Below, piece by piece: positions 1 to 64,000 of a stretch of 64,000 nucleotides of DNA. A program made the position numbers and the translations under genes. Positions within the stretch are counted from its first letter, which is position 1, and every line of letters starts with the position of its first letter. This DNA is from Klebsiella phage KMI7. Under the pieces are notes generated by a model that was not told the origin of the DNA, searched no databases, and saw only the letters and a program-made list of their open reading frames with translations. Where the stretch lies: sequence record MN101221.1; one strand, 5' to 3'.

Positions 1-1
1 T

Positions 2-130
2 GGGAACCACGATCCGGAAAAAATGAGCGTCACGCGCCGTACATGCGGTTATTTGGGTGCTCCTGCTGTCCGTGGGTTCAACGAAGGTAAGAACAAAGAA
101 ATGATGCATCGCATTAAGCATCAAAATTAA
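2..130 (+). CDS. nrdD: Anaerobic ribonucleoside-triphosphate reductase NrdD, C-terminal fragment (5' end outside window)
   Basis: Frame-2 translation ...TRRTCGYLGAPAVRGFNEGKNKEMMHRIKHQN* carries the glycyl-radical RxCGYxG motif of NrdD C-termini; TAA stop at 128-130. Confidence 0.75.
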   Translation, partial: GNHDPEKMSVTRRTCGYLGAPAVRGFNEGKNKEMMHRIKHQN

Positions 131-140
131 TCAAAAAGCC

Positions 141-190
141 CTTGACTTCGGTTGAGGGCTTTTGTTATATTGGGCCTATCGAAAAAGGAG
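141..190 (+). promoter_or_regulatory. Hairpin/early-promoter cassette copy 1: UUCG-loop stem 145-170 with TTGACT -35 in the stem, spacer 17, TATATT -10, leader ATCGAAAAAGGAG
   Basis: aaagcccTTGACTtcggttgagggcttttgtTATATT seen directly; six further copies elsewhere in window. Confidence 0.7.
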
Positions 191-197
191 ACATATT

Positions 198-440
198 ATG
201 AAACTGACTAAGAAAATGACCGATGTAGTGGCATGTGCGTTTGCATTAGGCTACAAAGTTGAAAATCATCCAACTCGCGTTGAAGTCATCAACCCTATCA
301 AGGGCCGTCCTGGTTTGGTTCTGTGTGAAGACGGTACAGCATATCGTAATGATGTCTCTTTAGAACTGGCAACTACTATCCGCACCGCAAAACAAATGAA
401 AGATGTTCTCATTAGCGGCGCAAAATTGAGGGCTTTATGA
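198..440 (+). CDS. hypothetical protein (80 aa)
   Basis: ATG at 198 preceded by AAAAAGGAGA RBS; track ORF 162..440 extended by upstream alternative start. Confidence 0.6.
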   Translation: MKLTKKMTDVVACAFALGYKVENHPTRVEVINPIKGRPGLVLCEDGTAYRNDVSLELATTIRTAKQMKDVLISGAKLRAL

Positions 441-934
441 TGTATTGGACAAAAGATAAATTTGTTTTTCGTGATGATACGTGCTTTGGGACTGCATACC
501 GAAACTTAGCTATTCGTGGAGGTTCGTTTTCGGCTAATGATTTGTCTAAGGTAGTATTTCCTATTAAAGTTACTGAGTATGACGTATTCGGTGTTAAAGG
601 GTTTACTGATTACTTTGGTACAAAGTTTGAATCAGAATCCTACATTTTTACTAATAGCGATCGTGAATTGTTCAAAAAACACGTTGTTGTTAAAGAAAAA
701 CCGCTATTACCAAAAGAAGATGAAGCAAAGGAAATCTATGATCTCCTGAACATGCTTGATAATCTCGGTACGTGTCATCTGTTCGGTAAACGCGCCCGTA
801 AAGCGAAAGATGTTCTCAACCTGTTACGCTCTCGCCGTAATTATCTGATCCGGGAAGCGGAACGTAATCTGAAAAATTCAGAAAAACAAGTTGATTTTCA
901 TAAATCAACCCTTGCGAAATTAAAGGCTTTGTGA
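437..934 (+). CDS. hypothetical protein (165 aa)
   Basis: ORF with ATGA start/stop coupling to neighbours. Confidence 0.55.
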   Translation: MMYWTKDKFVFRDDTCFGTAYRNLAIRGGSFSANDLSKVVFPIKVTEYDVFGVKGFTDYFGTKFESESYIFTNSDRELFKKHVVVKEKPLLPKEDEAKEIYDLLNMLDNLGTCHLFGKRARKAKDVLNLLRSRRNYLIREAERNLKNSEKQVDFHKSTLAKLKAL

Positions 935-1140
935 TGTTTCCGTTATACGCTAAAGTGCGTCGAAATGTCGGGAATTCATATCAAGAATGGAGTGAATGGC
1001 TACGTGAAACAAAGTCATTCTACATTTCAAAAGCAACTGATATGAAAGGCCGTAACATTCGCTATCGTAAACCCAGTGGTAAACGAGTGAATGGGATAGA
1101 TTACATTGTTCTTGATTCGATTCGGGATGATATAAAATGA
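931..1140 (+). CDS. hypothetical protein (69 aa)
   Basis: ORF, ATGA overlap coupling. Confidence 0.5.
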   Translation: MMFPLYAKVRRNVGNSYQEWSEWLRETKSFYISKATDMKGRNIRYRKPSGKRVNGIDYIVLDSIRDDIK

Positions 1141-1649
1141 TTAGCAAGATCCTTGATAAGTTATTTCCTTCCCGTGTTGCTGAACGCGAGAAGAGACAAA
1201 ATCGTTTTCAGAACGCTATTGACTATCTCGAAGAAATTCGATTTCAGAAATTCCTTGAAGATAAAAAGATGCGTGAAGACGAGAAGCACCCAAATTCTAA
1301 AATGGCTGACGGTGTAACAAAATGTGCGGTTGGTCGGACGTGGAAACGAAAAGACTACAAGGATCTTGTTTCTGCTATACCACGCGGAAGCCTGGAAGAT
1401 TACTCAAAAGCAACGGGCCGATCTTATACCGGATGCCTTAACAGACTCTGTATGATTGGTGTTGTTAAGAGAATGACTCCTACGTATAATCATGTTTATA
1501 TGGCTATCGTAAAGAAAAGAAGGTTGCAATTCTATGCAGCATCTGGGGAATCTATCAATCTAATTGATGATTTAATTGAAGTTGGGTATGTAGACGACGG
1601 GAAAATTTTAAAAGCTCCTGATTATCTACGTGGTAAACTATTGAAATAG
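1137..1649 (+). CDS. hypothetical protein (170 aa)
   Basis: ORF, ATGA overlap with upstream gene. Confidence 0.55.
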   Translation: MISKILDKLFPSRVAEREKRQNRFQNAIDYLEEIRFQKFLEDKKMREDEKHPNSKMADGVTKCAVGRTWKRKDYKDLVSAIPRGSLEDYSKATGRSYTGCLNRLCMIGVVKRMTPTYNHVYMAIVKKRRLQFYAASGESINLIDDLIEVGYVDDGKILKAPDYLRGKLLK

Positions 1650-1658
1650 GTATAAATT

Positions 1659-1910
1659 ATGATTTTCAACAAAGCAAATTCACGTAATTTGAACTATCTA
1701 CGCTGTGAACTGGAAGCTAACGAAATTGAACTGTTTTTCTGTGGGGCTACAGATCCGGAACACAAATTGCATTGGGTATCAGGTGAGATTATAAGCCTAA
1801 CCGATCAGATTGTCGAAGAGGCTACCCGCCGCGATGCAATCGTTAAAATTGGTGCTGTTGATGTGAACTATGAAGGACATCCTTCATTTTTCATTCAATA
1901 CTATCCATAA
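1659..1910 (+). CDS. hypothetical protein (83 aa)
   Basis: ORF with GGTATAAATT upstream and ATG at 1659. Confidence 0.5.
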   Translation: MIFNKANSRNLNYLRCELEANEIELFFCGATDPEHKLHWVSGEIISLTDQIVEEATRRDAIVKIGAVDVNYEGHPSFFIQYYP

Positions 1911-1915
1911 AAGTA

Positions 1916-1944
1916 TTGACATGTATATCTGAATGTAGTAACAT
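1916..1944 (+). promoter_or_regulatory. sigma70-type early promoter (TTGACA-17-TAACAT)
   Basis: TTGACA at 1916-1921 and TAnnnT hexamer 17 nt downstream, directly upstream of RBS AAGGAGG and ATG 1971. Confidence 0.5.
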
Positions 1945-1970
1945 CCTTCTTGTCAACTAAGGAGGATGTT

Positions 1971-2165
1971 ATGAAAATCAAAAACACTGCTACTGAAACT
2001 CTTTGCAACGAAATTGCAGAAATGTACTGGAGTAAAGGTCACTTAGAGGCTATGAAAGAGTTTCAAAAGTGGTGTGATACCCAAAAGTTAGCTAAATGGG
2101 AATACATCGTTATTGTTGAACGGATCAAAGAACTGATCCTCGTGAAGAAAGGTAACATGAAATGA
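1971..2165 (+). CDS. hypothetical protein (64 aa)
   Basis: ATG 1971 with AAGGAGG RBS; track start 1950 is an upstream TTG. Confidence 0.55.
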   Translation: MKIKNTATETLCNEIAEMYWSKGHLEAMKEFQKWCDTQKLAKWEYIVIVERIKELILVKKGNMK

Positions 2166-2689
2166 TTCAACTGAAATTAGACACAAATGCGGTGTTAAGC
2201 CTGTTTCCAGAAGGTTCAACCGCTCGCGTAGATCTCCAATCTGCTATCATCAAAAACGTGGTGAATAGCGTGGTTGGTAAGCGTGTTAGCGAAGAAATCA
2301 ACAAACGGATCCAGGAACAGTTAGCTGTTCTAATGCCGAACTCATCCGAAATTACACAGATCATCAAATCTGAATTCTCGGATTACGTCGAAAAACGTTA
2401 TGGGTATTCTAATGTTTTCGATGTCAATTATGGCAATATTCGCGAACTGTCTGGTAAAATCAAAGAATCGGTAAAACAGCAATGCCAAACCATTCTTAAA
2501 GATATCGAGAAAGAGGCGATTGCTCATGCAACAGAAAACATTATTGCAGACGAAGCCGCGTTTATCGCTCGCGTCTCGAATAACCTGGAAGTTACTGTAC
2601 GCAAAGCAGTAACGCAACGGGTTAACACTCAGTTCCCAGACATTATTGACGAAGCGATCAGAGAACGTCTGTTTGGTGAAAAAGCATGA
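2162..2689 (+). CDS. hypothetical protein (175 aa)
   Basis: ORF, ATGA coupling. Confidence 0.55.
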   Translation: MIQLKLDTNAVLSLFPEGSTARVDLQSAIIKNVVNSVVGKRVSEEINKRIQEQLAVLMPNSSEITQIIKSEFSDYVEKRYGYSNVFDVNYGNIRELSGKIKESVKQQCQTILKDIEKEAIAHATENIIADEAAFIARVSNNLEVTVRKAVTQRVNTQFPDIIDEAIRERLFGEKA

Positions 2690-3177
2690 ATTACGACCGC
2701 ATCTATAATATGGATGTGGTCAACGGAAAAGGGATCCGTGTTGTTTTGTTTGTGACTGGATGCAATCATAAATGCGAAGGTTGTTATAACAAATCGACGT
2801 GGAACCCTTGCAACGGAACACCGTACACGGAAGAGACAGAAAACCATCTGATTTCTCTGTTGAGTAATCCGCATGTTGATGGACTTACATTAACTGGCGG
2901 CGATCCGCTTTACCGTGACAACTATCCTACTATCCTAAAACTGCTTGAGCGCGTTTCTAAGGAACTTCCAAAGAAAAACGTATGGTTATGGACAGGATAT
3001 ACCCTGGAGGCTTTACAGGCCGACCCAGAACGTTCTAAGCTACTTCCTTACATTGATGTTCTGATTGATGGTAAGTATGAAAAAGATTTGCCAACGAAAA
3101 AGCCGTTTCGCGGTTCAGATAATCAACGTATGATCGAATTCGCTAAAAATTCGATAGAAATTAAAAATATTGCTTGA
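2686..3177 (+). CDS. nrdG: Anaerobic ribonucleotide reductase activating protein NrdG (radical SAM)
   Basis: CNHKCEGCYN = CxxxCxxC radical-SAM cluster motif; size and context (nrdD upstream) match T4 NrdG. Confidence 0.85.
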   Translation: MNYDRIYNMDVVNGKGIRVVLFVTGCNHKCEGCYNKSTWNPCNGTPYTEETENHLISLLSNPHVDGLTLTGGDPLYRDNYPTILKLLERVSKELPKKNVWLWTGYTLEALQADPERSKLLPYIDVLIDGKYEKDLPTKKPFRGSDNQRMIEFAKNSIEIKNIA

Positions 3178-3246
3178 CCTAATGTGTAACTATGGTAATC
3201 TTACCACATCGTAAATGACGATTAACTTTAATTGAGAGATAATATC

Positions 3247-4206
3247 ATGATCCTGAATTTCAAAACCCGTAAAGAAGCGCGTAACTACTGCTGGAAGTGG
3301 AACATTCCCCTGAAAACTATCCGTAATACAGGGCGCGGTTCTTGCCCGTGGACAGTTCAAGCAAATGAACTGAAAACGTTCGTGGTTGGTAAAACTTACA
3401 AACTGGTTGACCGTGAAGGGTTTACTACCAATTCACACGGCGGATCTAACACCGCAAACACTATCCAAGCGAGACAGATCGAAAAATTCCTGAATAACGA
3501 GGTAAAAATTATCTCGAAAACCAATTCAGATACTTTCAAAATTGAGCATACTCCGGAAATGACTTTTAGCTCTCTGCGTTCGTGGGAAGCTCGTTATTTC
3601 GTTGAAGTTGGCGCGGCTCCGGTTAAGAAAACGAAAGCTAAACCGAAAAAAACCAACGTTACGGCTCCGGTTGCGCCTGTTGCACCAGTAACCGCAGATC
3701 TTGATCAAATGCTTGATGGTGGTTCGGCAATGTCGGTTGAATTAAATCCGACTGAATTTGTTGAAGGCCGTTCGTATGTTCTGGTTAAACCGCAGCAATT
3801 TAAAAATCGTTGTGGTGCTAACCACGGGATCAAATCATATACCGATGAACACAGTAATGGTGTATACACCGTTTACCATACGAATAATCTCAATCAACAT
3901 CAATTGAGCAAAACGGTAGAAACCATTGATTCCCAGACAGGGAAAGTTGGTTACTATCTGGTTGATTCTGAACGTTCGTTCTTCCGTGAACTGGCGACCG
4001 GAACTGCTGATGAACCTGTTAGCGTTTCCGGTAATAGCGCTATCGCTATCAACGTAGACGAAGCGGCTAAGAAAGAAGAAATCGCAAAAGCAATGGCACA
4101 GCTTGAAGAAGCGGTTAAAGCCCATGATGACGCGCTTCAAAATCTGCGTACTGCTTCCGACCTGGTTCGCAAAGCTGCTCGTAAAGTAGCAGAAGTAAGC
4201 AAGTAA
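3247..4206 (+). CDS. hypothetical protein with two repeated N-terminal modules, APVAPVAPV linker and C-terminal coiled coil
   Basis: ORF; ATG 3247 after GAGAG; internal repeat FVVGKTYKLV / FVEGRSYVLV. Confidence 0.55.
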   Translation: MILNFKTRKEARNYCWKWNIPLKTIRNTGRGSCPWTVQANELKTFVVGKTYKLVDREGFTTNSHGGSNTANTIQARQIEKFLNNEVKIISKTNSDTFKIEHTPEMTFSSLRSWEARYFVEVGAAPVKKTKAKPKKTNVTAPVAPVAPVTADLDQMLDGGSAMSVELNPTEFVEGRSYVLVKPQQFKNRCGANHGIKSYTDEHSNGVYTVYHTNNLNQHQLSKTVETIDSQTGKVGYYLVDSERSFFRELATGTADEPVSVSGNSAIAINVDEAAKKEEIAKAMAQLEEAVKAHDDALQNLRTASDLVRKAARKVAEVSK

Positions 4207-4212
4207 ATTAAA

Positions 4213-4236
4213 CTGGGTGCTCCGGCACCCTTTTTA
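4213..4236 (+). terminator. rho-independent terminator (GGGTGC-UCCG-GCACCC + U5)
   Basis: GC hairpin followed by TTTTT seen in sequence. Confidence 0.7.
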
Positions 4237-4247
4237 TGAGGTGACAC

Positions 4248-4916
4248 ATGGAATTATTAGAAGGTAAATCTTATACCCTGAACATCGACGCTAAAGAATT
4301 TGCAGAAAAAACCTGGCGAAATGCTTTAGCTGAATTGATCAAAAACAACGGCTATATCACAATCGATCGTATTGCTATTGGGGATACTGAGGACATTGCT
4401 TATGTTCTGCAAGATGATTTCGAATATGAGATCCCTAGCCATATCTGGAAATACTTCAAACCATATGATTTGCCGGAAGAAGAACCGAAGATCGCTACTA
4501 AAGAAGAAATCGCCGCGCCTGTTTTAAATTTTGTATCTTCTGATCCTAAAATGTGGATGACTGTAAAACCTGTTCAACAAGATATCAATGATCTGCGATT
4601 TGATTATCCTTTTGTCAAGCGGATCACTTCGATTTCTGTACTACCAGCGCCGACTGATTCACAGGCACTTGAATTTGCATTACAGCATGTTTTCGGTGAT
4701 AATAAGCTGTACGCGATTGACAAGGAAGCTGCTATTGATGAACAGAAAAAGGAAATCATCAACCTTCTTTCTCTGCATCAACAACTTGAAGCGGTGGAAT
4801 TGATTGAGCGTATGCTTTCTGATACAAAGAAAGATATCATTAGCAAAATCACTCCGGCACGAAGGAAAGCAATTGATGAAAATCGAGATTTACGGTATTC
4901 CCGAATCGCTTCATAA
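4248..4916 (+). CDS. hypothetical protein (222 aa)
   Basis: ORF with GAGGTGA RBS; N-terminus MELLEGKSYTL resembles the repeated module of the upstream gene. Confidence 0.6.
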   Translation: MELLEGKSYTLNIDAKEFAEKTWRNALAELIKNNGYITIDRIAIGDTEDIAYVLQDDFEYEIPSHIWKYFKPYDLPEEEPKIATKEEIAAPVLNFVSSDPKMWMTVKPVQQDINDLRFDYPFVKRITSISVLPAPTDSQALEFALQHVFGDNKLYAIDKEAAIDEQKKEIINLLSLHQQLEAVELIERMLSDTKKDIISKITPARRKAIDENRDLRYSRIAS

Positions 4917-5157
4917 ATGTTACGGCTGTATTGAAGCTCGGAAATTACTTGATGATCATGGATTAGAATACGAATTTTATTCTGTTCTAAAGCCAGCAAA
5001 TAACAGTGTGGGGTTTGATTACGATCGACCCCGCATTGAAGAGTTAGCGAAACGTGTTCGTAGTCGAAGCATGGCATTTACTTACCCTCGGATCTTTGTA
5101 GATGGTAATTTTATTGGCGGTTATATGCAATTGAAAGAGTATTTGGGTGAAGCATGA
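4876..5157 (+). CDS. nrdC: Glutaredoxin/thioredoxin NrdC
   Basis: MKIEIYGIPESLHKCYGCIEARKLL... aligns to T4 NrdC (MFKVYGYDSNIHKCVYCDNAKRLL), CxxC active site, C-terminal GGYMQLKEYL. Confidence 0.85.
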   Translation: MKIEIYGIPESLHKCYGCIEARKLLDDHGLEYEFYSVLKPANNSVGFDYDRPRIEELAKRVRSRSMAFTYPRIFVDGNFIGGYMQLKEYLGEA

Positions 5158-5453
5158 ATAAAGAATACATTCGCAAAGTAGCAAACGCTATTCACGCAAC
5201 AACGATTGATTTTATGGAAGGATTTGATCATATTATCCATCCCGAAACGTTGGATAGTTGGGAAGCCAAACTGTTTAAAAGCATCAATGAACAGTTTCCG
5301 GAAAAAGTTAAACGCTGGTTTGTTAGACAGGAAATCGTAGCAACGATCCTTAATGAACGTGGTGTTGAGGCGTTCGGTGTAACCCCTCTATATAAACGAA
5401 ACCAGATTACAGACGAAACAATCAAGAAATATAAAAAGATGGTTCGGAAGTAA
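5154..5453 (+). CDS. hypothetical protein (99 aa)
   Basis: ORF with ATGA coupling. Confidence 0.5.
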   Translation: MNKEYIRKVANAIHATTIDFMEGFDHIIHPETLDSWEAKLFKSINEQFPEKVKRWFVRQEIVATILNERGVEAFGVTPLYKRNQITDETIKKYKKMVRK

Positions 5454-5470
5454 TAAATAATCAGTTAAAT

Positions 5471-5489
5471 GGCCTTCGGGCCATTTTTT
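5471..5489 (+). terminator. rho-independent terminator (GGCC-UUCG-GGCC + U6)
   Basis: Hairpin + T-run immediately before late promoter. Confidence 0.7.
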
Positions 5490-5492
5490 GTA

Positions 5493-5500
5493 TATAAATA
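5493..5500 (+). promoter_or_regulatory. T4-type late promoter TATAAATA for gene 34
   Basis: Exact TATAAATA about 30 nt upstream of gene 34 ATG. Confidence 0.8.
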
Positions 5501-5532
5501 TTGGTATTGAATACAATATAGGAAAAAAGATA

Positions 5533-8500
5533 ATGGTAGCTAAATCATTCCGCGCACGAAGTGGCCTTGATGCCGCTGGTGAAAAAGTTATCAACGTTGG
5601 GAAGGCTGATCGTAATACGCTGAGTGACGGCGTTAACGTTGACTTTTTCAATGAATTTAACGGAATCCAGCAGTATGACCCGACCCGTGGTTATTCTCAA
5701 GACATGGCGATCATTTATGCGCGTCGTATCTGGTACGCAAAACAGAATATTGCTTCCCCTGCTGGGGCTTTCGACGAATCCAAATGGATCGCAACTCGTA
5801 ATGACCCGAAATGGGTTTATAGTAACGTAACCACTCCAGACGGTAGCATTATTGAATCTGGTAGTTACATTATGGCTGATGGGCGCTTTACTGAACTTCT
5901 GTACCTGCTGCCGGACAACCCGACAGAGGGCGACGTAATCACGTTTAAAGATTGCGGTGGTTTAGTAGGTGTGAACAGTATCCTTGTTAAGTCTAACACC
6001 CGTCAAATCCGTTTACGTGCGGTACAATCGGCACAGTATAGACTGACCCACCCGTACATGATCGCAACGTTTATCTATAACGGTAACGTATGGCGTGTTG
6101 CTGAAACTCTGGACAACCGTGATTCTGAGATCGTGAACGCAACCGGAACAGGTTCATTCCAGTTACAATCTGGTATGACAGTTTTCCGTAACAGTGCTAC
6201 AGGTAAAATCACTCTCCAGTTGCCGAAATATGCAAATGATGGTGATGTGATCACAACCTATGACGCTGATAAAATGAACTCTATCAACGTAGCCGTGTTG
6301 CAGATTTATCCAGGTAGTGGACACACTATTTCTGATGGTGCAAGTACTGGTGTTACTTCGGTAACTAGCCAGAAATCCGGCTTTGGTATGTTCATTTTTG
6401 ATGCACAGAATAGCCAATGGAAAGTATATGATGCTGATAACCGTGTTCGTCTGCGTCGTATCTATAGTGATTTAAACGCAGTTCCTAACGATTACGTTTT
6501 TGTTACTGCAAACCCTTCTGGGACTATACCAAACGTTACAGTTACCCTTCCAACTGATGTTGCTGATGGTGATCGCGTTTACGTATCCCTTTACATGATG
6601 GGTAAAAACCAGAACTGTACAATCAAAGTTAAAGATGGTACAACGGACAAGATCCGCACCAACAAAAATATGATGAAGTTCCCGCAGCGCAAAGATTATC
6701 CGCCTGATGATTGGTTTAGTGTAACTTCATTAGCCTTTAATGCTGGTAGTGATTACCTCCCGTATATCGAGTTTTCTTATCTGAAAGCTACGAAAGAATG
6801 GGTTGTTGCTAATTATCGTCCAATCGTTGAACGTGTTGATGCAACGAACAGATCGCGTACTGGTGTTATTGCTCTTGCTGCACAGGCAGAAGTAAACAAA
6901 AACTTGGAAGATAACCCGAACGACGAAACCGCTATTACTCCGATGACGTTAGCAAATAAAACTGCTACTGAAACCCGTCGTGGTATTGCGCGTTTAGCAA
7001 CAACTGCCGAGGTTAACAAACTTTCAACCGATACCTATCTGGATGATGTGATTGTTACCCCTAAGAAGCTGAACGAAAGAACAGCAACTGAAACCCGTCG
7101 TGGGCTGGCAGAAATCGCAACTCAGGCAGAAACCAACGGAAGCACCGATGATATTACTATTGTAACCCCTAAAAAGTTGCATAACCGTATTGCATCGCCG
7201 ACCTTGACTGGTATCCTTGCCCTTGTTGCTACTGGTGGTGCTCCTAACACCAACACGGATCGTGCTCAGGCTGGTACTGGGGTTTATGATCATTCAGATT
7301 ATCAGAAAGCGGTAACGCCTAAAACTCTTCGTGAGTATAAAGCGACTCAGTTACAATCCGGTGCTGTATGGCTGGCTTCTGAAACCGAAGTTATTAACGG
7401 TACTGTTGCAAGTTCAAACATTCCGACCGTTGTTACTCCGGAAATGCTGCACAAGAAAACCTCTACTGATGGTCGTATTGGTTTGATCGAGATTGCTACC
7501 CAGGCAGAAACAAACGCAGGGACTGATTACACGCGAGCGGTAACGCCTAAAACGCTTAACGATCGTGCTGCAACGGAAACGCTGACAGGTATCATTGCAA
7601 TTGCAACCACTGCCGAAGTATCAGCAGGTACTGTAACGAATAAAGCGATCGTACCGTCTAAACTGAAAGGTTATCTGGACGATACAAGTCATATTACTGT
7701 TGCTACTGCTGACGGGTTAACTCAATCTGGTACTATCTGGACTACGGTTAACATCGGTATTCAATCAGCAACCGAAACTCAACGTGGTACTTTACGCGTT
7801 GCTACGCAGTCTGAGACGAACGCAGGGACATTAGATACAGTATTTGTCACCCCTAAGAAGTTACACGCTAAGAAAGCGACTGAGAGCGCAGAAGGTATCA
7901 TTCAGGTGGCTACGGCTGCTGAAACTACTGCTGGCACCGTTGCAAACAAGGCTGTTTCTCCTAAGAACTTGAAAAATACAATTCAGGTTGATACTTCATG
8001 GCAAGCTACCGATCTGGTACGTGGTACTGTGAAGCTGTCTAAGGGGCTTGGTACTTGGTCTGGTAATGATGTGGCTGGTTCTACTCTTCCGGATGATGGT
8101 TACGCCGCTGTAGGTGTTGCTGTTTCTCCGTATGAACTGAACTTAACACTGAAACACTATCTGCCGATCGGGGCTAAAGCGGTTGATGCTGACAAGCTGG
8201 ATAACCTGGATTCTTCCCAGTTCATTCGTCGTGATGTTGATCAGACGGTTAACGGGGCATTGACTCTAACGAAAGCAACCACTGTACAGGCTGACATTAA
8301 CTCAACCGCTGACGCAAGTTTCCGGGTAATGAATGTTAGTGGAGATCTGAACGTTGGTAACGGCTCTACGATGGGTAAACTTCGTTTGAATGGTGGATCA
8401 TCTAACGACTGGTCAATTCAAGCAAGTTCAGCCTCTGGGCGTATTGCAATGATCTCAACGGGTAACACTGGCACAGTTCATCTTTCTGTGTATAATGATA

Positions 8501-9306
8501 CTCGCGGCGTTGTCGCTAACGTTAAATTCCAGGCTCCTGAAATTCAGGCGATTAGCAAAGTGACTCTGGGTAATGATACAGTGATCACGGCTGCTGGTTC
8601 TGTTCTCTCTATGGGTACGAACAACAAGACAACTAAGATCCTAACTTCGGATGCTGGTAACATTTTGGCAGAAGAATCAGGGAACTCTTATAAAGTCTTT
8701 ACTGAGAAGAACGCGCAAACCTTGCTGAATCCTACGTATGTACGTAAAGCAGGTGATACGATGTCTGGACGGTTGACGATAAGCAACAGTTCAATTATCA
8801 TCGCAGGTCAAGCGGCTTGGTCAACGCTGGATGCAGTAACAGAAGCATCTAGGGGTAACTGGACGGCTGAGATCACAGCATCGGCGCAATACAACTTGCT
8901 CCCAGGTTATGCGGTTCCGGTTCTTGAACCAGACCCGATTAATCCGGATATCATGATTGTAACCCGTTATACCTATGTTAAAGCACCTGGTACTTTAACG
9001 CAGTTTGGTAACGGAACTGCATTCACTTATCAGATTTGGGCACCTCGTCCGACCTCTGGTACTGGTGTTAATGCGCTGGCGCAATCCTTCTGGATCCGTC
9101 AGATGAACCCAATCACAGGTAAATTTGACGAGTGGGGCCGCATGTATACGAGCAACAACCCGCCTACTGCTGGTGAGATTGGTGCAACGTCTGCTGTTGG
9201 TACTACGGTTAAAAACATGACTGTTACCGATTGGATCAAAGTTGGTAACGTTAGGATTTACCCAGATCCGGTTACTCAGACAGTTAAATTTGAGTGGGTG
9301 GCATAA
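5533..9306 (+). CDS. 34: Long tail fiber proximal subunit gp34
   Basis: Strong alignment to T4 gp34 (e.g. SRTGVIALAAQAEVN..TATETRRGIARLATTAEVN, tandem TETRRG-ATQAETNAGT repeats, C-terminal NVRIYPDPVTQTVKFEWVA); track start 5488 is an upstream ATG, RBS favours 5533. Confidence 0.95.
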   Translation: MVAKSFRARSGLDAAGEKVINVGKADRNTLSDGVNVDFFNEFNGIQQYDPTRGYSQDMAIIYARRIWYAKQNIASPAGAFDESKWIATRNDPKWVYSNVTTPDGSIIESGSYIMADGRFTELLYLLPDNPTEGDVITFKDCGGLVGVNSILVKSNTRQIRLRAVQSAQYRLTHPYMIATFIYNGNVWRVAETLDNRDSEIVNATGTGSFQLQSGMTVFRNSATGKITLQLPKYANDGDVITTYDADKMNSINVAVLQIYPGSGHTISDGASTGVTSVTSQKSGFGMFIFDAQNSQWKVYDADNRVRLRRIYSDLNAVPNDYVFVTANPSGTIPNVTVTLPTDVADGDRVYVSLYMMGKNQNCTIKVKDGTTDKIRTNKNMMKFPQRKDYPPDDWFSVTSLAFNAGSDYLPYIEFSYLKATKEWVVANYRPIVERVDATNRSRTGVIALAAQAEVNKNLEDNPNDETAITPMTLANKTATETRRGIARLATTAEVNKLSTDTYLDDVIVTPKKLNERTATETRRGLAEIATQAETNGSTDDITIVTPKKLHNRIASPTLTGILALVATGGAPNTNTDRAQAGTGVYDHSDYQKAVTPKTLREYKATQLQSGAVWLASETEVINGTVASSNIPTVVTPEMLHKKTSTDGRIGLIEIATQAETNAGTDYTRAVTPKTLNDRAATETLTGIIAIATTAEVSAGTVTNKAIVPSKLKGYLDDTSHITVATADGLTQSGTIWTTVNIGIQSATETQRGTLRVATQSETNAGTLDTVFVTPKKLHAKKATESAEGIIQVATAAETTAGTVANKAVSPKNLKNTIQVDTSWQATDLVRGTVKLSKGLGTWSGNDVAGSTLPDDGYAAVGVAVSPYELNLTLKHYLPIGAKAVDADKLDNLDSSQFIRRDVDQTVNGALTLTKATTVQADINSTADASFRVMNVSGDLNVGNGSTMGKLRLNGGSSNDWSIQASSASGRIAMISTGNTGTVHLSVYNDTRGVVANVKFQAPEIQAISKVTLGNDTVITAAGSVLSMGTNNKTTKILTSDAGNILAEESGNSYKVFTEKNAQTLLNPTYVRKAGDTMSGRLTISNSSIIIAGQAAWSTLDAVTEASRGNWTAEITASAQYNLLPGYAVPVLEPDPINPDIMIVTRYTYVKAPGTLTQFGNGTAFTYQIWAPRPTSGTGVNALAQSFWIRQMNPITGKFDEWGRMYTSNNPPTAGEIGATSAVGTTVKNMTVTDWIKVGNVRIYPDPVTQTVKFEWVA

Positions 9307-10430
9307 TGTCAAACTTAATGGCGGGGTTCGGCCCCGATTTTGTAGAAACGCAAATTCTATCGGAAACAAACAGCGTAACTTACAGAATAACCGCAAAGGC
9401 AACACATCCCAATGCGGTTCCTAATCAGTATGAGTTTACACTAAATCAAAAGGCGGTAGGGACACCGCCTAGTGTTGGGATCAACGTATGGAGAATTAAC
9501 AATGCTGTAGTTGATCCAATTAAAACCTTCACATTATCGAATGATAATTCATCGACCGCAAATAAAGCGTTTGTTGAATATATGGATGCTCAAACTTCTG
9601 GGCTGTATTTGATAATGACTAACGGTGAATACAAAACAAGTCAAATCGTTGATGATTGGTTTGCTAAAAACAGATCCGTTATGTGGCAAGGCGCTGATTT
9701 CGCTCAGAGATTCCCAAATTCTGCATATGTTGCATTGTATGGGGCCGCAAAATCTCGTATACTGATTGAATCGTTTTACGCAAACGATGGAGTTTTAAAA
9801 GAAGATTCACGCGCATCAATCGATCTTGTCTATGATAACGTTGGTGATGTTGGGCGAACTGGTGTACCTTTCCGATCTGTTGAAGATACGGAAGAATACA
9901 ATTCAACCAATGGATCTGAATATAAAGTATATCCTGTTGCAACCCCAGTAATCTCTAAACTGGCTGATTATGGTATGGCTCCTGGGTTAGCTATGATGAT
10001 TACTGGTGATTTTTACGCCAGCAAAGCATTATTGGATGCTGGATCAACAACAAGGGTTACTGTTCGATGGTTTACGGGTACTGCTCAAACTTCATCATCG
10101 GTGATTGAAGTTCCTGCAAATAAACCTGATGAGTGGTTACGATTTGAACAGTTCTATACGATCCCTAGTGGTTGTGATGGATTTAACGTTGCTGTATCTC
10201 GTTATCCTAAACCCGCTACGGATAGTTTATCTGCGATCCGTAACTTCGTGATGGTTCAGGTATCTGCTGCCGAAGCTGATCAAAACTTTGCTGCACAGTT
10301 TGGGGTTAACGGTATCAGAATGAACAACATGATCGATGGTGGAACACCGTATATATTTGAATTGCCGAATACTAAGGTTTATCCTGGTGGCGATTATTCT
10401 GCTTCCGAATTCCGTGAAGTTGATGCATAA
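9306..10430 (+). CDS. 35: Long tail fiber hinge connector gp35
   Basis: Position between 34 and 36, size (about 374 aa) as T4 gp35, TAATG coupling to 34. Confidence 0.8.
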   Translation: MSNLMAGFGPDFVETQILSETNSVTYRITAKATHPNAVPNQYEFTLNQKAVGTPPSVGINVWRINNAVVDPIKTFTLSNDNSSTANKAFVEYMDAQTSGLYLIMTNGEYKTSQIVDDWFAKNRSVMWQGADFAQRFPNSAYVALYGAAKSRILIESFYANDGVLKEDSRASIDLVYDNVGDVGRTGVPFRSVEDTEEYNSTNGSEYKVYPVATPVISKLADYGMAPGLAMMITGDFYASKALLDAGSTTRVTVRWFTGTAQTSSSVIEVPANKPDEWLRFEQFYTIPSGCDGFNVAVSRYPKPATDSLSAIRNFVMVQVSAAEADQNFAAQFGVNGIRMNNMIDGGTPYIFELPNTKVYPGGDYSASEFREVDA

Positions 10431-10455
10431 ACAAAGGCCCGGATCATCGGGCCTT

Positions 10456-10463
10456 ATAAATAT
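10456..10463 (+). promoter_or_regulatory. T4-type late promoter TATAAATA for gene 36 (preceded by stem-loop 10436-10453)
   Basis: Exact TATAAATA seen upstream of gene 36. Confidence 0.7.
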
Positions 10464-10479
10464 GTAAAAAGGGGTTATT

Positions 10480-11148
10480 ATGGCAGATTTAAAAGCTGGT
10501 TCTACAGTCGGGGGTTTACCTATTTGGCACTCCGGCACATTTCCGCTGGTTCCGGTTGGTAATACTCTAACCTATCGCGGATATAAGGTTTATACTGAAA
10601 ACGATAAACCGCAAGCATCAAATAACGACTTCGTTTCTAAAGCAAGCGGTGGTCAATATTTGGGTGTAGTTGCCTTTAAACAGGGGCTACAAATTAACGC
10701 TACTTTCACAGGCGGAAGTGACCAGAACGGTTTATATTCTGGTGATGGTGATGGTGCGACATTATCAAAAGCCAACATAGATCTTGTATCATGGTACGGT
10801 ATTGGTATTCGTTCATCTTCCGGAACTAATGGTCGCGTATTAGTCATCAACGCTCGAAATGGTGATTTAAACACTCAGGGTAATATCACGGTTGAAAAAC
10901 AAATCAGTATTACAACCGCTAACCCTACTGACGCAAGTCATGCAACACGAAAAAGTTATGTTGATGGTCAGATAAATACTGTCACAACAAATGCTAATAG
11001 CAGGGTATTACGCGCTGGCGATACAATGACAGGGCTATTAACTGCCCCGCAATTCGCGAGCACAGGCGCGGCTTCCCGTCCCGAACACGTACCACGGCTC
11101 GACCAGGTAATTACTAAAGGGACTATCATAGATTTTGGATCTTATTAA
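10480..11148 (+). CDS. 36: Long tail fiber distal subunit connector gp36
   Basis: MADLKAGSTVGGLPIWHSGTFPL... aligns along full length with T4 gp36 (MADLKVGSTTGGSVIWHQGNFPL...). Confidence 0.95.
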   Translation: MADLKAGSTVGGLPIWHSGTFPLVPVGNTLTYRGYKVYTENDKPQASNNDFVSKASGGQYLGVVAFKQGLQINATFTGGSDQNGLYSGDGDGATLSKANIDLVSWYGIGIRSSSGTNGRVLVINARNGDLNTQGNITVEKQISITTANPTDASHATRKSYVDGQINTVTTNANSRVLRAGDTMTGLLTAPQFASTGAASRPEHVPRLDQVITKGTIIDFGSY

Positions 11149-11156
11149 GGTGAAAC

Positions 11157-14100
11157 ATGGCTGATTTAGCAAAAATTCAATTCCTACGTAGCACAGTTGC
11201 GGGGAAAACACCTACTACAAGTCAGCTTGCAGATGGTGAACTGGCGATCAACATGGCTGATTATGCCATTTACACGAAAAATGGTTCTTCGATCGTTCAG
11301 TTAGCGGGTAAAGGTATCCCAGAAACAAATACCAAAAAATTAACAGTAGATGGGCCTAGTGCTCTTAATGATACCGTTACCGTAGCGGAAGGTAAAACTA
11401 TTACTTTCACCAACGCGGATTTGAGCGGGGGTATGGTTCGTCATATCACTGGTAAAAACGCGCTTAACGATGGTTGGTACATCGGTTCTGGTGGTGAGAG
11501 CAATAAAGGGTTTTTAGAAATCGGTACAATTGATGACGGTGATGAAGAGATCCGTTTCGTTTCCCGTGGTTCTGGTGATACTGTTCGCCGTACTTTGAAA
11601 CTTATTGATTCCGGTGGTAATACTCGCGTACCAGGTAACATCTATATTGATAAAGCTATGGGCGGTGGTGGTTCTGCCTTTATTTCAAAAAATAAAGCAT
11701 ATTTCGGTGCTGGCGGTGCTGATATCTATATGCGTAACACTGCTGGCGGTGCAACAAATCAGTTAACGATCACTGATGGCGGTGAATTGCTGTTTCAAGC
11801 AAAACCTGTATACTGGGACGGTCGTAAACCGACTTTAACAGAATTGGGGATCGGGCGGGTTGAAAACGCGCGTCAGCTTGAGCAAGATAATTTCCCTGTA
11901 ACTACAGGCAACGAAACTCGTTGGATCAAAGTTGCTCTTTTAAAAGATCCGGCTTCCGGTCAGAGTCGCTTGCAACTGATGGTGACTAACGGCGGTAACT
12001 ATGGTTCTACGCGTAGTTCTATCGACTTTATCGATTGTACTGCTCGAAGCATTCCAGCAACATTAACAAGCGCAAACATTCGTTCTTACCTGCAAATTCG
12101 TCGAATCGGGGATCCAGCAATTGATAATACTAACCAGATGCGTTATAGCCTGGTTCGTACCTCCGAAGGTTTAGAACTGTGGTTTACTCAACGCGCGTTT
12201 ATTGGTGGTGTTAAAGTTGCTCTGCTGTCTATTGCTGGCGGTGCTGCTACTGAATATTATCTGCCTACTGGTTACACAACTTCTGCAACTGCTCCGGAAG
12301 GGTTAGTTGAGAGTGTGGCTATTCGTATCTATGACGAAATGAACAAGCCTAACCTTGACGATGGTACTGATGGTATTCTGTCTGTTGCTAAAGGTGGTAC
12401 AGGCGCAAGTACAGCGGCTGCTGCTCGCACAAACTTAGGTTTGGGTACTGCTGCAACCCGTGATGTTGGTACAGGATCCGGACAAGTAATGCTTGTTGGT
12501 GCTTACGGTTTAGGCGGTAAGGGTACATCATATAGCATCGCAAATGCTCGCGACTTCCTGAAACAACTGCGTACTGATGGTTCTCAGTTCATGCGAAATA
12601 CGCTTGGTACTGACGTTAACTATGGTATGGGCGCAAGTTTTTATAGTTCCGTATCAGATGTTCATGCAGTGATCTCGGTCGATTGGAATACTGGTCGCGT
12701 TAAAGTTGGTGCAACTAATGATACTAACCTTAACTCAGATACAGGAAGAATCAACTTCCAGGAACTGTACGGTACTGCATTTAAACCGACTCCAGATGAC
12801 GTAGGGGCTGTTGCTCGTACTGGTGATACGATGTCTGGTGATCTGACGATCTCGAAAACATCGCCTGGGTTCCATTTGAATGCTGTTAGTGGAAACGCTG
12901 TAATTTGGTTTAAAAATAACGGGGTTGAAAGTGGTGCTGTATGGGCGTTGCCTAACACTTCCTCTTCTGGTGAAGTTCGTATTCGTGCTAAAACGACTGG
13001 TGGAACAACTGGCGGTGAATTCTCGTTTAAATCAGACGGTACATTTACATCACCGGGTAATATTAACATCACATATGGTGCATTTAACGGTCGAACTGTT
13101 AATACATCTTATGCAAACTTTAATAACGCAAGTTCAACCACAACTGAAAACACTGTTACTATTAGTGGTTCGCAGCACACTCCGCTGTTACTGAATAGAC
13201 CGACTAACTCGAACTTGTCTATCGGGTTTAAACTTTCCGGAATGAACATGAAACGTTTGGGTATTGATCTAAACGGTGATATTCGTTACGGTGAAGCAGA
13301 AAACCAGACACAAAACTCATGGCTGTTGACTTCGGATACGATAAACAGATGGATTGTTAACTTCGGTCGTGATATTAACGTTGCAGGTGTGGTTAATTCA
13401 ACTGGTGGATTTACTGGCCCTGTTACTGCATATGATTTGACTGGGGTAACTCAGGATCTTAATAATTTAACATTGAACTATACCGAACCCGGCCATATTA
13501 AAGTTTATTCGTGCCGTAGTATGGGTGGCGGTGATAACATCACCAATAAACCTTCTGGCGTAGGTGGTAACTTTATTGTTATCGTTGAATGTCTCCGTAA
13601 AGTAAACGATACCGATTACACTAACCGTCAAGTATTACGTGCATCGGACAATAAACGCAGTTGGGAACGTTGGTTAACTGTTAGCGGTACTGCTAAAACC
13701 TGGACACCGTGGAGAATGAACGTTGTTAGCGGAAACGATGATGATGTATCATTTAAATCTGTTACCACGACTACAGGAAACCTGAACAGTGGAAACGATC
13801 TGATTGTTGCTAACAACGCTCGCGTAGGCGGCAACTTAGGGTTAGGTGGTGCTTCTTCCACGACGTACACTGATAAAGGTGTTGTGATTGGTAACGGTAG
13901 TGCTCTGTTAGAAAGTACTGATGGTCGCGTGATTATTGGTAGTTCTGGTGCTGGTCGTGCTGTTGAATTTCGTCCTGGTGGCCCAACTCAAACCAACAAC
14001 GGGATCAAAGTAACTGCTACCTCTGGAAGTGGTGGTGATACTGCGATCGAGTATGCACAAGGGGTGAAAATTCGTTCTAATGCCGCTGGTGCGTTGATTG

Positions 14101-15341
14101 TTTCTGCTAAAGCAGGACAAGCAATTTATCTGCGACCGCAAGGTGATACATCCAGCACAAACGAAACCCGTATTGATTCAAACGGTAGTATCACGATTAA
14201 CGGCAATATTAACGCTAACGGTACACTAACTTGTACTGGTGGTGCTGTTAACGGCGAACTTACTGTTAATAACGTTGGCCCGCTCCTGAAAAAAGGTATC
14301 CGAACTTACGCTGATGGTTCAGTTACAGTTAACGAAACTGACGGCATTAAGATGTTTGGCAACGGTACTATATCTGGTACTATGAGATTAGTTGAACGTG
14401 TTAACGATACTACGTTTATTGGTCTTCAAACATCGCTTAATGCAGATACCAACGGTTGGTTTGAGTTTCACCATAATGGGATGCTTCGAGCAAACCATGC
14501 GGAACTGACAACAGGTCTTCGTGTTAAAGGTTCTCCGATTGTTCAGCCAACAAGTGACAACAACGCCTGGGCGTCTATTAACTTTAGGCATACGGACGGT
14601 ACTACAAATCGTGGTATTTTGTTTGCTGATGCTGCTGGTAATATCGGGTTTAGTAATATAAACGGTAAAAACGTTATATGGAACACTGGTAACTACTTTA
14701 TCATTCAGCAAGGCGAACTGAACGTTGGTGTTAACAACGGTGGTACTGGAGAAAACAACGAAGACAGGAACAAAGCTAACTTCTACAACAAAGGTTCTAT
14801 TGATTGCGCAGGTACACGCGCGTATCAGGATGCCAACGCAGGAAACCGCTGGGTTCGTGAAGTTCGTGGCGTAAGACATCTTATGCAAGGAACCGACCTC
14901 GGTTCTGAGAATATATTTGTTGAACGTGTAGGCGAACGTCATTTCCATATGCTTCATGTGTTTGGGGCTAACAGTAACGGTTGGTTTGAATTCCGTAATA
15001 ATGGTGATATGTCGTGTAACGGTACGTTGTATGCGCAGGATGTCTATATAACTTCCGATAAACGACACAAACGTAATATCACTAAAGTTGAAAGCTCCGA
15101 AGAAATTTTGAGCAAAATGTCAGCTTATAATTACGAAGTTCGAGATCCTACAGCAGATGATGCATGGACGAAAGCAACGGGGCTTATTGCTCAGGAAGTT
15201 CAGGAAGTTCTTCCTACTGCTGTTGATGATTCAGATCCTGAACATATTCGCTTGAACTATAACGCGATTGTTGCGGTTCTGGTAGAACAGGTCAACAAGT
15301 TAACTGCTAAAGTTAATGAACTTGAAAGAAAACTTAATTAA
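11157..15341 (+). CDS. 37: Long tail fiber distal subunit gp37 with C-terminal S74-type intramolecular chaperone domain (about 15054-15338)
   Basis: N-terminus MADLAKIQFLRST.. like T4 gp37; C-terminus SDKRHK...GLIAQEVQEVLPTAV...LNYNAIVAVL...coiled coil matches the Ser-Lys dyad autoproteolytic chaperone domain of endosialidases/T5 pb1. Confidence 0.9.
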   Translation: MADLAKIQFLRSTVAGKTPTTSQLADGELAINMADYAIYTKNGSSIVQLAGKGIPETNTKKLTVDGPSALNDTVTVAEGKTITFTNADLSGGMVRHITGKNALNDGWYIGSGGESNKGFLEIGTIDDGDEEIRFVSRGSGDTVRRTLKLIDSGGNTRVPGNIYIDKAMGGGGSAFISKNKAYFGAGGADIYMRNTAGGATNQLTITDGGELLFQAKPVYWDGRKPTLTELGIGRVENARQLEQDNFPVTTGNETRWIKVALLKDPASGQSRLQLMVTNGGNYGSTRSSIDFIDCTARSIPATLTSANIRSYLQIRRIGDPAIDNTNQMRYSLVRTSEGLELWFTQRAFIGGVKVALLSIAGGAATEYYLPTGYTTSATAPEGLVESVAIRIYDEMNKPNLDDGTDGILSVAKGGTGASTAAAARTNLGLGTAATRDVGTGSGQVMLVGAYGLGGKGTSYSIANARDFLKQLRTDGSQFMRNTLGTDVNYGMGASFYSSVSDVHAVISVDWNTGRVKVGATNDTNLNSDTGRINFQELYGTAFKPTPDDVGAVARTGDTMSGDLTISKTSPGFHLNAVSGNAVIWFKNNGVESGAVWALPNTSSSGEVRIRAKTTGGTTGGEFSFKSDGTFTSPGNINITYGAFNGRTVNTSYANFNNASSTTTENTVTISGSQHTPLLLNRPTNSNLSIGFKLSGMNMKRLGIDLNGDIRYGEAENQTQNSWLLTSDTINRWIVNFGRDINVAGVVNSTGGFTGPVTAYDLTGVTQDLNNLTLNYTEPGHIKVYSCRSMGGGDNITNKPSGVGGNFIVIVECLRKVNDTDYTNRQVLRASDNKRSWERWLTVSGTAKTWTPWRMNVVSGNDDDVSFKSVTTTTGNLNSGNDLIVANNARVGGNLGLGGASSTTYTDKGVVIGNGSALLESTDGRVIIGSSGAGRAVEFRPGGPTQTNNGIKVTATSGSGGDTAIEYAQGVKIRSNAAGALIVSAKAGQAIYLRPQGDTSSTNETRIDSNGSITINGNINANGTLTCTGGAVNGELTVNNVGPLLKKGIRTYADGSVTVNETDGIKMFGNGTISGTMRLVERVNDTTFIGLQTSLNADTNGWFEFHHNGMLRANHAELTTGLRVKGSPIVQPTSDNNAWASINFRHTDGTTNRGILFADAAGNIGFSNINGKNVIWNTGNYFIIQQGELNVGVNNGGTGENNEDRNKANFYNKGSIDCAGTRAYQDANAGNRWVREVRGVRHLMQGTDLGSENIFVERVGERHFHMLHVFGANSNGWFEFRNNGDMSCNGTLYAQDVYITSDKRHKRNITKVESSEEILSKMSAYNYEVRDPTADDAWTKATGLIAQEVQEVLPTAVDDSDPEHIRLNYNAIVAVLVEQVNKLTAKVNELERKLN

Positions 15342-15361
15342 GGGGCTTCGGCCCCTTTTCG
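15342..15361 (+). terminator. rho-independent terminator (GGGGC-UUCG-GCCCC + U4)
   Basis: Hairpin + T-run after gene 37 stop. Confidence 0.65.
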
Positions 15362-15372
15362 GAGGTTAACTA

Positions 15373-15900
15373 ATGGCTATTTCCGGCCCACTAGTTGGAA
15401 GTTCGGCGGTTAATGAAACTGGACAACGATCCATGATTCAAGCTGCTGCCGTCGTTCGACTTGGAACCCCATTTTATATGTCTCAATTAATTGGGCGTAG
15501 CAAATGGCATTTTACTTTTGTTCCCCAGGAACGTTGGTATAACAACACTCGTTGGCGTGGTGTTTGGCGTAAGGGTGCTGATACTGGCGTATGGTATAAT
15601 ATTTCTGACTCTGATTATACTATCGTTGGTGATTATAATGGTAAGCAAATAGGTACTATTGGCGCTATCGGTGATTCAGCAGAAAACGTGTCTAACTTAA
15701 CAATCTATGACGGGCCAAATCGAAATGTACGCATTTTGTTTACCCGTGTAGATAACAATCAACAATGGACGTTTGATTTCAGGATATCAAGTTATATGCG
15801 TGATGGATTCAGAAACTATGACGCGATGAGTAAAGATTGGTATGGTTTCCTTAATGGTAACGTAGGTGTGACCATTTCTGGGATCATTACTGAGATTTAA
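15373..15900 (+). CDS. hypothetical protein in the gene-38 position (175 aa, beta-rich, no recognisable gp38 chaperone or Gly-rich adhesin motifs)
   Basis: ORF with GGAGG RBS between 37 and t; no similarity recognised. Confidence 0.6.
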   Translation: MAISGPLVGSSAVNETGQRSMIQAAAVVRLGTPFYMSQLIGRSKWHFTFVPQERWYNNTRWRGVWRKGADTGVWYNISDSDYTIVGDYNGKQIGTIGAIGDSAENVSNLTIYDGPNRNVRILFTRVDNNQQWTFDFRISSYMRDGFRNYDAMSKDWYGFLNGNVGVTISGIITEI

Positions 15901-15906
15901 TTTTTA

Positions 15907-15933
15907 AGGCTACCATACAGGTAGCCTTTTTTG
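15907..15933 (+). terminator. rho-independent terminator (AGGCTACC..GGTAGCCT + U6)
   Basis: Hairpin + TTTTTT seen. Confidence 0.7.
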
Positions 15934-15979
15934 TTGTATCCTAAATATACCTATAGTAACCTAAGAAGAGTCTTATAAA

Positions 15980-16627
15980 ATGGCTGAGAGAAATCCCGTA
16001 GATAAACTAGCCTTATTTGATCGGGTAATCTCGTTTGTGATGGGTGTGAAAACATGGAAACAATTGCTGATAAAAATAATTCTAATAATGGTTATGTTTC
16101 TTATGGTAGTAACTTGGTACAAATGGACTGATATATTCCCGATGATAAAAGGTGCCCTTGTAGTCGATACAAGGGCTATCGAAATGGAAAGAACAGAAAA
16201 GTTTAATCAATCCGCGTTGGAACAGTTGAGCATAGTTCATCTTACTTCCAACGCGGATTTTTCGGCGGTACTGGCATTCAGACCAAAGAACATAAACTAT
16301 TTTGTTGACATTGTAGAATATCAGGGAAAATTACCATCCCAGATCGATCCTAAAAACCTCGGCGGTTATCCGATCGATAAAACATCCGAAGAATACACGA
16401 ATCATATAAATGGCTTGTATTATTCATCCACTAAAGCAAGTTCCTACCTACCGACACGTGATTTTGTGCCAGTAGCTTATACTTTTAGTTGCCCTTATTT
16501 TAATCTTGATAACTACTATTCTGGATCGGTTTTGATGGAATGGTACGCAAAGCGGCCTGATATACCAGATATGAAGCTAAACATCATATGTGGACAGGCC
16601 GCGCGTATTTTAGGTCGAGCGAGGTGA
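15980..16627 (+). CDS. t: Holin t (T4-type class III holin)
   Basis: Single N-terminal TMD; ...FNLDNYYSGSVLMEWY...ICGQAARILGRAR aligns with T4 gpt (CPYFNLDNIYAGTITMYWY..ICAQAARILGRAK). Confidence 0.9.
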   Translation: MAERNPVDKLALFDRVISFVMGVKTWKQLLIKIILIMVMFLMVVTWYKWTDIFPMIKGALVVDTRAIEMERTEKFNQSALEQLSIVHLTSNADFSAVLAFRPKNINYFVDIVEYQGKLPSQIDPKNLGGYPIDKTSEEYTNHINGLYYSSTKASSYLPTRDFVPVAYTFSCPYFNLDNYYSGSVLMEWYAKRPDIPDMKLNIICGQAARILGRAR

Positions 16628-16909
16628 TTAACGTAATGCTGGTGTTAAATTGTGTGATCTTCCAATAGCCCGTTTGATTGCTTTAAAGAAGTTCATCACC
16701 GGGCTATTTTTCTCGTAAATATCCCAAACTTTCAATTTGTCCCACGGATCCGGAACATAATCTTCATTCCTTGCCGAAACCCCCAACGTAACCCGCCTGT
16801 ATCCAGCGCTGTCGTGATAATACACGAAGAATGGCCTACCTATTGGCGCAACTTTACAACCTCTCTTAGCGGCTCTCATAGCCTCATCGAACGTCATTGA
16901 TACCCCCAA
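16628..16909 (-). CDS. hypothetical protein (93 aa), DUF2829-like N-terminus (MTFDEAMRAAKRGCKV)
   Basis: ORF; weak family resemblance only. Confidence 0.5.
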   Translation of the reverse strand: MGVSMTFDEAMRAAKRGCKVAPIGRPFFVYYHDSAGYRRVTLGVSARNEDYVPDPWDKLKVWDIYEKNSPVMNFFKAIKRAIGRSHNLTPALR

Positions 16910-17184
16910 AAATTTCTATGCATGAATGGTCGAATTCCGATAGTTTCACTCAAAATGAATATCGGATGATCTAGCTCATCGTGGTTTTCTTCGTCAATGA
17001 CGATATCCCAATCAGTAGCCTTTTGTTCTTCTACCGTGGCAATGAATACCTGGTTTACTTCACACTTGCGGTGTGTACGTCTGATGATTGTATCCCCTTC
17101 ACGAAACACAATCATATCAGGGTTGGTAGTGCGGTACGCGGTTTTACCCGCGCACACTTCATTAAGCATATCTTCGTATGTCAT
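16894..17184 (-). CDS. hypothetical protein (96 aa)
   Basis: ORF. Confidence 0.5.
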   Translation of the reverse strand: MTYEDMLNEVCAGKTAYRTTNPDMIVFREGDTIIRRTHRKCEVNQVFIATVEEQKATDWDIVIDEENHDELDHPIFILSETIGIRPFMHRNFWGYQ

Positions 17185-17981
17185 TATAAAACCTTTACAC
17201 GTTGAACGATGGTTTGTTTAACGTCTTTGTATTCTCCGTGCTCTTTAACGGTTGCTTTGAAAGTGATTTCATCACCTTCGTTTGCAATGTTATTACCGAA
17301 GTAAACAACAACATTACCATCAACATTAATTTTGGTCATGAATCTTTCCACAGAAGTGTAGTAAGAAACTTGAGTATATCCCAGTGAAATCACTTTCTCA
17401 ACGGTTCCGGTCATTTCCAGACGTTGTTTGATTTCACCGATGTGGTTAGCTTTAGAAATGCGTTCCTGGCGCTCTTGTTCCCACTGTTCGCGGATTTCTT
17501 CGCGTTTGGCGATATAATCCTTCTCCAGTGCAACACCCATGCAGTAAGCGCACACGGCGTCAAATACAGGGCTGTTTTTGTTGTCTTCTTTAGACTGGTC
17601 AGCCCACCAAAGAACAGTAAACATTGGCATTTCTGCAATTACTTCGCCTTTACGCTTGCCAATCGGCATGATCCCTTTTTCCAGCAGTTCCAGTTTTTCA
17701 GTATCGAACACTGACAGTTTACCGCGACGTTCGAACAGATCGAAATCTGCAAAGCCCTGGAATACCATTTTGAAAGTATCAGTTTCAGTTAAACGGGCTG
17801 AAACACGGTCGAAATACTCACGCGCTTTCGCTTCCGCTTTCTCCGGATCGGTAGATAAGTTGCAGATATAGTTATCAGAAGTATAACCGCCACCTCTACG
17901 CTCAACACGCAAGGTATACATTGCATTTTTACGACCAGAAGAAATGAAGTAAGTGGTAGTAACTACGGTTGCGTTAGTCAT
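17184..17981 (-). CDS. hypothetical protein (265 aa)
   Basis: ATG at 17981 with AAGGAGA RBS and the cassette promoter/leader upstream; track ORF extended to 18050. Confidence 0.6.
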   Translation of the reverse strand: MTNATVVTTTYFISSGRKNAMYTLRVERRGGGYTSDNYICNLSTDPEKAEAKAREYFDRVSARLTETDTFKMVFQGFADFDLFERRGKLSVFDTEKLELLEKGIMPIGKRKGEVIAEMPMFTVLWWADQSKEDNKNSPVFDAVCAYCMGVALEKDYIAKREEIREQWEQERQERISKANHIGEIKQRLEMTGTVEKVISLGYTQVSYYTSVERFMTKINVDGNVVVYFGNNIANEGDEITFKATVKEHGEYKDVKQTIVQRVKVL

Positions 17982-18060
17982 GGTATTTCTCCTTAAAGGG
18001 TATCTCGTTTCGATATGGCTAATATAGCAAAAGCCCTTGACTTCGGTCAAGGGCTTTTTT
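17982..18060 (-). promoter_or_regulatory. Hairpin/early-promoter cassette copy 2 (terminator stem 18031-18056; -35 CTTGAC, -10 CTATAT, leader ATCGAAACGAG)
   Basis: aaagcccTTGACttcggtcaagggcttttgCTATATtagccatATCGAAACGAGatacccTTTAAGGAGaaatacc ATG on minus strand. Confidence 0.7.
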
Positions 18061-18074
18061 CATTTATTGCGAAA

Positions 18075-18494
18075 TTATAAGAAGAACCCAGTGCGAACAA
18101 TCAGATCGATTTTCTTTTCTGGTTCAAACGGTGATTTGCTATCGATGTTACACTGATAGAACATACCAACATACTTTTCAGGAATGTTGGATTCACGCGC
18201 CCATTTCAGGTTATCATCGGTATTCGGCCCCAGCATGAGGTTAACAACATCAACAGCATAATCCTGTTCTTTGGTGTTACCGGAACCGTTTACATAATGC
18301 CCGTGGGCGGTTTTGAGGATCTCAATTACTTCGCTATCGTCAGTTTCGACTTTGTAAAGCGTTGTATTTTCAGGAATTTCTTCAAGAATGATCAAAGCGG
18401 TTTTCATCACACTTACCTTTGTGTTTCTGTTTACGTTTTGCTTCTTTAAATGCTCGCTTGCGATCGCGGTGAGTAGAAGCGCGGTTGAAATCAT
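18075..18494 (-). CDS. hypothetical protein (139 aa; start uncertain, alternative Met 28 codons downstream)
   Basis: ORF. Confidence 0.45.
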   Translation of the reverse strand: MISTALLLTAIASEHLKKQNVNRNTKVSVMKTALIILEEIPENTTLYKVETDDSEVIEILKTAHGHYVNGSGNTKEQDYAVDVVNLMLGPNTDDNLKWARESNIPEKYVGMFYQCNIDSKSPFEPEKKIDLIVRTGFFL

Positions 18495-18520
18495 GTTTCG
18501 CTACCAAATTATTCATATAA

Positions 18521-18548
18521 GCCCCTTAAAGAAAAATATTTAGGGGCT
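18521..18548 (-). terminator. rho-independent terminator (AGGGGC-GAAA-GCCCCT + U-run)
   Basis: Hairpin with T-run on minus strand after 18561..18809. Confidence 0.6.
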
Positions 18549-18560
18549 TTCGCCCCTGTA

Positions 18561-18809
18561 TCAATCCAGCAGTTTGCGGATCTTGTCTGCGATACGTCCG
18601 GCGCGGGTTGCGCTTTCGGTATGATTGCTTTCTTTGGTAGCCAGTTCAGCCATACGAACTTTATGTTCTAATTCCGCTGCTTGGCGATCTTCTGCAACCT
18701 GTGCAACCTGCTCGTTATCGTGAGCAATACGCGCTTCCAGTTCAGACAGGGTTTTGTCGAAAGTTGCTACGATTTCATCTACAGAACGAATTTTATTAAA
18801 CAGTTTCAT
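18561..18809 (-). CDS. hypothetical coiled-coil protein (82 aa)
   Basis: ORF. Confidence 0.5.
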   Translation of the reverse strand: MKLFNKIRSVDEIVATFDKTLSELEARIAHDNEQVAQVAEDRQAAELEHKVRMAELATKESNHTESATRAGRIADKIRKLLD

Positions 18810-18845
18810 AATTTATCTCAATTGGTTAGTTTTAATCAGTATACA

Positions 18846-19283
18846 TCAATATGGTTGAAATTCAAAATCATAAATGTCATTCAGTGCGCGGTTCCACTCG
18901 GTGTAGTTTTCACCAGCACCATAACGCATTTGAATAGCACTTTCGAACGTTGATCCGTTGAGGTTCGGGAAACCGAACAGGTTTTTGATTTTGTCATGTG
19001 CTACATAGTACAGAGAAGCACTTTCCAGCATCGCAACCATCGCAGACGGTTCGTGTTCGCGGCGCTTGATACGTAACAGAGTACGACTAGCACCAGTTTT
19101 ACGGCGTTGATTTGGTGCTACGTAGAAACGGAATACTACGCGCCCTGTTTTATCATCAACTACCAGGTAAAACCCGTTTTCTTTCAGATCCACGCCTTCG
19201 AATTTCTTGAAGGTTCCGCGTTTCATGTCACCAATTTTAATTGCATATTTGTGAATGTCAAGTCTTGTCAGAATTCTTTTCAT
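18846..19283 (-). CDS. hypothetical protein (145 aa)
   Basis: ORF. Confidence 0.5.
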   Translation of the reverse strand: MKRILTRLDIHKYAIKIGDMKRGTFKKFEGVDLKENGFYLVVDDKTGRVVFRFYVAPNQRRKTGASRTLLRIKRREHEPSAMVAMLESASLYYVAHDKIKNLFGFPNLNGSTFESAIQMRYGAGENYTEWNRALNDIYDFEFQPY

Positions 19284-19632
19284 ATTTTTTAGATACCAGT
19301 TTGCCTAATTTTGTAATTTCGCCTGTTTTTACGTTAACAAACAAGGCGATGCTCAGAAATGGGATGCTAATCACTACGCTGATCAATGTAAACAGAAAAC
19401 GTATCACAAAAAGAACAGCACGTTCAAGATATCGTTGCATCCACGCGATTCCTAAACAACTATACCCTACTATAAAGGTTGATGCAATATAAAATTCACC
19501 AAATCCTTTACGAAATACGTAACCTTTCCCGGATTCTATCCGGTCGTCGGCCCACATTTCACGGGCAGTTTTAAGAATGGATTCACCACTTGCGCGAGTT
19601 TCGTTAGCCGAAGGCATGTTTTTAAATTTCAT
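19258..19632 (-). CDS. hypothetical membrane protein (124 aa, two predicted TM helices)
   Basis: ORF with hydrophobic segments FIVGYSCLGIAW / VISIPFLSIALFV. Confidence 0.5.
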   Translation of the reverse strand: MKFKNMPSANETRASGESILKTAREMWADDRIESGKGYVFRKGFGEFYIASTFIVGYSCLGIAWMQRYLERAVLFVIRFLFTLISVVISIPFLSIALFVNVKTGEITKLGKLVSKKYEKNSDKT

Positions 19633-19677
19633 GATAGTCTCCTATGCGCCCAGAACTCGCCAGGCGCGGTTGTTTAG

Positions 19678-20577
19678 TTAGTAATGGCTAAAACCATATG
19701 TAACATCAATCATGACTTTATAACGGCATACACGCATTTTTGCGTTATTGTAATCCACTGGGATCGCTACCACGTCAGCAGGATCCACCTTCACCTGAAT
19801 GACTCTACCAACACCGCCCCCGTAGTGTGGAAGGTATGATTTAGCCGCAACGTGTAGGCCAGTAGAACAGGTGCGCGTTTTATCTTCGTCTACCATGTTT
19901 CGAGGCATGGAGACAGTTACACCAGGACTATTATCAAATTTGCCAGTAGCGAGATCTTTATAGTTATCGCGTACACGTTTCCAGGCAAGAAAACAACCAT
20001 CATCGGTCAGTTCAATGTCATTATGTACAAGGAACCCGTAAAGCTGGTATACAGCATCGCGTGAAGGGTTTCGCATCAACCGTTCAAAGAAGTTCACCAG
20101 ATGTTCATACGGACGATCGTTATACATTTCGCGAATGATTCGTTGAGTGATATCAGAATCAAACACTACATCTTTATATAGAAGCTGATGACCAATGATT
20201 TTAATGTTGCCTTTGCTATAGGTTCGGATCGCTTCATGAGTATCCAAACAAGCTACAGCACCTTTGACATCACCAGCTTTCAGCATTTCATGCGCTTTCT
20301 TAAAGTTCGGATGTGTTTCACCCGCCATGAAAACGCGCCCTTCGTATACAACCGTAATGAACGATTCAGATCCGATCATACGCGGTACAGTGTCTGATAC
20401 TTTAGGCTTTTGTTTTACATCCCTTTTCTTAGGGAATTCCGCTAACTTGCGGTTGATAACGCGCCCAATGGTTCGGGCGCTTACGTTGAACTGTTGGGCC
20501 AGTGCTGTTTTACTTGCCCCCGTCAACCATCCATTATAGATAGCTTTCTGTTGTACTTCGTCAAGAATTTTGACCAT
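19678..20577 (-). CDS. rIIB: rIIB protein
   Basis: C-terminal region aligns with T4 rIIB (CSTGLHVAAKSY..RVIQVKVDPADVVAIPVDYNNAKMRVCRYKV vs CSRGLHVCSKSY..RVVKVKVHPRDVVSIPIDYNDAKMRTCQYEV); ATG 20575-20577 in TAATG coupling with rIIA stop. Confidence 0.9.
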   Translation of the reverse strand: MVKILDEVQQKAIYNGWLTGASKTALAQQFNVSARTIGRVINRKLAEFPKKRDVKQKPKVSDTVPRMIGSESFITVVYEGRVFMAGETHPNFKKAHEMLKAGDVKGAVACLDTHEAIRTYSKGNIKIIGHQLLYKDVVFDSDITQRIIREMYNDRPYEHLVNFFERLMRNPSRDAVYQLYGFLVHNDIELTDDGCFLAWKRVRDNYKDLATGKFDNSPGVTVSMPRNMVDEDKTRTCSTGLHVAAKSYLPHYGGGVGRVIQVKVDPADVVAIPVDYNNAKMRVCRYKVMIDVTYGFSHY

Positions 20578-22838
20578 TATTTCCACCGTATTAATTTCTT
20601 AAACTCACTGAGATTCTTTTCGTTGTTGTAAATCGGACGAATTGAATAAGAATCGCTATGTTCAACAAGTGAAGCCAGTAACGGGTTTAGTGATTTAAAG
20701 ATTTCCCATGCCTGATCAACACGTTTTTTCATATTGCTGCGTTTAACACGCATTGATGCTATAGATTCACGCAGAATCGGACAACGCGCCCTGGAAAGAT
20801 TTCTACCATCTTTCTCATACCCTTCCAGACACACTATACGTTCGAGGGTATCAACAATCTTATACAGTTTTTCATTATATCGGTTTTTCACAATCCGATC
20901 AAGCGATACACCAAAACGGCTATGCAATGCGTCTGTTTCTGTTGAGTGTTCCTTACCAATCCATCCAGGCAAGCAATTATCTTTCAATGCCTTTTCGGAT
21001 TTAACATACTGCTTGCACAGCATATCATCAAAGCATACCAGATTTGAATCCGGGATCCACTTCCAGAGGCTGTTACGGATAGCAAACACAACAGGGATCC
21101 CAGTATGGCGCATGATACGCGATAAAGTAGATTCTTTCATTGCTGAATCCATAGACAACCTGGAATTTTCACCATCTAAGCGGCTATATTCATCAATACC
21201 ATACAACCGAACACCTGGGGCTTTATCCAGTGATAAAAACTCTGATTTTGTCATAAACAGAGAAGTTTTTGCCAGATTGCCGTTACTATCCAACTCATAA
21301 CGATATACGGTCGGGGTTTTTGGGCGCGGTTCTGAATTTTTCGGTGCATATAGCGCTTTTGATTTTTCGCGATCTGCATCATAGATCTCTTTTTCTTTTG
21401 TCATTTCACTGGTACGGAGATACACGATTTCCGATTCATCAAAATGACCTTTCCGAACGATATCATTAACAATCTCACGCTTTGAATCACTATCGTAATA
21501 TGCAACAAAGCTAACACGGCTTAGGTTATGCATTTTAGCATACCCGACGATATACGGTTTAACCGTGTTGGTATCCACTTTTAACAGAATGAGTTTCTTC
21601 TGTTTCCACGGATAATAAATGCGTGTGATGTCCTGGCGTTTGGTTGTTTCTGGCTTATACTTGCTCCAGCGGCCTCCGCTACCCGTTACCTGATACCATG
21701 CATCTTTACCGTCGTATTCGTTCGCCCAATACCCAGCAATATAATCATCATTATATTTGTTTGGTTTGACTAGCTCGCTATGGATCCAGCCAATAGAATC
21801 GCCGTTGATGCGAAAATTAGCATCTTTACCAACAAAGTTTTGTACCATTGAAGGCAGAGAATGGAACCACGTCAGTTTATCACGAACGGTTTGTAACTTA
21901 TCGAATTCTGATTTAACTCGATTGAAATACACCCGGCTGATTTGTTTCAGACGTTCTTTAACAATTCCTACTGTCATTTTATCCATACTCAACTCTTCGC
22001 GAGAAGGCATGAAATCAAGTTCACCGATCGGGAAGTCAATAATATACGTATACTGGCTTTCTGTATAGCAATAGAACATCGAGGTATCATACAAATCTTT
22101 ATCCAGAGGATAAATGATGTTACCCATGCGAGCATATACACCGCTAGTGTATGCTGATTTATGACGGATCACCCCGCTATCGTTGGTTGCTTCTTTCGGC
22201 TGATAGTTGATTTTGAGAATAGAAGCACCAACAAAGTTAGGACGAATATCAGTAAATGATTCGTATACCCTTGCTGCTTCGTTTTCCCATTCTTTGATAT
22301 CTTCAACTTTAACCGGAACAGTGATAGTAACCCCGTTAGGTTCATCACTTTCAATCTCATACAGAGGATCGCAGAACGGTTCCCCATCATCCATATAGAT
22401 TGTGTAACCGCATTTGATACCGTCTTTTACAGATTCAACTGTGAACGCATCGGCATAGCAAAGCGGAGATTTGCAACCCAGACCCATAGAACCGATCAGG
22501 TCGTTTGAATCATTTTTAGTTGATTCGAAGTAAACGGTAAACGCATCACTAACGAAATCAGGAGACATACCGATCCCGTAGTCACGAATAACAAAACGAG
22601 GATCAACAGCAGTTGGCAACTGGACATCAAACGGGTTCTGATTTCCCGCTTCTTTGTGTCCATCGATCGCATTACAAGACAGTTCGCGAATGATTGCGCG
22701 GATCTTGTATTTGTATACTGTCGAAGAAAGGATCTTATACGCTTTCTTGTTTGCGCGTAGAGATAGTTTGTTTCGTCCCTTGCTGGTATCTGTACCAACA
22801 CGGTAGATGGTTTGCGGTGTATCTTCGCGTAATTTCAT
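20577..22838 (-). CDS. rIIA: rIIA protein (GHKL ATPase-like N-terminal domain)
   Basis: 753 aa, ELSCNAIDGHKEAGN Bergerat-fold N-box, position immediately upstream of rIIB as in T4. Confidence 0.9.
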   Translation of the reverse strand: MKLREDTPQTIYRVGTDTSKGRNKLSLRANKKAYKILSSTVYKYKIRAIIRELSCNAIDGHKEAGNQNPFDVQLPTAVDPRFVIRDYGIGMSPDFVSDAFTVYFESTKNDSNDLIGSMGLGCKSPLCYADAFTVESVKDGIKCGYTIYMDDGEPFCDPLYEIESDEPNGVTITVPVKVEDIKEWENEAARVYESFTDIRPNFVGASILKINYQPKEATNDSGVIRHKSAYTSGVYARMGNIIYPLDKDLYDTSMFYCYTESQYTYIIDFPIGELDFMPSREELSMDKMTVGIVKERLKQISRVYFNRVKSEFDKLQTVRDKLTWFHSLPSMVQNFVGKDANFRINGDSIGWIHSELVKPNKYNDDYIAGYWANEYDGKDAWYQVTGSGGRWSKYKPETTKRQDITRIYYPWKQKKLILLKVDTNTVKPYIVGYAKMHNLSRVSFVAYYDSDSKREIVNDIVRKGHFDESEIVYLRTSEMTKEKEIYDADREKSKALYAPKNSEPRPKTPTVYRYELDSNGNLAKTSLFMTKSEFLSLDKAPGVRLYGIDEYSRLDGENSRLSMDSAMKESTLSRIMRHTGIPVVFAIRNSLWKWIPDSNLVCFDDMLCKQYVKSEKALKDNCLPGWIGKEHSTETDALHSRFGVSLDRIVKNRYNEKLYKIVDTLERIVCLEGYEKDGRNLSRARCPILRESIASMRVKRSNMKKRVDQAWEIFKSLNPLLASLVEHSDSYSIRPIYNNEKNLSEFKKLIRWK

Positions 22839-22848
22839 TGTTTATTTC

Positions 22849-23085
22849 TCACTTAACATTAAAAATAACTTGGTCACAAGAGTACTTCGTTGGCTTTTTG
22901 TTCAGACCATATTCTACTACTTCGCAATAAGTGTCAAGGAATTTTACCAATTTTTCTTCCTCGACCTGCTGTTTCTTCATATCAAGGATACCCATCACAA
23001 TAGCAATGATAATAGAACAGAAGAATACGCAGATCCCAAATATGGTCAGATATTTTCCCAACTTAGGCGCATTATAGCGTGTCAT
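22849..23085 (-). CDS. hypothetical small membrane protein (78 aa)
   Basis: ORF with one TM helix. Confidence 0.5.
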   Translation of the reverse strand: MTRYNAPKLGKYLTIFGICVFFCSIIIAIVMGILDMKKQQVEEEKLVKFLDTYCEVVEYGLNKKPTKYSCDQVIFNVK

Positions 23086-23088
23086 ACC

Positions 23089-23643
23089 TTACCCCTCTTT
23101 GCGAATGTACGCAAGTTCTTCATGGGTTACTGGACGGATATACAGACGGCCTTTTGTATATGCCTTGCGCCCACTGATCCAAATGTTTTTCATATCCTTA
23201 ACACCGTTCATCACATCGTTGTAAAACTTCTTATCAGCTTTAGCCTGATAGACTTCACGGCCTTGATAATCTTTCATGAACAAACAATAAAGGATCTCAT
23301 TCTTATCAACTAGATTAGCATCCTTTGTAGTTGTTTTACTTGGTGAAGGTTTAGCACCCAGGCGCAAGGCCATAGCTTGCCACACTTTACCATGTTCATA
23401 ACCGCGCCCGACAAGAGCATGAGCGATTTCGTGTAAAAGAGTGTCTAAAATATCCTCGTAGATATCTTCCGCAACATGACGACCAGATAGCTCGATCAGT
23501 TTTTTGGTATAACTGCAACGGCCCAGAGTTTTTGTAATGCGTCCATTGATCCGGAATGTCCAACCATTACTGATCAAACCGTGTTTTTCCATCATGGTAC
23601 GCGCCCAGTGGGTTACTTCCATTGCACTACGAGTTTTCAACAT
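23089..23643 (-). CDS. SprT-like zinc metallopeptidase family protein
   Basis: HEIAHAL HExxH motif and SprT-like N-terminal pattern; ATG 23643 follows AAAGGAG RBS and cassette promoter (track ORF extended to 23697). Confidence 0.65.
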   Translation of the reverse strand: MLKTRSAMEVTHWARTMMEKHGLISNGWTFRINGRITKTLGRCSYTKKLIELSGRHVAEDIYEDILDTLLHEIAHALVGRGYEHGKVWQAMALRLGAKPSPSKTTTKDANLVDKNEILYCLFMKDYQGREVYQAKADKKFYNDVMNGVKDMKNIWISGRKAYTKGRLYIRPVTHEELAYIRKEG

Positions 23644-23712
23644 TTTAGAATCTCCTTTGCTTGGTACAAAACCAATATAGCAAAAAGCCCCCTGCATTGC
23701 AAGAGGCTTTGT
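23644..23712 (-). promoter_or_regulatory. Hairpin/early-promoter cassette copy 6 (-35 TTGCAA in stem, -10 CTATAT)
   Basis: aaagcctcTTGCAAtgcagggggctttttgCTATAT...AAAGGAG on minus strand. Confidence 0.6.
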
Positions 23713-23714
23713 TA

Positions 23715-25001
23715 TTATTTCAACTTCTTAGAAAGTTCTTTTAAATCATTGAGATACTCAATTTTAGGGGTTGTTTCTTCCCAGTATTTCAACTGTTTGC
23801 GCAATTCTTCGGCTTCGTCTTCCAGCTTTTTGCTTTCGTCCGTGGTTAGATGGTAGATGTTCATAGCCACTAACATTTCGGCATGATTCTCGCAACCTAT
23901 CCACGTAGACACAAATTTAACCGCTTCGCTGCGACTAAGGCCACGCAGAGAATCAGGAGATTCTACCATTTGAGTAATAAACGCAACCTTTGCCAGTGCT
24001 TTATCTAACGCTTCCTTAGTTTCCTGGATACGCTTATTGATACGCTGTTGATATACATTCATACGAATATCAACGAAATCCTTTAGAAGCGTTTCAGGGC
24101 GTTCATATGAGTATAATTTACCCTCAAAGATAACGTTAATGTTTGGGTTTGAATTTTCAATCAACCCGAAATCTTTCAGGATCTTTTCGCGGGTTAACCC
24201 GTTGGCATACTCTCGCTTGAGCGTTACTTCATAACGAAAATCTTCTTTCGATAGATCCTTGTAGCTAACGATAACGCCTTTTTCTTCCAGCTTGTCAAGG
24301 ATTGCAATGTATTTCACACGGTCGTACTTCACTGGGATCTCGGTGATCACCAATTTGGTTTTACCTTGCAATTCATACGTGCCGTAAATTGTCCCGTCTG
24401 TGATTTCACCTTTAAAGTAAGGGTATTTCAGATCCAGTGTGAAATCTTTATCATTCAGATATGCAATGCACCCGTTAACAACCGATTTAGGATCATGAGG
24501 CGGAATGTTTGTTGCATATGCTTTTGCAATCCCGCTAAACCCGTTAACCAGTACCATCGGGATGATCGGGAGATAGTACGCTGGCGGTACATGTTCCGGA
24601 TCTTCATGAACTGGCGTTAAATCACCATCCATATAAATTGCTTTGAATATTGGCGATAGTTTACACTTGATGTAACGAGGTGCGCCAGGTTTCTTAACCA
24701 AACGGGAACCAAAGAACCCATCACGGTCGAATAACGGAATGTTATTGCACCAGTGCGCCGCCATAAGGGATAACGCTTCTTCTACAGAGGTTTCCCCGTG
24801 GTGATACCCATACATAGCAACACCGCCAGCGATAGAAGCTACTTTCTGAAATCCCGTTCCGCCCTGCATAGCAGAGTGAATAAAGAAACGGTGAACGGGT
24901 TTAAACCCGTCTACCAGGTGCGGGATCGCACGTGAATAAATCGTGTAAAGGGCAAACGTTAGCCCTTCCACCTGTACAACATCTTTAATACTTCTTTCCA
25001 T
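23715..25001 (-). CDS. 52: DNA topoisomerase II medium subunit gp52 (GyrA-like, active-site Tyr domain)
   Basis: VDGFKPVHRF, IPYKYDR, DFGLIE etc. align with T4 gp52. Confidence 0.92.
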   Translation of the reverse strand: MERSIKDVVQVEGLTFALYTIYSRAIPHLVDGFKPVHRFFIHSAMQGGTGFQKVASIAGGVAMYGYHHGETSVEEALSLMAAHWCNNIPLFDRDGFFGSRLVKKPGAPRYIKCKLSPIFKAIYMDGDLTPVHEDPEHVPPAYYLPIIPMVLVNGFSGIAKAYATNIPPHDPKSVVNGCIAYLNDKDFTLDLKYPYFKGEITDGTIYGTYELQGKTKLVITEIPVKYDRVKYIAILDKLEEKGVIVSYKDLSKEDFRYEVTLKREYANGLTREKILKDFGLIENSNPNINVIFEGKLYSYERPETLLKDFVDIRMNVYQQRINKRIQETKEALDKALAKVAFITQMVESPDSLRGLSRSEAVKFVSTWIGCENHAEMLVAMNIYHLTTDESKKLEDEAEELRKQLKYWEETTPKIEYLNDLKELSKKLK

Positions 25002-26905
25002 TAGTCAACCTTAGAAAATTTGTGTTTTCCATTAACCCAATCTTTACGCGGATCAGATTCGTCGCCGAAGCATAGTTCTAACACTTCTTTGTATTCGTCG
25101 TCAAGTACAATGACATCATACTTCAACTGATCACCCAGAACACGGTCGTAATCTTCTTTGCGTAAAGAACCCAGCCCCTTGATATATCGTACATCTTTTG
25201 CTTTATCGCGGAACGGCGCAAACTCATCAAGAGAATAGAACCATTTTTCCTCGCGCCCAACTTTAGCGATAACGATCGGGGTTCGAATATATCGGATCCG
25301 TTTCTCAGTGAACAAAGAAGGCCAACGGCTAAAGAATGCAAGCAACAGAGTTAAAATGTCGCCGCCGTCAACGTCAGCATCGACCATGATGCCGATATTA
25401 TCATAAGTCATTCCGGAAGTATCACCAGGATGAATATTGAGGATAGCCATTAGCTCAAACAGTTCTTTGTTTTTGATAATGTCTGTAAAACTCATACCCC
25501 ATGTATTCAGAGGCTTACCACGTAGCGGGAAAGCGCCTTGTGTTTCTTCATTACGGCATTCGATGAACTGACCAACAGCGGAATCGCCTTCTGTCAGAAA
25601 CAATGTTGTTTCTACCCCAGGGGTATCAATACCGGAAGCCGGAACGTGTTTAGCAATTTTTGCCTTTTTCGCTTTCTTTTTCGCTTTGGTGATCGCGGCG
25701 GCTTCTGCTGCTTGTTTACGAATCAATGCGGATTCAATGATCGGAGTAATGATTTCTGGGGTATCCATAATCATTTTTGCGATCTTTTTGTAGTTCAAAT
25801 TCGCATGATTGTTAAACTCACCTGCTGTATTTGCTAATCGCTCTTTTGTTTGGCTATCGAATGCAGGTGCATTAAAGTTATGCAGGAATACCACAAGAGT
25901 TAAGCATTCTTTTACACGTGCTTTCGGGATCTCGATACTATGCTTTTTCTTGATCATCGGTTCAAGTTCAGAATAGATACCATCAATCATACACTCAACA
26001 TGAACACCGCCGTTTTTCGTATCCAGACCGTTAACAAAGGATTTCTGTTTAAACCCGTCCTCAGTGCTCGCCAGAATGAAGCTGAGGCGATTATTTGTCT
26101 GGACAATGGTTTTATCCCCATACATGGAAGCGTACAGCGGGAAGCGATTAGAGAGCGTTTCGCCGTTATATGTGAATTTCACAGACGGGAAAGCAACGGC
26201 AAGGGCCATTAAGCGATCCTTAATCACTTCTTTGGTTTCTTCATCGATACCAGTTACACCAAACATAGAGAAGTCTGGAGTAAACTTAACAGTAGTACCC
26301 TGTTCTTTACTGGGGCTGGTTCGGTAATCGATGTTCTGTGCGCCGTCCGTACAGTTAATGGTTACTTTGCGTTTCCCGTTTGCAGTCTCGCCAATAAAAA
26401 TCGAGCTATAACAGTTTGTCAGGAAAGAACCAACACCATTCATACCCATCGTTACGCGGTTTTTATCATCGAAGTTAGAACCCGATTTTGCCATAGTCCA
26501 CGCCGCAACTGGTTTAGGAACTATTTTCCCGTCTGGGGTTTTTACATCATCCTGGGGAATACCGCGCCCGTTATCAGAGATTTTAACCAGATTATGATCA
26601 ATGGTTACATCAATCTTATTAGCATGTTTGAATTCAGTTCGGATCGCCTCATCAATAGAGTTATCAAGGATTTCGTTGATGATTTTAACCAACCCTTCCA
26701 CGTACTCAACCTTGCGATATTGGCCCATTATGAAACGTTCATGCGCTTCTTTGTTAACCGATCCGACGTACATATTTGGACGCAACCGAATATGATCGCG
26801 ATCGCTCATACAAAATGATTCGTCAACCTTTGCGCCTTTTTTGGCTGGTTGTGGTTTCTGTTCTGGTTCATCATCTGCCAGAAGAAAATCTAAACTCATA
26901 TTCAC
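25001..26905 (-). CDS. 39: DNA topoisomerase II large subunit gp39 (ATPase + Toprim), contiguous with the gene-60 portion (no split/bypass)
   Basis: ILDNSIDEA GHKL motif, FLTEGDSA Toprim, 634 aa = T4 gp39+gp60 combined; aligns with T4 gp39 throughout. Confidence 0.92.
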   Translation of the reverse strand: MNMSLDFLLADDEPEQKPQPAKKGAKVDESFCMSDRDHIRLRPNMYVGSVNKEAHERFIMGQYRKVEYVEGLVKIINEILDNSIDEAIRTEFKHANKIDVTIDHNLVKISDNGRGIPQDDVKTPDGKIVPKPVAAWTMAKSGSNFDDKNRVTMGMNGVGSFLTNCYSSIFIGETANGKRKVTINCTDGAQNIDYRTSPSKEQGTTVKFTPDFSMFGVTGIDEETKEVIKDRLMALAVAFPSVKFTYNGETLSNRFPLYASMYGDKTIVQTNNRLSFILASTEDGFKQKSFVNGLDTKNGGVHVECMIDGIYSELEPMIKKKHSIEIPKARVKECLTLVVFLHNFNAPAFDSQTKERLANTAGEFNNHANLNYKKIAKMIMDTPEIITPIIESALIRKQAAEAAAITKAKKKAKKAKIAKHVPASGIDTPGVETTLFLTEGDSAVGQFIECRNEETQGAFPLRGKPLNTWGMSFTDIIKNKELFELMAILNIHPGDTSGMTYDNIGIMVDADVDGGDILTLLLAFFSRWPSLFTEKRIRYIRTPIVIAKVGREEKWFYSLDEFAPFRDKAKDVRYIKGLGSLRKEDYDRVLGDQLKYDVIVLDDEYKEVLELCFGDESDPRKDWVNGKHKFSKVD

Positions 26906-26942
26906 CTCTTTGTTTAATCACTGACATTATATAGGGTTCTAT

Positions 26943-26968
26943 GAAAAAGAAAACCCCTTTCGGGGTTT
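26943..26968 (-). terminator. rho-independent terminator (AAACCCC-GAAA-GGGGTTT + U-run)
   Basis: Hairpin and T-run on minus strand overlapping stop of 26967..27173. Confidence 0.6.
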
Positions 26969-27173
26969 ATGCTCGTTTTATCTTTTCCAGAATGGAAATA
27001 AGTTCATCAACCTGCATTCTGGTCAGTGTTATTGTTTTTCCGTCCTGGATAATTTCTGTCATTTCTGATACGGATTCCGTATTAAATTTGACATCCAGTA
27101 AATCAGAATACGGTTCTGGTTGAAATCCTTCTGCAAAACCGTAATCATCGGGGATCCATTCATTAATTTTCAT
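26967..27173 (-). CDS. hypothetical protein (68 aa)
   Basis: ORF; ATG 27173 preferred over track GTG 27182. Confidence 0.45.
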   Translation of the reverse strand: MKINEWIPDDYGFAEGFQPEPYSDLLDVKFNTESVSEMTEIIQDGKTITLTRMQVDELISILEKIKRA

Positions 27174-27178
27174 GATAA

Positions 27179-27343
27179 TCACTTGTTATAAGGGAAACCA
27201 TCACGAACCATTTGCGGTTTGTCCACCGTTCGTTTTGCTTTGCCCCCGCAATAACACTCTTTCGGTTCGTCGCGGCTTGCGATGCTTGACATCTTCGGGA
27301 ATTCTTTTTCGCACTTGGTGCATTTATAGGTATAGGTAGGCAT
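27179..27343 (-). CDS. small zinc-ribbon protein (54 aa; CxxC...CxC, FmdB-like) not in ORF track
   Basis: MPTYTYKCTKCEKEFPKMSSIASRDEPKECYCGG...; TAATG coupling with upstream gene stop at 27343. Confidence 0.55.
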   Translation of the reverse strand: MPTYTYKCTKCEKEFPKMSSIASRDEPKECYCGGKAKRTVDKPQMVRDGFPYNK

Positions 27344-27783
27344 TAATAAATCTCTTTTAAACTTAACATCTTAACTAAACGGGCTTTGTTTATGTCAAAA
27401 ACACATTGACGTGCGCCCGGATACAACTTTTCAACTTCGTATACCATGCAGACGAAACCAACATTGTGCATGTACTCGCGTTCATATGCATTGAACCAAC
27501 GAGAAAGGCGCTGTATTGACTGAAAACCAAAGTATAACCCAGCCGCTTGAAAGTCTACATTATCTTTTTCAAGGTTGCGCATCAATCGATTATCGTCATC
27601 CGGAGCTGGATGTCGGTGATCATCCATATCAATATAGATATCAGGATTCATACAGAATTGATCCAGCCATTCAGCAGTATCCATTGACAAATAACGATTG
27701 ACATATGGGCCACTTTTTGTTTGCCATTTTTCTGTACAATCATTCCAGAAAGAACAAGAAAATTCCACACGATATACGAACAT
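27343..27783 (-). CDS. hypothetical protein (146 aa)
   Basis: ORF. Confidence 0.5.
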   Translation of the reverse strand: MFVYRVEFSCSFWNDCTEKWQTKSGPYVNRYLSMDTAEWLDQFCMNPDIYIDMDDHRHPAPDDDNRLMRNLEKDNVDFQAAGLYFGFQSIQRLSRWFNAYEREYMHNVGFVCMVYEVEKLYPGARQCVFDINKARLVKMLSLKEIY

Positions 27784-27805
27784 GATATAATCCTCACAAG
27801 TAAAC

Positions 27806-28399
27806 TCAAGGTTTACAAGTACGATACCACTTATCTAATTTTTCGTCAAGCATTTCGTTGATAATTTTTGCAATTTCGTGCCGTCCGTGAGTAGTACCCA
27901 GTTCCAGGTAAATCACATCAAGTGCGCACACAATAGCATCAATACTTTCTTCAACGATATTACCGCCGCGTTGAGGCTGAATGAGGCATTCGCTGATCTC
28001 GCCAACTTCCGCTGATAGGTGATGAACCACATCACTCTTCGTGCGTTTCTTCACTTTATGCGCGGTTTCGAAAAACTTATCAAGTACAATCGCCGTTTCT
28101 TCTCGCGTTGCAGTATTCTCGGATGTCGTATCCATCGCATTTCGCAAAACAGTTTCCAAAGATGTAAAATAGTTTTCAAACACGTTGAAAGGGATCACAT
28201 GAGGAACACCATTCAAAAACACCCCTTCTTTACAAACATAATGGATTTTGCGCGGAATAGACAAACCGCCGCTGCGTTCCAAATGTCGTTTAATGCTTGC
28301 TACAAAATCGAAATCTTTCCCGTATCCAGCCAACATACTGTGATAAGTGAGTTGACCAATTGCAGGAACATAGAGATCATTTTCTTTATACAGATTCAT
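27806..28399 (-). CDS. hypothetical protein (197 aa), possibly all-alpha NTP-pyrophosphohydrolase (MazG-like) fold
   Basis: C-terminal EVGEISE...EESIDAIVCALDV resembles MazG EExxE/D motifs; weak. Confidence 0.45.
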   Translation of the reverse strand: MNLYKENDLYVPAIGQLTYHSMLAGYGKDFDFVASIKRHLERSGGLSIPRKIHYVCKEGVFLNGVPHVIPFNVFENYFTSLETVLRNAMDTTSENTATREETAIVLDKFFETAHKVKKRTKSDVVHHLSAEVGEISECLIQPQRGGNIVEESIDAIVCALDVIYLELGTTHGRHEIAKIINEMLDEKLDKWYRTCKP

Positions 28400-28697
28400 T
28401 TACAATACCTTTATGGTAGCCAAAAATATAACAATCAATCGAAGGACGTTCACCAGGGAAGTGAATGCATTGCATGATACGTTCGGCCATTAGATCTTCT
28501 CCCATGTATACCGAAGTAGTTTCTTCGTTGTAATGGGTATCATACGACGTTTTAAGCGTCATGCCCGGAAGCCCTGCAATGTGCATGAATTTAGAATTGG
28601 TGCAAGGTTTCCCTACTTCACCGTTGATCATCAACACTGCATTAGTTTTACGTGCTTTTCTCATTTGAATTTCACCCCGATTTGCGATACGTTCCAT
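28386..28697 (-). CDS. hypothetical protein (103 aa)
   Basis: ORF. Confidence 0.45.
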   Translation of the reverse strand: MERIANRGEIQMRKARKTNAVLMINGEVGKPCTNSKFMHIAGLPGMTLKTSYDTHYNEETTSVYMGEDLMAERIMQCIHFPGERPSIDCYIFGYHKGIVNESV

Positions 28698-29257
28698 TCT
28701 TTTACTTCATCAACAATATCATAATGGTTGATGTATGGTAAAGCAATTTTTAAATTACTCGCGTCTTGAATGTTGCGTAAGAAACGAGTAGGAGAAAGAA
28801 GACACAACCGCTCGGATCCGTTGTTTCCTTTAGCGGCAAATGATAGGGTTTCTCCCCCGTCAATCTTCATATCAACAGAAATCGTTTTGAATTCTGGTGC
28901 ATATGACGTGATTTTGCCGTTGTCTCTCGGCGTACTATAGAAACATACACTTTGTGGGACATTATAACGATCTGTTTCAATGTACATGTAATCGCCGTCA
29001 GTCATTCCCCACACAGTGTAAAGGGATCCGGTATAGTCACCAAAGGAATTTTTAAAATCTTCCTTCGTGGTATATCCCAGCGAGCGCAATTGCATAAGCT
29101 GGTTATGCTGTTCGATTGCGTCGGCTTTTTGTTGTTCCTGTACTTGCGCATCAATCGTTTCTTGCCAGGAATTATACGCATAGTAACCCACAACAGCGAT
29201 TACAGCCATAACCCCTACAGCTTTCCAGATTTTAGCGTCTTCGTTTTTGTTACTCAT
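28661..29257 (-). CDS. hypothetical membrane-anchored protein (198 aa, N-terminal TM helix, periplasmic/exposed body)
   Basis: ORF; AVGVMAVIAVVGYYAY signal-anchor. Confidence 0.5.
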   Translation of the reverse strand: MSNKNEDAKIWKAVGVMAVIAVVGYYAYNSWQETIDAQVQEQQKADAIEQHNQLMQLRSLGYTTKEDFKNSFGDYTGSLYTVWGMTDGDYMYIETDRYNVPQSVCFYSTPRDNGKITSYAPEFKTISVDMKIDGGETLSFAAKGNNGSERLCLLSPTRFLRNIQDASNLKIALPYINHYDIVDEVKEWNVSQIGVKFK

Positions 29258-29270
29258 GCTATATTCCTTT

Positions 29271-29296
29271 TAAGAAAAAGGGCCGAAGCCCCTTTG
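29271..29296 (-). terminator. rho-independent terminator (GGGC-UUCG-GCCC + U5)
   Basis: Hairpin + T-run on minus strand after 29297..29626. Confidence 0.6.
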
Positions 29297-29626
29297 TTAA
29301 CGAAGATAAACCACATAACCGCTTTGGTCAATCGCGCGGTCTGCGTCATTGAAGATATTACCACGAATGCCTTTTGCTGGTGCTTTCCAGCTTGCAGGTT
29401 TCAGGATATTACCATCATTATCGATGAAAGCGGCAACAGAACGCTGATTGAACATTTCACCAGTTTCTTTGTTGCGAGTATCCTGAATAACGCGATGATA
29501 TTTGCGGCCTTTCTCCAGAAAGAAAACAGTTTCGAAAGGAGAATCTTGGAAACGAGCGTTACGCGCTTTGTACATTGCTTCCATGAAAGGGGCTGCTTTT
29601 TCTGCGAGGATTTCGAAAGTGTTCAT
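29297..29626 (-). CDS. hypothetical protein (109 aa)
   Basis: ORF preceded by promoter/leader element and AGGAG RBS. Confidence 0.55.
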   Translation of the reverse strand: MNTFEILAEKAAPFMEAMYKARNARFQDSPFETVFFLEKGRKYHRVIQDTRNKETGEMFNQRSVAAFIDNDGNILKPASWKAPAKGIRGNIFNDADRAIDQSGYVVYLR

Positions 29627-29693
29627 GGTATATCTCCTAAAGTGTGTTTCGTTTCGATGTAAGTACTATATCAAAGATGGTTATTCTATGCAA
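29627..29693 (-). promoter_or_regulatory. Early promoter + conserved leader (TTGCAT-17-TATAGT-6-ATCGAAACGAAAC...CTTTAGGAG)
   Basis: Read on minus strand: ttgcatagaataaccatctttgatatagtacttacATCGAAACGAAACacaCTTTAGGAGatatacc ATG. Confidence 0.65.
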
Positions 29694-29910
29694 GGCTTTT
29701 TTCGTTATCCATCAAATATTTTAAGTGTTCTTTTAATGCAGGGAGTTCGTTCAAATGGCGTTGCTTAACTTTCTCGTACTCTTTGCGTTCCCAGTTTTCA
29801 AGATTGCTTGCCAACGCTTCATCACAATAAGCGATCCCGCGTTCTGCATCCTGAACTTTCTGTTTCCATTGTGCAACTGCTTGTTGATAAAGAGAACCGT
29901 TAACCATCAT
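29686..29910 (-). CDS. hypothetical coiled-coil protein (74 aa)
   Basis: ORF with GGGAGG RBS and leader variant ATCGAAACAAGGGAGG. Confidence 0.5.
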   Translation of the reverse strand: MMVNGSLYQQAVAQWKQKVQDAERGIAYCDEALASNLENWERKEYEKVKQRHLNELPALKEHLKYLMDNEKSLA

Positions 29911-29975
29911 AATAATTTCCTCCCTTGTTTCGATGGGGTAACTATACCAAAGCTACCCCAGAATGTTTTAACAAA
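29911..29975 (-). promoter_or_regulatory. Promoter/leader variant (TATAGT-6-ATCGAAACAAGGGAGG)
   Basis: tatagttaccccATCGAAACaagggaggaaattatt ATG on minus strand. Confidence 0.45.
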
Positions 29976-29983
29976 AAGTGCTA

Positions 29984-30247
29984 TTAGTAGGTATCCAGTT
30001 TATACATTTTGCACCAGTTCATGAATTCTTCGAAAGTCTGAGTATTAACACGTTTTTCCTTCTTCACTTTCTTAGTGATTACAGGACGGTTAGTAAAACG
30101 TTTTTGCATTTTCACAGTGATTGCTACTTTATCGCCCAGGTCTTCAACCTTTTCAACCAGCGCCCACTGAGAACCAATTTCAGCGCCGAAAGTCAAACCA
30201 ACAATCTCACCTGCTTTAACGTGTGCTGCATATTTTACTTTAACCAT
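29984..30247 (-). CDS. hypothetical protein (87 aa)
   Basis: ATG 30247 after AGAGAAAGGAA RBS and conserved leader; track ORF extended upstream to 30313. Confidence 0.55.
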   Translation of the reverse strand: MVKVKYAAHVKAGEIVGLTFGAEIGSQWALVEKVEDLGDKVAITVKMQKRFTNRPVITKKVKKEKRVNTQTFEEFMNWCKMYKLDTY

Positions 30248-30322
30248 TTTCGTATTCCTTTCTCTGTTTCGTTTCGATGAATACAAGATACCAAAAAGCC
30301 TCCCGCAATGCAAGAGGCTTCT
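30248..30322 (-). promoter_or_regulatory. Hairpin/early-promoter cassette copy 7 with leader (stem 30296-30320 containing TTGCAT; -10 TATCTT; ATCGAAACGAAAC)
   Basis: aagcctcTTGCATtgcgggaggctttttggTATCTTgtattcATCGAAACGAAACagagaaaggaa on minus strand. Confidence 0.65.
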
Positions 30323-30336
30323 TTAACAAAAAAATG

Positions 30337-30639
30337 CTATTTTATTTCTTTGAGTAATTTACGGATCCCGCCGCCCTGTGTCTTATCAAAGATTTTCTTT
30401 GCATCAATAACAGAAGTGATTATGTGGTAGTTGTTACCTTTTCCGTCAAACTCAAACTCGACCTTGTAGTCACTACGAAATTTCACAAAAACAAATTCAC
30501 CTGCAAAGTGCTTACGAAACTGTTTTTCGTTAATGTCCAACCATTCCTGTGTATCATCTAACTGATACATGCGACAAAACAGGATCGAACCCATTACAGC
30601 AATCACGACAAGGATAGCTAACGCGAATTCTGACATCAT
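30337..30639 (-). CDS. hypothetical membrane protein (100 aa)
   Basis: ORF with N-terminal TM helix. Confidence 0.5.
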   Translation of the reverse strand: MMSEFALAILVVIAVMGSILFCRMYQLDDTQEWLDINEKQFRKHFAGEFVFVKFRSDYKVEFEFDGKGNNYHIITSVIDAKKIFDKTQGGGIRKLLKEIK

Positions 30640-30860
30640 TTACCCCTGTTTACTGATTGACGGTGCAATGATTTAGGCACAACCGGATTTCGGTATGGTT
30701 TGACTTTATGGATCGTGGGTTCTTCCCCAACCAAATTAGGAAATTGGCTGTTCCATTCCATCGAAAATGGATAGGGTGATGACTTTAACTCTTCGATCAT
30801 ACAGTTTACTAAACGGTCGCCGATTACACCCAAAGCCGCCCCAATAATCGCTATACGCAT
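30636..30860 (-). CDS. hypothetical protein (74 aa)
   Basis: ORF, ATGA coupling. Confidence 0.45.
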   Translation of the reverse strand: MRIAIIGAALGVIGDRLVNCMIEELKSSPYPFSMEWNSQFPNLVGEEPTIHKVKPYRNPVVPKSLHRQSVNRGK

Positions 30861-30863
30861 AAA

Positions 30864-31046
30864 TCACCCCTTAATTGTGTCAAGTACAGTAAACCAGTCA
30901 TGAAGCCATATCGTTGTTCTTACAGCGATATACGTTAACAAACTAATCAATGATACCGCTCCGCAAATAGCCAGCGTAATCAACAGCCGGATTTCAAATT
31001 TAGTAAAATTCATATCAATCTCCTTTCTGAGAACCCAATATAACAA
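30864..31046 (-). CDS. hypothetical small membrane protein (60 aa)
   Basis: ORF downstream of cassette copy 3 with AAAGGAGA RBS. Confidence 0.45.
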   Translation of the reverse strand: MLYWVLRKEIDMNFTKFEIRLLITLAICGAVSLISLLTYIAVRTTIWLHDWFTVLDTIKG

Positions 31047-31090
31047 AAGCCCTCAACCGAAGTCAAGGGCTTTGTTTTAAATTTTTACTA
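31034..31090 (-). promoter_or_regulatory. Hairpin/early-promoter cassette copy 3 (40-nt identical to copy 1 in reverse orientation)
   Basis: revcomp of 31034-31073 = aaagcccttgacttcggttgagggcttttgttatattggg, identical to 145-184. Confidence 0.7.
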
Positions 31091-31358
31091 GTTTTGGCAA
31101 TCGAATAACTATACCAGGATGGATCAGACGTGCATCCGGAATAGAATCACGGTTGATTTTAGCGATATCAGGCCAAAGTTCACCAACACCATACAGTTTC
31201 TTTGCTATAGAATATAGGCTATCGCCTGGTTGCACGACATAGCGATCAGATTCAATCTTAACCAGATCCTGGTTAATGATATCATCAAAGGCTTTTGCTT
31301 TCGCTTCGTTAATCGTGTTCCCGTAGTAATGGCGATCCATAATAGTTAATGTGATCAT
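31077..31358 (-). CDS. LysM domain protein (93 aa)
   Basis: QPGDSLYSIAKKLYGVGELWPDIAKINRDSIPDARLIHPGIVIRLP = LysM consensus. Confidence 0.7.
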   Translation of the reverse strand: MITLTIMDRHYYGNTINEAKAKAFDDIINQDLVKIESDRYVVQPGDSLYSIAKKLYGVGELWPDIAKINRDSIPDARLIHPGIVIRLPKLVKI

Positions 31359-32026
31359 CGTTTCTTTCCTATGCTGTTTTCGTCTGTCTCTTCTAAGGAT
31401 GGAGGTTCTTCCAGCCCCAGGGCATAACGTTTAGCATAGATTAGCATCAACGCATCTTTAGCGCAATCATGAATTGAATCATGCTGAATGAATCCATCTA
31501 ACATGCCTTTACGCAGTGGACACGTGGTCACTCCGCGAGTCAGTAAACGGTTTTCAATAGCTGTACGCACATCACGACTATTCCAGAACACGGTCGGCAT
31601 ATCTTCAAACGTGTCAAGTTTCCCTGTCATAGTTCGTACAACATCGGTTAGCATAGAACGATCGAATTCAGGGCCGCGCGTATAATCGTATGACTGCCAA
31701 CGACTCACACCGTCAGCCGCTAAATCAGCAAAGAATTGTCGATGACCTTCGTACAAATCCATGTCAATATCAGAAGGGAACAAAACCCTTTGCGCTTCTT
31801 TAGATTGCTGTTTCCACCATTCGATCGTTTTTTCATCTTTGATGCGTTCTGGTTGTTTCCGGATGTCGAATTTATACTTTCTTCCTTTAGCAATCAGTTC
31901 CTGAAAGGTAGGCGGATCATAAGGATCATCAACAAACGGAACATAGCTAAGTTCAGCTAATTTTCCTTTTGGAAACGGGCCAATACTTTCATAATCAAAT
32001 ACGAAATCTACGGGTAAATGACTCAT
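31355..32026 (-). CDS. dexA: Exonuclease A DexA (DEDD 3'-5' exonuclease)
   Basis: C-terminus CPLRKGMLDGFIQHDSIHDCAKDALMLIYAKRYALGLEEPPSLEE aligns with T4 DexA; N-terminal FDYES motif. Confidence 0.9.
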   Translation of the reverse strand: MSHLPVDFVFDYESIGPFPKGKLAELSYVPFVDDPYDPPTFQELIAKGRKYKFDIRKQPERIKDEKTIEWWKQQSKEAQRVLFPSDIDMDLYEGHRQFFADLAADGVSRWQSYDYTRGPEFDRSMLTDVVRTMTGKLDTFEDMPTVFWNSRDVRTAIENRLLTRGVTTCPLRKGMLDGFIQHDSIHDCAKDALMLIYAKRYALGLEEPPSLEETDENSIGKKR

Positions 32027-32307
32027 TCGCGACCCCGCTTATATGATTCCATGAAATAGGCCAATGATAGCGCAACTTCCGGAGTAACATCAACAGATTC
32101 GATCATGCCTGGAGTTACCGCCATCATCCCGAACTGACGAAGCCCACAACGAGCAATCGATTTTTCCAGTCGGATCATGTTTTCTACAGCCTCTGCAAAA
32201 TTGTCCAGATGTTCCCAATCATGGTAATCTTCCATTGTCGAACGATCACTTTTCAAAATCAGATCGGCAACCAATTCAGCATAAAGGCGAGGAAGGTGAA
32301 TATTCAT
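32023..32307 (-). CDS. hypothetical protein (94 aa)
   Basis: ORF, ATGA coupling. Confidence 0.5.
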   Translation of the reverse strand: MNIHLPRLYAELVADLILKSDRSTMEDYHDWEHLDNFAEAVENMIRLEKSIARCGLRQFGMMAVTPGMIESVDVTPEVALSLAYFMESYKRGRE

Positions 32308-32616
32308 TTAAAACCCCTCAAGCATGTTTTTGTTTTCACGAATGTTACGACCCATTTTCAAGGTATCAATGATCACTGCATACTCTTCAAAAGTGAATTC
32401 GATATCTTGTGAAATGTTTCCCCACGTGTAGGTCGGCCCGTTAGGACAGTATAACCCAACTTCTTTGTTTGCGTTGTCAACGCAGCGCAATTTTGCAAAC
32501 AACAAATTGATATCGATAGAATTGAACCCTTCGAGATAATCAAGCCCCTCTCTACCAATACGGTCAACTTCTCGCAAAATCTTTTCTACATCTTTGACTT
32601 TAACAATAATTTTCAT
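32308..32616 (-). CDS. hypothetical protein (102 aa)
   Basis: ORF. Confidence 0.5.
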   Translation of the reverse strand: MKIIVKVKDVEKILREVDRIGREGLDYLEGFNSIDINLLFAKLRCVDNANKEVGLYCPNGPTYTWGNISQDIEFTFEEYAVIIDTLKMGRNIRENKNMLEGF

Positions 32617-32640
32617 AATAACCTCAAAGGGCCGAAGCCC

Positions 32641-33969
32641 TTAGACATAATCAACAGTGAATCGTGCGCGGGTAGTTCCTACATAAAGCAACTGCTTACA
32701 CAATTCATAATCGGCGTATGCGTATGCATCGCGCGTATACATGTATGAATGATCATACGTGCTTCCCTGACCTTTGTGATACGTACAAACCGGAAGCGCC
32801 TTAACCGTCTGGAACTTGTTTTTGATTTGCCAGAACGAATACCAGGGGGCTTTGTATCCGGTTTCCTGTTTCATCTTTTTATACTGAAACGCGACGTAGT
32901 TCAAATAATCGCCTAAACGTTCCTGCATAACCGGATCCGCGATAACCTGAATATCCGCTTTCGTATCCTCGAACATCGATTCTGTTTTCATCAAGAAATA
33001 ATCGATTTGAACCGGATCGCATCGGTCAGCTTTGATAGTATCAGAACGCGGTATGATTTCAAGGATTTTAATTTGCTCGTTGTTGTTATAGATAACTTCA
33101 ACAAACGAAACCCCATTCACACGGCCTTCCGTCACTAACGGTTCTTGCATCACAACTACTTCACCAACAATGAACGGCTGATCAGTTTTGTACAAGTGTT
33201 TGCGGATCACTGCGTTTAACTTGTCTACGTTTGCGTTAGTGTAAGCAAACATACGGTTATTATTCAGGTCATCCGGAGTCTTAACACGGCTAAAATAACG
33301 TCTCAGGAAGTCACCAGCGTTTTCGTGCTTCATTACCCCTAGTTCACCATTCATGAGGGGCATTAACGGCTTACCGTCGCGTATAGCGCGTGATACCTGG
33401 ATGATTGGGTTTCCTTCTGCCTGACGCATAATCTTATCCATGCGAATGACATCAAAAATTTCCTCATCAAAGAACGGTGAAAGCTCGGTGATCCCTTCGG
33501 TATTAACAGGACGGATCTGATCCTTATCACCCAATCCCAGGATCACCGCACAACTCGGAATAGTACGCTTGATGATACGGAATAGTTCTTTGTCAACCAT
33601 CGATACTTCTTCAACCACAAACACACGACATTCAGACAGATCAGCGGCTTTTTTGCCTTTTTGCTGTTCAAATACTCGTAACTCTTCGTTGGTTACGGGG
33701 CTGATTTTCAGTGCTGAGTGAATGGTCGTTGCATCCATACCCACCGCCTCAGAGAGAACGTTTTTAGCCTGGTGCGTCGGTGCTGTCAACCAGATCCCAC
33801 TAATACCCAGTTTTTTCAATGTTTCAAACACAAATTTTACCAGAGTAGTTTTACCAACACCCGGCCCACCTGTGATAGTAGTATGGATTTTGTTTCTGAT
33901 ATTTTTAATCACTCGATCATGTGCATTTTTCTGGTCTTCGCTCAGATCGTCAAAAGTTAATTCGCTCAT
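32641..33969 (-). CDS. dda: DNA helicase Dda (SF1B)
   Basis: MSELTFDDLSEDQKNAHDRV..GGPGVGKTT.. aligns with T4 Dda (MTFDDLTEGQKNAFNIV..GPAGTGKTT), C-terminal LLYVGTTRARFTVDYV. Confidence 0.92.
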   Translation of the reverse strand: MSELTFDDLSEDQKNAHDRVIKNIRNKIHTTITGGPGVGKTTLVKFVFETLKKLGISGIWLTAPTHQAKNVLSEAVGMDATTIHSALKISPVTNEELRVFEQQKGKKAADLSECRVFVVEEVSMVDKELFRIIKRTIPSCAVILGLGDKDQIRPVNTEGITELSPFFDEEIFDVIRMDKIMRQAEGNPIIQVSRAIRDGKPLMPLMNGELGVMKHENAGDFLRRYFSRVKTPDDLNNNRMFAYTNANVDKLNAVIRKHLYKTDQPFIVGEVVVMQEPLVTEGRVNGVSFVEVIYNNNEQIKILEIIPRSDTIKADRCDPVQIDYFLMKTESMFEDTKADIQVIADPVMQERLGDYLNYVAFQYKKMKQETGYKAPWYSFWQIKNKFQTVKALPVCTYHKGQGSTYDHSYMYTRDAYAYADYELCKQLLYVGTTRARFTVDYV

Positions 33970-34256
33970 ACTTTAATCAATACCCCTTGAATACTTGCGT
34001 GTTCAATAAACCAACGCATATCTTTCTTTTTCTTTTCGGTTACGGTTTCAACTTCTTCCTTTCGAAAGAATCGGCTAAGACCACTTTGTTTAACTGGATT
34101 CATCTTATCATGATATTCTTTGATAATCGAATTTTTATACTCGTTAGCATCGTCCGGAGATAGAAACAACAAAGGTGTTAACTCTCCTTCCTTAATGAAG
34201 GGAATTTTAAACCCGTCTTTATCCTTACTAACGACGATATAATATTTTGTAATCAT
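33966..34256 (-). CDS. hypothetical protein (96 aa)
   Basis: ORF, ATGA coupling. Confidence 0.5.
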   Translation of the reverse strand: MITKYYIVVSKDKDGFKIPFIKEGELTPLLFLSPDDANEYKNSIIKEYHDKMNPVKQSGLSRFFRKEEVETVTEKKKKDMRWFIEHASIQGVLIKV

Positions 34257-34438
34257 TCTCGCCCCTCATAACAAACGTAGAATATTCCAACAAACCAAAA
34301 CACTGATAGTATAATCAGTAAAAGTTTTCTTTCAACGCCATTTACGTGAAACACACACCAACCGAAAAGATATGTGATCATCGCGCAAACACCATAAGAA
34401 AGAACCCCAACAGCTACTAGCGCGATGATCGGATCCAT
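34253..34438 (-). CDS. hypothetical small membrane protein (61 aa)
   Basis: ORF with two TM segments. Confidence 0.45.
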   Translation of the reverse strand: MDPIIALVAVGVLSYGVCAMITYLFGWCVFHVNGVERKLLLIILSVFWFVGIFYVCYEGRE

Positions 34439-34971
34439 TAGTAGTTGTTAGCCCAACGGCGGAGGTTTTCGGCTTGTTTCAGTGCATACAGTTTGTAGAT
34501 AGTTTCCGCATCCATACCCAGCGCCAGGAATTTGCACATAAAGAAATGCCACTGATCGATAAGTTCAAACAGAACTTCTAAACGATCCTCTTCACTCAGA
34601 TCCGCAAATTTAGTATTGCGCAATTCCTGGTGATTTGCTTTCCACGGTTTCCAAACACCGGATGCAGGTTTAACACCGCGAGACATTCCACCCAGAGCGG
34701 TATACAATTCGCGGGTTTCGTCGGCGATCGCGTCATCTTGCAGTTTCAGCCAATCAAGGATTTCTCCGCAAGTTTCCAGATTATCTGGACGCGGAACCCA
34801 ATGCAGCGTATCAGACAGGCTTTGTTGTGCATGGTTTTGTAAATCCAGCATGGATTGTAAAGGATCACCATTACGGGCCAGAATCTTTTGATATTCGGAA
34901 TCTACAAATTCCAGATCTTCCGGGTTAACCAGGTGCGCACATGAATTAAATACAGGAGTTTTATCAGTCAT
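34438..34971 (-). CDS. 56: dCTP pyrophosphatase gp56
   Basis: Aligns with T4 gp56 throughout (CAHLV..DLQNHAQQ..MSRG..ASGVWKPWKANH..LFELIDQWHFFMCKFLALGMDAETIYKLYALK). Confidence 0.9.
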   Translation of the reverse strand: MTDKTPVFNSCAHLVNPEDLEFVDSEYQKILARNGDPLQSMLDLQNHAQQSLSDTLHWVPRPDNLETCGEILDWLKLQDDAIADETRELYTALGGMSRGVKPASGVWKPWKANHQELRNTKFADLSEEDRLEVLFELIDQWHFFMCKFLALGMDAETIYKLYALKQAENLRRWANNY

Positions 34972-34978
34972 ATCAATC

Positions 34979-36004
34979 TCATTTTTTCGGTGATTTGTCC
35001 CACGACTTAAATCGAAGTTTTGCCGTGAGTCCAGAAACAGTATTATCTTTCAAATACTGCATAATTTCAAGTTTAGTTGCGCCGTCCGTTTTTATCATTT
35101 CGTTGATATCTTTGGAAGGCCACGGGCATTTGTCCCACATTACAACCTTTTCTCCAGCCTCAATCAATTTAAAGAGGCGGTGAGTAGTATCCGGATGACG
35201 TGCTTCATTGTCAAGAACCCAGACACGCATATTTTTATACGGAACCTCAGAAAGCGCAAGCTGTCCACCAGTGATAGCGCCAGCATTATCAACAAACAGG
35301 CTATCTAATGGCCCCTCAAGAAGATAAACCGTTTTTAGCGGATCTATCGTATCCTGTCCGTAAATCTTAGTTGATTCCTCACAGGCTTTGATTGTGATAT
35401 ATTTCGACTTAGCACCATCACGTAAAGCACGGCCCTGGAAAGATTCTATTTTACCTTTCTTATCGAAGATAGGGATCACTAATCTCGGTTCTGGTTTTGC
35501 GATCGGATAGGTATCCGGATTCACAGTATTAACCAGTTGTTGCCATTCGCGAGTAAACCACAACCGATCCCACTTGTCACGGGGAATACAACGATTTTGC
35601 ACATATTTTATGATCGGATGTTCATCCGGCAAGGTATCTAACCTTTCGCAGAATTGAAGAGTAGGAATAAATTTCTTCTCTTCCTTCGGTTGTTCTGTAT
35701 GTGTTGGCTTTAACGAATTGCGATCCTTAAACGATTCCATGAGATAATCACGGTAATCGTCTGGATAATATTCTTTCAGGAATACGCTAAACGGTACACC
35801 ATAACCACAGTTAAAACAACCACAATTCATATGATCGCCCTTTTTAGAAGGGTAGATCCAAAATCGTTTTTTGTACTTGTCTTTCATTGAGTCGCCGCAA
35901 ATAGGGCAACGCGCATTGATGCTTAATGCCCCTGATTTACGAACGATTTCGCTTTGAGGCAATGATCCCATGATTCGGGTTGCAAATTCTATATCAAGAT
36001 ACAT
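34979..36004 (-). CDS. 61: DNA primase gp61
   Basis: CPICGDS zinc finger, HPIIKYV, PRLVIPIFDKKGKIESFQGRAL, VYLLEGPLDSLF, VWVLDNEARHPDT align with T4 gp61. Confidence 0.92.
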   Translation of the reverse strand: MYLDIEFATRIMGSLPQSEIVRKSGALSINARCPICGDSMKDKYKKRFWIYPSKKGDHMNCGCFNCGYGVPFSVFLKEYYPDDYRDYLMESFKDRNSLKPTHTEQPKEEKKFIPTLQFCERLDTLPDEHPIIKYVQNRCIPRDKWDRLWFTREWQQLVNTVNPDTYPIAKPEPRLVIPIFDKKGKIESFQGRALRDGAKSKYITIKACEESTKIYGQDTIDPLKTVYLLEGPLDSLFVDNAGAITGGQLALSEVPYKNMRVWVLDNEARHPDTTHRLFKLIEAGEKVVMWDKCPWPSKDINEMIKTDGATKLEIMQYLKDNTVSGLTAKLRFKSWDKSPKK

Positions 36005-36007
36005 TTC

Positions 36008-36268
36008 TTACCTCAGTTGACTATCTTTCGATCCTCGTCGATTATACCCGGCGCTGATCATTTCGTCATGTTCTTTTTGGCATTCAATACAATAACGGCA
36101 ACCCTTCACGATAGCCCTACGCTTTTCGGGTATCGGATCCCCACAATCAAAACAATGCGTTAATGATTCTCCGTTTCTGATTTGAGAACGTGCAAAATCT
36201 ATCGCATTGTCTATTGTTGTCTGGATGGTATCTTGAACACCGTCAGCAGGGCCAAATCCAACCGCCAT
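36008..36268 (-). CDS. DksA/TraR-type C4 zinc-finger protein (86 aa)
   Basis: CFDCGDPIPEKRRAIVKGCRYCIECQ C4 zinc finger. Confidence 0.6.
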   Translation of the reverse strand: MAVGFGPADGVQDTIQTTIDNAIDFARSQIRNGESLTHCFDCGDPIPEKRRAIVKGCRYCIECQKEHDEMISAGYNRRGSKDSQLR

Positions 36269-36323
36269 TGTAAATCCTCCTAATCAAATGATTTGAATAT
36301 CATAGACTAAGAGGATTTTTCTG

Positions 36324-36821
36324 TCAACTGGTTAATTTCTTTTTCTTTTTACCTGCACGGGTAACACCTAATACTTTCGGCCCGATGTTGGTTACTGCTC
36401 CAGTAGTCACACCAGAAGCAATCTTTTCCGGATCGCCGCCAGAATCGCCAGCGACCATATCCTCTAACATACGCCCCTTATCATAATATTCTTTGAGGCG
36501 TGGAACGTTCAGCATGATTTCTTCATGCTCTTGTTCCGTCAGATTGTAGCGATTGCGTAAGGTATCATATGAACTGGTTAAGTTCATAAATCCAGTCATA
36601 TACGGAACAGAATTCATTCGACGCTTGATATGGCGTACTGAACGATGAAAAGGAGAATACGCTTCTAACTCTTCTTTTGTTTTGGGGTTGCGAATTACTT
36701 CGCCTTGTCCATCAAGGATCCCCAGCTTGTAAGCAGTCCATTCAGTCCAGGGCTTTTTGAGTAGCCGGATCATCCGGACGCTATATGTTAAATCCATATT
36801 TTTAACTAATTGATCACTCAT
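36324..36821 (-). CDS. hypothetical protein (165 aa)
   Basis: ORF. Confidence 0.5.
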   Translation of the reverse strand: MSDQLVKNMDLTYSVRMIRLLKKPWTEWTAYKLGILDGQGEVIRNPKTKEELEAYSPFHRSVRHIKRRMNSVPYMTGFMNLTSSYDTLRNRYNLTEQEHEEIMLNVPRLKEYYDKGRMLEDMVAGDSGGDPEKIASGVTTGAVTNIGPKVLGVTRAGKKKKKLTS

Positions 36822-36826
36822 GATTA

Positions 36827-37603
36827 TTACTCTATTGTGAAAGTGAATAAATCAGATTTGGTTTCAGGTTCAAACTCCATACAAACAACCTCGCATAGTG
36901 GTTTAACCCCTTTCCAATCCTCCAGGTAATACCCAGTATCTATACCGCATCCAGGATTCATAACAAGGCCAGTTTCATCAAGAAACTTTTTGCATTTACT
37001 TGATGTGGTGCTGTCATCTTGTCGGAAACAATGTGTTTTCGAATACCGGAAATTTGCAGACATTTGAGGGATTATGAAAGTTCCCTGACGCGCGATCTGT
37101 GATGCACGTTCGATTACTTTATACTCAAATTCTGCCCCTGTATACTTACCCTTAAAATCAGAGGTTTTGATTTTACCAAAAGGCGGATTACTGATCGCCA
37201 TATCAAACACCTGATTAAATTCAGTTGTTAAGGCGTCTCCATGCACCCAGGAGGCTTCTGGTACGATACGCTTACCTAACTCATAGTATGTGTGATTTAA
37301 CTCAACACAGACGATTTCACGCGGCGTATTGTACATCATGTAATGAACCATAGCGAAAGATAATCCACCGATACCAGCACACAGGTCAATAACGCTTCCA
37401 CCTGTGCAAGCATCGATTGTGAAATCGCGAGCAAGTCCAATAGGGGTAAAGAACGCCCCTAATTCAGAGTTGTTTGTAAACGCGCCTTCATGAAAGTTTT
37501 CGATAATGAACAACTTCTCTTCGTAAGTTAGCGCTTTGTCAGAGTGAACCAGATCCATTATCTGATTGTGTTTCTTGGTTTCCGCTTTCGTTAACTTTGC
37601 CAT
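36827..37603 (-). CDS. gamma-class N6-adenine DNA methyltransferase (orphan)
   Basis: Motif X FFTPIGLA, motif I VIDLCAGIGG, motif IV ISNPPFG in gamma order; start at MAKL (37603) inferred because track N-terminal extension is out-of-frame overlap with 37539..37925. Confidence 0.75.
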   Translation of the reverse strand: MAKLTKAETKKHNQIMDLVHSDKALTYEEKLFIIENFHEGAFTNNSELGAFFTPIGLARDFTIDACTGGSVIDLCAGIGGLSFAMVHYMMYNTPREIVCVELNHTYYELGKRIVPEASWVHGDALTTEFNQVFDMAISNPPFGKIKTSDFKGKYTGAEFEYKVIERASQIARQGTFIIPQMSANFRYSKTHCFRQDDSTTSSKCKKFLDETGLVMNPGCGIDTGYYLEDWKGVKPLCEVVCMEFEPETKSDLFTFTIE

Positions 37604-37925
37604 TGTCCCAGCTATACAATAATGTTGATTCATTCGGATAGAATTCCCATCCGTCCACGTATCCGGTTTCCCAGTCAGTAGTTTGTTCAAAACCACAGAT
37701 CCATTCATACACACCCGGAGGCATTTCGATAGAATCAGGAAGCCCGATATCTTCCGCGCTGCGTCCACATTCAAAGAATGCATCGTGAATGAATGGTCGA
37801 GATAATACCGTAACATAACCTTCATCGTCAACAGCTACGATCCAGCGCGAACTGTGAGGACTATCGAACTTCGGTTCTTCGTCCATATCCGCTTTTATTT
37901 CAGCCTTACAAAAATCAATATTCAT
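37539..37925 (-). CDS. hypothetical acidic protein (128 aa)
   Basis: ORF; 3' end overlaps methyltransferase start. Confidence 0.5.
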   Translation of the reverse strand: MNIDFCKAEIKADMDEEPKFDSPHSSRWIVAVDDEGYVTVLSRPFIHDAFFECGRSAEDIGLPDSIEMPPGVYEWICGFEQTTDWETGYVDGWEFYPNESTLLYSWDNGKVNESGNQETQSDNGSGSL

Positions 37926-38209
37926 TTCAAACCCTCTTTAACACCCTCTTTCATGGCTTTCCAGGTAGAACCCGCTTCACCATTCAGGGCGGCGAATACA
38001 AATAGTAAGATAGCAAGGACAAGATTCACGCCAGCAATCACCATGATTTTGCTATACACGAAAATGTAAGGCATTGCCACCACCCACCAACTAAAAGAAT
38101 TACCAGTTACGATGTTGAGTGCTGCAAGTAAGAAAGTGATAACGAATGCGATTTTCATAATGTCCTCCTTTGTTATGATTAAGGTATCATCTTTTGTGAA
38201 AGAATGCAA
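37922..38209 (-). CDS. hypothetical membrane protein (95 aa)
   Basis: ORF, three hydrophobic helices. Confidence 0.5.
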   Translation of the reverse strand: MHSFTKDDTLIITKEDIMKIAFVITFLLAALNIVTGNSFSWWVVAMPYIFVYSKIMVIAGVNLVLAILLFVFAALNGEAGSTWKAMKEGVKEGLK

Positions 38210-38220
38210 TACCTACAGAT

Positions 38221-38243
38221 ACAAAAAAGCCCCTTTCGGGGCT
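38221..38243 (-). terminator. rho-independent terminator (AGCCCC-GAAA-GGGGCT + U6)
   Basis: Hairpin and T-run on minus strand after 38250..38504. Confidence 0.65.
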
Positions 38244-38249
38244 TAATTT

Positions 38250-38504
38250 TTATGCGTTATTGATGAGATACCGAAGAACGTTTTTCGCTTGTTCCTCATT
38301 ACAACCAACTTTGAAACCAGGTTCGATAGGGAGGAAGTTCCAGAGGAAATCAACACTTCCTTCAACGTCATCTTTGCCTTTTTCCAGCATCGCTAACAGT
38401 AAACCTTTGTTTTTGATGCTGTTTACGATTGCGTCAAAATAACCATCGCTGAAATCAACATTCGGGTTCAGCATTTCGTTGTAAGGGTTGTTGAATACGT
38501 TCAT
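38250..38504 (-). CDS. hypothetical protein (84 aa)
   Basis: ORF. Confidence 0.5.
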   Translation of the reverse strand: MNVFNNPYNEMLNPNVDFSDGYFDAIVNSIKNKGLLLAMLEKGKDDVEGSVDFLWNFLPIEPGFKVGCNEEQAKNVLRYLINNA

Positions 38505-38584
38505 TTTGAATCTCCTTTGTTTAACTCAGTATCTTGTCTACGTGAGTTATATTACCACAATGGAGATTCAGGTCAATACCTTTT

Positions 38585-38854
38585 TTACGATTTTTTGAAA
38601 AATTTTTCGTATTTGGCTTTTACCCAGCGATACATATCTTCGGCCTTGTCACTGGAAATCAGTGAGAACAGCAGATAGATCGCAATACCCACCAACACAA
38701 CGCCTACAACAATGTAGACGGGTAATAGAACTGGGAAGAGAACCCAGAACCATGACATTTGCGAGAAGCCGAACACTTTAGCGGCTGCAAAAATCAGAGT
38801 TAGTCCAGTTAGCAGTTTGATAGCCGGAATCGGAATCGTTATAGTCTTAGTCAT
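38585..38854 (-). CDS. hypothetical membrane protein (89 aa)
   Basis: ORF with two TM helices. Confidence 0.5.
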   Translation of the reverse strand: MTKTITIPIPAIKLLTGLTLIFAAAKVFGFSQMSWFWVLFPVLLPVYIVVGVVLVGIAIYLLFSLISSDKAEDMYRWVKAKYEKFFKKS

Positions 38855-38858
38855 TTCA

Positions 38859-39095
38859 TTACCTTACATTTTTTGCAATAAACAGTGTTAAACGCGGGAA
38901 TACGTTTGATAGAATGATCATTCTCAGTACAAAACCACCTACTAACACCAACAGCGGAGAACAAACCAACCACCAGGAAGCAGTAGCCATAACGCCGATT
39001 GCTGCTAATTTTAGGTATACCATCACACCAAACAAAATAATTAATATAAGTTTCATTTTAGATTCCATTGTAGGGGCTTTTTCGCCCCCAGTCAA
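38859..39095 (-). CDS. hypothetical membrane protein (78 aa)
   Basis: ORF with two TM helices. Confidence 0.5.
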   Translation of the reverse strand: MTGGEKAPTMESKMKLILIILFGVMVYLKLAAIGVMATASWWLVCSPLLVLVGGFVLRMIILSNVFPRLTLFIAKNVR

Positions 39096-40532
39096 TTAAA
39101 ATTGAATGTCAGATTTTGCAATCTGTGCCATTTTATCACGTCGGGTAGATTCAGCCTGTTTAATCATCGGGCCTTGTGTCTGTTCTACTGTTTTAGGCAT
39201 AGTGTTGCCGTGGTAGTCAGATTTAAACCCGTATTCGCTGTTGTCGGTATCCATCCAGCGCTGATTACCCTTGCGAACTTCCAACTTGAACTTGTTGAAA
39301 GTGTTCTTATCGCCATAACGGGATTTGATTTGCTTGAACAGTTGCATACCCTGATCAGCTAACTCTTCCGTCTCGATTACAGCTAACATAAAATCAGCCG
39401 TAGCAGGTAAACCAGCGGATTCCGCAACATCACCCATACTCACATCCGAACTATCCCATGCAGAACGACCAACCTGTGCGCCTGTCCACATTACGGTATT
39501 AGTTTCAACAGCAAGACCGCGTAGTTCTTCGGCAATTGCTTTAACCAGAATATAGGTATTCTCAGCACCTTTAACACGGGTTGAAGTACAGATCCCCAGG
39601 TAATCGACAATGATCACATCCGGAACAAACTGTTTCTTCAATTTAAGCTCTTTCACAAGCGCTCTAAAGTGGTTTGCACCTGCACCCGATGTAGGGTACT
39701 GCTTAACCACCAAACGCCCAACCTTACCCGCTTTAAGGCGCTCCATTTTGTTCTTATAGTCTGCGTATGTAATGTTCCCTTCGTCGATGTCATCCATAGT
39801 CACATCAAGAAGGTTAGCATCGATACGCTTAGAGCAAACATGCTCTGCCATTTCCATAGAAATGTAAAGAACGTTTTTACCCTGTTGCAGATAATCAGCC
39901 GCAAGAGAACATAAGCCCAGTGATTTACCAACGTTAACACCAGCCATGATGATATTCAGTGTACCACGTTCCGCGCCGCCTTTGGTGATTGCGTTCAGGA
40001 TCGGGATACCAAACGGAATTTTCATCGCCTTCGATTGGTAAAGCATCCACCGTTTTTCATAATCTTCGAAATAGTCATGACCTACTGAACTATCGAATGA
40101 AATTGCTAATGCTTCCTCCATGATTTCAGGGATAGCCCCAACACCAGGAAGTTTCTTGTTCTGTTCTGTCAGTGGTTTTTCTGCGTTCGCCTGGATCTCA
40201 ATTGCGCGAGAAAGAGCACGATACATTGCTTTGTCTTTGCAATATGTTTCCGTTTCCTTCATTAGCCAATCTAAATCTTCTGGCGCATTTTTCAGCGACT
40301 GAATCGCCTTTTTCGTGTCTTCGTAGACTACATCACTTAGATTTCGTTTGTCAAGCGCAACCTCTAAAGCAGTTTTTGACGGAATGCCGTTGAATTCCTG
40401 TACATGTTTATCAATGAGGTCAAACAAAACTTGCGCATTGCCTTCGAAATATTCCTTTTTCAGATGGGGCCATGCTTGGACAAAATATGTCCCGTTATAA
40501 ATCAGGTTAGAAAATATTGTATCAACGATCAT
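39096..40532 (-). CDS. 41: Replicative DNA helicase gp41 (DnaB family)
   Basis: Aligns with T4 gp41 end to end (GAERGTLNIIMAGVNVGKSLGLCSLAADYLQ.., AESAGLPATADFMLAVIETEEL, IKSRYGDKN). Confidence 0.95.
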   Translation of the reverse strand: MIVDTIFSNLIYNGTYFVQAWPHLKKEYFEGNAQVLFDLIDKHVQEFNGIPSKTALEVALDKRNLSDVVYEDTKKAIQSLKNAPEDLDWLMKETETYCKDKAMYRALSRAIEIQANAEKPLTEQNKKLPGVGAIPEIMEEALAISFDSSVGHDYFEDYEKRWMLYQSKAMKIPFGIPILNAITKGGAERGTLNIIMAGVNVGKSLGLCSLAADYLQQGKNVLYISMEMAEHVCSKRIDANLLDVTMDDIDEGNITYADYKNKMERLKAGKVGRLVVKQYPTSGAGANHFRALVKELKLKKQFVPDVIIVDYLGICTSTRVKGAENTYILVKAIAEELRGLAVETNTVMWTGAQVGRSAWDSSDVSMGDVAESAGLPATADFMLAVIETEELADQGMQLFKQIKSRYGDKNTFNKFKLEVRKGNQRWMDTDNSEYGFKSDYHGNTMPKTVEQTQGPMIKQAESTRRDKMAQIAKSDIQF

Positions 40533-40541
40533 TGTATTGCC

Positions 40542-40862
40542 TTATACCAGGTTGCTGAACATCATGAAAAAGTTGTAAACCTTTTGTTTGAATACATCCC
40601 ATAATGTCAGTTTAGGCTTTGGGACAACTGAACCCTTTTCAAGCTCTTTAATCTGTGCATAAATTGCATCATGCACCAGCGGGATCAACGCTTCTTTGTC
40701 TTCGTCTGGGGTACTGAATTCTACTTTCAGCCCATGATCCCAAAACACCTTATGAATATAAACCAGATGCGCAACACCTTTTTCATCGTTAATCAGAAGT
40801 TCCTGAATAACATCTTTCATCGCTTCATCAATATAATTCTTTGCTTTGCTCTCGATATCCAT
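40542..40862 (-). CDS. hypothetical protein (106 aa) in the gene-40 position
   Basis: ORF between uvsX and 41; hydrophobic C-terminus. Confidence 0.5.
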   Translation of the reverse strand: MDIESKAKNYIDEAMKDVIQELLINDEKGVAHLVYIHKVFWDHGLKVEFSTPDEDKEALIPLVHDAIYAQIKELEKGSVVPKPKLTLWDVFKQKVYNFFMMFSNLV

Positions 40863-40898
40863 ACATTGCCTCGGTTATGGGGCCGAAGCCCCATATTT

Positions 40899-42056
40899 TT
40901 ATAAAATTTCGTCGTTTTCTTCGATATCATCAAATGATTCTGGGATATCGTCATCATCCAGATCAGGATCTGGGATGCTATCAGTGCTGTATAAATCTTC
41001 CAGCGCGGAACCATCGCTGATTTCACGATCTGGGATCTTATACTTTTCTTCGATAGCTTTCAAGAATGGTTGATGAGTAAACAGAGGACGCCAGAATTCA
41101 ACGCTATTTGTTTCTGACTCACGCCATTTCTTTTCTTCAACTTCGAGTTCGCCAGTCTCAGTATTCAGGAAAGCGCGGTTGCGCCATCCTTTGGTTACGG
41201 TCTGTACAAAGTTCATTTCCATTGCCAGATCCAAAAGGCCAGAATACATACTAATACCGCCTTCATAGGTAACATGCAGCGGGAATTTTGATTTCTCTTT
41301 CACGAATCGAGATTTTTCGATGTTCATGATGAAATCATAACCCACTACCTCAGTACCTTCTTTCACCTGTTGTTTACCCAGGATGATCGCAGTATCAGCG
41401 GAATACATTAAACCAGTACCACCGGAAATAACTTTCTTGCTGTACATTTCTTGTGTGTCATAGGTATGACAGATACAAACCATCGGGATATCCAGGTCAG
41501 CCAGATAAGGCGTAACCATACGGAACATACCTTTTAATGCTTTTGCTCGCGTCATATCCTGTTTATCGTTATCAGACAGCGCGTCAGCAAGTTCTTTTTT
41601 ACTTGCCGTGTTGCCTACTGAGTCAACGAATACAATCACCTTATCACCGCGTTCAAGCGCGTTAAGCTGGCTTACAACGTCATTACGCAACTGCTCGACC
41701 GTCGTGATACGAGTATACACAACACGATCCGGATCAACACCCATTGATTTCAGATAGGATTTAGTAACACCTTTTTCTGAATCGTAGAACAGGCACACAG
41801 CATCTTCATACGTTTTGAGATAAGCCGCTACAGTCAGCAAACCTAAGTTGGATTTGAAGTGTTTGGACGGGCCAGCGAAAAGGGTAAGACCAGAAGTTAG
41901 GCCACCGTTAAACGCACCGGACAACGCCAGATTCAGAATCGGCACACGGGTTCGCGTGATGGTAATATTGTTGAATACGTCGCTTTCAGAAAGTACAGAT
42001 GCAGTTTGGCTATTCGAGTTTTTGATCAGTTTTTTTAGTAGTGCTTTGTTTGACAT
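40899..42056 (-). CDS. uvsX: Recombinase UvsX (RecA/Rad51 family)
   Basis: Aligns with T4 UvsX (GPSKHFKSNLGL.., VIVFVDSVGNTASKKE, MVCICHTYDTQEMYSKKVISGGTG, KSRFVKEKSKF). Confidence 0.95.
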   Translation of the reverse strand: MSNKALLKKLIKNSNSQTASVLSESDVFNNITITRTRVPILNLALSGAFNGGLTSGLTLFAGPSKHFKSNLGLLTVAAYLKTYEDAVCLFYDSEKGVTKSYLKSMGVDPDRVVYTRITTVEQLRNDVVSQLNALERGDKVIVFVDSVGNTASKKELADALSDNDKQDMTRAKALKGMFRMVTPYLADLDIPMVCICHTYDTQEMYSKKVISGGTGLMYSADTAIILGKQQVKEGTEVVGYDFIMNIEKSRFVKEKSKFPLHVTYEGGISMYSGLLDLAMEMNFVQTVTKGWRNRAFLNTETGELEVEEKKWRESETNSVEFWRPLFTHQPFLKAIEEKYKIPDREISDGSALEDLYSTDSIPDPDLDDDDIPESFDDIEENDEIL

Positions 42057-42130
42057 TTAATTTTTCCGATTTATTCATTGTCATTCTATATATCTCACTA
42101 GTTAATGAAAGGGGCCGAAGCCCCTAGAGT

Positions 42131-44830
42131 TTACCAGTCACCAAACAGGTCGTTTAAACTGGCACGTTTTTCATAATCAATTTTACATACTTCTGTGATG
42201 TTAGTCAATGGACTAATAACATGTTTTTCAAACATACCCGGATAATCTACCCATGCGAGAATATCACTTTCGATCTCTGCTGGTAGTCTATTTCCGGATT
42301 GCCACGCGATGCAATCAGCTTGCCACGGGTTTTTATCCCTTAGTGGTAGAACCATTACCTTTTCACCTTCCATGATTGGCGTAACACCATCAATACAAGC
42401 AGTGAAACGGTTAAAGAACAGCACCCCTTTAATATGGTTTGGTGTTCCTTTTATTGGATATCCAGCCCCATCACGATATTTCGAAATGTTGTTGGCAGAT
42501 GATACACCAGCAATTTCCCTGTAGTCAAGTGCCTTATATTCTTCTTCGAACTTTTTATAATGTTCGTGCAAAGATAATTCACCTTCTTGCAGGATACGGC
42601 GGATCGCTTCTTTCAGGAATACTTTCACAGAGGTCGGAGTACTCGATCGCTGTGTTTCCATACCCATGATTTTCAATTTCGGTTTTTCATAGCGGGTTCC
42701 TTCGGAGTCCCACACGTTAGCCGCATATCGTTTTTTAGCAGTCCAGAAACTTCCCAACCCTTCGGAACCCAACGGAGGCCCAGAAATGATTTCACGATCC
42801 ATAAACATCAGGTGTTCCACGTTGTTCATGTATTCGCAAAGTTCACGATACCCTTTATCGATCATCGGTTCCATTCTTTCTTTAGCAAAGCGATCCAGGA
42901 AGTCAACCCAATGGTTATTATCCTTAAATTTAGCCTCACCGCCAACTTTTGCAATCACATTATCCATGCAAACATAAATGGAGTCAGTATCACAGTATCG
43001 AACGTATGCATGATCCGTAGTACCGCACAGGTCGTTAAGGTATTCGTTTACCTTACGTTCAATCCACTGGATAGCCAACTGCCCGAACATGGTGATCGCG
43101 CTGGCGTTTCGTAGATCGAAGTATCGGAAGTGTTCATTACCCAACGCACCATAAAGGGAGTTGATAGAAATCTTACGGTTAAGCTGTGCGGTGTTCGCTT
43201 GTGCGATCTTCTTCTCACACACGCGCTTAACTGCTTTAAGCATTTGTTTAGTAAGAGTTTTCAGAACTGCTTTCGATTCATCACTGAAATCTGTATAGAA
43301 ATCAAAATCAGGATCAACCATTTGGTTATGCGCGTCCGTTAAGTGTTCGAGTTCATGCTTGATGAGTTCAAGATTTCGCTCACCCGCCATCATTCGTTTT
43401 TTCCACATCTTACGCTGATCAAATACTTTCTTGATCTCTACTGGGATCACGCCTTTGATATCACGGCGGAACATCCACCCGTTAGGAGAACAGCTAAATT
43501 CATCGCTAGGGCGCGGCGCGGTCTTATTAATATACTCTTCAAGAGCACGTACCGCAAAACTTCCCATAATCGTTTCAGGGCTTATATTCACCTGTCGGAT
43601 GATGGAAGGGTACAGGCTTGTTAAGTCGAACGATACCATGTATTTGTAAGGCCCAGGAACAGGATCCTTCACAAATGCCCCAGGGTAAGGGGTTTTAGTA
43701 TGGCGTCTGTTTTCCGGAATAACAACCTTATCTTCACGCAGAGAGTTATAAATGATCGCGTCCCACGTTTTCAGTGGAGACATAACCCCAGGGAAGTTAA
43801 TTTTTGCATAGTACGCTACAGACAGAACCAGTTCAATAAAGTTTCGTTTACCATCGATATCAAGTACACGGATAACGTCAACAATGTTGTACGTGATGTA
43901 CAGTTGGTGATCTCGCTGTCGTAGTTCAGACAGGGAACCTTCATACTCAACTTTATTTTTACCAGTTTCGTATTCCGCGATCGCGTCCAGGCGGTAAGAT
44001 GGTTGCGGGGTAAAACTGAATTTCTTATACAGTGCCATACCATCCATTTGAGCAACGCCGGAAATGTCATATCCTAACTGTTCGTTGCCGTAAGCGTCGG
44101 TAGTGGTTCTGGCGGTTACTTTACCAAATGGGCTAAAATGCCTTACTACGTTTTGACCGAAAATGTTCAGGTATCGCGTGATGATATATGCAATATCGAA
44201 TTTGTCAGAGTTCCATCCGGTTACAATAACAGGGGTTCGCTCTTTCCAATCTTTGATATACGCAGACAATAACGACTTCTCGGTCTGGAAAGACCGATAA
44301 ACAATTTTGTTTAAATCTTCTTCGCTAATATCTTTTCGGTCAACGTTTGCCGCGCACCATTCAGCAAGACAACCCTCAACCAGATCGTATACATAGAATT
44401 TATCTTCGATGCTATCGTAATGGGTTATCGCATCGATTGGATATTTTGCTTCACGTGGATCCGGAAATTCTGGGGCGGTCACCTCGATATCGAGAGAAGC
44501 AATACGAATATGTTCGCGGTTGTATTCAATTTCATTCCGGTACATGTCAGAAATGTAAGCCAGTCGGTAATCATCCATACCTAGCGCTTCCATCCCAACA
44601 TCGCGCATACGTTGCATCCAGTTTTTAGCTTCTTTGATGCTGTCAAACTGTTTTTTGAGGCAAGGCTTGCCGTAAATGTCTTTGTAGGGGGTTTCTACGC
44701 CATTCATAGCGTGTTGATACATTACGGGCGCATATTTCGTCTTACGTACCTGTTCGGTGCCGTTAGAGTCAACGAAGCGCTCATAAATGGTATCTCCCAT
44801 TTGTTCAACTGATAGGTAAAATTCATTCAT
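42131..44830 (-). CDS. 43: DNA polymerase gp43 (family B, with 3'-5' exonuclease)
   Basis: 899 aa; exo motifs FDIE/YNIVDV, pol motifs SLYPSII, KISINSLYGALG, YCDTDS; colinear with T4 gp43. Confidence 0.95.
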   Translation of the reverse strand: MNEFYLSVEQMGDTIYERFVDSNGTEQVRKTKYAPVMYQHAMNGVETPYKDIYGKPCLKKQFDSIKEAKNWMQRMRDVGMEALGMDDYRLAYISDMYRNEIEYNREHIRIASLDIEVTAPEFPDPREAKYPIDAITHYDSIEDKFYVYDLVEGCLAEWCAANVDRKDISEEDLNKIVYRSFQTEKSLLSAYIKDWKERTPVIVTGWNSDKFDIAYIITRYLNIFGQNVVRHFSPFGKVTARTTTDAYGNEQLGYDISGVAQMDGMALYKKFSFTPQPSYRLDAIAEYETGKNKVEYEGSLSELRQRDHQLYITYNIVDVIRVLDIDGKRNFIELVLSVAYYAKINFPGVMSPLKTWDAIIYNSLREDKVVIPENRRHTKTPYPGAFVKDPVPGPYKYMVSFDLTSLYPSIIRQVNISPETIMGSFAVRALEEYINKTAPRPSDEFSCSPNGWMFRRDIKGVIPVEIKKVFDQRKMWKKRMMAGERNLELIKHELEHLTDAHNQMVDPDFDFYTDFSDESKAVLKTLTKQMLKAVKRVCEKKIAQANTAQLNRKISINSLYGALGNEHFRYFDLRNASAITMFGQLAIQWIERKVNEYLNDLCGTTDHAYVRYCDTDSIYVCMDNVIAKVGGEAKFKDNNHWVDFLDRFAKERMEPMIDKGYRELCEYMNNVEHLMFMDREIISGPPLGSEGLGSFWTAKKRYAANVWDSEGTRYEKPKLKIMGMETQRSSTPTSVKVFLKEAIRRILQEGELSLHEHYKKFEEEYKALDYREIAGVSSANNISKYRDGAGYPIKGTPNHIKGVLFFNRFTACIDGVTPIMEGEKVMVLPLRDKNPWQADCIAWQSGNRLPAEIESDILAWVDYPGMFEKHVISPLTNITEVCKIDYEKRASLNDLFGDW

Positions 44831-44876
44831 TGGATCTTGTCTTCTCCATTAATATAATGTTCCATTGTAACACCAC

Positions 44877-45206
44877 CTACAGCAAATTCAAGTTTACTCG
44901 ATGTTCTAAAACCAATAACCCTTCTGCTAACAAGTCACGGATCTTTCTCAGTTGAACAAGCTGGCGTTCAAGTTTAAACCCGTCGAATAACATGCTAAAA
45001 ATACTGGAATTGATACTATGATATTTTGCTTCTGCAATGCCCTGGTTAACCATCATGATAGCTTTGTTAACCAGTAGTTTCCTTTCCGTTACTGTATGTT
45101 CATCCAGTTGACAGGTTGCAAGGGAAACCAGATCATCATAAGCACGTTGATCAATAACGTTATCCATACGGGCCGCGAAAATTTTATTCATGTAAGTGCG
45201 GATCAT
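44877..45206 (-). CDS. hypothetical protein (109 aa)
   Basis: ORF between 43 and regA. Confidence 0.5.
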   Translation of the reverse strand: MIRTYMNKIFAARMDNVIDQRAYDDLVSLATCQLDEHTVTERKLLVNKAIMMVNQGIAEAKYHSINSSIFSMLFDGFKLERQLVQLRKIRDLLAEGLLVLEHRVNLNLL

Positions 45207-45490
45207 TGCGCGTCCTCCATTCTTTTCATAAAGACTTCTTTTGCTTGTTGGATCAAGTCCAGAGATTTTTTAATACGCTCATAGAAATGAGTGGTTTCAA
45301 CTTGATTGCATAACAACGTGTACTCTGAAATGTTACGATCGTAAAATCCAGGAAAGTAATGTTGTGCATAGCTGTAAGTGCGGGTATCTGACAGATTGCA
45401 AGTTAACGATAACAAGATGTCATCTTTTACAATCGGGATGATCAAAGTTTCGTTGGATTTGATTGAATCCATGATTTCGTTAATAGTCAT
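45203..45490 (-). CDS. hypothetical protein (95 aa)
   Basis: ORF, ATGA coupling; preceded by cassette copy 5. Confidence 0.5.
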   Translation of the reverse strand: MTINEIMDSIKSNETLIIPIVKDDILLSLTCNLSDTRTYSYAQHYFPGFYDRNISEYTLLCNQVETTHFYERIKKSLDLIQQAKEVFMKRMEDAQ

Positions 45491-45558
45491 AATATATCCC
45501 TCTCAATGGTGTACACCCAATATAACAAAGCCCCTGCACGAATGCAAGGGCTTTTTGA
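45491..45558 (-). promoter_or_regulatory. Hairpin/early-promoter cassette copy 5 (UUCG-loop stem with TTGCAT -35, TATATT -10)
   Basis: aaagcccTTGCATtcgtgcaggggctttgtTATATTgggtgtacaccattGAGAGGgatatatt ATG on minus strand. Confidence 0.65.
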
Positions 45559-45921
45559 TTAGTGACCGATCCGGTACTTGTACTTGAGGATCCAATCTGC
45601 TTTTTGCGAGTGAGTCAGTACGCGGAAGTTGTTTTCTTCTGCAAACTTCAACCCAGGGGTTACGATCTTAACCATGCCCCACTCTTCGAGAAGTCGCGCA
45701 ATGTTGTTCCGGCGTAGTTCGTCTTCTTCCGTCATATCGACTTGACGACCATCGAGTTTCAACAGTTCTTTAAAATGCACGATAAAATACTTACCTTGCT
45801 TTTTCAGAATGTGACACGATTGCCAGAGCATTTTCTTTTTGTTGTTTGCAATACCAATACGGGTTAGCGTTTCACGGATCTTTAAAAAAGAATCGTCGCT
45901 GATTAGTTGAATTTCTAACAT
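45559..45921 (-). CDS. regA: Translational repressor RegA
   Basis: MLEIQLISDDSFLKIRETLTRIGIANNKKKMLWQSCHILKKQGKYFIVHFKELLKLDGRQV.. nearly colinear with T4 RegA. Confidence 0.95.
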   Translation of the reverse strand: MLEIQLISDDSFLKIRETLTRIGIANNKKKMLWQSCHILKKQGKYFIVHFKELLKLDGRQVDMTEEDELRRNNIARLLEEWGMVKIVTPGLKFAEENNFRVLTHSQKADWILKYKYRIGH

Positions 45922-45924
45922 ACA

Positions 45925-46488
45925 TCACCATTGTTTAATCAATTTTTCCAATTTCTTTTGTTCAGCTTTGTTTTTCACAATACCCAACAAAGACAGAGCG
46001 ACCTTTGCGTGTTTTCTTTTCCAATCCTCGAACATTCCGAGGTCTTTAAGTTCCTGCAAATATTCCATCGCTGTACGTGTATTTACACTGTATTTTTCGC
46101 GAAGGATTTCGATAATAATTTTCTCTTCAAAATCTTCCGATAGTTTAGCCCATGCACCGAAGCGTTTAGCCTTCCTAACAGAGTTGAGATAATAGTTATA
46201 GTGCATTTGGTCAGAGATACTACCGCCTACCAGATTCATCACATACGCGTTGTATATCGTGTCTATGTGCTGGCTCATTGCGTTGTCTACAAAGTACTTA
46301 TCATACACTTCATCGATAACCAACGGCGTTTTGCCGTTGTTGATTTCGTCTATGATGTTAAACAAGGTGTTTTCTTTATCCTTGCCGTACTCTTTGACCA
46401 GTTCTTCAACCTTATCCCAATCTTTAGAAAGCCAAGCGGATTCATGCGGGGATAACTCTTCTTCATCCAGAAATTCCGCCAGGCTCAT
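45925..46488 (-). CDS. 62: Clamp loader small subunit gp62
   Basis: 187 aa; aligns with T4 gp62 (NYLMAAVPRGKRYGKWAKL.., KLALEW vs KLIKQW). Confidence 0.9.
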   Translation of the reverse strand: MSLAEFLDEEELSPHESAWLSKDWDKVEELVKEYGKDKENTLFNIIDEINNGKTPLVIDEVYDKYFVDNAMSQHIDTIYNAYVMNLVGGSISDQMHYNYYLNSVRKAKRFGAWAKLSEDFEEKIIIEILREKYSVNTRTAMEYLQELKDLGMFEDWKRKHAKVALSLLGIVKNKAEQKKLEKLIKQW

Positions 46489-46490
46489 GA

Positions 46491-47489
46491 TTACGCCTCC
46501 CAGACCATAGAAAGCATCAGGTTCATCAACAGATATTGCAGATGAATTTCTTTATTCATCGCCAGCCCGTATTGCGCGTTGTTTTCGCCTACAATCTGGA
46601 TCAGTGCGATTTTCGAATCCTGATTCACGATAGGGTAAATCGTATCAGTCAATTTTCCGATAAAGGTATCGTATTCTGACGCATATTTAATAACCTCAGA
46701 GCGCAACCCTTTATAGTTCTTTTCTTTCAACAGGGTAATGATATGAGACACATCAGAACCAACGATCTCATTTAGGATCCCCGCATCAATTTCACCACGT
46801 TTCGAGTAGAACCCGATCGCTTTGATAATAGAACGCGCATCCGGATAATGCTCTTTAACAAACGCTGCAATGACTTTAGGATCATACTTGATATTCTCGA
46901 TTTCAAGGATACCGAAACAACGCTTGATTAACTGTTTCATCAGTTCGATACGTTCAGCATCAGACGGAACACCGAATTTAACAGGAGGACAACGAGAAAG
47001 CAGAGCACTATGCACACCGTTAATGTTGTTCGCCGTTACAATAACAGAAACGTTTTTACTGTATGCTTCGATAAAGCTACGCAAGTGTTTCTGTGCTTCC
47101 GCCATACCAGAACGATCGAATTCATCAATGATGATAATCTTTCCGCCCGGTTTCTGCGTCATTGATGAAGCAAAACGATCCAGTTCATTACGAATGAAGT
47201 TTACACCACAGTTCGAACCGTTGACAAAGAACACCTCAGCATCAACCTCACGGGCCAACACAAGCGCGAGGGTCGTTTTACCAGTGCCAGGGGAATCAGA
47301 TACAAGGGTCATGTTCTCAACACGCCCAGATTTGATTATGCCCCGCATAGCGGCTTTGTCACCAGAAGGTAAAATACACTCTTCAATCGTTGTTGGGCGA
47401 TAGCGCTGATCCCATGCAAATTCATCAGGAGATCGGGAGATTTTACCGTATTTGGTTTCGATGATTTCAATATTTTCACTAAGTTCCAT
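46491..47489 (-). CDS. 44: Clamp loader large subunit gp44 (AAA+ ATPase)
   Basis: SPGTGKTT Walker A, IIDEFDRSG Walker B, SRC motif, colinear with T4 gp44. Confidence 0.95.
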   Translation of the reverse strand: MELSENIEIIETKYGKISRSPDEFAWDQRYRPTTIEECILPSGDKAAMRGIIKSGRVENMTLVSDSPGTGKTTLALVLAREVDAEVFFVNGSNCGVNFIRNELDRFASSMTQKPGGKIIIIDEFDRSGMAEAQKHLRSFIEAYSKNVSVIVTANNINGVHSALLSRCPPVKFGVPSDAERIELMKQLIKRCFGILEIENIKYDPKVIAAFVKEHYPDARSIIKAIGFYSKRGEIDAGILNEIVGSDVSHIITLLKEKNYKGLRSEVIKYASEYDTFIGKLTDTIYPIVNQDSKIALIQIVGENNAQYGLAMNKEIHLQYLLMNLMLSMVWEA

Positions 47490-47547
47490 AATATACCTTC
47501 AAAATAAATGGTGTAAAAGAAAGGGGCCGTAGCCCCTTAAAACTATC

Positions 47548-48213
47548 TTACTTGAATGTGCTACTTGCTTCAAGTACGACGACGTAAGCAACGCCGTTAT
47601 CAGAAGAGAATTTTGCGGCCCCTTTTGAGGAAATCTCTACTTTGTAATCGCTGTTGATGAACTGCATGTTATCAATCTTCATATCGAAATTGAAAACATT
47701 GTCACCTTCATACTCACCGACTTCAACGGAGAAAGTTGATTGACTTTCTTTGCTTTTCGCGGTGATGACCAGTTTACCATCAATCGGTTCAACGGACAGG
47801 TCGGTCAGTTTCATCATGCGAGACGCTTTGATCAGTTTTTCGAAATCGTTAGCGGTAATCTGGAAAATCAGATCTGCTACTGGCATCACCAGACGTTTTT
47901 TTGGTTTCGGGATCGTTGTTGCGTCTGCTGAACGTTCGATGATCTTCATCTTATCGCCGCGAATCACGATTTCACCAGTGGAAATATCATGAGTGATTTC
48001 CGCGTCAGTGCCGACGATGTTCAGCATGTTCAGGAATGAGTTGAGATCGTAGATACCAACATCTTCATCAATCACATCAGCAATTTCAGCTTCTGCGTAT
48101 ACAACGCTGTTGATTGATTTCGTCATGATGAATGAACCTTTGGTCAGCATGATCGAAGAGTTGATTTGAGAAAAGTTTTTCAGGATATCAATAGTTTGTT
48201 TAGAGAATTTCAT
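47548..48213 (-). CDS. 45: Sliding clamp gp45
   Basis: MKFSKQTIDILKNFSQINSSIMLTKGSFIMT.. aligns with T4 gp45 (MKLSKDTTALLKNFATINSGIMLKSGQFIMT). Confidence 0.95.
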   Translation of the reverse strand: MKFSKQTIDILKNFSQINSSIMLTKGSFIMTKSINSVVYAEAEIADVIDEDVGIYDLNSFLNMLNIVGTDAEITHDISTGEIVIRGDKMKIIERSADATTIPKPKKRLVMPVADLIFQITANDFEKLIKASRMMKLTDLSVEPIDGKLVITAKSKESQSTFSVEVGEYEGDNVFNFDMKIDNMQFINSDYKVEISSKGAAKFSSDNGVAYVVVLEASSTFK

Positions 48214-48239
48214 ATTCAGCCTTTAGTTTTCAATAAGTG

Positions 48240-48509
48240 TTACTTAATAAGTGATTTTACAACGGTTTCCGCTGCGGTGTCAAGCATATCAGCCATTTCT
48301 TTAACGGTTGTACGCTTCGGATCTTCGCGGCGTTCGCTGGTAAGTTTACGATGTTCCGCAACCACTTTTTCATCAATGTCACGATAGTGTTTAAAACGTT
48401 CCTCTTGAGGCATAGCTTTAAACAGTTCTTTGGTTTCGTCCGAGAGTTTAGCAACCCAGGATTTACGGACGCGGTTCATGTAGTCAACAAAAACATTACT
48501 TTCATTCAT
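48240..48509 (-). CDS. hypothetical protein (89 aa) in the rpbA position downstream of gene 45
   Basis: ORF; no confident similarity recalled. Confidence 0.5.
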   Translation of the reverse strand: MNESNVFVDYMNRVRKSWVAKLSDETKELFKAMPQEERFKHYRDIDEKVVAEHRKLTSERREDPKRTTVKEMADMLDTAAETVVKSLIK

Positions 48510-48564
48510 ATATTTCTTCTCTAACTTAGAATTCTTTGAGTGGGGGCCGAAGCCCCCGCTTGTA

Positions 48565-49536
48565 TTACATGTCTAACAGTTTATCCAGGTCATCATCACC
48601 GGAGCTATCAGAATCATCCAGATCGAACGGTACGCCGTCATCTTCGCCTACCGGAACCGATGCAACACCACCAGATGATTTCACATCAGATGTCTGATTG
48701 TCAAACTTAGCCATTTCGTTATCGAAGTTGCTCAGTTCGCTATCAAGGTCAGCGGAAGCACTGGAACCAGCAGAACCGATCGAACTACCCATAACTTTAT
48801 TGAAGCGAGTAGTCAGGTCAGCCAGCGATTTGAATTCGCTTTCGGCGGTGATCGGGCGGAGATCGCTCATACCTTCGAAAATTGCTTTCTGAACTTCTTC
48901 ATCGTCGATGTTTTTGATCTTAGCCGGAACACCAAACGAGCTATCGTCATAGTTAGGCCAATCACCAACTTTTTTCGCTTTCAGGGTGAAGTTAGCACCA
49001 TCAAACGGACAGGTTACAGCAATACCCGGTTCATCAAGTTCTGGATTACCGTTAATTGCGGCGGTGATCTTGTCCATGATTTTCTTACCGAAGCGATATT
49101 TGAACACCTTACCTTCGTTTTCTGGAGCGCCTGGGTCTTTAACGATCAGGACGTTAGCCCAGAAACTTTGTTTACGACCGATCTGGCTCAGTAGTTTATC
49201 TTCTGGCCCGTTTTTGTTGGCTTTAGCCTTCTCATACAGATCGTTTTCAGAAATGTACTTACATGCAGGACAGCCGTCATAATCGCCGTGGGTAGAGGAA
49301 CAGTTCTCAATGTACCACTGGTTGTTTTTCTTGAAAGAGTGGCTCACGATACGGACGAACGCCAGTTCATCATCGGAACGTGCTGGGAGGAATCGAATAA
49401 CGGCGGAACCGTTTTTCTGTGCGTCCAGGGTCAGTTTCCATTCTTTCTCATCTTTCTGGAAGCCGGAACCACCTTTCAGATTTGCTACCTGTGCCTGGAG
49501 TTTAGCGGGATCTTGACGTTTAAAAATGCTGCTCAT
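48565..49536 (-). CDS. 32: Single-stranded DNA-binding protein gp32
   Basis: Aligns with T4 gp32 (KGFSSEDKGEWKLKLD..AVIRFLP.., [53 protein letters not shown]); acidic C-terminal tail. Confidence 0.95.
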   Translation of the reverse strand: [323 protein letters not shown]

Positions 49537-49551
49537 ATTCTGTTTTCTCGT

Positions 49552-50211
49552 TTAGTTTAGTTTGATTAACGTTTGTTTCATTAAGTTTCGATATTTTATG
49601 ATATCTTTTTCAGTAAGGTCAAATATTTTTCTGTATGCCTTTAACTTAATGCTAAAGTCAGACCAAATAATATCATCAGCTACTTGATCGTGTTTATTTA
49701 TGATACCTAAAAATGAGTCAAAAATCAAAAACGATTCGTAAGATATCACATTTGACAGGACAAGTTTGCTTATGTAGGACGTTGATGATTTTTCGCTGTA
49801 CTTGAACACCAGAGACACGGGGATCTCTTTCATTTTGGCGAATTCGTACACGTTTTTAACGTCATCCACAAACACGTTATCTAGTCTTTGTAATTTTCCT
49901 ATGTACTGCCTGTAAAAGACAATACTATCTTCATCAACATCGCCTACCCAGAAATCCGGATTGGCTACGAAGTTGGAGAGGAATATAAAATAGATTTCTT
50001 TGAATGTAAAGCGTTGAGCTAATTTTACAAAGAAATATCTATCCTTTCGCTTGTTAAAGGCGTTTTCACTAACTTTGATCTGCCAGTTGTATTGAAGGAC
50101 ATCAAAACGCCCCTGGAAATGAGTTTTCATCGCCAGATATAACTTGTATACAGACAAAGGCACAAGCCGTGAATTCGCCTCACTATCAGCAAACGGAGCT
50201 TTAAATCTCAC
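49552..50211 (-). CDS. 59: Helicase loader gp59
   Basis: SVYKLYLAMKTHFQGRFDVLQYNWQIKVSENAFNKRKDRYFF.. colinear with T4 gp59. Confidence 0.92.
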   Translation of the reverse strand: MRFKAPFADSEANSRLVPLSVYKLYLAMKTHFQGRFDVLQYNWQIKVSENAFNKRKDRYFFVKLAQRFTFKEIYFIFLSNFVANPDFWVGDVDEDSIVFYRQYIGKLQRLDNVFVDDVKNVYEFAKMKEIPVSLVFKYSEKSSTSYISKLVLSNVISYESFLIFDSFLGIINKHDQVADDIIWSDFSIKLKAYRKIFDLTEKDIIKYRNLMKQTLIKLN

Positions 50212-50453
50212 ATGAAGCCGTCCAGAGTGGTTGATGAACTATGTTCAAGCGCAACCGATGGGCGAAGCATGTTTCCTTTGATCGCTTCGTCGCTAATCTT
50301 ATCAAGGATCGCGCGAGGAACCGTTTTATTCAGCATCGCATAATCAATGGAATTTTCATCCATCCATTGTAGCGTTGCTTCCATGTAGGTTGCCCCCTCA
50401 GAGGCAACCAGATTTTCGATATACAAACCGACTTCGGTCTTATTTCCGATCAT
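50208..50453 (-). CDS. 33: Late transcription co-activator gp33
   Basis: C-terminus YMEATLQWMDENSI...ILDKISDEAIKGNMLRPSV aligns with T4 gp33 (YLEATTAFLEENSI...IIEKIQSEAIDENLLRPSV). Confidence 0.85.
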   Translation of the reverse strand: MIGNKTEVGLYIENLVASEGATYMEATLQWMDENSIDYAMLNKTVPRAILDKISDEAIKGNMLRPSVALEHSSSTTLDGFM

Positions 50454-50456
50454 GCT

Positions 50457-50720
50457 TTACGCCTTATCGATCATATCATACAGTTCGATCAGTTCGTTGT
50501 TTTCTTCTTCGAAAGCGGTACGGGCCTGTTCGTGATACAGTTTGAACAGTTTCCCGAAGGTTTTTCCGTCGATACCGAAATCAGTTTTTGCTTTGGATTT
50601 GATATCCTTGAAAGTACCGTTGAAGATCTCAACTTGAGTTTTCACGTTGGATGCTTCTTTGATCAGTTCTTTTACCTGTTTTGCTACATCAGGGTTTGTT
50701 TGTAAAAATTCTACACTCAT
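50457..50720 (-). CDS. dsbA: dsDNA-binding protein DsbA
   Basis: Position between rnh and 33 and similarity to T4 DsbA (KAKTDFGIDGKTFGKLFKLYHEQ.. / ELIELYDMIDKA). Confidence 0.75.
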   Translation of the reverse strand: MSVEFLQTNPDVAKQVKELIKEASNVKTQVEIFNGTFKDIKSKAKTDFGIDGKTFGKLFKLYHEQARTAFEEENNELIELYDMIDKA

Positions 50721-50729
50721 TTTGTTACC

Positions 50730-51665
50730 TCAAAAATCACTTAGTTTTTCGAACATACGGGAAAGTTTGTTATCCATGAAGTAACGTTCCATTTTGGCTT
50801 TACTTCCGGATTTTGGAGTATTATACGCTTCAATAATCGAATTTTCAATATCTTTTGGTATAAATTCGAAATCACGTAGTTCCTCGTTTTCTTTGTAACG
50901 TGCGGCCCATTCAGGGGTCATCAACGTTGTCGGGTCGTCTGCCTCTAGCCATGCCTCTAACTCAGAGGATTTTACCGCTGGGGCGCGTTCACCTTCAACT
51001 TTCGTCACAATATAATCATTTCTGATTTTAATGCAAGCGATACTATCTTTTTTATCGCCTTTGATATTTTTGTATCGCAGATCGTTACGTGGTGAACCGT
51101 ACTTAGGCGTTACCCATTTTTTCTGGGGAGGCGACCATTGACGAACACCGTTATATTTTTGTAGTTGTGTAAAGTCGCTATCAGCGGAAACCACTAATAC
51201 TCGTCTACCTTCACCAACAGCCTTTTTCGTAACAACAGCAATTATATCATCAGCTTCCGCGAATTCAACCTTTAATCCGAGATAAGGCATATTCTGACGG
51301 ATTTCTTCGAACACCGGATTCAGGAAGTTGTTCAGACGATCCCAATCCCATTCTGATTCTTCGTGTTCGATCTGACGACGTTTTTTGTAGTACCAGGCTT
51401 TTTGCCTACGCCAGTAATTTCTGTCATCGAAGGCAATCACGATTTCTGGATACTCGCCTTTAAATTTTACAACGTTAAACCTTAAAGTGTCAAGCACCAG
51501 ATGACGAATCATTTCGATCGTGATGGATGCTTGTTCCTTTGGTTTGAAGTTATTCATCAGTGTAGCGATGGAAATGTTAGAGATATCGATGACCATAGTA
51601 TCATCGGGTTCCCCTTCATCTTGCATCAGCTTGTTCAAGTTAAACATGCTTGCAAAGCTGCTCAT
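50730..51665 (-). CDS. rnh: RNase H / 5'-3' flap exonuclease
   Basis: Aligns with T4 RNase H (WDW, ADD.IAV, GDKKD, RVEGER.P, RYKEN..L.DF motifs). Confidence 0.92.
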   Translation of the reverse strand: MSSFASMFNLNKLMQDEGEPDDTMVIDISNISIATLMNNFKPKEQASITIEMIRHLVLDTLRFNVVKFKGEYPEIVIAFDDRNYWRRQKAWYYKKRRQIEHEESEWDWDRLNNFLNPVFEEIRQNMPYLGLKVEFAEADDIIAVVTKKAVGEGRRVLVVSADSDFTQLQKYNGVRQWSPPQKKWVTPKYGSPRNDLRYKNIKGDKKDSIACIKIRNDYIVTKVEGERAPAVKSSELEAWLEADDPTTLMTPEWAARYKENEELRDFEFIPKDIENSIIEAYNTPKSGSKAKMERYFMDNKLSRMFEKLSDF

Positions 51666-51969
51666 ACATACCTCAATTTTTCAAAGAACGGGGTTATTGT
51701 AGTAACTTACGAAATGAAGTCAATACAAAAGATCATAAAATTTTTGATCAATAATACTTGATTTGATCAAATTTATGATCTATAATTTATTAATTAATAA
51801 TTATTTTACTACAATGATCATTGTAGGTCAAGTACTAAAATCAATAAATTTTATATAATTTAGATCTGATCTATAGATCATTAGATCTACTTTAACCTTA
51901 AATAATATAGAATGAAATTTGATTTTGTCTACAGTTATTATATAATATTCTTAACTTCAAAGAGGAAAT
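51666..51969. promoter_or_regulatory. 300-bp AT-rich divergent intergenic region with nine GATC sites and three perfect 12-bp GATC-centred palindromes
   Basis: ATTTGATCAAAT (51762-51773), CAATGATCATTG (51811-51822), GATCTATAGATC (51866-51877) seen directly. Confidence 0.6.
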
Positions 51970-52497
51970 ATGAATACTATGACTAAAGAAACAACCAATA
52001 TCTACGCAGACAATGAAAAATTATACCCTATCCTCTGTGCATGGAAAAAGCAAATCGCCGAAACAGGTGATCGCAAAATGCCTAATGAGTTGGGGGCTGC
52101 TATTATGGATATTGCAAACGGGCTATCACGTCGTTACAACTTCAACCGTTATTCCGAAGATTGGAAAATGGATATGATTGATGACGGAATTTCCGCTGCA
52201 ATCTCAGGACTGCATAACTTCGATGAAACTCGTTATACCAACGTTTACGGTTACATTAACAAAGCATGTTGGCAAGCATTCGTAACACGTATTCTGTACG
52301 AGAAAAAAGAGAACGCGAAGAAATATAAATTCTTCCTTGAGCACGTTTACGACTGCGAAGATTCAGATATGGTTAGTATTGCAGACGAAGGTTTCATTCA
52401 AGATCTACATGACAAACTATCTCAGTACGAGGCTTCCGCCACCAAAACCAAAGACAAGGAAGCGGAAGTATTCCCAACATTGGAAGATTTTCTATGA
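51970..52497 (+). CDS. 55: Late-promoter sigma factor gp55
   Basis: Aligns with T4 gp55 (GLHNFDETRYTNVYGYINKACWQAFV.., DMVSIADEGFIQDLHDK). Confidence 0.92.
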   Translation: MNTMTKETTNIYADNEKLYPILCAWKKQIAETGDRKMPNELGAAIMDIANGLSRRYNFNRYSEDWKMDMIDDGISAAISGLHNFDETRYTNVYGYINKACWQAFVTRILYEKKENAKKYKFFLEHVYDCEDSDMVSIADEGFIQDLHDKLSQYEASATKTKDKEAEVFPTLEDFL

Positions 52498-52709
52498 AAG
52501 CAATAATTGACTTAAACAAAATATTAACTGATATCGATTACGAAATTGACTTGCTACCCTACTTCGTAAAATTAGAGTTGCAAAACGTGGGAATCCCGGT
52601 TATCATCGATCCAACTGACGTAAGAAACCCCGATTTCGAAGTAGAAGAAGGGGTTTTGTCTTATATGATAAACGCCGAAACTATGATCATGGAGATCACT
52701 TATGATTGA
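52494..52709 (+). CDS. hypothetical protein (71 aa)
   Basis: ORF, ATGA coupling. Confidence 0.45.
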   Translation: MKAIIDLNKILTDIDYEIDLLPYFVKLELQNVGIPVIIDPTDVRNPDFEVEEGVLSYMINAETMIMEITYD

Positions 52710-53028
52710 TGAAGAGAAAGAAGTACTAACCAGTGTGGAAGAAGTGGATCCAGAAGAGGAAATTCAACAAAAGATCCAGGCACGTGTAGAAGCCGACGCA
52801 TTGAAGCGAGCACAAAAATTCATTAAGAAGAACCGGACTGAGATCAAACGCCTCCGTAGACACGCAGAGGAAGCCCTATTCAGGGGTAATAAAGTTCAGT
52901 ATGTGTATGCGGTTAAGAAACTTCGTGATATGCTCAAACAGCCGTATACAGAGGATTTCATTGATACGATGTGGAACACTTCACTAGCATCAATTCGAAA
53001 TATCGTAGCTTCACAACAGAAGCAATAA
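52702..53028 (+). CDS. hypothetical protein (108 aa)
   Basis: ORF. Confidence 0.5.
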   Translation: MIDEEKEVLTSVEEVDPEEEIQQKIQARVEADALKRAQKFIKKNRTEIKRLRRHAEEALFRGNKVQYVYAVKKLRDMLKQPYTEDFIDTMWNTSLASIRNIVASQQKQ

Positions 53029-53064
53029 CAAACAAGTAGCCCCGAAAGGGGCTATGAGGGTCTT

Positions 53065-54111
53065 ATGAGAAAGTACTTAATGATCGGGGATACTCACGCT
53101 GGCTTGCGTCAGGACAACCCCTGGAATGAAGAAAACCTATACAATGTATTCGTACAAATCGTAGAACACTGCAAAGCAAACGGCATTACCGAGGCTTTCC
53201 ATGCTGGTGATTTCTTTGATGTGCGCAAGGCCACCACACAAACCACGATGAAATTCATTCGTGAACGTATTGTGCCACTACTGGAAGAAGCCGGATTACA
53301 TATCTATGTTCTGGTTGGGAACCACGATTGCCAGTTTAAAGACAAGATCCGCCCTAACTCACCGCGAGAGATTCTTGATCAGTATGATTGCTTCACGGTT
53401 GTTGATGAACCGATGACAGTAAATCTTGATACTTCTCCGCTGCAATCAATAGATTTGATCCCGTGGATTTGTCAAGAAAACACACAACAGATTTTTGATT
53501 TCATCAAAAAGTCAAAATCTCAATACTGCTTAGGACACTTTGAACTGTCCGGATACTATTTCTATAAGAACAGTAAAGCGGATCATGGGCTTGAACCTGA
53601 TTTCTTAAAGAAATATGATATCGTGTATTCAGGCCACTATCATCACGCTAACGAAGGCGCTAACGTTTTCTATATCGGTACACCTCTTACCATGAGTGCG
53701 AACGATGAGGACGAAACCAGGGGCTTCTATGAGCTATCTTATGGCGACGGTAAACGTGAATTAACTTTCATTGCTAACCCAGTATGCCACCATCGCCGGA
53801 TCACCTATCCGGATCAAAAAGATGTTGATGTTGCAGATTACAAAAATTGCTCTGTTCGCTTGATTGTACGCGAAGTTGATAACGATTTGCCTAAGTTTCA
53901 AACAAAACTGGAAGAAACAGTTTATGAGTTGAACATTGTCGATCGCGTGATCACTGATTCAGAAGTCGATACTGATTTTGAAATCAAAAGTGTATCTGGA
54001 TTGATTAGTGAGTACATCAACAACATGCAGATCACTCCAGAAGAAAAGACCGAAGTATCTGCAATAATGAGTGCATTGTATGCAGAGGTTACGAGCAATG
54101 GAAATAGTTGA
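53065..54111 (+). CDS. 47: Recombination endonuclease subunit gp47 (Mre11/SbcD-like phosphoesterase)
   Basis: GDTHAG, HAGDFFD, GNHD, GHxH phosphoesterase motifs; size as T4 gp47. Confidence 0.9.
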   Translation: MRKYLMIGDTHAGLRQDNPWNEENLYNVFVQIVEHCKANGITEAFHAGDFFDVRKATTQTTMKFIRERIVPLLEEAGLHIYVLVGNHDCQFKDKIRPNSPREILDQYDCFTVVDEPMTVNLDTSPLQSIDLIPWICQENTQQIFDFIKKSKSQYCLGHFELSGYYFYKNSKADHGLEPDFLKKYDIVYSGHYHHANEGANVFYIGTPLTMSANDEDETRGFYELSYGDGKRELTFIANPVCHHRRITYPDQKDVDVADYKNCSVRLIVREVDNDLPKFQTKLEETVYELNIVDRVITDSEVDTDFEIKSVSGLISEYINNMQITPEEKTEVSAIMSALYAEVTSNGNS

Positions 54112-54385
54112 TTACGTTAATATTTTAAACGAAGAAGGGCGATATAAAGCCCTTTATAAAATGTTTGGATTTGATGTGATTGTTGCAGTACAGCAGGATT
54201 CCTATAATGAGTATGTGTCATTGGGGTTCACTCTGATTAAAGATAACTATCACGAAACAAAGGTTTGGACATTTACTGTCCTGAATAGCATGGATGAAGA
54301 TTCCGTGATATACTGCTTTGATAGCACGATTACAAACATGATTAGTGATATATCCCAAAGGATAATTGATGAAACTCAAATTTAA
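54098..54385 (+). CDS. hypothetical protein (95 aa) between 47 and 46
   Basis: ORF overlapping both neighbours by 14-17 nt. Confidence 0.45.
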   Translation: MEIVDYVNILNEEGRYKALYKMFGFDVIVAVQQDSYNEYVSLGFTLIKDNYHETKVWTFTVLNSMDEDSVIYCFDSTITNMISDISQRIIDETQI

Positions 54386-56060
54386 AACATTGACTTATCA
54401 AAATATCTTGTCGGTTGGTAACGTACCGATCGTCATTGATTTTGATTCAGCAAAGAAAACCCTCATTACGGGTAAAAACGGCGGTGGTAAATCCACCATG
54501 ATCGAAGCGCTTACATATGCTCTCTTTGGTAAGTCATTTCGCGATCTGAAAGTCGGACAACTGGTGAACAGTATCAACAAGAAAAAATGTCTGGTTGAAC
54601 TGTTGATCGAATACGGTAATGATGAATATAAAATCATCCGTGGACAAAAGCCGAAAGTATTTGAGATCTGGAAGAATGGCGAAAAACTGCCGGAAGATTC
54701 AGCCGCTGGTGATTATCAGTCACAGCTTGAATCAATGTTGAATATTAATCTGGTGGGCTTTAAACAGGTTATCGTTCTGGGTACTGCTGGTTATGTACCT
54801 TTCATGGAACTGAAAACACCAGATCGCCGTAAACTGGTTGAAGATTTGTTGTCTTTGTCTATCATCAGTGAAATGGACAAACTGAACAAATCATACATCC
54901 GTGGTGTTAACCGCGAACTGGATACGCTTTCAATGCAGATTGGACACGTACAACAGCAGATCGCAACACATCAAAAGTTCATTGACGAACAACGGGCAAA
55001 AGCAAATCAGAATACGGCGCGTTACCAGGATATCTACGATTCCCACGTAGAAACAGCAAAACAGATTAAAGCGCAATTAGTTGAACTTCAAACCCAGATC
55101 GCAGAATGTGTGATCAATGGTGAAGACCAAACAGCAAATATTCAAAAACTGCGTGATGGCTATACACGCCTCTCAATGAACGTAGAACAGTTGCAGCGTC
55201 TTGAGGTGATGTATCGCAAGGGTGGTGAATGTCCGGCCTGTAAACAGCCAATTAGCCCCACTCCTGAACGCATGGAAGAGATTGCCGAGAATATTAAAAA
55301 CGGTACTCAGAAACTTACGCTGATTAAGAACAAGCAAGATCAGCTACAGAAAATCATGGATGATTTACTAACACAACAACGTACACTAAATGGGCTGAAA
55401 TCCAAATACGAATCACTACGCGGTACACTTCAAAACGAAGTTGCAGCGGCTAAACGTGTTCGGGCTGTCATGGATAAAGCACAGGAAGACGTGGTGATCG
55501 ACGAATCCCCAGTTGAAAAACTCCGTGAAGATGAAAAGGAACTTGATTCTAAACGTTCTGGATTTGTCAAGGAAAAATATTTCAGAGGTATTGTTACGGA
55601 TCTGCTGAAAGATTCCGGCGTTAAAGCGAGCATCGTTAAACGTTATATTCCTTACTTCAATAAACAGATTGCGTACTATCTGGATCTGTTGGGTGCTGAT
55701 TATCAGTTCACTCTGGATGATGAATTTAACGAATCGATTAAATCGCTGGGTCGTAATGATTTTAGTTACGCATCGTTCAGTCAAGGAGAAAGAGCACGTA
55801 TCAACCTTGCTTTACTTTTCACCTGGCGCGATGTAACCAGTAAAATTTCTGGTGTTGATTTATCCCTTCTGATCCTGGATGAAGTGTACGATGGTGCAAT
55901 TGATCGTGATGGTAGTTTTGCTGTAAAAGCACTATTGGATGGGATAAATGGTAACGTAATTGTTATCAGTCATCAGGATTTGGATCCGGAAGATTTCGAC
56001 CGACATATTGTTATGTCAAAAGTCGGTCGATTCTCTAAAATGGAAGTTAAGAAGTCTTAA
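54369..56060 (+). CDS. 46: Recombination endonuclease subunit gp46 (Rad50/SbcC-like ATPase)
   Basis: GKNGGGKSTMIEA Walker A, coiled-coil middle with CPxC zinc hook, C-terminal signature and D-loop; colinear with T4 gp46. Confidence 0.92.
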   Translation: MKLKFKTLTYQNILSVGNVPIVIDFDSAKKTLITGKNGGGKSTMIEALTYALFGKSFRDLKVGQLVNSINKKKCLVELLIEYGNDEYKIIRGQKPKVFEIWKNGEKLPEDSAAGDYQSQLESMLNINLVGFKQVIVLGTAGYVPFMELKTPDRRKLVEDLLSLSIISEMDKLNKSYIRGVNRELDTLSMQIGHVQQQIATHQKFIDEQRAKANQNTARYQDIYDSHVETAKQIKAQLVELQTQIAECVINGEDQTANIQKLRDGYTRLSMNVEQLQRLEVMYRKGGECPACKQPISPTPERMEEIAENIKNGTQKLTLIKNKQDQLQKIMDDLLTQQRTLNGLKSKYESLRGTLQNEVAAAKRVRAVMDKAQEDVVIDESPVEKLREDEKELDSKRSGFVKEKYFRGIVTDLLKDSGVKASIVKRYIPYFNKQIAYYLDLLGADYQFTLDDEFNESIKSLGRNDFSYASFSQGERARINLALLFTWRDVTSKISGVDLSLLILDEVYDGAIDRDGSFAVKALLDGINGNVIVISHQDLDPEDFDRHIVMSKVGRFSKMEVKKS

Positions 56061-56772
56061 ACTTGCAGTTATCAAAATGCCAGCGATTCATATTGCTGGC
56101 ATCACCAGATTTATTGCAATATGGACAAATCAACTGCTTCCTTTTTGCTGGCGTCTTTCTATTTGGGTTATTTCTGCAATACGGTATATGTGAACGCAGA
56201 TAATGTAATGACGATTCTGTTCCGCAATATGGACAATTGCCCCGTTCTTTAGGTACGTTTCCGTTCTTATGGGAACACGGGATACCCTCGAACTTATGTT
56301 TCAACCCTTCATTACCTGGTTTCAGTTTGCAGTTGTCGAAGTGCCAACGAGTCATATTTCCAATTATACCTGATTTTCCGCAATGAGGACACACAACCCT
56401 TTCTTGTTGCTTTTTGGCTTTACTCATTCGCTGTCTGGTTTCTTCGGTGAACTCTCTATTCCTATGTGCTTCTGACGCTTTTTTCTTTAACCATTCATAG
56501 CGGCGGTTAGCTGTTCTTTCCTTTGATCTATTGGAACCAACTGTTAACATATGCGCTGCAAAAACAAGTTTGTTATTTCCTGGGTACATCTTGACTAATA
56601 ACAGATGCGCAATATAATGTTGACGCGCTGTAAGATTAACCAAATTATCATCAGAATCTGTTCCACCTATGCACTTAGGTATGATATGGTGTGATTCTGT
56701 ATATCCATCATACTGCGTTTGTTTAGCATGTTCTATGATAGAGTTATAAATTTTGTTATAGTTCATAAACAT
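56047..56772 (-). mobile_element. Free-standing HNH homing endonuclease (Mob-like) with three C-terminal CPxCG...RWHFDNCK zinc-finger repeats
   Basis: HHIIPKCIGGTDSDDNLVNLTARQHYIAH HNH motif; 3' end overlaps gene 46 stop convergently by 14 nt. Confidence 0.8.
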
Positions 56773-56822
56773 ATCTCTTGTTTGATGGGCCGTTAGATAC
56801 CCCTATTTAAGAGGATGAAATT

Positions 56823-57017
56823 ATGTTATTAGAAAAATCTTTTGAATTAGAAACCGCTCTGGAAATAGAGCGGTTTTATCTCCACAACAATTTTCTTGAA
56901 GAAAAACATATAGTTACTATGAAAGATGTTGAGGAAGCATTCAAAAATAATCCTATAGAGTTGACGCGAATCAAGAACAACAAAAGTTCTGTTTGGTTCC
57001 TCGAAAAAATCTATTGA
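56823..57017 (+). CDS. hypothetical protein (64 aa)
   Basis: ORF with AAGAGGA RBS; terminator hairpin follows. Confidence 0.5.
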   Translation: MLLEKSFELETALEIERFYLHNNFLEEKHIVTMKDVEEAFKNNPIELTRIKNNKSSVWFLEKIY

Positions 57018-57042
57018 CCGAAATCCATAAATACAGTAAAGT

Positions 57043-57075
57043 AGCCCATGTAACGAAACGTGGGCTTTGTTTTTA
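57043..57075 (+). terminator. rho-independent terminator (AGCCCAUG...CGUGGGCU + U-rich)
   Basis: Hairpin followed by TTGTTTTTATTT. Confidence 0.6.
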
Positions 57076-57090
57076 TTTGAGGAACAATAA

Positions 57091-57327
57091 ATGATCACCG
57101 AATCCAAAATGACTTATCAGGAAGCACTGAAAGTTTTGGGCGCAACTGGTAGCGAAACCAGCGCCGAAATGTCCAGACTCTTCAAACGTGCATCCTTACG
57201 CAATCACCCCGACCGTGGTGGTAGCAATGAATTAATGCAGAAAATTAACCAGGCTTACGACGTCGTTACAAAAACTGGGCCTAGTGGCGCACGTTCTGAG
57301 ACTGCTGGTGACGTTCGCGCACGTTAG
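57091..57327 (+). CDS. J-domain (DnaJ-like) protein, 78 aa
   Basis: YQEALKVLG...LFKRASLRNHPDRGGSNELMQKINQAYDVV with invariant HPD tripeptide; GAGGA RBS. Confidence 0.8.
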   Translation: MITESKMTYQEALKVLGATGSETSAEMSRLFKRASLRNHPDRGGSNELMQKINQAYDVVTKTGPSGARSETAGDVRAR

Positions 57328-57775
57328 CGGAAACGATATCTTTGTTGAAGTTGGTACACTGAAAGTTCGTTTCTATCGTCACGTGTTCATGCGCAAAGGT
57401 GCTTATGTGTTTAGCGCGGTGTATGATCCTGCTGTATCTAAGTATCGTCCGGCTGCACAACTTCGCGGAACCATGTTCGAAGACGAAGACGGCGCTTGCC
57501 TGGATATGATCGTTGATACGTTCAAAGAGTTGCAGAAACTGAAACCGAGTGTTCAAGGCGTTGTGAACGCGATCGATAAGATGAACGCAGAGTTTGCAGC
57601 GGGACATCGTTCAGCATCTTTTGTTAAACGTGTAGCTGCTCAGGAAGCCGCGCCGAAGCCAGAAGAGAAGCCAAAACGCACTGTTAATCGTATCGGTAAA
57701 GAGGCACTGGAAGAACGATATTCCAACATCACGGGGATCTTTTCCCCGTCCTTGACGTTGTTAATGATATCCTGA
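57284..57775 (+). CDS. hypothetical protein in +1 frame overlapping J-domain gene (start uncertain; possibly expressed by frameshift or from internal ATG 57389)
   Basis: Protein-like ORF (…FEDEDGACLDMIVDTFKELQKLKPSVQGVVNAIDKMNAEF…) with no RBS at its GTG/ATG candidates. Confidence 0.45.
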   Translation: MAHVLRLLVTFAHVSGNDIFVEVGTLKVRFYRHVFMRKGAYVFSAVYDPAVSKYRPAAQLRGTMFEDEDGACLDMIVDTFKELQKLKPSVQGVVNAIDKMNAEFAAGHRSASFVKRVAAQEAAPKPEEKPKRTVNRIGKEALEERYSNITGIFSPSLTLLMIS

Positions 57776-57915
57776 TCGATGAGTTCAATCAGGTCTCTTT
57801 TCTCCTTGATCAAGGTAGAAATTTCTTCTTGCAGCGGGGCTATCTGTGCATGAAGTTCTTTGATCCGTTGATCAATTACGGTCACTTCGAACGCTAAGTT
57901 TCTCATTGTACCCAT
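57640..57915 (-). CDS. hypothetical coiled-coil protein (91 aa; 3' 136 nt overlaps convergent ORF 57284..57775)
   Basis: ORF. Confidence 0.4.
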   Translation of the reverse strand: MGTMRNLAFEVTVIDQRIKELHAQIAPLQEEISTLIKEKRDLIELIDQDIINNVKDGEKIPVMLEYRSSSASLPIRLTVRFGFSSGFGAAS

Positions 57916-58109
57916 TCCCCGTTTTTATCAATGTACATGATCCAATCAGCAACCGCCCAATGGGAAGTATTGCCTTTCGGAGTAGCTACGATGTAGGAAC
58001 CAGCTTTAAACAGTACGCGTTTAGTTTCGTTCAGGGTCAGGTCGCTCATAATGTATTCCTCATTTAACCAAAGTGAATCGTGATTCATAAGCATCGTTCG
58101 GGCGCTCAT
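57903..58109 (-). CDS. hypothetical protein (68 aa)
   Basis: ORF. Confidence 0.4.
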   Translation of the reverse strand: MSARTMLMNHDSLWLNEEYIMSDLTLNETKRVLFKAGSYIVATPKGNTSHWAVADWIMYIDKNGEWVQ

Positions 58110-58455
58110 ACACGGTATCCGAACTTGTAATGACAGTGTACACGGTTTCTTTCACAAGATCCATGATTTTCTGTGATTCTCCCCAGACATTGATACTAAA
58201 ATAAATCCCATTTTTAGGAATAGGATTGTATTCCATATCATAATACATATCCATGAGTTCACAAATGAACAGGCGGCGCTGTTCGTTATCATATGTGAAA
58301 TAAATGTTAAAACAATCGAGAGATTTACTCAAAGTAATCTCTTTGATAACGATGTTGTCTTGTTTGCTAAAATGATCGCGGATTGCTTGCACACAACGCA
58401 ACAGGTTAGGGTAATCATATTTTTGTGAAACAATGACTTGATGTGAAACGCTCAT
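58060..58455 (-). CDS. hypothetical protein (131 aa)
   Basis: ORF downstream of cassette copy 4 with GAGAGGA RBS. Confidence 0.5.
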   Translation of the reverse strand: MSVSHQVIVSQKYDYPNLLRCVQAIRDHFSKQDNIVIKEITLSKSLDCFNIYFTYDNEQRRLFICELMDMYYDMEYNPIPKNGIYFSINVWGESQKIMDLVKETVYTVITSSDTVYERPNDAYESRFTLVK

Positions 58456-58522
58456 AATGTATTCCTCTCAATTAGATACACTCATAATAAAAAAGCCCCC
58501 GACCGAAGTCAAGGGCTTTTTG
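58456..58522 (-). promoter_or_regulatory. Hairpin/early-promoter cassette copy 4 (-35 TTGACT in stem, -10 TATTAT)
   Basis: aaagcccTTGACTtcggtcgggggcttttttTATTATgagtgtatctaattGAGAGGAatacatt ATG on minus strand. Confidence 0.7.
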
Positions 58523-59164
58523 TCAAATGATTTGTTTTTCTTCTAACAGCTTCGCGGTTGTATTAACCATACGAGCATAATCACGGGCTTCTTTCTTTGT
58601 ATACTTGAAACCAGCGTTATAGCTCGCAAGCGCCTTTTTCAAGTCGCCTTTGTGGTAATCAAGCCAGTACTCCAGTTCATAGATCGCATACTTCGATCCA
58701 CCTTGAAGAGTTTCGAGCTTTTTGATTACTACGCGTTTAGGATATGACTTATCCATTCGTGCGCTGGCGCTCCTTGCGGTAACTTGCCAGCATCCATAAG
58801 CGTGATGGCCTTTTTTACCTTTACCGACATTCTCACATGCGCGAGACTCAATCCAGGCAATAGCCGCTAAATGATAGCCTAAACGTTTAGCCTTATCTTT
58901 TTCTACAGGTTTTGCAGTCTTCAAATCATAGTTGTGTCCAACTCGATAAGCATACTCCAAAACCTCTTTCTGCTTCGGTGTGATATTATCCAAATCCTTG
59001 ATGTAGGATGGAGAATTTTTGTTTGCCGGAGGCTTTACAGTAGCCTTTTGTAAAGGCAATTGATGAGTAGGCAAATCCGCAATGAAATCCCCTAGCGGAT
59101 CCGTCGCAGCGTTGCCAGAAAAAGAGCACAAGAAAATGCTGGCAGCAATAATAATTTTCTTCAT
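58523..59164 (-). CDS. Secreted lytic transglycosylase (SLT domain) with signal peptide
   Basis: MKKIIIAASIFLCSFSGNAA signal peptide; AIAWIESRACE (catalytic Glu-Ser), GCWQV, SYNAG SLT motifs. Confidence 0.7.
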   Translation of the reverse strand: MKKIIIAASIFLCSFSGNAATDPLGDFIADLPTHQLPLQKATVKPPANKNSPSYIKDLDNITPKQKEVLEYAYRVGHNYDLKTAKPVEKDKAKRLGYHLAAIAWIESRACENVGKGKKGHHAYGCWQVTARSASARMDKSYPKRVVIKKLETLQGGSKYAIYELEYWLDYHKGDLKKALASYNAGFKYTKKEARDYARMVNTTAKLLEEKQII

Positions 59165-59228
59165 TTTAATACCTATGTTGCAAAAAGAGGGGCAATAATA
59201 CACCCCACTTTATATTTATGCAACTATT

Positions 59229-59783
59229 TTAGATAGTTTTCGCGTCACGTAGTTTATCGTTGATAAACTCAGCAATGTTATAATTTGAAATAGCCTTGTT
59301 AGGATCGTATAGTGCAACAATTTCATCTAATGATACCATAACGGCATGTTTAAAATAGACACTCCAGCTAGTAGTAAAGATTTCTCTGTTGTCAAATCCA
59401 CAATCAGGGCTGAACAATGCGCGGTATTTGTACCCACTGTATTTCGTCAGACGATTCGTGCTGTGTGCATCACTGGTGATCAGAAATTTTCCCTGGTGAG
59501 TTTGAATGACGAAAAAGTATCCGAGGCGTTCTTTGTTGTCCAGCATCTTTTCAAACTTGCGATCGGTTTCTTCGCGAAAAATACGAGAAGTCAGCATTTC
59601 CAACACTTTATCGTATTCGGGCCAATCATTCTCGATCACGATCGCATCAAATGGTTTCTTACCATTAATCCCGCGCCCGATTTCGATTTTCGTGCAAATT
59701 TCGTTGAACGTTTTCAAATCTTCTGGCGTCAGTTCTTTAAGATCGCTCAATTTTGCTACATAATAACGTTTTTCTAGTTTCAT
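59229..59783 (-). CDS. hypothetical protein (184 aa)
   Basis: ORF. Confidence 0.5.
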   Translation of the reverse strand: MKLEKRYYVAKLSDLKELTPEDLKTFNEICTKIEIGRGINGKKPFDAIVIENDWPEYDKVLEMLTSRIFREETDRKFEKMLDNKERLGYFFVIQTHQGKFLITSDAHSTNRLTKYSGYKYRALFSPDCGFDNREIFTTSWSVYFKHAVMVSLDEIVALYDPNKAISNYNIAEFINDKLRDAKTI

Positions 59784-59794
59784 TTATAGAAACC

Positions 59795-59998
59795 TCAATT
59801 CAAAAATAATTTCACAGAGTTACCACATTTGGGACATGTGATAAATTTTTTCACGACATAATCAGCAGCAGAGAAAAATCCATTGTAAATCGATTCTCTC
59901 TTTTGCTGTATATCAGATAGTTCATATTCTAACCCACTTTTACAGCAACTGCAAACAGTAATTAGTTTTGGGCTATGGATAACAGTAATCATATACAC
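59795..59998 (-). CDS. small zinc-ribbon protein (67 aa; CSCC...CPKCG)
   Basis: ORF with two Cys pairs. Confidence 0.45.
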   Translation of the reverse strand: MYMITVIHSPKLITVCSCCKSGLEYELSDIQQKRESIYNGFFSAADYVVKKFITCPKCGNSVKLFLN

Positions 59999-60002
59999 CT
60001 CA

Positions 60003-60024
60003 CAAAAAGGGGGCTTTCGCCCCC
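60003..60024 (-). terminator. rho-independent terminator (GGGGGC-GAAA-GCCCCC + U5)
   Basis: Hairpin + T-run on minus strand after PIN-PhoH gene. Confidence 0.65.
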
Positions 60025-60028
60025 ATCA

Positions 60029-61372
60029 TTAGAAATTGTCTTCGACAAACGCCGCGAGACGGGAACGATACACTGTATCAAGAATGATATGGCTTGAGTG
60101 TTCGTATTCTTTCAGCTTTTCAACAGCCCATACAAACCCGTTGTTAACGGCAGTGTTTCGAGGGTTGTCGATCTGCTTAATGTTCCCGCATAGTATCAGA
60201 AGTGTGTTCTCTCCGCAACGAGAAATGATAGATTTAATTTCGTGGTTGCTAAGGTTTTGACATTCATCAACAATCAGCACAGAACCTTTGCCCGGATCCG
60301 GATGTCCGATACTGCGACCACGGAAGTAATACAGGCTAGGGAATTGCACCACCCCTTTTTCAATCAAACCTTCAATGTATTTTTCAGATTCCGGATTATC
60401 CTTAAACAGAATATTCAGGCTAGTAATACAAGGTTCGATAGAAGGCCGGAGTTTTTCGCCCAATGTACCAGGAAGGAAGCCGATTTCACTTGATAACGGG
60501 CTATCTGACTTCACATACATCAAGTTAGCGTAATGTCCACTATTAACCAGGTGCATAGCACCGGAAACAGCAAGCATTGTTTTACCAGAACCAGCGCCGC
60601 CCATAATGGTAGCAACATCGATTTCATTGCTCATAATGGATTCGACAAAAGCCGCTTGCAGAGAATCACGGGGCTGAATAGCTTTCATGAGTTTGCGTTT
60701 CATAGCCTGTTCGTGCTTAACAGGTAAGACATTCAAGCAAATCTCATCAGCAGTCACCACACGCCCGACTAACTCACCATTTGAGGTAATGTACTGGTTA
60801 GGATAAAAATCTTCGTCAGGAAGCGAACTGTAAGTGATTTGGGCTACATTATCTGTATATCCCAACACTTCTACGGTATCCCAGAAATCAGGGATCTCTA
60901 CATAACCGGAATACAATACATCGCTATCTTTTAACGTATCGTCGCCAGTATACTGTTCTACCTTACACCCACGGGACATTGCGATCAGCAACATCATAAT
61001 ATCGCGAGTAACTAAGGTTGCATCCTGTTGCATACAAGTTTCAATGATTCGTTCGTCTTGCTTGTCAAGAGCAAACGTTTTGTTTCCGACATAATCAACC
61101 ACTTTAAGGGTGATAGTGTCAGACAGTGCTGGGTTTGTCAGGTTTAAAGGAATACCTGATTTCGTAATCGCATCATATGACTGACCGAAAATAACTTTTG
61201 ACAGAAGCCGGATCGCCAATCGTGCTTCGTGCGCTGTTCGTTCTTTCGTTTTCAGGTGATCTAATTCACCCATAGTAGCAGAGGTAATAATGATTTCTGT
61301 ACCAGGTTGAGTGAATGAATAGATTGAATAGGGGTTCGAGACTAAAACGTTAGTGTCTAAAACATATTTCAT
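60029..61372 (-). CDS. PIN-domain + PhoH-like ATPase (YlaK family)
   Basis: N-terminal MKYVLDTNVL PIN motif; GGAGSGKTMLA Walker A and PhoH core. Confidence 0.8.
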   Translation of the reverse strand: MKYVLDTNVLVSNPYSIYSFTQPGTEIIITSATMGELDHLKTKERTAHEARLAIRLLSKVIFGQSYDAITKSGIPLNLTNPALSDTITLKVVDYVGNKTFALDKQDERIIETCMQQDATLVTRDIMMLLIAMSRGCKVEQYTGDDTLKDSDVLYSGYVEIPDFWDTVEVLGYTDNVAQITYSSLPDEDFYPNQYITSNGELVGRVVTADEICLNVLPVKHEQAMKRKLMKAIQPRDSLQAAFVESIMSNEIDVATIMGGAGSGKTMLAVSGAMHLVNSGHYANLMYVKSDSPLSSEIGFLPGTLGEKLRPSIEPCITSLNILFKDNPESEKYIEGLIEKGVVQFPSLYYFRGRSIGHPDPGKGSVLIVDECQNLSNHEIKSIISRCGENTLLILCGNIKQIDNPRNTAVNNGFVWAVEKLKEYEHSSHIILDTVYRSRLAAFVEDNF

Positions 61373-61427
61373 AGAAAATTCCTGATTTGATTACGGGGTA
61401 CGCGGATTCGCACCCCGCGTACTGCAA

Positions 61428-61886
61428 TCACATACCCAGCGAAATTACGTGAATATATGCTAATGGGTGTCTCTTTTGTACACAATGCATGATTGTATTA
61501 TATACAATGTCCATGCGTTCATTGTGTGTGAGATCACACTCATCAAAAATAAGGTTTATTGCCTGGTGCTCTATTCGACGTCCACGGAAATGATTAAGAA
61601 TCGCCCCTTTACTGGTCAATACATCACATCCGGTAGCACCGTGTAGCCGTTTGGCTTCTTGTGCTGCATTTAACGTATGCGCTACGTAAATGTTAAGGGA
61701 ACTATGGGAACGTTTCATAAAATCAAACGCACCTTTAGTCTTTTGTGTTCTTCTACCCAGATCCAACCTGGTTTCAAATACCATAAAATCGTTAGGGCCG
61801 TAATTATGCGTTGGTTCTTCCAACTCTCGCATAAGATGCATCTTACGACATTCTTCAATTGTCTTTACATAAAATTCACTATTCAT
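61428..61886 (-). CDS. hypothetical protein (152 aa); weak resemblance of N-terminus (HLMRELEEP) to pyrimidine-dimer glycosylase DenV motif
   Basis: ORF; similarity tentative. Confidence 0.45.
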   Translation of the reverse strand: MNSEFYVKTIEECRKMHLMRELEEPTHNYGPNDFMVFETRLDLGRRTQKTKGAFDFMKRSHSSLNIYVAHTLNAAQEAKRLHGATGCDVLTSKGAILNHFRGRRIEHQAINLIFDECDLTHNERMDIVYNTIMHCVQKRHPLAYIHVISLGM

Positions 61887-61917
61887 GTTTTACCTTTAAG
61901 GGGCCAAAGCCCCTTTG

Positions 61918-62313
61918 TTACGCTAATTCCACATGCGGGGCATCAATGAATTTTGTTTCGATCGGAAGGTTCGGATCATTTTTCCAGTTGATACCAAAAC
62001 GCAGTTTAACACCCAGTTCATCACCTGCTTGTTTAACAGCATTCAGGACAGGCAACCACACTTTAGGGTTTGTTTGCCAGCCTTGAGGCAATACGCTAGG
62101 ATACAGATCCACAGCATCACCAGTGATGTGTTTTGAGTTCATTGTTTGAGATACACCCTTACGGACGTTCTCGCGCTGTTGTTCAACAGTACGCAGACCT
62201 TCACGTACACCAAAATCAACAGGAGACAGTTGCAGAGCACGTTCTACAACTTTCACCAGTTGAGGTTTAACACCTTTAAGGTTGTTAAGGCTTTTTTGAC
62301 TGAATTTAAACAT
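61918..62313 (-). CDS. Peptidase M15 family (L-alanyl-D-glutamate/DD-peptidase fold) putative endolysin
   Basis: SKHITGDAVDL (SxHxxGxAxD) and C-terminal DAPHVEL zinc-ligand motifs. Confidence 0.7.
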   Translation of the reverse strand: MFKFSQKSLNNLKGVKPQLVKVVERALQLSPVDFGVREGLRTVEQQRENVRKGVSQTMNSKHITGDAVDLYPSVLPQGWQTNPKVWLPVLNAVKQAGDELGVKLRFGINWKNDPNLPIETKFIDAPHVELA

Positions 62314-62380
62314 AAATCACCTCTTGTAAAAATACCCTGTTTGGGTACACAGGGTATTTATGGTTTAAGAGGTTCGATAA

Positions 62381-62782
62381 TTAATAATCGTAAAGATCAC
62401 CGAAGCATAATTCAAATTCACGTTTACGTTTCATCTGTTCTTCTTTTCTCTCTTTCATATCAGAAGGGAGACGATCTTCATTGACTTCATCAATGTACGC
62501 TTGTGCATCCTCTTTTGTTAGAAAGAATGCATGGAAGTTATATCTGTTACGCCCATTCATACTACGGTCGTCAAGAGAGAATTGAGTGTGACAGTCCCAG
62601 TCATCAAACAGGGTGATGCATTTTGCAAACAGCCCTATACCGCGATTCATATAAGGGAAGCCAGTAACAATCATCTTGTTACCCATTTCCGCTTTTTCAC
62701 CGTCCACGCAGAATACTTCATACATGATCGCACCTGGTTTAACATCTTTCTTAACAGCACGTTTTTCAAAAGCACTTTTCAT
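62381..62782 (-). CDS. hypothetical protein (133 aa)
   Basis: ORF. Confidence 0.5.
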   Translation of the reverse strand: MKSAFEKRAVKKDVKPGAIMYEVFCVDGEKAEMGNKMIVTGFPYMNRGIGLFAKCITLFDDWDCHTQFSLDDRSMNGRNRYNFHAFFLTKEDAQAYIDEVNEDRLPSDMKERKEEQMKRKREFELCFGDLYDY

Positions 62783-62836
62783 AATATATTCCTCTCAATT
62801 GGTGTAACTACAGGTTACTTGTTTATTTTCTGGATG

Positions 62837-63160
62837 TCAACAAGGTTTATCGTTTTTTGACGGAAAAGTTAGAGTGAACAAACGATCGTGAAGGTTGTCT
62901 ATCCGTTCACAAGCCTGTTTCAGTATGGTTTTATCACCATCATTTGTTGTTTCAATGCATCCAAGTTCATCGGCGTCAATGTTCACTACATCGCTCATCA
63001 ATGAAGCAAACACGTTAGCATCAGGATGTAACAGTTCTTCGATTTCGGCCTTCATGCCGTCGTGTTCAGAAAGGATATCAATAATATCGCGGGTTAAGTC
63101 TCCCTGGTACGGGAACCCCGTTTCTAAATGATTAATGATCCTTTGTGCTTTCGTAATCAT
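62837..63160 (-). CDS. hypothetical acidic protein (107 aa)
   Basis: ORF. Confidence 0.5.
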   Translation of the reverse strand: MITKAQRIINHLETGFPYQGDLTRDIIDILSEHDGMKAEIEELLHPDANVFASLMSDVVNIDADELGCIETTNDGDKTILKQACERIDNLHDRLFTLTFPSKNDKPC

Positions 63161-63170
63161 AATTTTACCT

Positions 63171-63193
63171 ACAAAAAAGCCCCTTTCGGGGCT
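63171..63193 (-). terminator. rho-independent terminator (AGCCCC-GAAA-GGGGCT + U6)
   Basis: Hairpin + T-run on minus strand after 63200..63463. Confidence 0.65.
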
Positions 63194-63199
63194 AGTTAA

Positions 63200-63463
63200 T
63201 TAAAGTTCACAGCAACGGCACACACCGTATTTTGTAAATGGAGCATCACCGCTAACATAGGCCCAGAAATCACATGCTTCTTCGGCAGTATCGAAGATTG
63301 CAGCATCATAGAACCCGTGGGCTTCGTTACCGTTCTCATCGATGAAAACCGGAGTCCAGATATTAGGATTGAAGCAATCGTCAACAACAACCCAACCTTC
63401 TTTAGCTTTCATTGCTTCTTTGTTGGCTTCGATGTGAGCTAAGATTTCGTTCATGATGTCCAT
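63200..63463 (-). CDS. hypothetical protein (87 aa)
   Basis: ORF preceded by promoter/leader element. Confidence 0.5.
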   Translation of the reverse strand: MDIMNEILAHIEANKEAMKAKEGWVVVDDCFNPNIWTPVFIDENGNEAHGFYDAAIFDTAEEACDFWAYVSGDAPFTKYGVCRCCEL

Positions 63464-63529
63464 TTTTCTCTCCTAAAGTGCGTTTCGTTTCGACAGGGCT
63501 ATAGTCTCATAACCCCGTATCTACGTCAA
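63464..63529 (-). promoter_or_regulatory. Early promoter + conserved leader (TTGACG-17/18-ACTATA-..TCGAAACGAAACgCACTTTAGGAG)
   Basis: ttgacgtagatacggggttatgagactatagccctgTCGAAACGAAACgcaCTTTAGGAGagaaaa ATG on minus strand. Confidence 0.6.
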
Positions 63530-63532
63530 CAC

Positions 63533-63793
63533 TTATTTGAAGCGAATTGTGCTATTTTTGAAAAATAATCCAGAGCACACAGCACCTTCAATTTTCACCC
63601 CTGTAGGACTTTTAGCAACGAACCCTGTTGCATAGGTGTCTTTCTCATCACATGCAAACCAGGCGTGGCCTGTGTACGTGATATCGGTAAACCCGTTAGC
63701 AGTCAGAATACGTTCGGCTTCTTTCTCATCGGTGCATCCGGCTTGTGCTAAAACGACAATGACGACTAACACCAAAGCAATAATATATTTCAT
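63533..63793 (-). CDS. Putative lipoprotein (86 aa; lipobox LAQAGC)
   Basis: Signal peptide MKYIIALVLVVIVVLAQAG|C. Confidence 0.6.
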   Translation of the reverse strand: MKYIIALVLVVIVVLAQAGCTDEKEAERILTANGFTDITYTGHAWFACDEKDTYATGFVAKSPTGVKIEGAVCSGLFFKNSTIRFK

Positions 63794-63794
63794 G

Positions 63795-63998
63795 TTAAAC
63801 TCTTTTTAAGTTGGTTTTACTGGCTTCAATCCAGTACACGGGATCAGAATAGTTACCGCACATACCCAGTAACACAGTTGTACATCCTAAATGATCGGAA
63901 GGTCTCAATCCATCAGGATGAAAAGGCAATTCGTTAACACCGATACTGGTAGCAAAAAGAGCACCTCCAGTACTGTAAAATGTTTTGATATGATCGTA
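63795..63998 (-). CDS. hypothetical protein, C-terminal 67 aa (5' end outside window)
   Basis: Open frame ...GGALFATSIGVNELPFHPDG...KTNLKRV* ending at TAA 63795-63797. Confidence 0.4.
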   Translation of the reverse strand, partial: YDHIKTFYSTGGALFATSIGVNELPFHPDGLRPSDHLGCTTVLLGMCGNYSDPVYWIEASKTNLKRV

Positions 63999-64000
63999 TG

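Follow-up and report, generated by a model that had tools for sequence, protein, structure and literature searches.

In the 64,000-nt stretch of Klebsiella phage KMI7 analysed here (MN101221.1; the window), an intergenic segment close to the first nucleotide can be read both as a hairpin and as a promoter, which raises the question whether it ends the transcript of the gene before it, starts that of the gene behind it, or does both. A preliminary description had proposed that the same ~45 nt act as terminator for the upstream gene and as sigma70-type promoter for the downstream one. This proposal is supported in silico by the covariation of the stem, an invariant TTG and the fixed position of TGn and the -10 box, and it matches independent promoter and terminator predictions at the same bases in the retrieved tables for phages KP15/KP27. 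It is therefore quite likely, judged from the sequence, that the segment is a compact cassette in which ~45 bases would double as terminator and promoter on the strand of the flanking genes.

Copies and Genomic Context

Seven related elements had been reported, and all are present at the places given, one on the plus and six on the minus strand. The copy limits compiled below run from the A-tract to the predicted start, and the genes flanking E1 are taken from the annotation of phage VAC13.

E1, 133-178 (to 184 with ATCGAAA), plus strand: A-tract 133-137; 5' arm 138-146, GCCCTTGAC; loop TTCG 147-150; 3' arm 151-159; -35 box TTGACT 142-147, within the 5' arm side; spacer 18 nt; TGt and -10 box TATATT 166-171; predicted start A178 (ATCGAAA 178-184); ATG 198; nrdD stop codon 128-130 upstream, small ORF downstream.
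E2, 18060-18014, minus strand: 5' arm 18054-18046, loop CGAA 18045-18042 and 3' arm 18041-18033, a perfect palindrome; -35 box TTGACC 18050-18045; spacer 18 nt; TGc and TATATT 18026-18021; predicted start A18014 (ATCGAAACGAGATACC); ATG 17981.
E3, 23710-23667, minus strand: arms 23707-23699 and 23695-23687, loop AAT; -35-like TTGCAA 23702-23697; spacer 17 nt; TGc and TATATT 23679-23674; ATG 23643; topoisomerase medium subunit (gp52-like) upstream, SprT-like ORF and then rIIA/rIIB downstream.
E4, 30320-30278, minus strand: arms 30318-30310 and 30306-30298, loop ATT; -35-like TTGCAT 30313-30308; spacer 17 nt; TGg and TATCTT 30290-30285; predicted start A30278 (ATCGAAACGAAACAGAG); ATG 30247; upstream, a variant of a T1-like 21-nt repeat, ATAGCATTTTTTTGTTAAA, 30340-30322, minus strand.
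E5, 31073-31030, minus strand: arms 31070-31062 and 31057-31049, loop TTCG, 38-nt core the same as in E1; -35 box TTGACT 31066-31061; spacer 18 nt; TGt and TATATT 31042-31037; ATG 31013; preceded by a LysM-domain ORF, itself downstream of dexA.
E6, 45556-45512, minus strand: arms 45551-45543 (GCCCTTGCA) and 45538-45530, loop TTCG; -35-like TTGCAT 45547-45542; spacer 17 nt; TGt and TATATT 45524-45519; ATG 45490; regA upstream, two small ORFs and then DNA polymerase gene 43 downstream.
E7, 58521-58477, minus strand: arms 58516-58508 and 58503-58495, loop TTCG; -35 box TTGACT 58512-58507; spacer 17 nt; no TGn (TTt); -10 box TATTAT 58489-58484; ATG 58455.

The shared anatomy comprises an A-tract, a 9-bp G+C core stem that reaches 12-14 bp once the A·U ends are counted, a loop of 3-4 nt, a T-tract, and TGn with a TATATT-like -10 box. 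Every copy in the 64-kb window is intergenic, with a stop codon upstream and the ribosome-binding site and ATG of the next gene downstream, and its direction of transcription is that of both neighbouring genes (7/7). E1, E2, E4, E5 and E7 are surrounded by small hypothetical ORFs, E5 and E4 flanking a 750-bp block of three small ORFs, and E3 and E6 adjoin core replication genes. A 38-mer of E1 has an exact match at E5, for which shuffles expect 0.00.

A covariance model run over the whole window with filters off recovered the seven loci on the sense strand, with E-values of 1e-11 to 1e-14 for five copies, 0.005 for E3 and 0.84 for E4, the weak scores of the last two arising because their subfamily is absent from the seed. 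All other matches were either antisense to the same loci or weak (E ≥ 0.07), three of the weak ones being generic terminator-like hairpins at 38224, 57039 and 63174. An nhmmer profile gave 5e-16 to 5e-10 for the seven copies, matches that hold by construction, since the profile was made from all of them. The motif search that had been suggested earlier yields seven elements in the window and, with nhmmer across the entire genome of VAC13, a close relative, 13-14 there, all co-oriented with their neighbouring genes, so that the distribution is genome-wide. No Rfam family reached its gathering score anywhere in the window, and an exact-pattern scan of IMG/VR (AAGCCCTTG-N12-GGGCTTT-N3-TAT) returned just three unrelated generic terminators and no added copies for covariation.

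Hairpin and Predicted Terminator

The folding energies of the seven copies lie between -17.1 and -20.7 kcal/mol (z -3.9 to -6.9), with 0 of 200 shuffles as good. In an alignment of 11 distinct paralogues, whose stems were registered by hand because MAFFT on the raw copies misregisters those with 3-nt loops, 132 of 132 cells are paired and compensatory changes occur at five pairs, values equalled by 0 of 500 shuffles and dependent, as pair counts, on this registration; N placeholders stand in loop or T-tract columns only. Pairing falls to 29-66% when the stem registers are slid out of place. The loop had been given as UUCG or AUUCG; UUCG is correct for E1, E5, E6 and E7, but E2 carries CGAA, E3 AAT and E4 ATT. 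On the sense strand the seven window stems contain 12 G·U wobbles and zero mismatches, and the antisense fold is weaker by 3.9-7.8 kcal/mol in six of the seven copies. Since the wobbles are sense-only and the antisense strand folds less well, the structure that is conserved and selected is that of the sense RNA, not a DNA cruciform.

The hairpin is followed directly by three to five U, which is the form of an intrinsic (Rho-independent) terminator, and we infer that transcripts actually end at these elements. The U-tract is short, being interrupted by a G or by the -10 box after 3-5 U, and pairing between A-tract and U-tract could change the efficiency of termination. Such an early break, together with selection on the sense RNA, would also suit a hairpin that serves mainly RNA stability or processing beside independent promoters and causes no significant termination. 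In four copies the C(UUCG)G-type tetraloop moreover resembles the very stable intercistronic hairpins of that type in T4, reportedly described by Tuerk et al. in 1988. This explanation appears improbable, as the stem passes straight into 3-5 U, the KP15 hairpins are predicted as terminators by ARNold in the retrieved part of PMC5219037, and one RB49 PeSL (promoter-early stem-loop) terminated about as strongly as rrnB T1 in a reporter assay (PMC2839356); furthermore, the stability and terminator roles are mutually compatible.

Predicted Promoter

The TTG of the 5' arm is invariant across the copies, while the 3' arm drifts. The two -35 hexamers named in the preliminary description hold for five copies, TTGACT for E1, E5 and E7 and TTGCAT for E4 and E6, whereas E2 has TTGACC and E3 TTGCAA. 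A spacer of "exactly 17 nt" is found in E3, E4, E6 and E7 but not in E1, E2 and E5, where it measures 18 nt, slightly above the optimal length, and the expected TATATT stands in five of the seven copies, with TATCTT in E4 and TATTAT in E7. Absent from that account was an extended -10 (TGt, TGc or TGg), which is present in E1-E6 (6/7). TGn and the -10 box keep a fixed offset, the distance from the -10 box to the ATG is 23-39 nt, and TAnnnT-N6-ATCGAAA occurs five times against 0.31 expected. A run of 3-6 A sits 4-5 nt upstream of the -35 box, the stem bases GCC(C/TC) intervening. The hexamers TTGCAT/TTGCAA of E3, E4 and E6 agree with TTGACA at 3-4 of 6 positions only; with so poor a -35 box, and in E4 the -10 box TATCTT as well, these copies would depend on the extended -10.

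At the E2 locus, the 5' arm GCCCTTGAC is the same in five phages, and the 3' arm reads GTCGGGGGC in RB43 and Lemur, GTTGAGGGC in GAP161, GTCAGGGGC in KP27 and VAC13, and GTCAAGGGC in the window. This shows that the 5' arm is under constraint beyond pairing. Both halves of the promoter are also met outside the family, in the following relative:

29702-29652, minus strand: hairpinless relative; AAAAAAGCCTTGCAT, 17 nt, TGaTATAGT, 6 nt, ATCGAAACGAAAC.

It has the upstream half (AAAAAGCCTTGCAT) and the -10/leader half as in the family and no 3' arm; with both halves present here in the absence of the hairpin, the promoter module is seen to occur separately from the terminator.

It can be asked whether the elements are nonetheless plain intrinsic terminators, with TTGAC and TATATT incidental to the AT-richness of the genome and to the T-tract, and with the downstream genes served by read-through or by other promoters. 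Several GenBank records (Matisse, Miro, Miller, Margaery and KLB) label the element "terminator" only, the -35 box is poor in three copies, and a consensus promoter scan over 20 kb found sigma70-like sites not enriched (55 versus 47.2 in shuffles); a hexamer match alone carries little weight. Incidental sequences would, on the other hand, hardly place TGn and TAT(A/C/T)(T/A)T at a constant offset or keep the TTG of one arm fixed while the other drifts. These features are missing from generic terminators of the window such as 26968-26951 and 38244-38227, and hairpin-free versions of the -10/leader module and of the AAAAAGCCTTGCAT half stand ahead of other small ORFs. Efficient terminators without a promoter would, in addition, isolate rIIA/rIIB, gene 43 and many small ORFs from upstream transcription. 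We consider the terminator-only explanation unlikely, and annotation as a plain terminator, as in those records, should be avoided. A middle promoter of the MotA type was rejected, since position -30 shows no TGCTT Mot box, motA/asiA are not annotated in VAC13, and RB43 is without motA.

Proposed Mode of Action

If terminator and promoter share the same bases, A-tract, G+C core and U-tract would fold into a 12-14-bp RNA hairpin followed by UUUU(G)U, at which the upstream transcript would end, its 3' end probably being shielded by the hairpin. In duplex DNA, the host sigma70 RNA polymerase would read the -35 box (TTGACT/C, or the weaker TTGCAT/A) from the 5' arm; loop, 3' arm and T-tract would make up a spacer of 17-18 nt, with TGn coming from the last bases of the T-tract and TATATT following. 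The predicted start lies ~7 nt past the -10 box, at the A of ATCGAAA(C) in three copies (E1, E2, E4), and the resulting leader would comprise 17-33 nt with a Shine-Dalgarno sequence. The downstream blocks, presumably early genes, would in this manner be re-initiated from a promoter of their own and insulated from read-through; that initiation takes place at these sites, and at that time, we infer from this arrangement. The cassette would be economical in sequence, an otherwise unconstrained promoter spacer encoding the 3' half of the terminator and the 5' half being the -35 region. In this group of phages of Klebsiella and Enterobacter, much used in therapy work, the elements probably show where early transcription units begin, those predicted for rIIA/rIIB and for the block of gene 43 among them.

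Orthologous Sites and Possible Mobility

The element family is common to Slopekvirus and RB43-like phages. A blastn search with the 45-mer against 50,697 phage records matched 182 records, and among the matches listed the family is found in T4-like phages only, the nine Escherichia-named records not all being itemised. E2 and E6 stand at orthologous sites in a second genus, the E6 site being kept in RB43-like phages, and the E5-E4 cassette is an unbroken single piece in 109 Slopekvirus records. The view of the elements as mobile cassettes that shuffle modules finds little support in these sites, or in the indels, which seldom adjoin a copy. Among five ORF-scale indels relative to VAC13, one adjoins a family member (~15 nt from E2) and none is flanked by two; at the other four were found a generic terminator, a plain promoter, an RB49-class cassette at 39095, and no recognisable element. 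The case for mobility or shuffling of the family is weak, and so is the argument from a gene order that differs from T4.

In its strong sense, the PeSL idea would make the element above all a mobile repeat or a site of recombination at the DNA level, involved in mini-circles and ORF shuffling, with regulation secondary. Several features are in keeping with it: E5 and E4 are direct repeats around the three-ORF block, the arrangement that excision of a mini-circle needs, and mini-circles have been demonstrated for RB49/phi1; E1 and E5 share their 38 identical bases at unrelated loci; and the promoter cassettes have a mosaic appearance, sharing upstream, -35/hairpin, -10 and leader modules. An ORF of VAC13, KP27 and GAP161 located ~15 nt upstream of E2 is missing in KMI7, its presence or absence varying in both genera. 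Furthermore, the E2 loop of KMI7 is inverted compared with the TTCG of the four others that were read here (VAC13, KP27, Lemur and RB43/GAP161), which indicates an event within the palindrome. All the same, the E2 deletion ends upstream of the element and not within it, and adjacency of indels is expected from selection alone, because viable ORF indels must end in short intergenic spacers. The sense-only G·U wobbles speak against selection for a DNA cruciform, and the orthologous positions of E2 and E6, the unbroken E5-E4 block and the indel counts point the same way. A primary role of this kind is thus very improbable, although the elements may act as recombination substrates. Since the copies behave like regulatory sites that are stably and vertically retained, without visible mobility, the PeSL idea is tempered to this extent.

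Two further candidates were rejected. A link of E7 to the 44.8-kb discontinuity at 57,699-57,704 does not hold, as the junction lies inside two coding sequences ~800 bp away with no element at the parental sites. A MITE-like or transposon repeat was dismissed in view of the absence of terminal inverted repeats beyond the hairpin and of target-site duplications in the flanks read, and of the orthologous sites across genera.

Related Cassettes and the T1-like Repeat

Two cassettes of other construction lie in the same window:

29992-29916, minus strand: second cassette type; T1-like 21-nt repeat ATAGCACTTTTTGTTAAAA at 29984-29966, an exact match; stem GGGGTA/TACCCC enclosing TGgTATAGT, followed by the leader ATCGAAAC.
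39095-39067, minus strand: cassette of RB49-like class; TTGACT, GGGGGC-gaaaaa-GCCCC (17 nt) and TACAAT, the stem lying wholly between the boxes; it borders a 198-bp ORF that is inserted relative to VAC13.

The -10/ATCGAAAC leader half of the 29992-29916 cassette is common to E1, E2 and E4. Over 60-70 nt this cassette is ~77-88% identical to counterparts in records of ~45-53 kb, several hundred in number, and every one of these that was checked or is genus-named belongs to the T1-like Drexlerviridae. The 21-nt intergenic repeat, aaATAGCACnnnTTGnTAAAA, is known from phage TLS, and its function was listed as an open question by the TLS authors (PMC11447400). Within the family it occurs at E4 only, as the variant with three mismatches at 30340-30322, the other six copies being without it, so that E4 joins the T1-like repeat to the hairpin. 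A Tunavirus carries a leader identical to that of E2, ATCGAAACGAGATACC. T1-like phages share the leader half with E1, E2 and E4, whereas the GCCCTTGAC hairpin is absent from them among the blastn matches listed, which are T4-like only.

Tentatively, and with the odds somewhat against it, the family may represent one manifestation of a modular set of promoter parts exchanged by unrelated virulent enterobacterial phages, the modules of which may be the upstream 21-nt repeat, the -35/hairpin, TGnTATA(T/G)T and the AUCGAAAC leader. Cassettes of the PeSL type would in that case cross phage families, beyond the T4-like lineages, and the T4-like copies, with repeat, extended -10 and fixed start, would speak for the T1-like repeat as an element of promoter or UP type. 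As a separate observation, the promoter and leader modules and the unexplained 21-nt repeat that are shared with the Drexlerviridae are the likeliest to open a new question.

Comparison with Known Systems

The element type is already known, and the same sequences are already catalogued as promoters and as terminators in the relatives KP15/KP27. In the retrieved Tables S2/S3 of Maciejewska et al. 2016 (PMC5219037), they appear as putative host promoters and as rho-independent terminators, with orthologues of E1, E4, E5, E6 and E7 in KP15 and of E3, E4, E5 and E6 in KP27; in KP15, eight promoter entries or more overlap terminator entries in their coordinates. The two kinds of entry stand in separate tables, and the retrieved passages are silent on overlap, PeSLs, sharing of the hairpin with the -35 box and conservation at the RNA level. 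In the KP27 RefSeq record, promoter and terminator features overlap at the E2 orthologue.

The PeSL-like architecture proposed earlier fits: a stem-loop over the -35 box or between the boxes corresponds to subclasses of Arbiol, Comeau & Krisch 2010 (PMC2839356), whose RB49/phi1 PeSLs with such stem-loops were active as promoters and as terminators in reporter assays. Like those, the KMI7 elements are repeated cassettes that extend from stop codon to SD/ATG and combine sigma70-like boxes ~17 nt apart, the -35 box being weak in E3, E4 and E6, with a stable G/C-rich stem-loop, here with the -35 box in the stem and with loop and 3' arm filling the spacer. The positions are alike as well: PMC2839356 associates PeSLs with nrdD and the gene 43 region and credits RB43 with PeSL-like sequences at these loci; in KMI7, E1 follows nrdD and E6 is located between regA and gene 43. 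PeSLs are described, moreover, as clustering in hyperplastic regions of small, non-conserved ORFs.

In descent the picture is different. KMI7 is a Slopekvirus and not a phage of the RB49/Phi1 type; the suggested blastn comparison with RB49-type genomes gave no detectable similarity, with no Krischvirus among the 60 matched records listed, and neither the nhmmer profile nor the covariance model found anything significant in RB49 1-50,000. The test of homology to RB49 comprised the database-wide blastn and these 50 kb of its genome. The RB49 copies within that segment read TTGAC(A/G)-GGGGATC...GATCCCC-TATACT; their stem lies within the spacer and has no A/T-tracts beside it, whereas in KMI7 the stem starts upstream of the -35 box and includes it, A- and T-tracts flank it as in a canonical terminator, the promoter is of the extended -10 type, and the copies are fewer (7 in 64 kb, 13-14 per genome). 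The activity of the RB49/phi1 elements was measured in reporters, while the KMI7 family is known from its sequence.

Comeau, Arbiol & Krisch 2014 (PMC4122927) show that PeSL families are particular to each T4-like lineage, stems and box consensus being specific to it. The PeSLs/PmSLs of T4/PST and nt-1/KVP40 carry the stem-loop just upstream of the promoter, whereas that of KMI7 overlaps it, and the association with indels documented there between close phage pairs is weak for the KMI7 family. Alongside these sets, the KMI7 family fits as another lineage-specific one, and the PeSL idea is thereby extended to Slopekvirus and Pseudotevenvirus.

Genomic Context

The window is 97-99% identical to Klebsiella/Enterobacter phages of the genus Slopekvirus (Straboviridae; phiEap-3, VAC13, KP15, KP27) and does not belong to the RB49/Phi1 type (Krischvirus). 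Gene names, transferred from the annotation of the close relative VAC13, give the following layout:

Window start: 3' end of nrdD
After nrdD, + strand: small ORFs, then long tail fibre genes
Long early/replication region, - strand: ndd, rIIB, rIIA, 52, 39, dexA, dda, 61, 41, uvsX, 43, regA, 62, 44, 45, 32, 59, 33, rnh
After the early/replication region, + strand: genes 55, 47, 46
Last block, - strand: second small-ORF cluster

At 57699-57704 the sequence passes from within a + strand DnaJ-domain gene (VAC13 ~120,013) straight into a - strand ORF, also at an internal point (VAC13 ~164,828), leaving out a 44.8-kb stretch of VAC13 with nrdAB, td, the baseplate hub genes and DNA ligase, among others. 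There is another gap, of 488 bp, 380 bp upstream of this junction (57321-57326), and at both gaps the paired BLAST alignments share a 6-bp overlap. The 57699-57704 adjacency was found in 0 of 180 matching phage records and no regulatory element is present at the junction, for which a deletion variant, a misassembly and a chimeric contig are all possible readings.

Architecture of the Elements

All seven intergenic elements (E1-E7) are present at the loci and on the strands first proposed for them:

133-178, + strand: E1
18060-18014, - strand: E2
23710-23667, - strand: E3
30320-30278, - strand: E4
31073-31030, - strand: E5
45556-45512, - strand: E6
58521-58477, - strand: E7

On the strand of the flanking gene, each runs from 3-6 A through a 9-nt 5' arm (GCCCTTGAC, GCCCTTGCA or GCCTCTTGC), a loop of 3-4 nt, a complementary 3' arm and 3-5 T to TGn and a -10-like hexamer; translation of the next gene starts 23-39 nt past the -10, with a Shine-Dalgarno sequence between. 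The loop, described earlier as UUCG/AUUCG, is UUCG in four of the seven copies and CGAA, AAU or AUU in the rest, and the spacer, put at exactly 17 nt, has that length in four copies and measures 18 nt in the other three. With the -35 consensus, TTGCAT/TTGCAA agree at only 3-4 of six positions. An extended -10 TG, overlooked previously, occurs in 6/7 copies and probably matters most in those with a weak -35.

A chance origin of the family can be excluded, because the 38-mer of E1 is repeated exactly at E5 (0.00 matches expected) and, with filters off, a covariance model recovered all seven loci on the sense strand. The remaining output consisted of antisense images of these loci and weak matches (E ≥ 0.07), three of which fall at generic terminator-like hairpins. 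No Rfam family matched the elements.

The Hairpin as Sense-Strand RNA

The hairpin is under selection as an RNA structure of the sense strand. Folding energies of the seven elements range from -17.1 to -20.7 kcal/mol, and 0 of 200 shuffles fold equally well. In 11 distinct paralogues taken from the window and the complete VAC13 genome, with stems registered by hand and an N placeholder in 3-nt loops, the 12-bp helix is paired in 132/132 cells and carries two-sided changes at five pairs; both the hand registration and the paralogy of the copies qualify this count. None of 500 shuffles equalled the observed value on any of five measures, and sliding the partner by 1-3 columns lowers pairing in the same set to 29-66%. 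Selection might instead have acted on a DNA cruciform, which is disfavoured because of the strand asymmetry in G·U pairs and folding energy: the sense strand of the seven window stems holds 12 G·U pairs and no mismatches, these pairs are therefore C·A mismatches on the opposite strand, and the antisense fold is accordingly weaker, by 3.9-7.8 kcal/mol in 6/7 copies.

Predicted Promoter Half and Proposed Mode of Action

At the E2-orthologous site the 5' arm GCCCTTGAC is identical in RB43, GAP161, KP27, VAC13, Lemur and the window, and the 3' arm takes four forms:

GTCGGGGGC: RB43, Lemur
GTTGAGGGC: GAP161
GTCAGGGGC: KP27, VAC13
GTCAAGGGC: window

The differences are A/G transitions facing the U-U-G of an invariant TTG, so wobble keeps the pairing; an unchanging TTG with a drifting 3' arm is the pattern that a -35 hexamer inside a stem would produce. 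Downstream, the window holds TAnnnT-N6-ATCGAAA five times (0.31 expected), in E1, E2 and E4 and in two hairpin-less cassettes:

166-184, + strand: TAnnnT-N6-ATCGAAA(C)
18008-18026, - strand: TAnnnT-N6-ATCGAAA(C)
29652-29670, - strand: TAnnnT-N6-ATCGAAA(C)
29928-29946, - strand: TAnnnT-N6-ATCGAAA(C)
30272-30290, - strand: TAnnnT-N6-ATCGAAA(C)

This recurrence points to conservation of the transcription start and of the first transcribed bases, AUCGAAAC, and a start region of this kind may be common to hairpin-bearing promoters, hairpin-less promoters and T1-like phages. The hairpin-less cassette at 29702-29652 still has AAAAAGCCTTGCAT as its upstream half, with 17 nt separating this from TGaTATAGT. 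A sigma70 consensus scan of 20 kb returned 55 promoter-like sites against 47 expected; a lone consensus match means little here, and the promoter assignment rests on the fixed, recurring arrangement.

In the most likely mode of action the upstream transcript would stop at the hairpin and U-tract. Host sigma70 polymerase would read the duplex, taking its -35 from the 5' arm and its spacer from the loop, 3' arm and T-tract, followed by TGn and the -10, and would start ~7 nt past the -10; in three copies this is the A of ATCGAAA. Downstream genes would thus be re-initiated and shielded from upstream read-through. From the analogy with T4 and RB49 we infer that these sigma70-type promoters would be early ones. 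RB43 lacks motA, none is annotated in VAC13, and a literature search found no Slopekvirus infection transcriptome.

Related Cassettes and Hairpins

A promoter-like cassette at 29992-29916 (- strand) consists of ATAGCACTTTTTGTTAAAAC, GGGGTA, TGgTATAGT, TACCCC and a ATCGAAAC leader, such that a GGGGTA/TACCCC stem surrounds TGgTATAGT. It is matched in 799 phage records, ~110 of them at ≥90% identity; Pseudotevenvirus-sized T4-like genomes are among the matches listed. A further several hundred records of ~45-53 kb match at ~77-88% identity over 60-70 nt and are T1-like Drexlerviridae wherever checked or genus-named, with 1-3 copies in each Drexlerviridae-sized record. The first 19 nt match exactly the 21-nt intergenic repeat of TLS (T1-like consensus aaATAGCACnnnTTGnTAAAA), whose function the TLS authors posed as an open question (PMC11447400). 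A variant of this repeat lies directly upstream of the E4 hairpin (30322-30340, - strand), and the E2 leader is identical over 16 nt to a leader in a Tunavirus.

At 5467-5500 (+ strand) a hairpin, AAATGGCC-ttcg-GGCCATTT, with its T-tract runs straight into TATAAATA, which is the consensus of T4 late promoters. This unit lies just ahead of the long tail fibre gene of 1272 codons (5488-9306) and is a putative terminator/late-promoter counterpart of the early cassettes. A separate terminator family of VAC13, AAAGCCCCTTCCTTTCGGTTGGGGCTTT, in which the TTGAC and -10 of the seven-copy elements are missing, has three copies outside the window:

VAC13 L002 11252-11287: AAAGCCCCTTCCTTTCGGTTGGGGCTTT copy
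VAC13 L002 45232-45260: AAAGCCCCTTCCTTTCGGTTGGGGCTTT copy
VAC13 L004 27696-27728: AAAGCCCCTTCCTTTCGGTTGGGGCTTT copy

At least two lie where annotated VAC13 genes converge, and the KP15 tables enter this hairpin on both strands (PMC5219037).

Mobility

Sequence comparison provides weak evidence for mobility of the elements, and the idea that they mediate module shuffling gains little from it. Among five ORF-scale indels between the early strands of the window and VAC13, one adjoins E2 and none has family members on both sides:

Indel 1: end ~15 nt upstream of E2
Indel 2: end at a generic terminator; a 71-codon window-only ORF (26969-27181) ends on hairpin 26968-26951
Indel 3, 36327-36335: end at a plain promoter, TTGACA-17-TATGAT (36327-36299); the window lacks VAC13 ORF143 immediately upstream of it
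Indel 4: end at an RB49-class cassette
Indel 5, 59785-59792: VAC13 ORF268 lacking in the window; nothing recognisable at its edges

Such adjacency is expected from selection alone, because viable ORF indels have to end in short intergenic spacers. The three-ORF block between E5 and E4, whose geometry would fit excision, is intact in 109 records. The E2 hairpin (18033-18054, - strand) forms a perfect palindrome around a CGAA loop; its orthologues in VAC13, KP27, Lemur_ER36, RB43 and GAP161 have loop TTCG and a wobble-containing 3' arm, and none of 115 records exceeds ~91% identity across the region. The CGAA looks like a loop inversion inside the palindrome, which, like the mosaic appearance of the promoter cassettes, is suggestive of mobility.

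An 820-bp insertion relative to VAC13 (56008-56829) follows gene 46; its ORF (56047-56772, - strand) encodes a possible homing endonuclease of 241 residues, whose Pfam matches to HNH and zinc-ribbon domains are weak and below threshold.

Distribution and Relation to Known Systems

VAC13 (174.8 kb) holds 13 clear copies and one weaker, all in the direction of neighbouring genes. With blastn, the 45-mer matched 182 of 50,697 phage records, in 6-9 places per genome in Slopekvirus and 2-3 in RB43-like Pseudotevenvirus, and several records label the match 'terminator'. Both E2 (ndd/t interval) and E6 (regA/gene 43 block interval) occupy orthologous sites in the two genera, and the GAP161 copy at the E2 site is identical to the E1 core in 41/41 bases. 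The family sequences have already been catalogued, without interpretation: the retrieved passages of the KP15/KP27 genome paper enter them as putative host promoters and, with overlapping coordinates, also as rho-independent terminators, and contain no discussion of the overlap (PMC5219037). Promoter and terminator features likewise overlap at the E2 site in the KP27 RefSeq record.

The promoter-early stem-loops (PeSLs) of RB49/phi1 were defined as cassettes between genes that combine a sigma70-like promoter with a G/C stem-loop, in five subclasses by stem position, including -35-overlapping and between-box stems; they showed promoter and terminator activity in reporter assays, and mini-circles were detected (PMC2839356). 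Later work extended PeSLs to T4/PST and nt-1/KVP40, where their sequences are specific to the lineage (PMC4122927). For RB43, Arbiol et al. mentioned PeSL-like sequences in the region of gene 43, and they named nrdD a PeSL-associated gene (PMC2839356), loci with which the positions of E6 and E1, respectively, agree. The PeSL likeness claimed in the preliminary description holds for the architecture but not for the sequence, no similarity to RB49's own PeSLs being detected in the first 50 kb of that genome, where these read TTGAC(A/G)-GGGGATC...GATCCCC-TATACT, with the stem within the spacer. One RB49-class cassette is present in the window, at 39095-39067 (- strand; TTGACT, GGGGGC-gaaaaa-GCCCC, TACAAT). 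It heads a 78-codon ORF (region 38874-39073) absent from VAC13, which at this site keeps TTGACT and the hairpin without the -10. The seven-copy family is thus a real, well-defined set of composite terminator/promoter cassettes, PeSL-like in architecture and part of a lineage-specific sequence family common to Slopekvirus and Pseudotevenvirus.

Follow-up and report, generated by a model that had tools for sequence, protein, structure and literature searches.

Small regulatory cassettes have been described in T4-like phages. Promoter-early stem-loops (PeSLs) were described in RB49 and phi1 (Arbiol et al. 2010, PMC2839356; Comeau et al. 2014, PMC4122927). They are known from Krischvirus, to which RB49, phi1 and GEC-3S all belong, from T4/PST and from KVP40/nt-1. 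In a PeSL, a stop codon within an AT-rich stretch is followed by a sigma-70-like promoter, whose boxes have a stem-loop between or over them, and then by a Shine-Dalgarno (SD) sequence and a start codon. Such elements occur in multiple copies beside small orphan genes in variable regions, and indels between close relatives end there. The portions of the PeSL papers at hand align promoter, stem-loop and SD; a conserved transcript start is not singled out in them.

Another line of work concerns the bases that are transcribed first. The region from +1 to +20 sets promoter strength, and the initially transcribed sequence can alter promoter output more than 10-fold (PMC5961368). The yield of productive transcripts is higher with purine-rich starts; promoter escape is favoured by GA or GG near +5/+6 and slowed by pyrimidine-G steps (PMC5961368). 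The initially transcribed sequence of the T5 promoter N25 was studied by Kammerer 1986 and Hsu 2006, both as cited in PMC5961368.

The window analysed here, 64,000 nucleotides of Klebsiella phage KMI7 (MN101221.1), stems from a T4-like phage of the genus Slopekvirus. It contains a repeated block, ATCGAAACGAAAC. The repeat is real and comprises the first 13 transcribed bases of host-type early promoters, whose transcript start (+1) is predicted. In the general form (A/G)TCGAAAC(GAAAC), there are six copies in the window and no fewer than 14 in the complete sister genome PMBT1, which served as the reference for copy counts and is not collinear with the window beyond about 57.3 kb. An earlier note on this DNA had claimed a nearly identical 5' region at three minus-strand genes. 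This is borne out by the exact 12-mer TCGAAACGAAAC, which is found on the minus strand at all three (29646-29657, 30266-30277 and 63482-63493), 31-32 nt upstream of the ATGs at 29626, 30247 and 63463. The three variants listed in the note are likewise present, with an identical 7-nt offset from the -10 hexamer: ATCGAAACAAGGGAGG (29927-29934), ATCGAAACGAGATACCCTTTAAGGAG (18004-18014) and, on the plus strand, ATCGAAAAAGGAG (178-185). Two of the -10 hexamers proposed for the exact copies, TATAGT and TATCTT, stand as they were; for the third, GACTAT, separated from TTGACG by 17 nt, is a better reading than ACTATA. An SD block 3-10 nt after the motif at all three genes had to be given up: CACTTTAGGAG(A) is found in two of the three only (the copies at 29657 and 63493), 1 nt after the motif, and the copy at 30277 continues with AGAGAAAGGAA instead. 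The features are compiled in Table 1.

Table 1. Motif copies A to F of the window with their promoter and leader parts; transcript starts are predicted.
Feature	Position	Strand	Remarks
Copy A motif ATCGAAACGAAAC	29646..29658	-	predicted +1 = A at 29658
Copy A extended -10 TGaTATAGT	29665..29673	-	hexamer 29665-29670; discriminator acttac (6 nt) 29659-29664
Copy A upstream AAAAAGCC-TTGCAT	29688..29701	-	weak -35 (3/6 vs TTGACA), 17-nt spacer
Copy A remaining leader (total 32 nt) ACACTTTA-GGAG-ATATACC-ATG	29624..29645	-	GGAG 29634-29637
ORF behind copy A, 109 aa	29297..29626	-	hypothetical protein in relatives' annotation
Copy B motif ATCGAAACGAAAC	30266..30278	-	then AGAGAAAGGAATACGAAA-ATG (30247)
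Cassette B upstream part	30285..30339	-	TAGCATTTTTTTGTTAAA (30322-30339), hairpin, TGgTATCTT (-10 30285-30290)
Cassette B terminator-like hairpin AAGAAGCCTCTTGCATTGCGGGAGGCTTTTT	30293..30323	-	TTGCAT inside loop
Copy C motif GTCGAAACGAAAC	63482..63494	-	then GCACTTTAGGAGAGAAAA-ATG (63463)
Copy C promoter	63501..63554	-	TAGCACAATTCGCTTCAAA (63536-63554), TTGACG (63524-63529), 17-nt spacer, GACTAT (63501-63506)
Copy D short form ATCGAAAC	29908..29934	-	directly into AAGGGAGG-N8-ATG (29910)
Cassette D upstream part	29934..29983	-	TAGCACTTTTTGTTAAA (29967-29983) and hairpin TGGGGTA...TACCCCA (29934-29960)
Copy E (cassette copy 2 of the earlier note)	17979..18060	-	hairpin AAAAAAGCCCTTGACCGAAGTCAAGGGCTTTTGC 18027-18060, TATATT 18021-18026, ATCGAAACGAG 18004-18014, ATACCCTTTAAGGAGAAATACC-ATG (17981)
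Copy F (cassette copy 1 of the earlier note)	133..200	+	hairpin AAAAAGCCCTTGACTTCGGTTGAGGGCTTTTGT 133-165, TATATT 166-171, ATCGAAAA 178-185 fused to AGGAG, ATG 198

In every copy the motif stands 7 nt after the -10 hexamer, with a pyrimidine at -1 and a purine at +1. The proposal that the motif begins at the predicted +1 is thus in line with all copies; we infer this placement from the geometry and by analogy with T7 A1 and A3. The shared 5' UTR of roughly 30 nt agrees with predicted leaders of 20-33 nt. TGnTAnnnT is present in five of the six window copies; the remaining one, copy C, has GACTAT without the TG. A -35-like hexamer, TTGACN or TTGCAT, is seen in four window copies at a spacer of 17-18 nt. 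Since TTGCAT shares only three of six positions with TTGACA, the promoters appear to lean on the extended -10. The distance from motif to SD varies between 0 and 12 nt, while the offset from the -10 is constant, which argues that the motif is locked to the transcription start and not to the ribosome site. The lambda PR' pause sequence is AACGAT, with a T at position -7. Our motif offers the similar AACGAA, but a sigma-dependent pause element was rejected because the T matching position -7 is missing. Also two readings of upstream blocks were discarded, TTGCTAAA as a MotA box on account of its spacing (22-23 nt to the -10 versus 11-13 nt in the consensus; PMC1524935) and the AGCAC...TAAA block as an UP element, for which its distance from the -10 is about 10 nt too short.

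A loose count of the 12-mer in the window, allowing up to two mismatches, is not above chance (10 found versus 10.1 expected). If the register is prescribed as TANNNT-N6-RTNGAAA, nine matches are obtained versus 2.43 ± 1.5 in shuffled sequences, and 0 of 100 shuffles reach nine. An alignment of 13 copies from the window and PMBT1 has the motif 7 nt after the -10 in 13 of 13; positions +2 and +4 to +7 are invariant (2.0 bits, equal to the -10 positions) and the discriminator reaches 0-1.1 bits, values that are partly circular because the set was chosen for the motif. With TGnTAnnnT and an SD and ORF downstream as the sole criteria of choice, the motif is found at 11 of 60 sites, about half of these 60 looking spurious because they lie inside coding sequence. 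By manual reading of the promoter lists, the motif is present at some 14 of roughly 20 intergenic promoters of the hairpin type. The motif marks only a subset of the early promoters of this genome. On viral contigs, the 14-mer CATCGAAACGAAAC is accompanied by TAnnnT at this offset in 107 of 146 occurrences among the matches listed, and at any other offset in 13 at most; this pool includes loci fetched with a -10 requirement, so that the better figure comes from a scan without a -10 condition, in which about 100 of 120 stretches lie at promoters. Among bacterial genomes sampled as a negative control, the -10 association drops to 2 of 118, both being prophage pL promoters. The bacterial scan consists almost only of chance matches from all phyla and is useful solely as a control for the -10 association.

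The promoters are the core of cassettes of about 90 nt which, judged by their sequence, are of the PeSL type: a stop codon and AT-rich block, a terminator-like hairpin, the promoter, a short leader, SD and ATG follow each other. The layout is that of the PeSLs, and so are the boundaries, with a stop codon upstream, SD and start codon downstream and an AT-rich 5' part. As PeSLs do, the cassettes occur in many copies (at least 14 in PMBT1) beside small genes in a variable region; their neighbours encode hypothetical proteins between topoisomerase gp39 and dda. A 228-nt ORFan of PMBT1 is absent directly upstream of copy E, and this indel ends at the copy E hairpin. Several Pseudotevenvirus genomes are homologous from the -10 of copy A onwards, with a replaced promoter at this place. 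A hairpin plus T-run, terminator-like by sequence, is present in copies B, E and F. In copy D the hairpin lies around the -10 and encloses TGgTATAGT (-10 at 29941-29946). Copies A and C lack a stem-loop, unlike PeSLs, and copy A has the appearance of a degenerate cassette. The terminator-like hairpin overlaps the promoter; in KP27, the orthologue of copy E was annotated with an overlapping terminator and promoter.

The window cassettes come from Slopekvirus and thereby add to the genera from which PeSLs are known. The Krischvirus promoter-leader cassette itself has 10 matching places in phi1 and two in KP15 and KP27, and PeSL081/080 of phi1 reads CATAATacacccATCGAAACACGACACTTTCTAGGAG and carries ATCGAAAC...ACTTTCTAGGAG. 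The earlier note did not know the element as a described one. As far as the cassette type is concerned, this has to be amended, because it was published as PeSL (PMC2839356) and phi1 has the same leader; for the 13-mer no description was found. Full-text literature searches with the 13-mer and the upstream block as sequence strings yielded unrelated primers only, and a literature search for Slopekvirus promoters found nothing useful.

The start sequence is not confined to this phage. The note had named absence of conservation in related phages as an argument against its proposal, and the opposite was found. Upstream of the orthologous MNTFE/MYTFD gene, ATCGAAACGAA is invariant in the window, RB16, Miller, EC-F2, PF-CE2 and Margaery. 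The flanks of this gene are only about 75% identical in the six phages, and their -35 regions and spacers defy alignment. In two of the six, the TAGCAC...TTGCTAAA promoter type is used instead, i.e., the promoter was swapped and the motif kept. In phi80 pL the annotated -35, -10 and operators are followed by TTTAAT tactcc-ATCGAAACGAAAC, with the same -10 offset; nutL boxA lies 55 nt and the N gene about 400 nt downstream of the motif. IMG/VR yielded 81 matches of this lambdoid type, whose upstream operators fall into 17 unrelated sets. In GC-rich phages the motif has no SD behind it, and an ATG comes within 5 nt. The layout of cassette D recurs in promoters of the T1-like phage Rogue1 (Drexlerviridae) and of viral contigs of 45-53 kb. 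These siphovirus-like promoters have the block TAGCACnnnTTGCTAAA, a hairpin, TATAGT, tacccc and ATCGAAACGAAAC, which they share with copy D, EC-F2 and PF-CE2, and they occur in multiple copies per genome, as in the window. Most promoters of the 45-53 kb contigs, however, use other A/C-rich starts, e.g., ACACCAAACAACGGAG. An RTNGAAA start is found in 18 of 157 pattern matches on viral contigs, many of the 157 being chance matches in unrelated contigs. No description of the TAGCACnnnTTGCTAAA-type promoter class was found in the literature. As it turns up in T4-like, T1-like and lambda-like phages alike, the start sequence cannot be a regulator site peculiar to KMI7.

The leaders are unstructured. 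Their minimum free energies range from 0 to -5.5 kcal/mol, with z-scores of +0.4 to +1.9, which is no better than shuffled sequence. Rfam, at gathering threshold, gave no match in the window or in five lambdoid loci. A structured cis-regulatory RNA such as a riboswitch or an attenuator was rejected on these two grounds. An unstructured, standby-like leader is compatible with the data. The leader of copy A resembles the ribosome site of T7 gene 10, which likewise has ACTTTA, then GGAGATATAC, then ATG. This likeness is limited to the SD-proximal block of two copies and does not extend to the 5' motif. The T7 gene 10 leader contains an element, epsilon, reported to act as an enhancer by Olins and Rangwala (1989); its UUAA part is absent from the window leaders, and the resemblance is one of sequence alone.

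Probably, though by no means surely, the motif is a selected initially transcribed sequence and, at the same time, a structure-free 5' end (8-13 nt) of sigma-70-type early promoters that was spread by cassette recombination. Host RNA polymerase would start at the A or G of the motif. The A/C-rich, U-poor and purine-rich start (A+1, U+2, GAAA at +4 to +7) would favour productive initiation and promoter escape, to which the lack of a pyrimidine-G step at +5 to +7 may contribute. The motif would also leave the downstream SD unpaired, so that the message could be translated immediately after infection. Recombination between cassettes, within the genome and between co-infecting enterobacterial phages, would spread and homogenise the copies, and a dedicated trans-acting factor would not be required. 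Not everything fits smoothly. The motif has CG steps at +3/+4 and +8/+9, and such dinucleotides slow escape when near +5 to +7 (PMC5961368), which counts against this explanation. Copies A and C have the leader in common but different promoters, which is not what simple whole-cassette duplication predicts. Whether transcription or translation benefits from the motif is inseparable by sequence data. The exact conservation exceeds what unstructuredness or purine richness would demand. Many A/C-rich leaders serve equally on the 45-53 kb T1-like contigs, and the exact 13-mer therefore hints at sequence-specific recognition or at common descent. With much reserve, for the chances are low, ATCGAAAC(GAAAC) may be regarded as a sequence-specific "early start box" that is recognised by host RNA polymerase or, at the 5' end of the nascent RNA, by a host factor. 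If so, it would be a promoter element downstream of +1 with a consensus of its own, standing like the extended -10 or the discriminator. It would be kept or exchanged by the unrelated Straboviridae, Drexlerviridae and lambdoids and by some GC-rich phages to maximise the first minutes of expression.

A recombination linker without any function of its own is a rival reading. The 13-mer could be a mere homology island kept by crossovers, in PeSL-type shuffling or lambdoid module exchange, and hitch-hike with its surroundings. Crossovers have indeed been proposed to occur at PeSLs (PMC2839356), some Pseudotevenvirus relatives are homologous right from the -10 and motif onwards, the promoter type was swapped before the same gene, ORFan-sized indels abut cassettes, and cassette parts are common to Klebsiella myoviruses and the 45-53 kb siphovirus-like contigs. 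We nevertheless consider a functionless linker unlikely: 13 bases are very short for homologous recombination, the neighbouring discriminator varies freely while +2 to +8 are fixed, and hitch-hiking explains poorly that lambdoids combine the motif with no fewer than 17 operator sets and with several different downstream leaders, and that GC-rich phages have it too. A function of the RNA itself, i.e., a single-stranded pppAUCGAAAC... recognised by a host factor or an RNase pathway that sets the lifetime of early mRNA or ribosome loading, would come close to the standby-site idea; candidates are the 5' pyrophosphohydrolase with RNase E sensing, ribosomal protein S1 and Hfq. It would suit a motif that always sits, unstructured, at the predicted extreme 5' end, is conserved in sequence beyond compositional need and is present in phages sharing only the host. 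Against this stand the variable SD distance and phi80 pL, which has no ribosome site for about 400 nt, and no known recognition sequence of these factors is matched, so that an RNA signal looks distinctly unlikely.

Regulator sites are still harder to reconcile with these data. A phage or host protein might bind +2 to +13 as DNA and block or boost early promoters, e.g., for early shut-off. In its favour, the motif covers the start site, at which repressors act, its tandem CGAAA-CGAAA repeat might accommodate a dimer, and the shut-off of T4 early promoters is incompletely understood (PMC3014915). Yet the motif is not palindromic, its lambdoid, T1-like and T4-like carriers share no obvious regulator, it lies outside the annotated CI operators of lambdoids, and only part of the early promoters of this genome has it; a DNA operator is thus very improbable. 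The earlier note had thought of the leader as an operator of the translational repressor RegA or a cleavage signal for RegB. RegA is encoded in the window (45559-45921, minus strand; Pfam PF01818, E 5.4e-54). Known RegA operators, however, are A+U-rich and overlap or abut the AUG, whereas the motif contains C and G and sits 17-38 nt upstream of it. A RegB homologue was not detected: with T4 RegB as tblastn query, the best E values were 2.3 in the PMBT1 genome and 0.92 in the window, a search that a highly divergent RegB would escape, and six proteins encoded near vs have no RegB domain. GGAG does serve as SD in two leaders. RegB is known to depend on GGAG and what lies 3' of it (GG*AGRAYARAA) and not on bases further upstream (PMC3014915); GGAGAGAAAAA of copy C agrees with this 3' consensus at five of seven positions, GGAGATATACC of copy A at only two of seven, and the 5' motif is outside it. 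For both proteins, the determinants are thus at or 3' of the SD or AUG and not at the 5' end. A ribosome-linked operator of any kind is disfavoured by the register, which is kept with the -10 and not with the SD, and by phi80 pL, where the first gene is so remote. Moreover, the motif occurs in lambdoid and T1-like phages, in which neither regA nor regB would be expected. The RegA/RegB version of the proposal is hardly credible.

A selected initially transcribed sequence, as preferred here, would be a natural, repeated and exactly conserved transcript start common to early promoters of very different coliform phages, and a test case for the in-vivo contribution of the first 10-15 transcribed bases to promoter strength, a question for which synthetic libraries and one or two model promoters have so far been the main material. 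The concept of PeSLs as mobile regulatory cassettes is extended to Slopekvirus and Pseudotevenvirus, and the findings suggest that myoviruses and siphoviruses infecting the same hosts trade promoter parts. In practical terms, the motif may flag early promoters and transcript starts when Klebsiella therapeutic phages are annotated, and the promoter-leader unit is predicted to be a compact, strong expression signal for phage engineering.

How, then, does this start compare with established ones? The pL promoters of phi80 type have the identical 13-mer, but they are single-copy, are controlled by CI operators and lead into a long untranslated nutL leader without a ribosome site. The annotated starts of T7 are ATCGAGAGGG after cc at A1 and ATGAAACGACAG after ac at A3; together they cover ATCGA and GAAACGA of the motif. 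T7 A1 and A3 and T5 N25 are early promoters of the host polymerase which, as here, start with A-U after a pyrimidine. They are, however, single promoters, whereas here one exact 13-mer is found at many promoters in three phage lineages.

The motif (A/G)TCGAAAC(GAAAC), read as initially transcribed sequence from the predicted +1, occurs in the window three times as exact TCGAAACGAAAC, on the minus strand only (copies A to C), and in three variants (copies D to F). Exact copies stand ahead of all three minus-strand ORFs for which the earlier note had claimed a shared 5' region, and its three variant copies were found again with their register to the -10 unchanged. In minus-strand reading, each exact copy comprises a -10 hexamer (TATAGT, TATCTT and GACTAT), a variable stretch of 6 nt, a purine and TCGAAACGAAAC, and the purine lies 31-32 nt from the ATG. 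TANNNT-N6-RTNGAAA occurs 9 times in the window versus 2.4 +/- 1.5 times in shuffles. The Shine-Dalgarno (SD) block CACTTTAGGAG is indeed present, yet in two copies only, and it starts 1 nt past the motif, not 3-10 nt as had been supposed. Other early promoters of the window carry different leaders, e.g., CACCAATTGAGAGGAATATATTATG. A second family of near-identical leaders, (T/C)A(C)CAATTGAGAGGAATA(T/C)ATTATG, is found behind other early promoters.

Motif copies and associated features in the window
Feature	Position	Strand	Sequence
Copy A	29646-29657	-	TCGAAACGAAAC
Copy B	30266-30277	-	TCGAAACGAAAC
Copy C	63482-63493	-	TCGAAACGAAAC
Copy D	29927-29934	-	ATCGAAACAAGGGAGG
Copy E	18004-18014	-	ATCGAAACGAGATACCCTTTAAGGAG
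Copy F	178-185	+	ATCGAAAAAGGAG
Second leader family, start of -10 hexamer	45524	-	
Second leader family, start of -10 hexamer	58489	-	
Second leader family, start of -10 hexamer	62817	-	
Palindromic block	29967-29983	-	TAGCA-N5-TGCTA(AA)
Palindromic block	30322-30339	-	TAGCA-N5-TGCTA(AA)
Palindromic block	63536-63554	-	TAGCA-N5-TGCTA(AA)
Hairpin-promoter-leader cassette	133-200	+	
Hairpin-promoter-leader cassette	17979-18060	-	
T7 gene 10-like ribosome site	29624-29643	-	ACTTTAGGAGATATACCATG
RegA gene	45559-45921	-	

PMBT1, a complete Slopekvirus sister genome that was assembled from four pieces, holds at least 14 promoter-proximal copies of R-T-(C/T/A)-GAAAC; most extend with GAAAC, and all start 7 nt past a -10. 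When 13 copies are aligned, +2 and +4 to +7 show no variation, the discriminator is almost free at all six bases, and the T-run and the G of a TGn-extended -10 are conserved; the conservation at the motif positions is partly circular, because the copies had been selected by the motif. A motif-blind set of 60 promoter sites (TGnTAnnnT with a downstream SD and ORF) contains the motif in 11, about half of the 60 looking spurious because they lie inside coding sequence. By our reading of the PMBT1 copy and promoter lists, ~14 of ~20 hairpin-type intergenic promoters carry it. CTTTAGGAG is seen in PMBT1 in the two leaders with the CACTTTAGGAG block and at one coding site, and nowhere else. Motif and SD are 0-12 nt apart, so the element goes with the promoter and start site and not with the ribosome site.

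Conservation in related phages, the absence of which would have spoken against the leader, is evident at the loci orthologous to copy A and in the genus Krischvirus (RB49, phi1, GEC-3S). Orthologues of the copy A gene, with ~75% nucleotide identity, are found in Pseudotevenvirus and allied phages. ATCGAAACGAA stands at the same place upstream in the window, RB16, Miller, EC-F2, PF-CE2 and Margaery; the sole exception is the most distant genome, JC221, with AGACGAAGAAAC. The discriminators differ (acttac, acacac, tatccc), the -35 and spacer regions are unalignable, and in EC-F2 and PF-CE2 a TAGCACTTTTTGCTAAA-type promoter replaces the AAAAAGC-TTGCAn type. The start sequence thus outlasts both sequence divergence and a change of promoter.

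With 77 nt of copy A as query, the -10-plus-motif stretch was detected at 5-7 places per Krischvirus genome, e.g., CATAAT acacac ATCGAAACGAGATACACTTTCTAGGAG in an annotated promoter of GEC-3S and CATAAT acaccc ATCGAAACACGACACTTTCTAGGAG between ORF081 and ORF080 of phi1. In phi1, the type phage for promoter-early stem-loop cassettes (PeSLs), 10 places of the genome match the cassette. The T1-like siphovirus Rogue1 reads AGCACGATTTGCTAAA...TTTGcTATAGT tactcc ATCGAAACGAAAC...AAGGAA...ATG.

A scan of IMG/VR anchored on the -10 (TANNNT-N6-RTCGAAACGAAAC) gave 119 usable loci among the matches listed. Lambdoid phages, in which the motif continues with ATCGAC/TG..., make up 81 of these 119 listed matches, and their upstream sequences form 17 unrelated clusters. 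The remaining 38 come from T4-like and T1-like contigs, unknown contigs of 36-90 kb with consensus promoters, and GC-rich phages, where the ATG follows the motif within 5 nt. Three of the GC-rich phages (L011, L040, L076) have CCCTG-TAGACT-N6-ATCGAAACGAAAC-GA(C/A)CCATGACC and a leader of only 18-19 nt without SD; in L076 this promoter-motif unit is present twice, 475 nt apart. The lambdoid class was identified via phi80, the record of which annotates the CI operators and the -35 and -10 of pL (TTGACC-N17-TTTAAT tactcc ATCGAAACGAAAC); boxA of nutL lies 55 nt beyond the motif and gene N ~400 nt downstream. Scanning for CATCGAAACGAAAC without the -10 condition gave 120 stretches among the matches listed, ~100 of them promoter-associated and ~20 evident chance matches in coding DNA. 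TAnnnT stands at the expected offset in 107 of 146 viral occurrences (listed matches pooled with earlier loci, some of which had been fetched on the -10) versus 2 of 118 occurrences of the same 14-mer in a bacterial genome sample, which implies that the -10 association is specific to phage promoters. The two bacterial matches are prophage pL promoters, as is a third with TTTAAT.

How, then, does the start sequence persist? Either purifying selection keeps it, or the swaps use it as their shared sequence, or both apply. As a mere recombination linker it would fit with the BLAST homology to the window, which starts at the -10 in several orthologue genomes, and with a 228-nt orphan gene of PMBT1 that is missing in the window, the deletion edge lying exactly at the hairpin of copy E. 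Like the linker, a DNA operator and an RNA signal at the 5' end, read by a host factor, are rivals of the favoured reading as an initially transcribed sequence. The register to the -10 is fixed, the predicted start is a pyrimidine-purine pair, the leader is unstructured, and the motif is found both with and without a nearby ribosome site. A structured RNA was rejected: the folding energies of six leaders are 0 to -5.5 kcal/mol (z-scores +0.4 to +1.9), and Rfam gave no match in the window. We consider it unlikely that the 13-mer amounts to a separate promoter element.

The earlier note had also proposed a target of RegA or RegB. RegA is encoded in the window (PF01818, E 5e-54), but its known sites are rich in A+U and lie over the AUG or directly next to it, so that an operator of the known type does not describe the motif; to our knowledge, moreover, regA is not to be expected in some of the phages with the motif. 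As in every T4-like phage, its gene directly follows that of the small clamp loader. The A+U-rich ends of several leaders at the AUG (GAGAAAAAUGG, AAAUUAUUAUGAUG) are candidate RegA sites. The idea of a RegB cleavage signal found no support: tblastn with T4 RegB gave no match in PMBT1 or the window, six proteins encoded near vs have no RegB domain according to Pfam, and the strong-site consensus GG*AGRAYARAA consists of GGAG and bases 3' of it (PMC3014915).

Promoter output can vary more than 10-fold with the initially transcribed sequence; starts rich in purines yield more productive transcripts, and escape is favoured by GA or GG near +5/+6 and slowed by pyrimidine-G steps there (PMC5961368). 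The motif has GAAA at +4 to +7, purines at 9 of 13 positions, and its CG steps at +3/+4 and +8/+9. It would be a favourable start for the host polymerase, its A/C-rich, U-poor 5' end would be unable to pair with the SD, and cassette recombination may have spread it. On T1-like contigs of 45-53 kb, promoters of the same build have other A/C-rich starts, e.g., ACACCAAACAACGGAG and AACGAAACGAAAGGAG; this supports the argument from composition, but the same variety implies that the exact 13-mer calls for more than composition as its explanation.

Across 29200-30500, the window shares 99.8% identity with many Slopekvirus Klebsiella phages (Miro, PMBT1, KP15/KP27-like), members of the T4-like Straboviridae. 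In Miro, the locus consists of small hypothetical genes flanked by topoisomerase gp39 and Dda helicase; this region is early, variable and transcribed from the minus strand. Indels of ~170-230 nt against PMBT1, the size of orphan genes, are seen at 18073-18077, 26969-27181, 36327-36335, 38874-39073 and 59792-59797, and each is or adjoins one small hypothetical gene; the edge of the first coincides with the hairpin of copy E. Collinearity with PMBT1 breaks at 57326-57699, where PMBT1 37443 is joined to a 384-nt piece (37932-38315) and this in turn to PMBT1 83146; ~45 kb are absent, including nrd, td and baseplate-hub genes. The junction lies inside coding sequence without a cassette nearby, and no record of the phage collection spans it in one piece. 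A deletion, an altered genome order or a join made in assembly could each account for it.

An imperfect palindrome, TAGCA-N5-TGCTA(AA), forms a second conserved block. Its end lies 22-23 nt 5' of the -10, too far for a normal -35, and a small hairpin usually sits between the two. It also occurs in six further loci (L007, L008, L093, L098, L106, L284) and is much repeated on siphovirus-like contigs of 45-53 kb (L008 has five in 8 kb). We found this promoter class described nowhere in the literature. Nor did the text of papers, the figures of which are not searchable, yield a published description of the conserved transcript start, although an earlier one is possible, or of its presence in T4-like, T1-like and lambdoid phages alike.

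Several known systems invite comparison. The annotated starts of T7 A1 (cc|ATCGAGAGGG) and A3 (ac|ATGAAACGACAG) jointly cover ATCGA and GAAACGA of the motif. Close to the SD, copies A and C read ACTTTA-GGAGATATACC-ATG, a sequence similar to the ribosome site of T7 gene 10, AACTTTAAGAAGGAGATATACATATG, which has an enhancer role; ACTTTAGGAGATATACCATG comes close to this site, which pET vectors use, and is natural here, since 93 phage records share the surrounding region with at least 99% identity. In copies B, E and F, a G+C-rich hairpin with a -35-like TTGCAT or TTGACN is followed by a T-run, the last TG of which belongs to the extended -10; in copy D, the hairpin TGGGGTA...TACCCCA encloses the -10. 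TAATAGCAC-TTTTTG-TTAAA, which contains the upstream stop codon, opens several copies. The KP27 annotation independently places an overlapping “terminator” and “promoter” at the copy E orthologue. The two near-identical cassettes around copies E and F face outward in opposite orientation, ~18 kb apart, and flank the tail-fibre and holin block. PeSLs of RB49 and phi1 combine an upstream stop codon in AT-rich sequence, a sigma-70-like promoter with a stem-loop at one of five places with respect to its boxes, SD and ATG, and were proposed to mediate the shuffling of orphan genes (PMC2839356; PMC4122927). The cassettes of the window have the same architecture, with a hairpin in copies B, D, E and F; the type is already known, and Slopekvirus contributes new members.

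Follow-up and report, generated by a model that had tools for sequence, protein, structure and literature searches.

The exact 40-nt inverted repeat that links two sites about 31 kb apart in this phage genome is, we infer, the core of a composite cassette in which a predicted transcription terminator is combined with a predicted sigma70-type promoter. By its sequence the cassette is of the promoter-early stem-loop (PeSL) type, a class known from T4-type phages. That the two copies are identical is better explained, on the distribution of alleles, by cassette copying or gene conversion than by convergence, with conversion as the mechanism to which the comparison points. Inversion of the tail-fibre block lying between the copies is not supported in 186 related genomes, and no new mechanism is revealed: this kind of cassette is already known, and the site itself has been annotated piecemeal in KP15.

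The 40-mer pair, its neighbourhood and its anatomy

The window (the whole stretch of DNA that was analysed, 64,000 nt) contains two exact copies of AAAGCCCTTGACTTCGGTTGAGGGCTTTTGTTATATTGGG, at 135-174 on the plus strand and at 31034-31073 on the minus strand, and there is no third site in the window even when up to three mismatches are allowed. The number of matches expected by chance is zero (100 dinucleotide-preserving shuffles). These matches confirm the 40/40-nt identity of inverted copies about 31 kb apart that was reported in the sequence-only reading; its coordinates are correct for the copy at 31034-31073, whereas those of the partner, given as 145-184, carry a 10-nt slip and should be 135-174. 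At lower identity (92%) the repeat extends to 52 nt (123-174 and 31034-31085), and this pair, whose arms are 30,859 nt apart, is the longest inverted repeat in the window. We refer to the 135-174 site as position 1, to 18021-18058 as position 2 and to 31034-31073 as position 3. The exact 40-mer is found at 210 places in 111 phage records, 99 of which hold two exact copies; the pair is no assembly quirk. Over 3 kb the window shares 99.3% identity with the Klebsiella phages VAC13, phT4A and other Slopekvirus, and it is 60-80% identical to Pseudotevenvirus (the RB16/RB43 group), and by sequence the genome belongs to Slopekvirus, that is, to the KP15-like T4-type Klebsiella phages of the Straboviridae.

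The gene layout was read by collinearity with VAC13. The plus strand carries, in order, the nrdD end, seven small ORFs, nrdG and further ORFs including a glutaredoxin gene, followed by the tail-fibre genes 34-37, a small ORF (15373-15900) at what is the gp38 position in RB16, and the holin gene, ending at 16627. Genes on the minus strand extend from 16628 to ~51.6 kb, with the transcription order rnh ... gene 43, uvsX ... dda, dexA, the LysM gene, small ORFs, the topoisomerase genes, rIIA, rIIB and ndd. The position 1 cassette stands just after nrdD and points rightwards, and the position 3 cassette stands just after the LysM gene and points leftwards. Because the two transcription arms converge at the holin gene and each cassette points with its own genes, the inverted orientation of the copies simply reflects the direction of the two transcription units. 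We take positions 1 and 3 to lie inside neighbourhoods that are conserved on the T4 map, nrdD-nrdG and gene 39 to dexA. The features at and around the two copies, together with the recombinase gene considered below, are as follows.

1-130, plus strand: 3' end of nrdD (anaerobic ribonucleotide reductase), stop codon TAA at 128-130, from the VAC13 annotation
134-163, plus strand: position 1 hairpin with UUCG loop and 13 bp stem, from the terminator scan
135-174, plus strand: position 1 cassette, exact 40-mer, between nrdD and a small ORF
142-147 and 166-171, plus strand: predicted position 1 promoter, -35 TTGACT and TGT plus -10 TATATT, from the promoter scan
185-440, plus strand: Shine-Dalgarno AAGGAG (185-190) and 80-aa ORF (ATG at 198), downstream of the predicted position 1 promoter
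30864-31025, minus strand: Shine-Dalgarno AAGGAG (31025-31020) and 49-aa ORF (ATG at 31013), downstream of the predicted position 3 promoter
31034-31073, minus strand: position 3 cassette, exact 40-mer, between the LysM-domain gene and the 49-aa membrane ORF
31066-31061 and 31042-31037, minus strand: predicted position 3 promoter, -35 and -10, from the promoter scan
31073-31046, minus strand: position 3 hairpin, from the terminator scan
31077-31358, minus strand: LysM-domain gene adjoining dexA (Pfam LysM, E = 2.9e-8)
40899-42056, minus strand: uvsX (RecA-like recombinase), collinear with VAC13 ORF152, 'UvsX RecA-like recombination protein'

The LysM gene overlaps the dexA stop codon and, with its own stop at 31077, lies directly upstream, in the sense direction, of the position 3 cassette. 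The ORFs downstream of positions 1 (ORF 198-440), 2 and 3 are all small, have no Pfam match and belong to PHROG families of unknown function; the orthologue of the 49-aa ORF at position 3 is annotated as transmembrane in KLB25.

Read in the sense direction, both copies show the same order of parts: an upstream stop codon in A/T-rich sequence (123-134 at position 1), the hairpin, a T-run, the -10 element, a Shine-Dalgarno sequence and an ATG. The hairpin has 12-13 bp, AAAGCCCTTGAC-UUCG-GUUGAGGGCUUU, and its 33-nt core folds at -18.3 kcal/mol. Folding of the sense RNA gives -18.4 and -19.4 kcal/mol for the two copies, compared to -12.7 and -13.2 for the antisense RNA, and two stem pairs that are G-U in the sense RNA become C-A on the antisense strand. 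The features of an intrinsic terminator (a G+C-rich hairpin and then a U-run on the transcribed strand) are present, the terminator scan picks the hairpin and T-run at both copies, and terminators are annotated at the same site in KP15 (using ARNold), KLB25 and KLB27. The candidate -35 element TTGACT lies inside the 5' arm of the hairpin, and an 18-nt spacer (the optimum being 17) separates it from TGT-TATATT. At both copies the promoter scan finds 10 of 12 consensus positions plus the TG extension, which is a match to consensus only, and AAGGAG follows the -10 element after about 14-20 nt, with the ATG of the small ORF beyond it.

Promoter class, cassette family and kinship with PeSL elements

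The spacing between a Mot box and the -10 element is 11-13 bp. No TGCTT Mot box is present in the cassette at the spacing needed, the only similar motif being a GCTTT directly before the -10 element, and the ORFs at the T4-equivalent location of asiA and motA give no Pfam or PHROG match to those families, a comparison made by location only. For these two reasons we provisionally read the promoter as sigma70 (early) type. The KP15 and KP27 records, however, label the site 'putative middle promoter; discovered using MEME', and PmSL variants have been described in nt-1, in a study that places the Mot box 'at the appropriate distance' (PMC4122927); both would favour a MotA-type middle promoter, and hence a cassette of 'PmSL' kind. 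Given that TTGACT stands at -35 spacing (18 nt) from an extended -10 element, and given the two negative results above, we regard the middle-promoter reading of the KP15 annotation as improbable.

The two copies belong to a larger family. A hairpin-plus-promoter scan and a pattern scan of the window find at least seven cassettes in the 64 kb, at 134 on the plus strand and at 18058, 23710, 30323, 31073, 45554 and 58521 on the minus strand. The members other than positions 1 and 3 are listed here.

18021-18058, minus strand: position 2 cassette, AAAAGCCCTTGACCGAAGTCAAGGGCTTTTGCTATATT, a perfect palindrome with its loop inverted relative to its relatives
23674-23710, minus strand: family member with TTGCAA as -35 inside the stem and TGC-TATATT as -10
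30285-30323, minus strand: family member with TTGCAT as -35 inside the stem and TATCTT as -10, 750 nt downstream of position 3
45519-45554, minus strand: family member preceding two small ORFs and gene 43
58484-58521, minus strand: family member with TTGACT, a 17-nt spacer and TATTAT

All seven members are intergenic, are co-oriented with the genes and are followed by a Shine-Dalgarno sequence and an ATG; moreover, every one has TTGAC or TTGCA in the 5' arm and TAnnnT right after the T-run. The KP15 record annotates both a promoter and a terminator at the orthologue of 30285-30323. Rfam gives no family match anywhere in the window. Protein-seeded locus searches of IMG/VR returned only near-identical relatives, and an unusual joint at 57.7 kb has no match in IMG/VR.

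Fourteen cassettes from the two genera were folded, the seven from Pseudotevenvirus having been located by position rather than by structure, and all 14 form hairpins of 12-14 bp with energies of -14.8 to -21.1 kcal/mol. Stem imperfections are G-U pairs in the sense strand in 11 of the 14, pairs that would turn into C-A on the antisense strand, and the sense fold is the more stable one in 13 of the 14. In a MAFFT alignment of 13 cassettes, stems of unequal length fall out of register, and pairing was judged by sense and antisense folding of each cassette together with pairwise comparison of positional orthologues. Position 1 provides a compensated change between orthologues, with CCC-TTGAC/GTTGAGGG in Slopekvirus and CCCCTTG-C/GT-GAGGGG in RB16 and RB43. 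Metagenomic contigs were scanned using a pattern with N at three variable arm positions, which leaves these unconstrained (a version that forces Y/R at them is circular for pairing). All three positions are pairable in 46 of 51 matches, where about 1/8 would be expected without constraint, although the 51 include many repeated samples or unrelated terminators and serve as supporting evidence only. Within the TTGAC sub-family, the 5' arm, which holds the -35 element, is invariant and the 3' arm varies by transitions, as would be expected of a sequence that serves as a promoter in the DNA and as a hairpin in the RNA.

The closest known elements are the PeSLs of RB49 and phi1 (Arbiol et al. 2010, PMC2839356), in which a sigma70-like promoter and a stem-loop lie between a stop codon and a Shine-Dalgarno/ATG. 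These are divided into five sub-classes by the place of the stem-loop, including 'between the -35 and -10' and 'overlapping the -35', they concentrate upstream of ORFans in hyperplastic regions and beside indels, and they show terminator and strong promoter activity in reporters (PMC2839356). Similar PeSL/PmSL elements were later described in T4/PST and KVP40/nt-1, again beside insertions, deletions and replacements (PMC4122927); nrdD and gene 43 have been named as PeSL-associated, and PeSL-like sequences have been noted in RB43 (PMC2839356; PMC4122927). Both copies in the window share with the RB49/phi1 elements the intergenic composite build, the AT-rich upstream stop codon, the Shine-Dalgarno/ATG downstream, a stable stem-loop, -35 and -10 elements at ~17 nt spacing (18 here), and a stem-loop that overlaps the -35 element and fills the spacer, as in one of the five sub-classes. 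They also belong, like the RB49/phi1 elements, to a family of many copies that stand mostly before ORFans (at positions 1, 2 and 3 here) and beside indels or replacements, with nrdD and gene 43 as associated genes, although the association with indels is incomplete in that the left breakpoint in KLB3 lies inside nrdD, away from the cassette.

The differences concern sequence, genus and arrangement. RB49/phi1 stems have the form G(n)-loop-C(n), whereas the Slopekvirus stem is AAAGCCC...GGGCTTT with a UUCG loop, and in this respect it is similar to the nt-1 stem, A3-4G3-loop-C3T3-4 (Comeau et al. 2014, PMC4122927). In PST the stem-loops stand just upstream of the promoter, whereas here the -35 element is inside the stem, and the promoter consensus differs (PMC4122927). 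The RB49/phi1 study describes nearby direct-repeat PeSLs that recombine into mini-circles (PMC2839356), in contrast to the exact inverted pair 31 kb apart, and the sharing of alleles across positions and genera, that are seen here. Slopekvirus is also another genus, in which cassette activity is predicted from sequence; a literature search found no transcript maps or reporter data for Slopekvirus. In KP15 and KP27 (Maciejewska et al. 2016, PMC5219037; NC_014036, NC_020080) the very same site has a MEME promoter overlapping an ARNold terminator, but the promoters are called 'middle', promoters and terminators are listed with no composite or PeSL family being recognised, and neither the identity of the paralogues nor a role in genome plasticity is analysed (PMC5219037). 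Finally, lambdoid phages carry morons (Hendrix et al. 2000, discussed in PMC2839356), which are likewise small genes with their own promoter and terminator; the sequences that flank a moron, however, are no conserved repeats and are not believed to promote mobility, whereas here the regulatory element is itself the conserved repeat.

Breakpoints often coincide with cassette positions, as was suggested and as the PeSL model leads one to expect, but on the scale of individual small genes. In VAC13 an additional ORF of 213 nt, ORF110, sits precisely at the 5' boundary of the position 2 cassette, while the window has an extra 211 nt relative to VAC13 that adjoins a hairpin at 26944-26967. Two genes beside the cassettes are missing from RB16: the LysM gene next upstream of position 3, which is present in IME-CF2 and leE, and ORF 198-440 next downstream of position 1. 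Compared with Pseudotevenvirus (IME-CF2, Nando, Citrof4 and leE), the DNA of the window is similar across dexA and the LysM gene as far as the cassette, where the similarity ends (query 503-508), and the metagenomic contig ERZ1026872.38 is KP15-like until ~35 nt past another family member, after which it carries different genes. Positions 1 and 3 are not breakpoints of macro-synteny.

Origin of the identical copies

Positions 1 and 3 are identical at 40 of 40 nt in Slopekvirus, and their positional orthologues in the sister genus are different. Position 1 of Pseudotevenvirus (RB16 and RB43) is AAAGCCCCTTGCGAAAGTGAGGGGCTTTTGTTATATT, which matches the Slopekvirus sequence at 31-32 of 42 positions, and position 3 (RB16, IME-CF2 and leE) is AAAGCCCTTGCATTCGTGCA(A/G)GGGCTTTGTTAT, with 28-30 matches of 40. 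The Slopekvirus position 1/3 sequence is instead carried by RB16 at position 2 (39/39, also given as 39/40), upstream of the orthologue of window ORF 17184-17981. In addition, the hairpin of the window cassette at 45554 is identical to that at position 3 of Citrobacter phage IME-CF2, and the RB16 cassette at 3998 is nearer to the window cassette at 30323 than to its own positional orthologue at 23710. Judging by these comparisons, cassette alleles do not track genomic position and appear to have been overwritten in place with the flanking genes undisturbed, which matches the expectation from non-reciprocal recombination among family members. The comparison covers two genera, Slopekvirus and Pseudotevenvirus, and the replacement may have taken place in either.

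Could selection instead have brought two independent terminator-promoters to the same optimal sequence, or held them at it, without any copying? Most of the 40 nt is functionally loaded (-35 element, stem, UUCG loop, T-run and extended -10 element), and the sequence is invariant across ~100 genomes while its flanks drift, as such constraint would predict. Other working members of the family, however, differ freely in the loop, at three 3'-arm positions, in spacer length, in the TGn and in the bases after the -10 element, so that the 40/40 identity is not forced by function. Nor is the shared sequence an optimum: its GTTGA arm, absent from the other members, is doubly wobble-paired, and the resulting hairpin (-18.3) is weaker than the alternatives (-20 to -21). 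Other copies also share the AT-rich stretch upstream, 'aatttaaaaca', and the leader 'gggcctatcgaaa', and the same allele is found elsewhere in RB16 while the positional orthologues of the sister genus are of different sub-types. Pure convergence or constraint is thus unlikely in our view. It is just conceivable that the ancestor had three identical cassettes kept by strong purifying selection, and that those of the other genus then diverged rapidly through compensated changes.

A self-mobile miniature element of the REP/MITE kind, inserting at new sites, would account for a short palindromic repeat that occurs several times in a genome and whose location varies between genera. Every position examined already bears a cassette built in the same way in the other genus, though, which points to replacement in place and not insertion; there are no target-site duplications beside either copy, all copies obey gene orientation, and no Rfam family is matched. 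We have accordingly rejected such an element, which we consider extremely unlikely.

Cassette copying is likewise the part of the sequence-only reading's claim ('recently duplicated or mobile' and not convergent) that is upheld, by the distribution of alleles across genera. Its 'recent' is not: the pair is exact in 99 of 111 records, whereas the flanks within 25 nt show substitutions and 1-3 nt indels among the same Slopekvirus genomes, so that recency is not demonstrable. The identical pair appears to have been fixed in ~90% of sequenced Slopekvirus genomes before the isolates diverged, and, on the same comparison, to have been kept by purifying selection or continued homogenisation. In the 12 single-copy records, position 3 was retained in all three that were examined, KLB3 among them.

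The block between the copies and the proposed working of the cassette

The sequence-only reading had also proposed that the inverted 40-mers are an active substrate for UvsX-dependent recombination, inverting the 31 kb tail-fibre/early block or swapping it between phages. Several considerations make this plausible in principle. The window encodes uvsX, short homologous patches (<50 bp) are said to suffice for recombination in T4-type phages (Singer 1982, cited in PMC2839356), and UvsX-dependent joining at minihomologies of 3-13 nt takes place at breaks in T4 (PMC8262927). Direct-repeat PeSLs, as noted above, form mini-circles in RB49/phi1. Both cassettes point into the block, and an inverted product would keep equivalent promoters and probably be viable. 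On the other side, the 40 nt are shorter than the roughly 50-150 nt quoted for classical homologous recombination (PMC8262927), and kilobases of allelic homology compete in every infected cell. Only an intramolecular reciprocal event would give a clean inversion, since a single intermolecular exchange would lead to palindromic, deficient and presumably non-viable products.

Genome comparisons also speak against it. We built the predicted inversion junction from 600 nt of nrdD, the 40-mer and 600 nt downstream of position 3, and none of 186 related records matches this junction in one piece. In some records the BLAST alignment of the chimeric junction reached query 674, but this is the ordinary position 1 flank and not a recombinant. 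No recombinant pairs of flanks are found among fetched loci and metagenome contigs, where all 23 exact 40-mer contexts are parental. RB16 and RB43 have the same order and orientation, nrdD ... 34-38, t / ... ndd, rIIB, rIIA ... dexA, despite their different cassettes. In KLB3 another hairpin and a gene for a GIY-YIG homing endonuclease stand in place of the position 1 cassette, the nrdD end and the ORFs at 198-1649, and the order is otherwise unchanged without that cassette. Moreover, when the window is compared with VAC13, a single part of the block has been replaced, the fibre tip at 14179-15895, and it is not bordered by these cassettes. Judged by the refutation criterion that the sequence-only reading set for itself, the idea of inversion fails for consensus genomes. 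Inversion or exchange of the block is therefore very unlikely to be what the repeat does. A more speculative picture, in which ongoing gene conversion across 31 kb keeps the copies identical, the allele (39-40 nt) moves between positions and even between Slopekvirus and Pseudotevenvirus in co-infection, and consensus assemblies hide a minority of viable inversion isomers, seems to us rather unlikely.

We consider it probable that the element is a PeSL-type cassette working as terminator and promoter, with copies that are identical because of gene conversion before divergence and purifying selection since; its promoter activity, terminator activity and conversion mechanism are read from consensus matches and from the analogy with RB49/phi1. 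The sense transcript would fold into the 12-13 bp UUCG-tetraloop hairpin with its U-run, which would terminate or attenuate, and probably stabilise, the upstream message, from nrdD at position 1 and from dexA-LysM at position 3. In the DNA, the 5' arm of the same hairpin would act as a near-consensus sigma70 -35 element (TTGACT), 18 nt from the extended -10 element TGT-TATATT, and with these two elements in place host RNA polymerase is proposed to re-initiate a few bases downstream, giving a short leader, a Shine-Dalgarno sequence and a small ORF of unknown function. The cassettes would operate in this manner on the two converging arms, nrdD to tail fibres to holin on the plus strand and dexA to topoisomerase to rIIA/B on the minus strand. 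Before the sequenced Slopekvirus isolates split from one another, a single cassette allele would have overwritten others at their existing sites through gene conversion, a non-reciprocal homologous recombination between members of the family, and purifying selection would have acted since then.

Read in this manner, the cassettes extend the PeSL concept, which sees regulatory cassettes as linkers that allow modules to be shuffled, to the KP15-like Klebsiella phages, which are large and are used in therapy, and they offer a clean case in which paralogous cassettes are identical within a genus and unlike their positional orthologues, as evidence of concerted evolution. They are probably strong, insulated early promoter/terminator units that would be useful in phage engineering, and they mark sites of accessory-gene gain and loss.

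Leader motifs and the hairpin loop

Many of the cassettes, each of which is a PeSL-type hairpin, a predicted terminator, with a predicted sigma70-type promoter lying between genes, carry a conserved ATCGAAAC (GAAAC) motif that begins 6-7 nt past the -10 element. This motif probably represents the transcription start or 5' leader. It is absent from copy 3, the cassette after the LysM gene (31034-31073, minus strand). A second repeat family, AATTGAGAGGAATAnATTATGA, which comprises a conserved leader together with its ribosome-binding site, is common to several small early genes.

Sites of the two leader repeats (window positions)
178-185: ATCGAAAC motif
18008-18016: ATCGAAAC motif
~29930: ATCGAAAC motif
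30270-30283: ATCGAAAC motif
~63490: ATCGAAAC motif
RB16 and RB43 (outside the window): ATCGAAAC motif
45487-45508: AATTGAGAGGAATAnATTATGA leader/ribosome-binding-site repeat
58452-58473: AATTGAGAGGAATAnATTATGA leader/ribosome-binding-site repeat
62779-62800: AATTGAGAGGAATAnATTATGA leader/ribosome-binding-site repeat

At position 2 (the cassette at 18021-18058, minus strand), nucleotides 18029-18058 form a perfect palindrome with the loop CGAA when read in the sense direction; the orthologues in VAC13, KP15, RB16 and metagenomes have the loop TTCG. Judged from these loops, the window copy looks like the product of a loop inversion through hairpin template switching.

Local differences from VAC13

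Two segments of the window are missing in VAC13, and RB16 has an ORF of similar size (p007) in the place equivalent to that of the small ORF at 26967-27182.

Insertions relative to VAC13 (window positions)
26970-27180: 211-nt segment, adjoining the hairpin at 26944-26967
26967-27182: small ORF of the 211-nt segment, minus strand
56008-56829: insert of ~820 nt
56047-56772: 241-aa ORF inside the ~820-nt insert, minus strand

In the tail-fibre genes, the segment at 14179-15895, which covers the distal tail-fibre tip and the next small gene, does not align with VAC13, and its right border falls at a bidirectional hairpin (15906-15928). The mismatch suggests the swap of an adhesin or host-range module. 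The proximal (gp34-like) tail-fibre gene contains diverged direct repeats of 40-49 nt at spacings of 108-378 nt (6935-7883), and these are probably repeated structural modules.

The joint at 57.7 kb

None of 178 related phage records carries the joint at 57699-57704. The left flank breaks off within the gene for the VAC13 'DnaJ-domain protein', and the right flank is the PhoH/endolysin region, which lies ~45 kb further on in PMBT1 and KP15 in the same orientation. The window therefore lacks ~45 kb relative to all relatives, including frd, td, nrdA, nrdB, denA and further genes. There is no cassette at the joint, and microhomology is only patchy (GGTAAAGAGG|CACTGGAAG). Either the window comes from a variant with a large deletion, or its two flanks have been mis-joined.

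Gene exchange at cassette sites in relatives

In Klebsiella phage KLB3 (PP444687.1, 17283-18188), a GIY-YIG homing-endonuclease gene lies immediately 3' of nrdD, the 3' end of which is divergent, and takes the place of the position 1 cassette (135-174, plus strand, in the window) together with the ORFs matching window 198-1649. At a cassette outside the window, the metagenomic relative ERZ1026872.38 and KP15 have the same upstream gene and hairpins that differ by one loop base. Past the hairpin, ERZ1026872.38 has a -10 element and leader of the position 2 type (tgcTATATTagccatatcgaaacga), and the genes of the two diverge from ~35 nt beyond the hairpin. Read side by side, the two sequences show a joint made by natural recombination, and it falls at a member of the cassette family.
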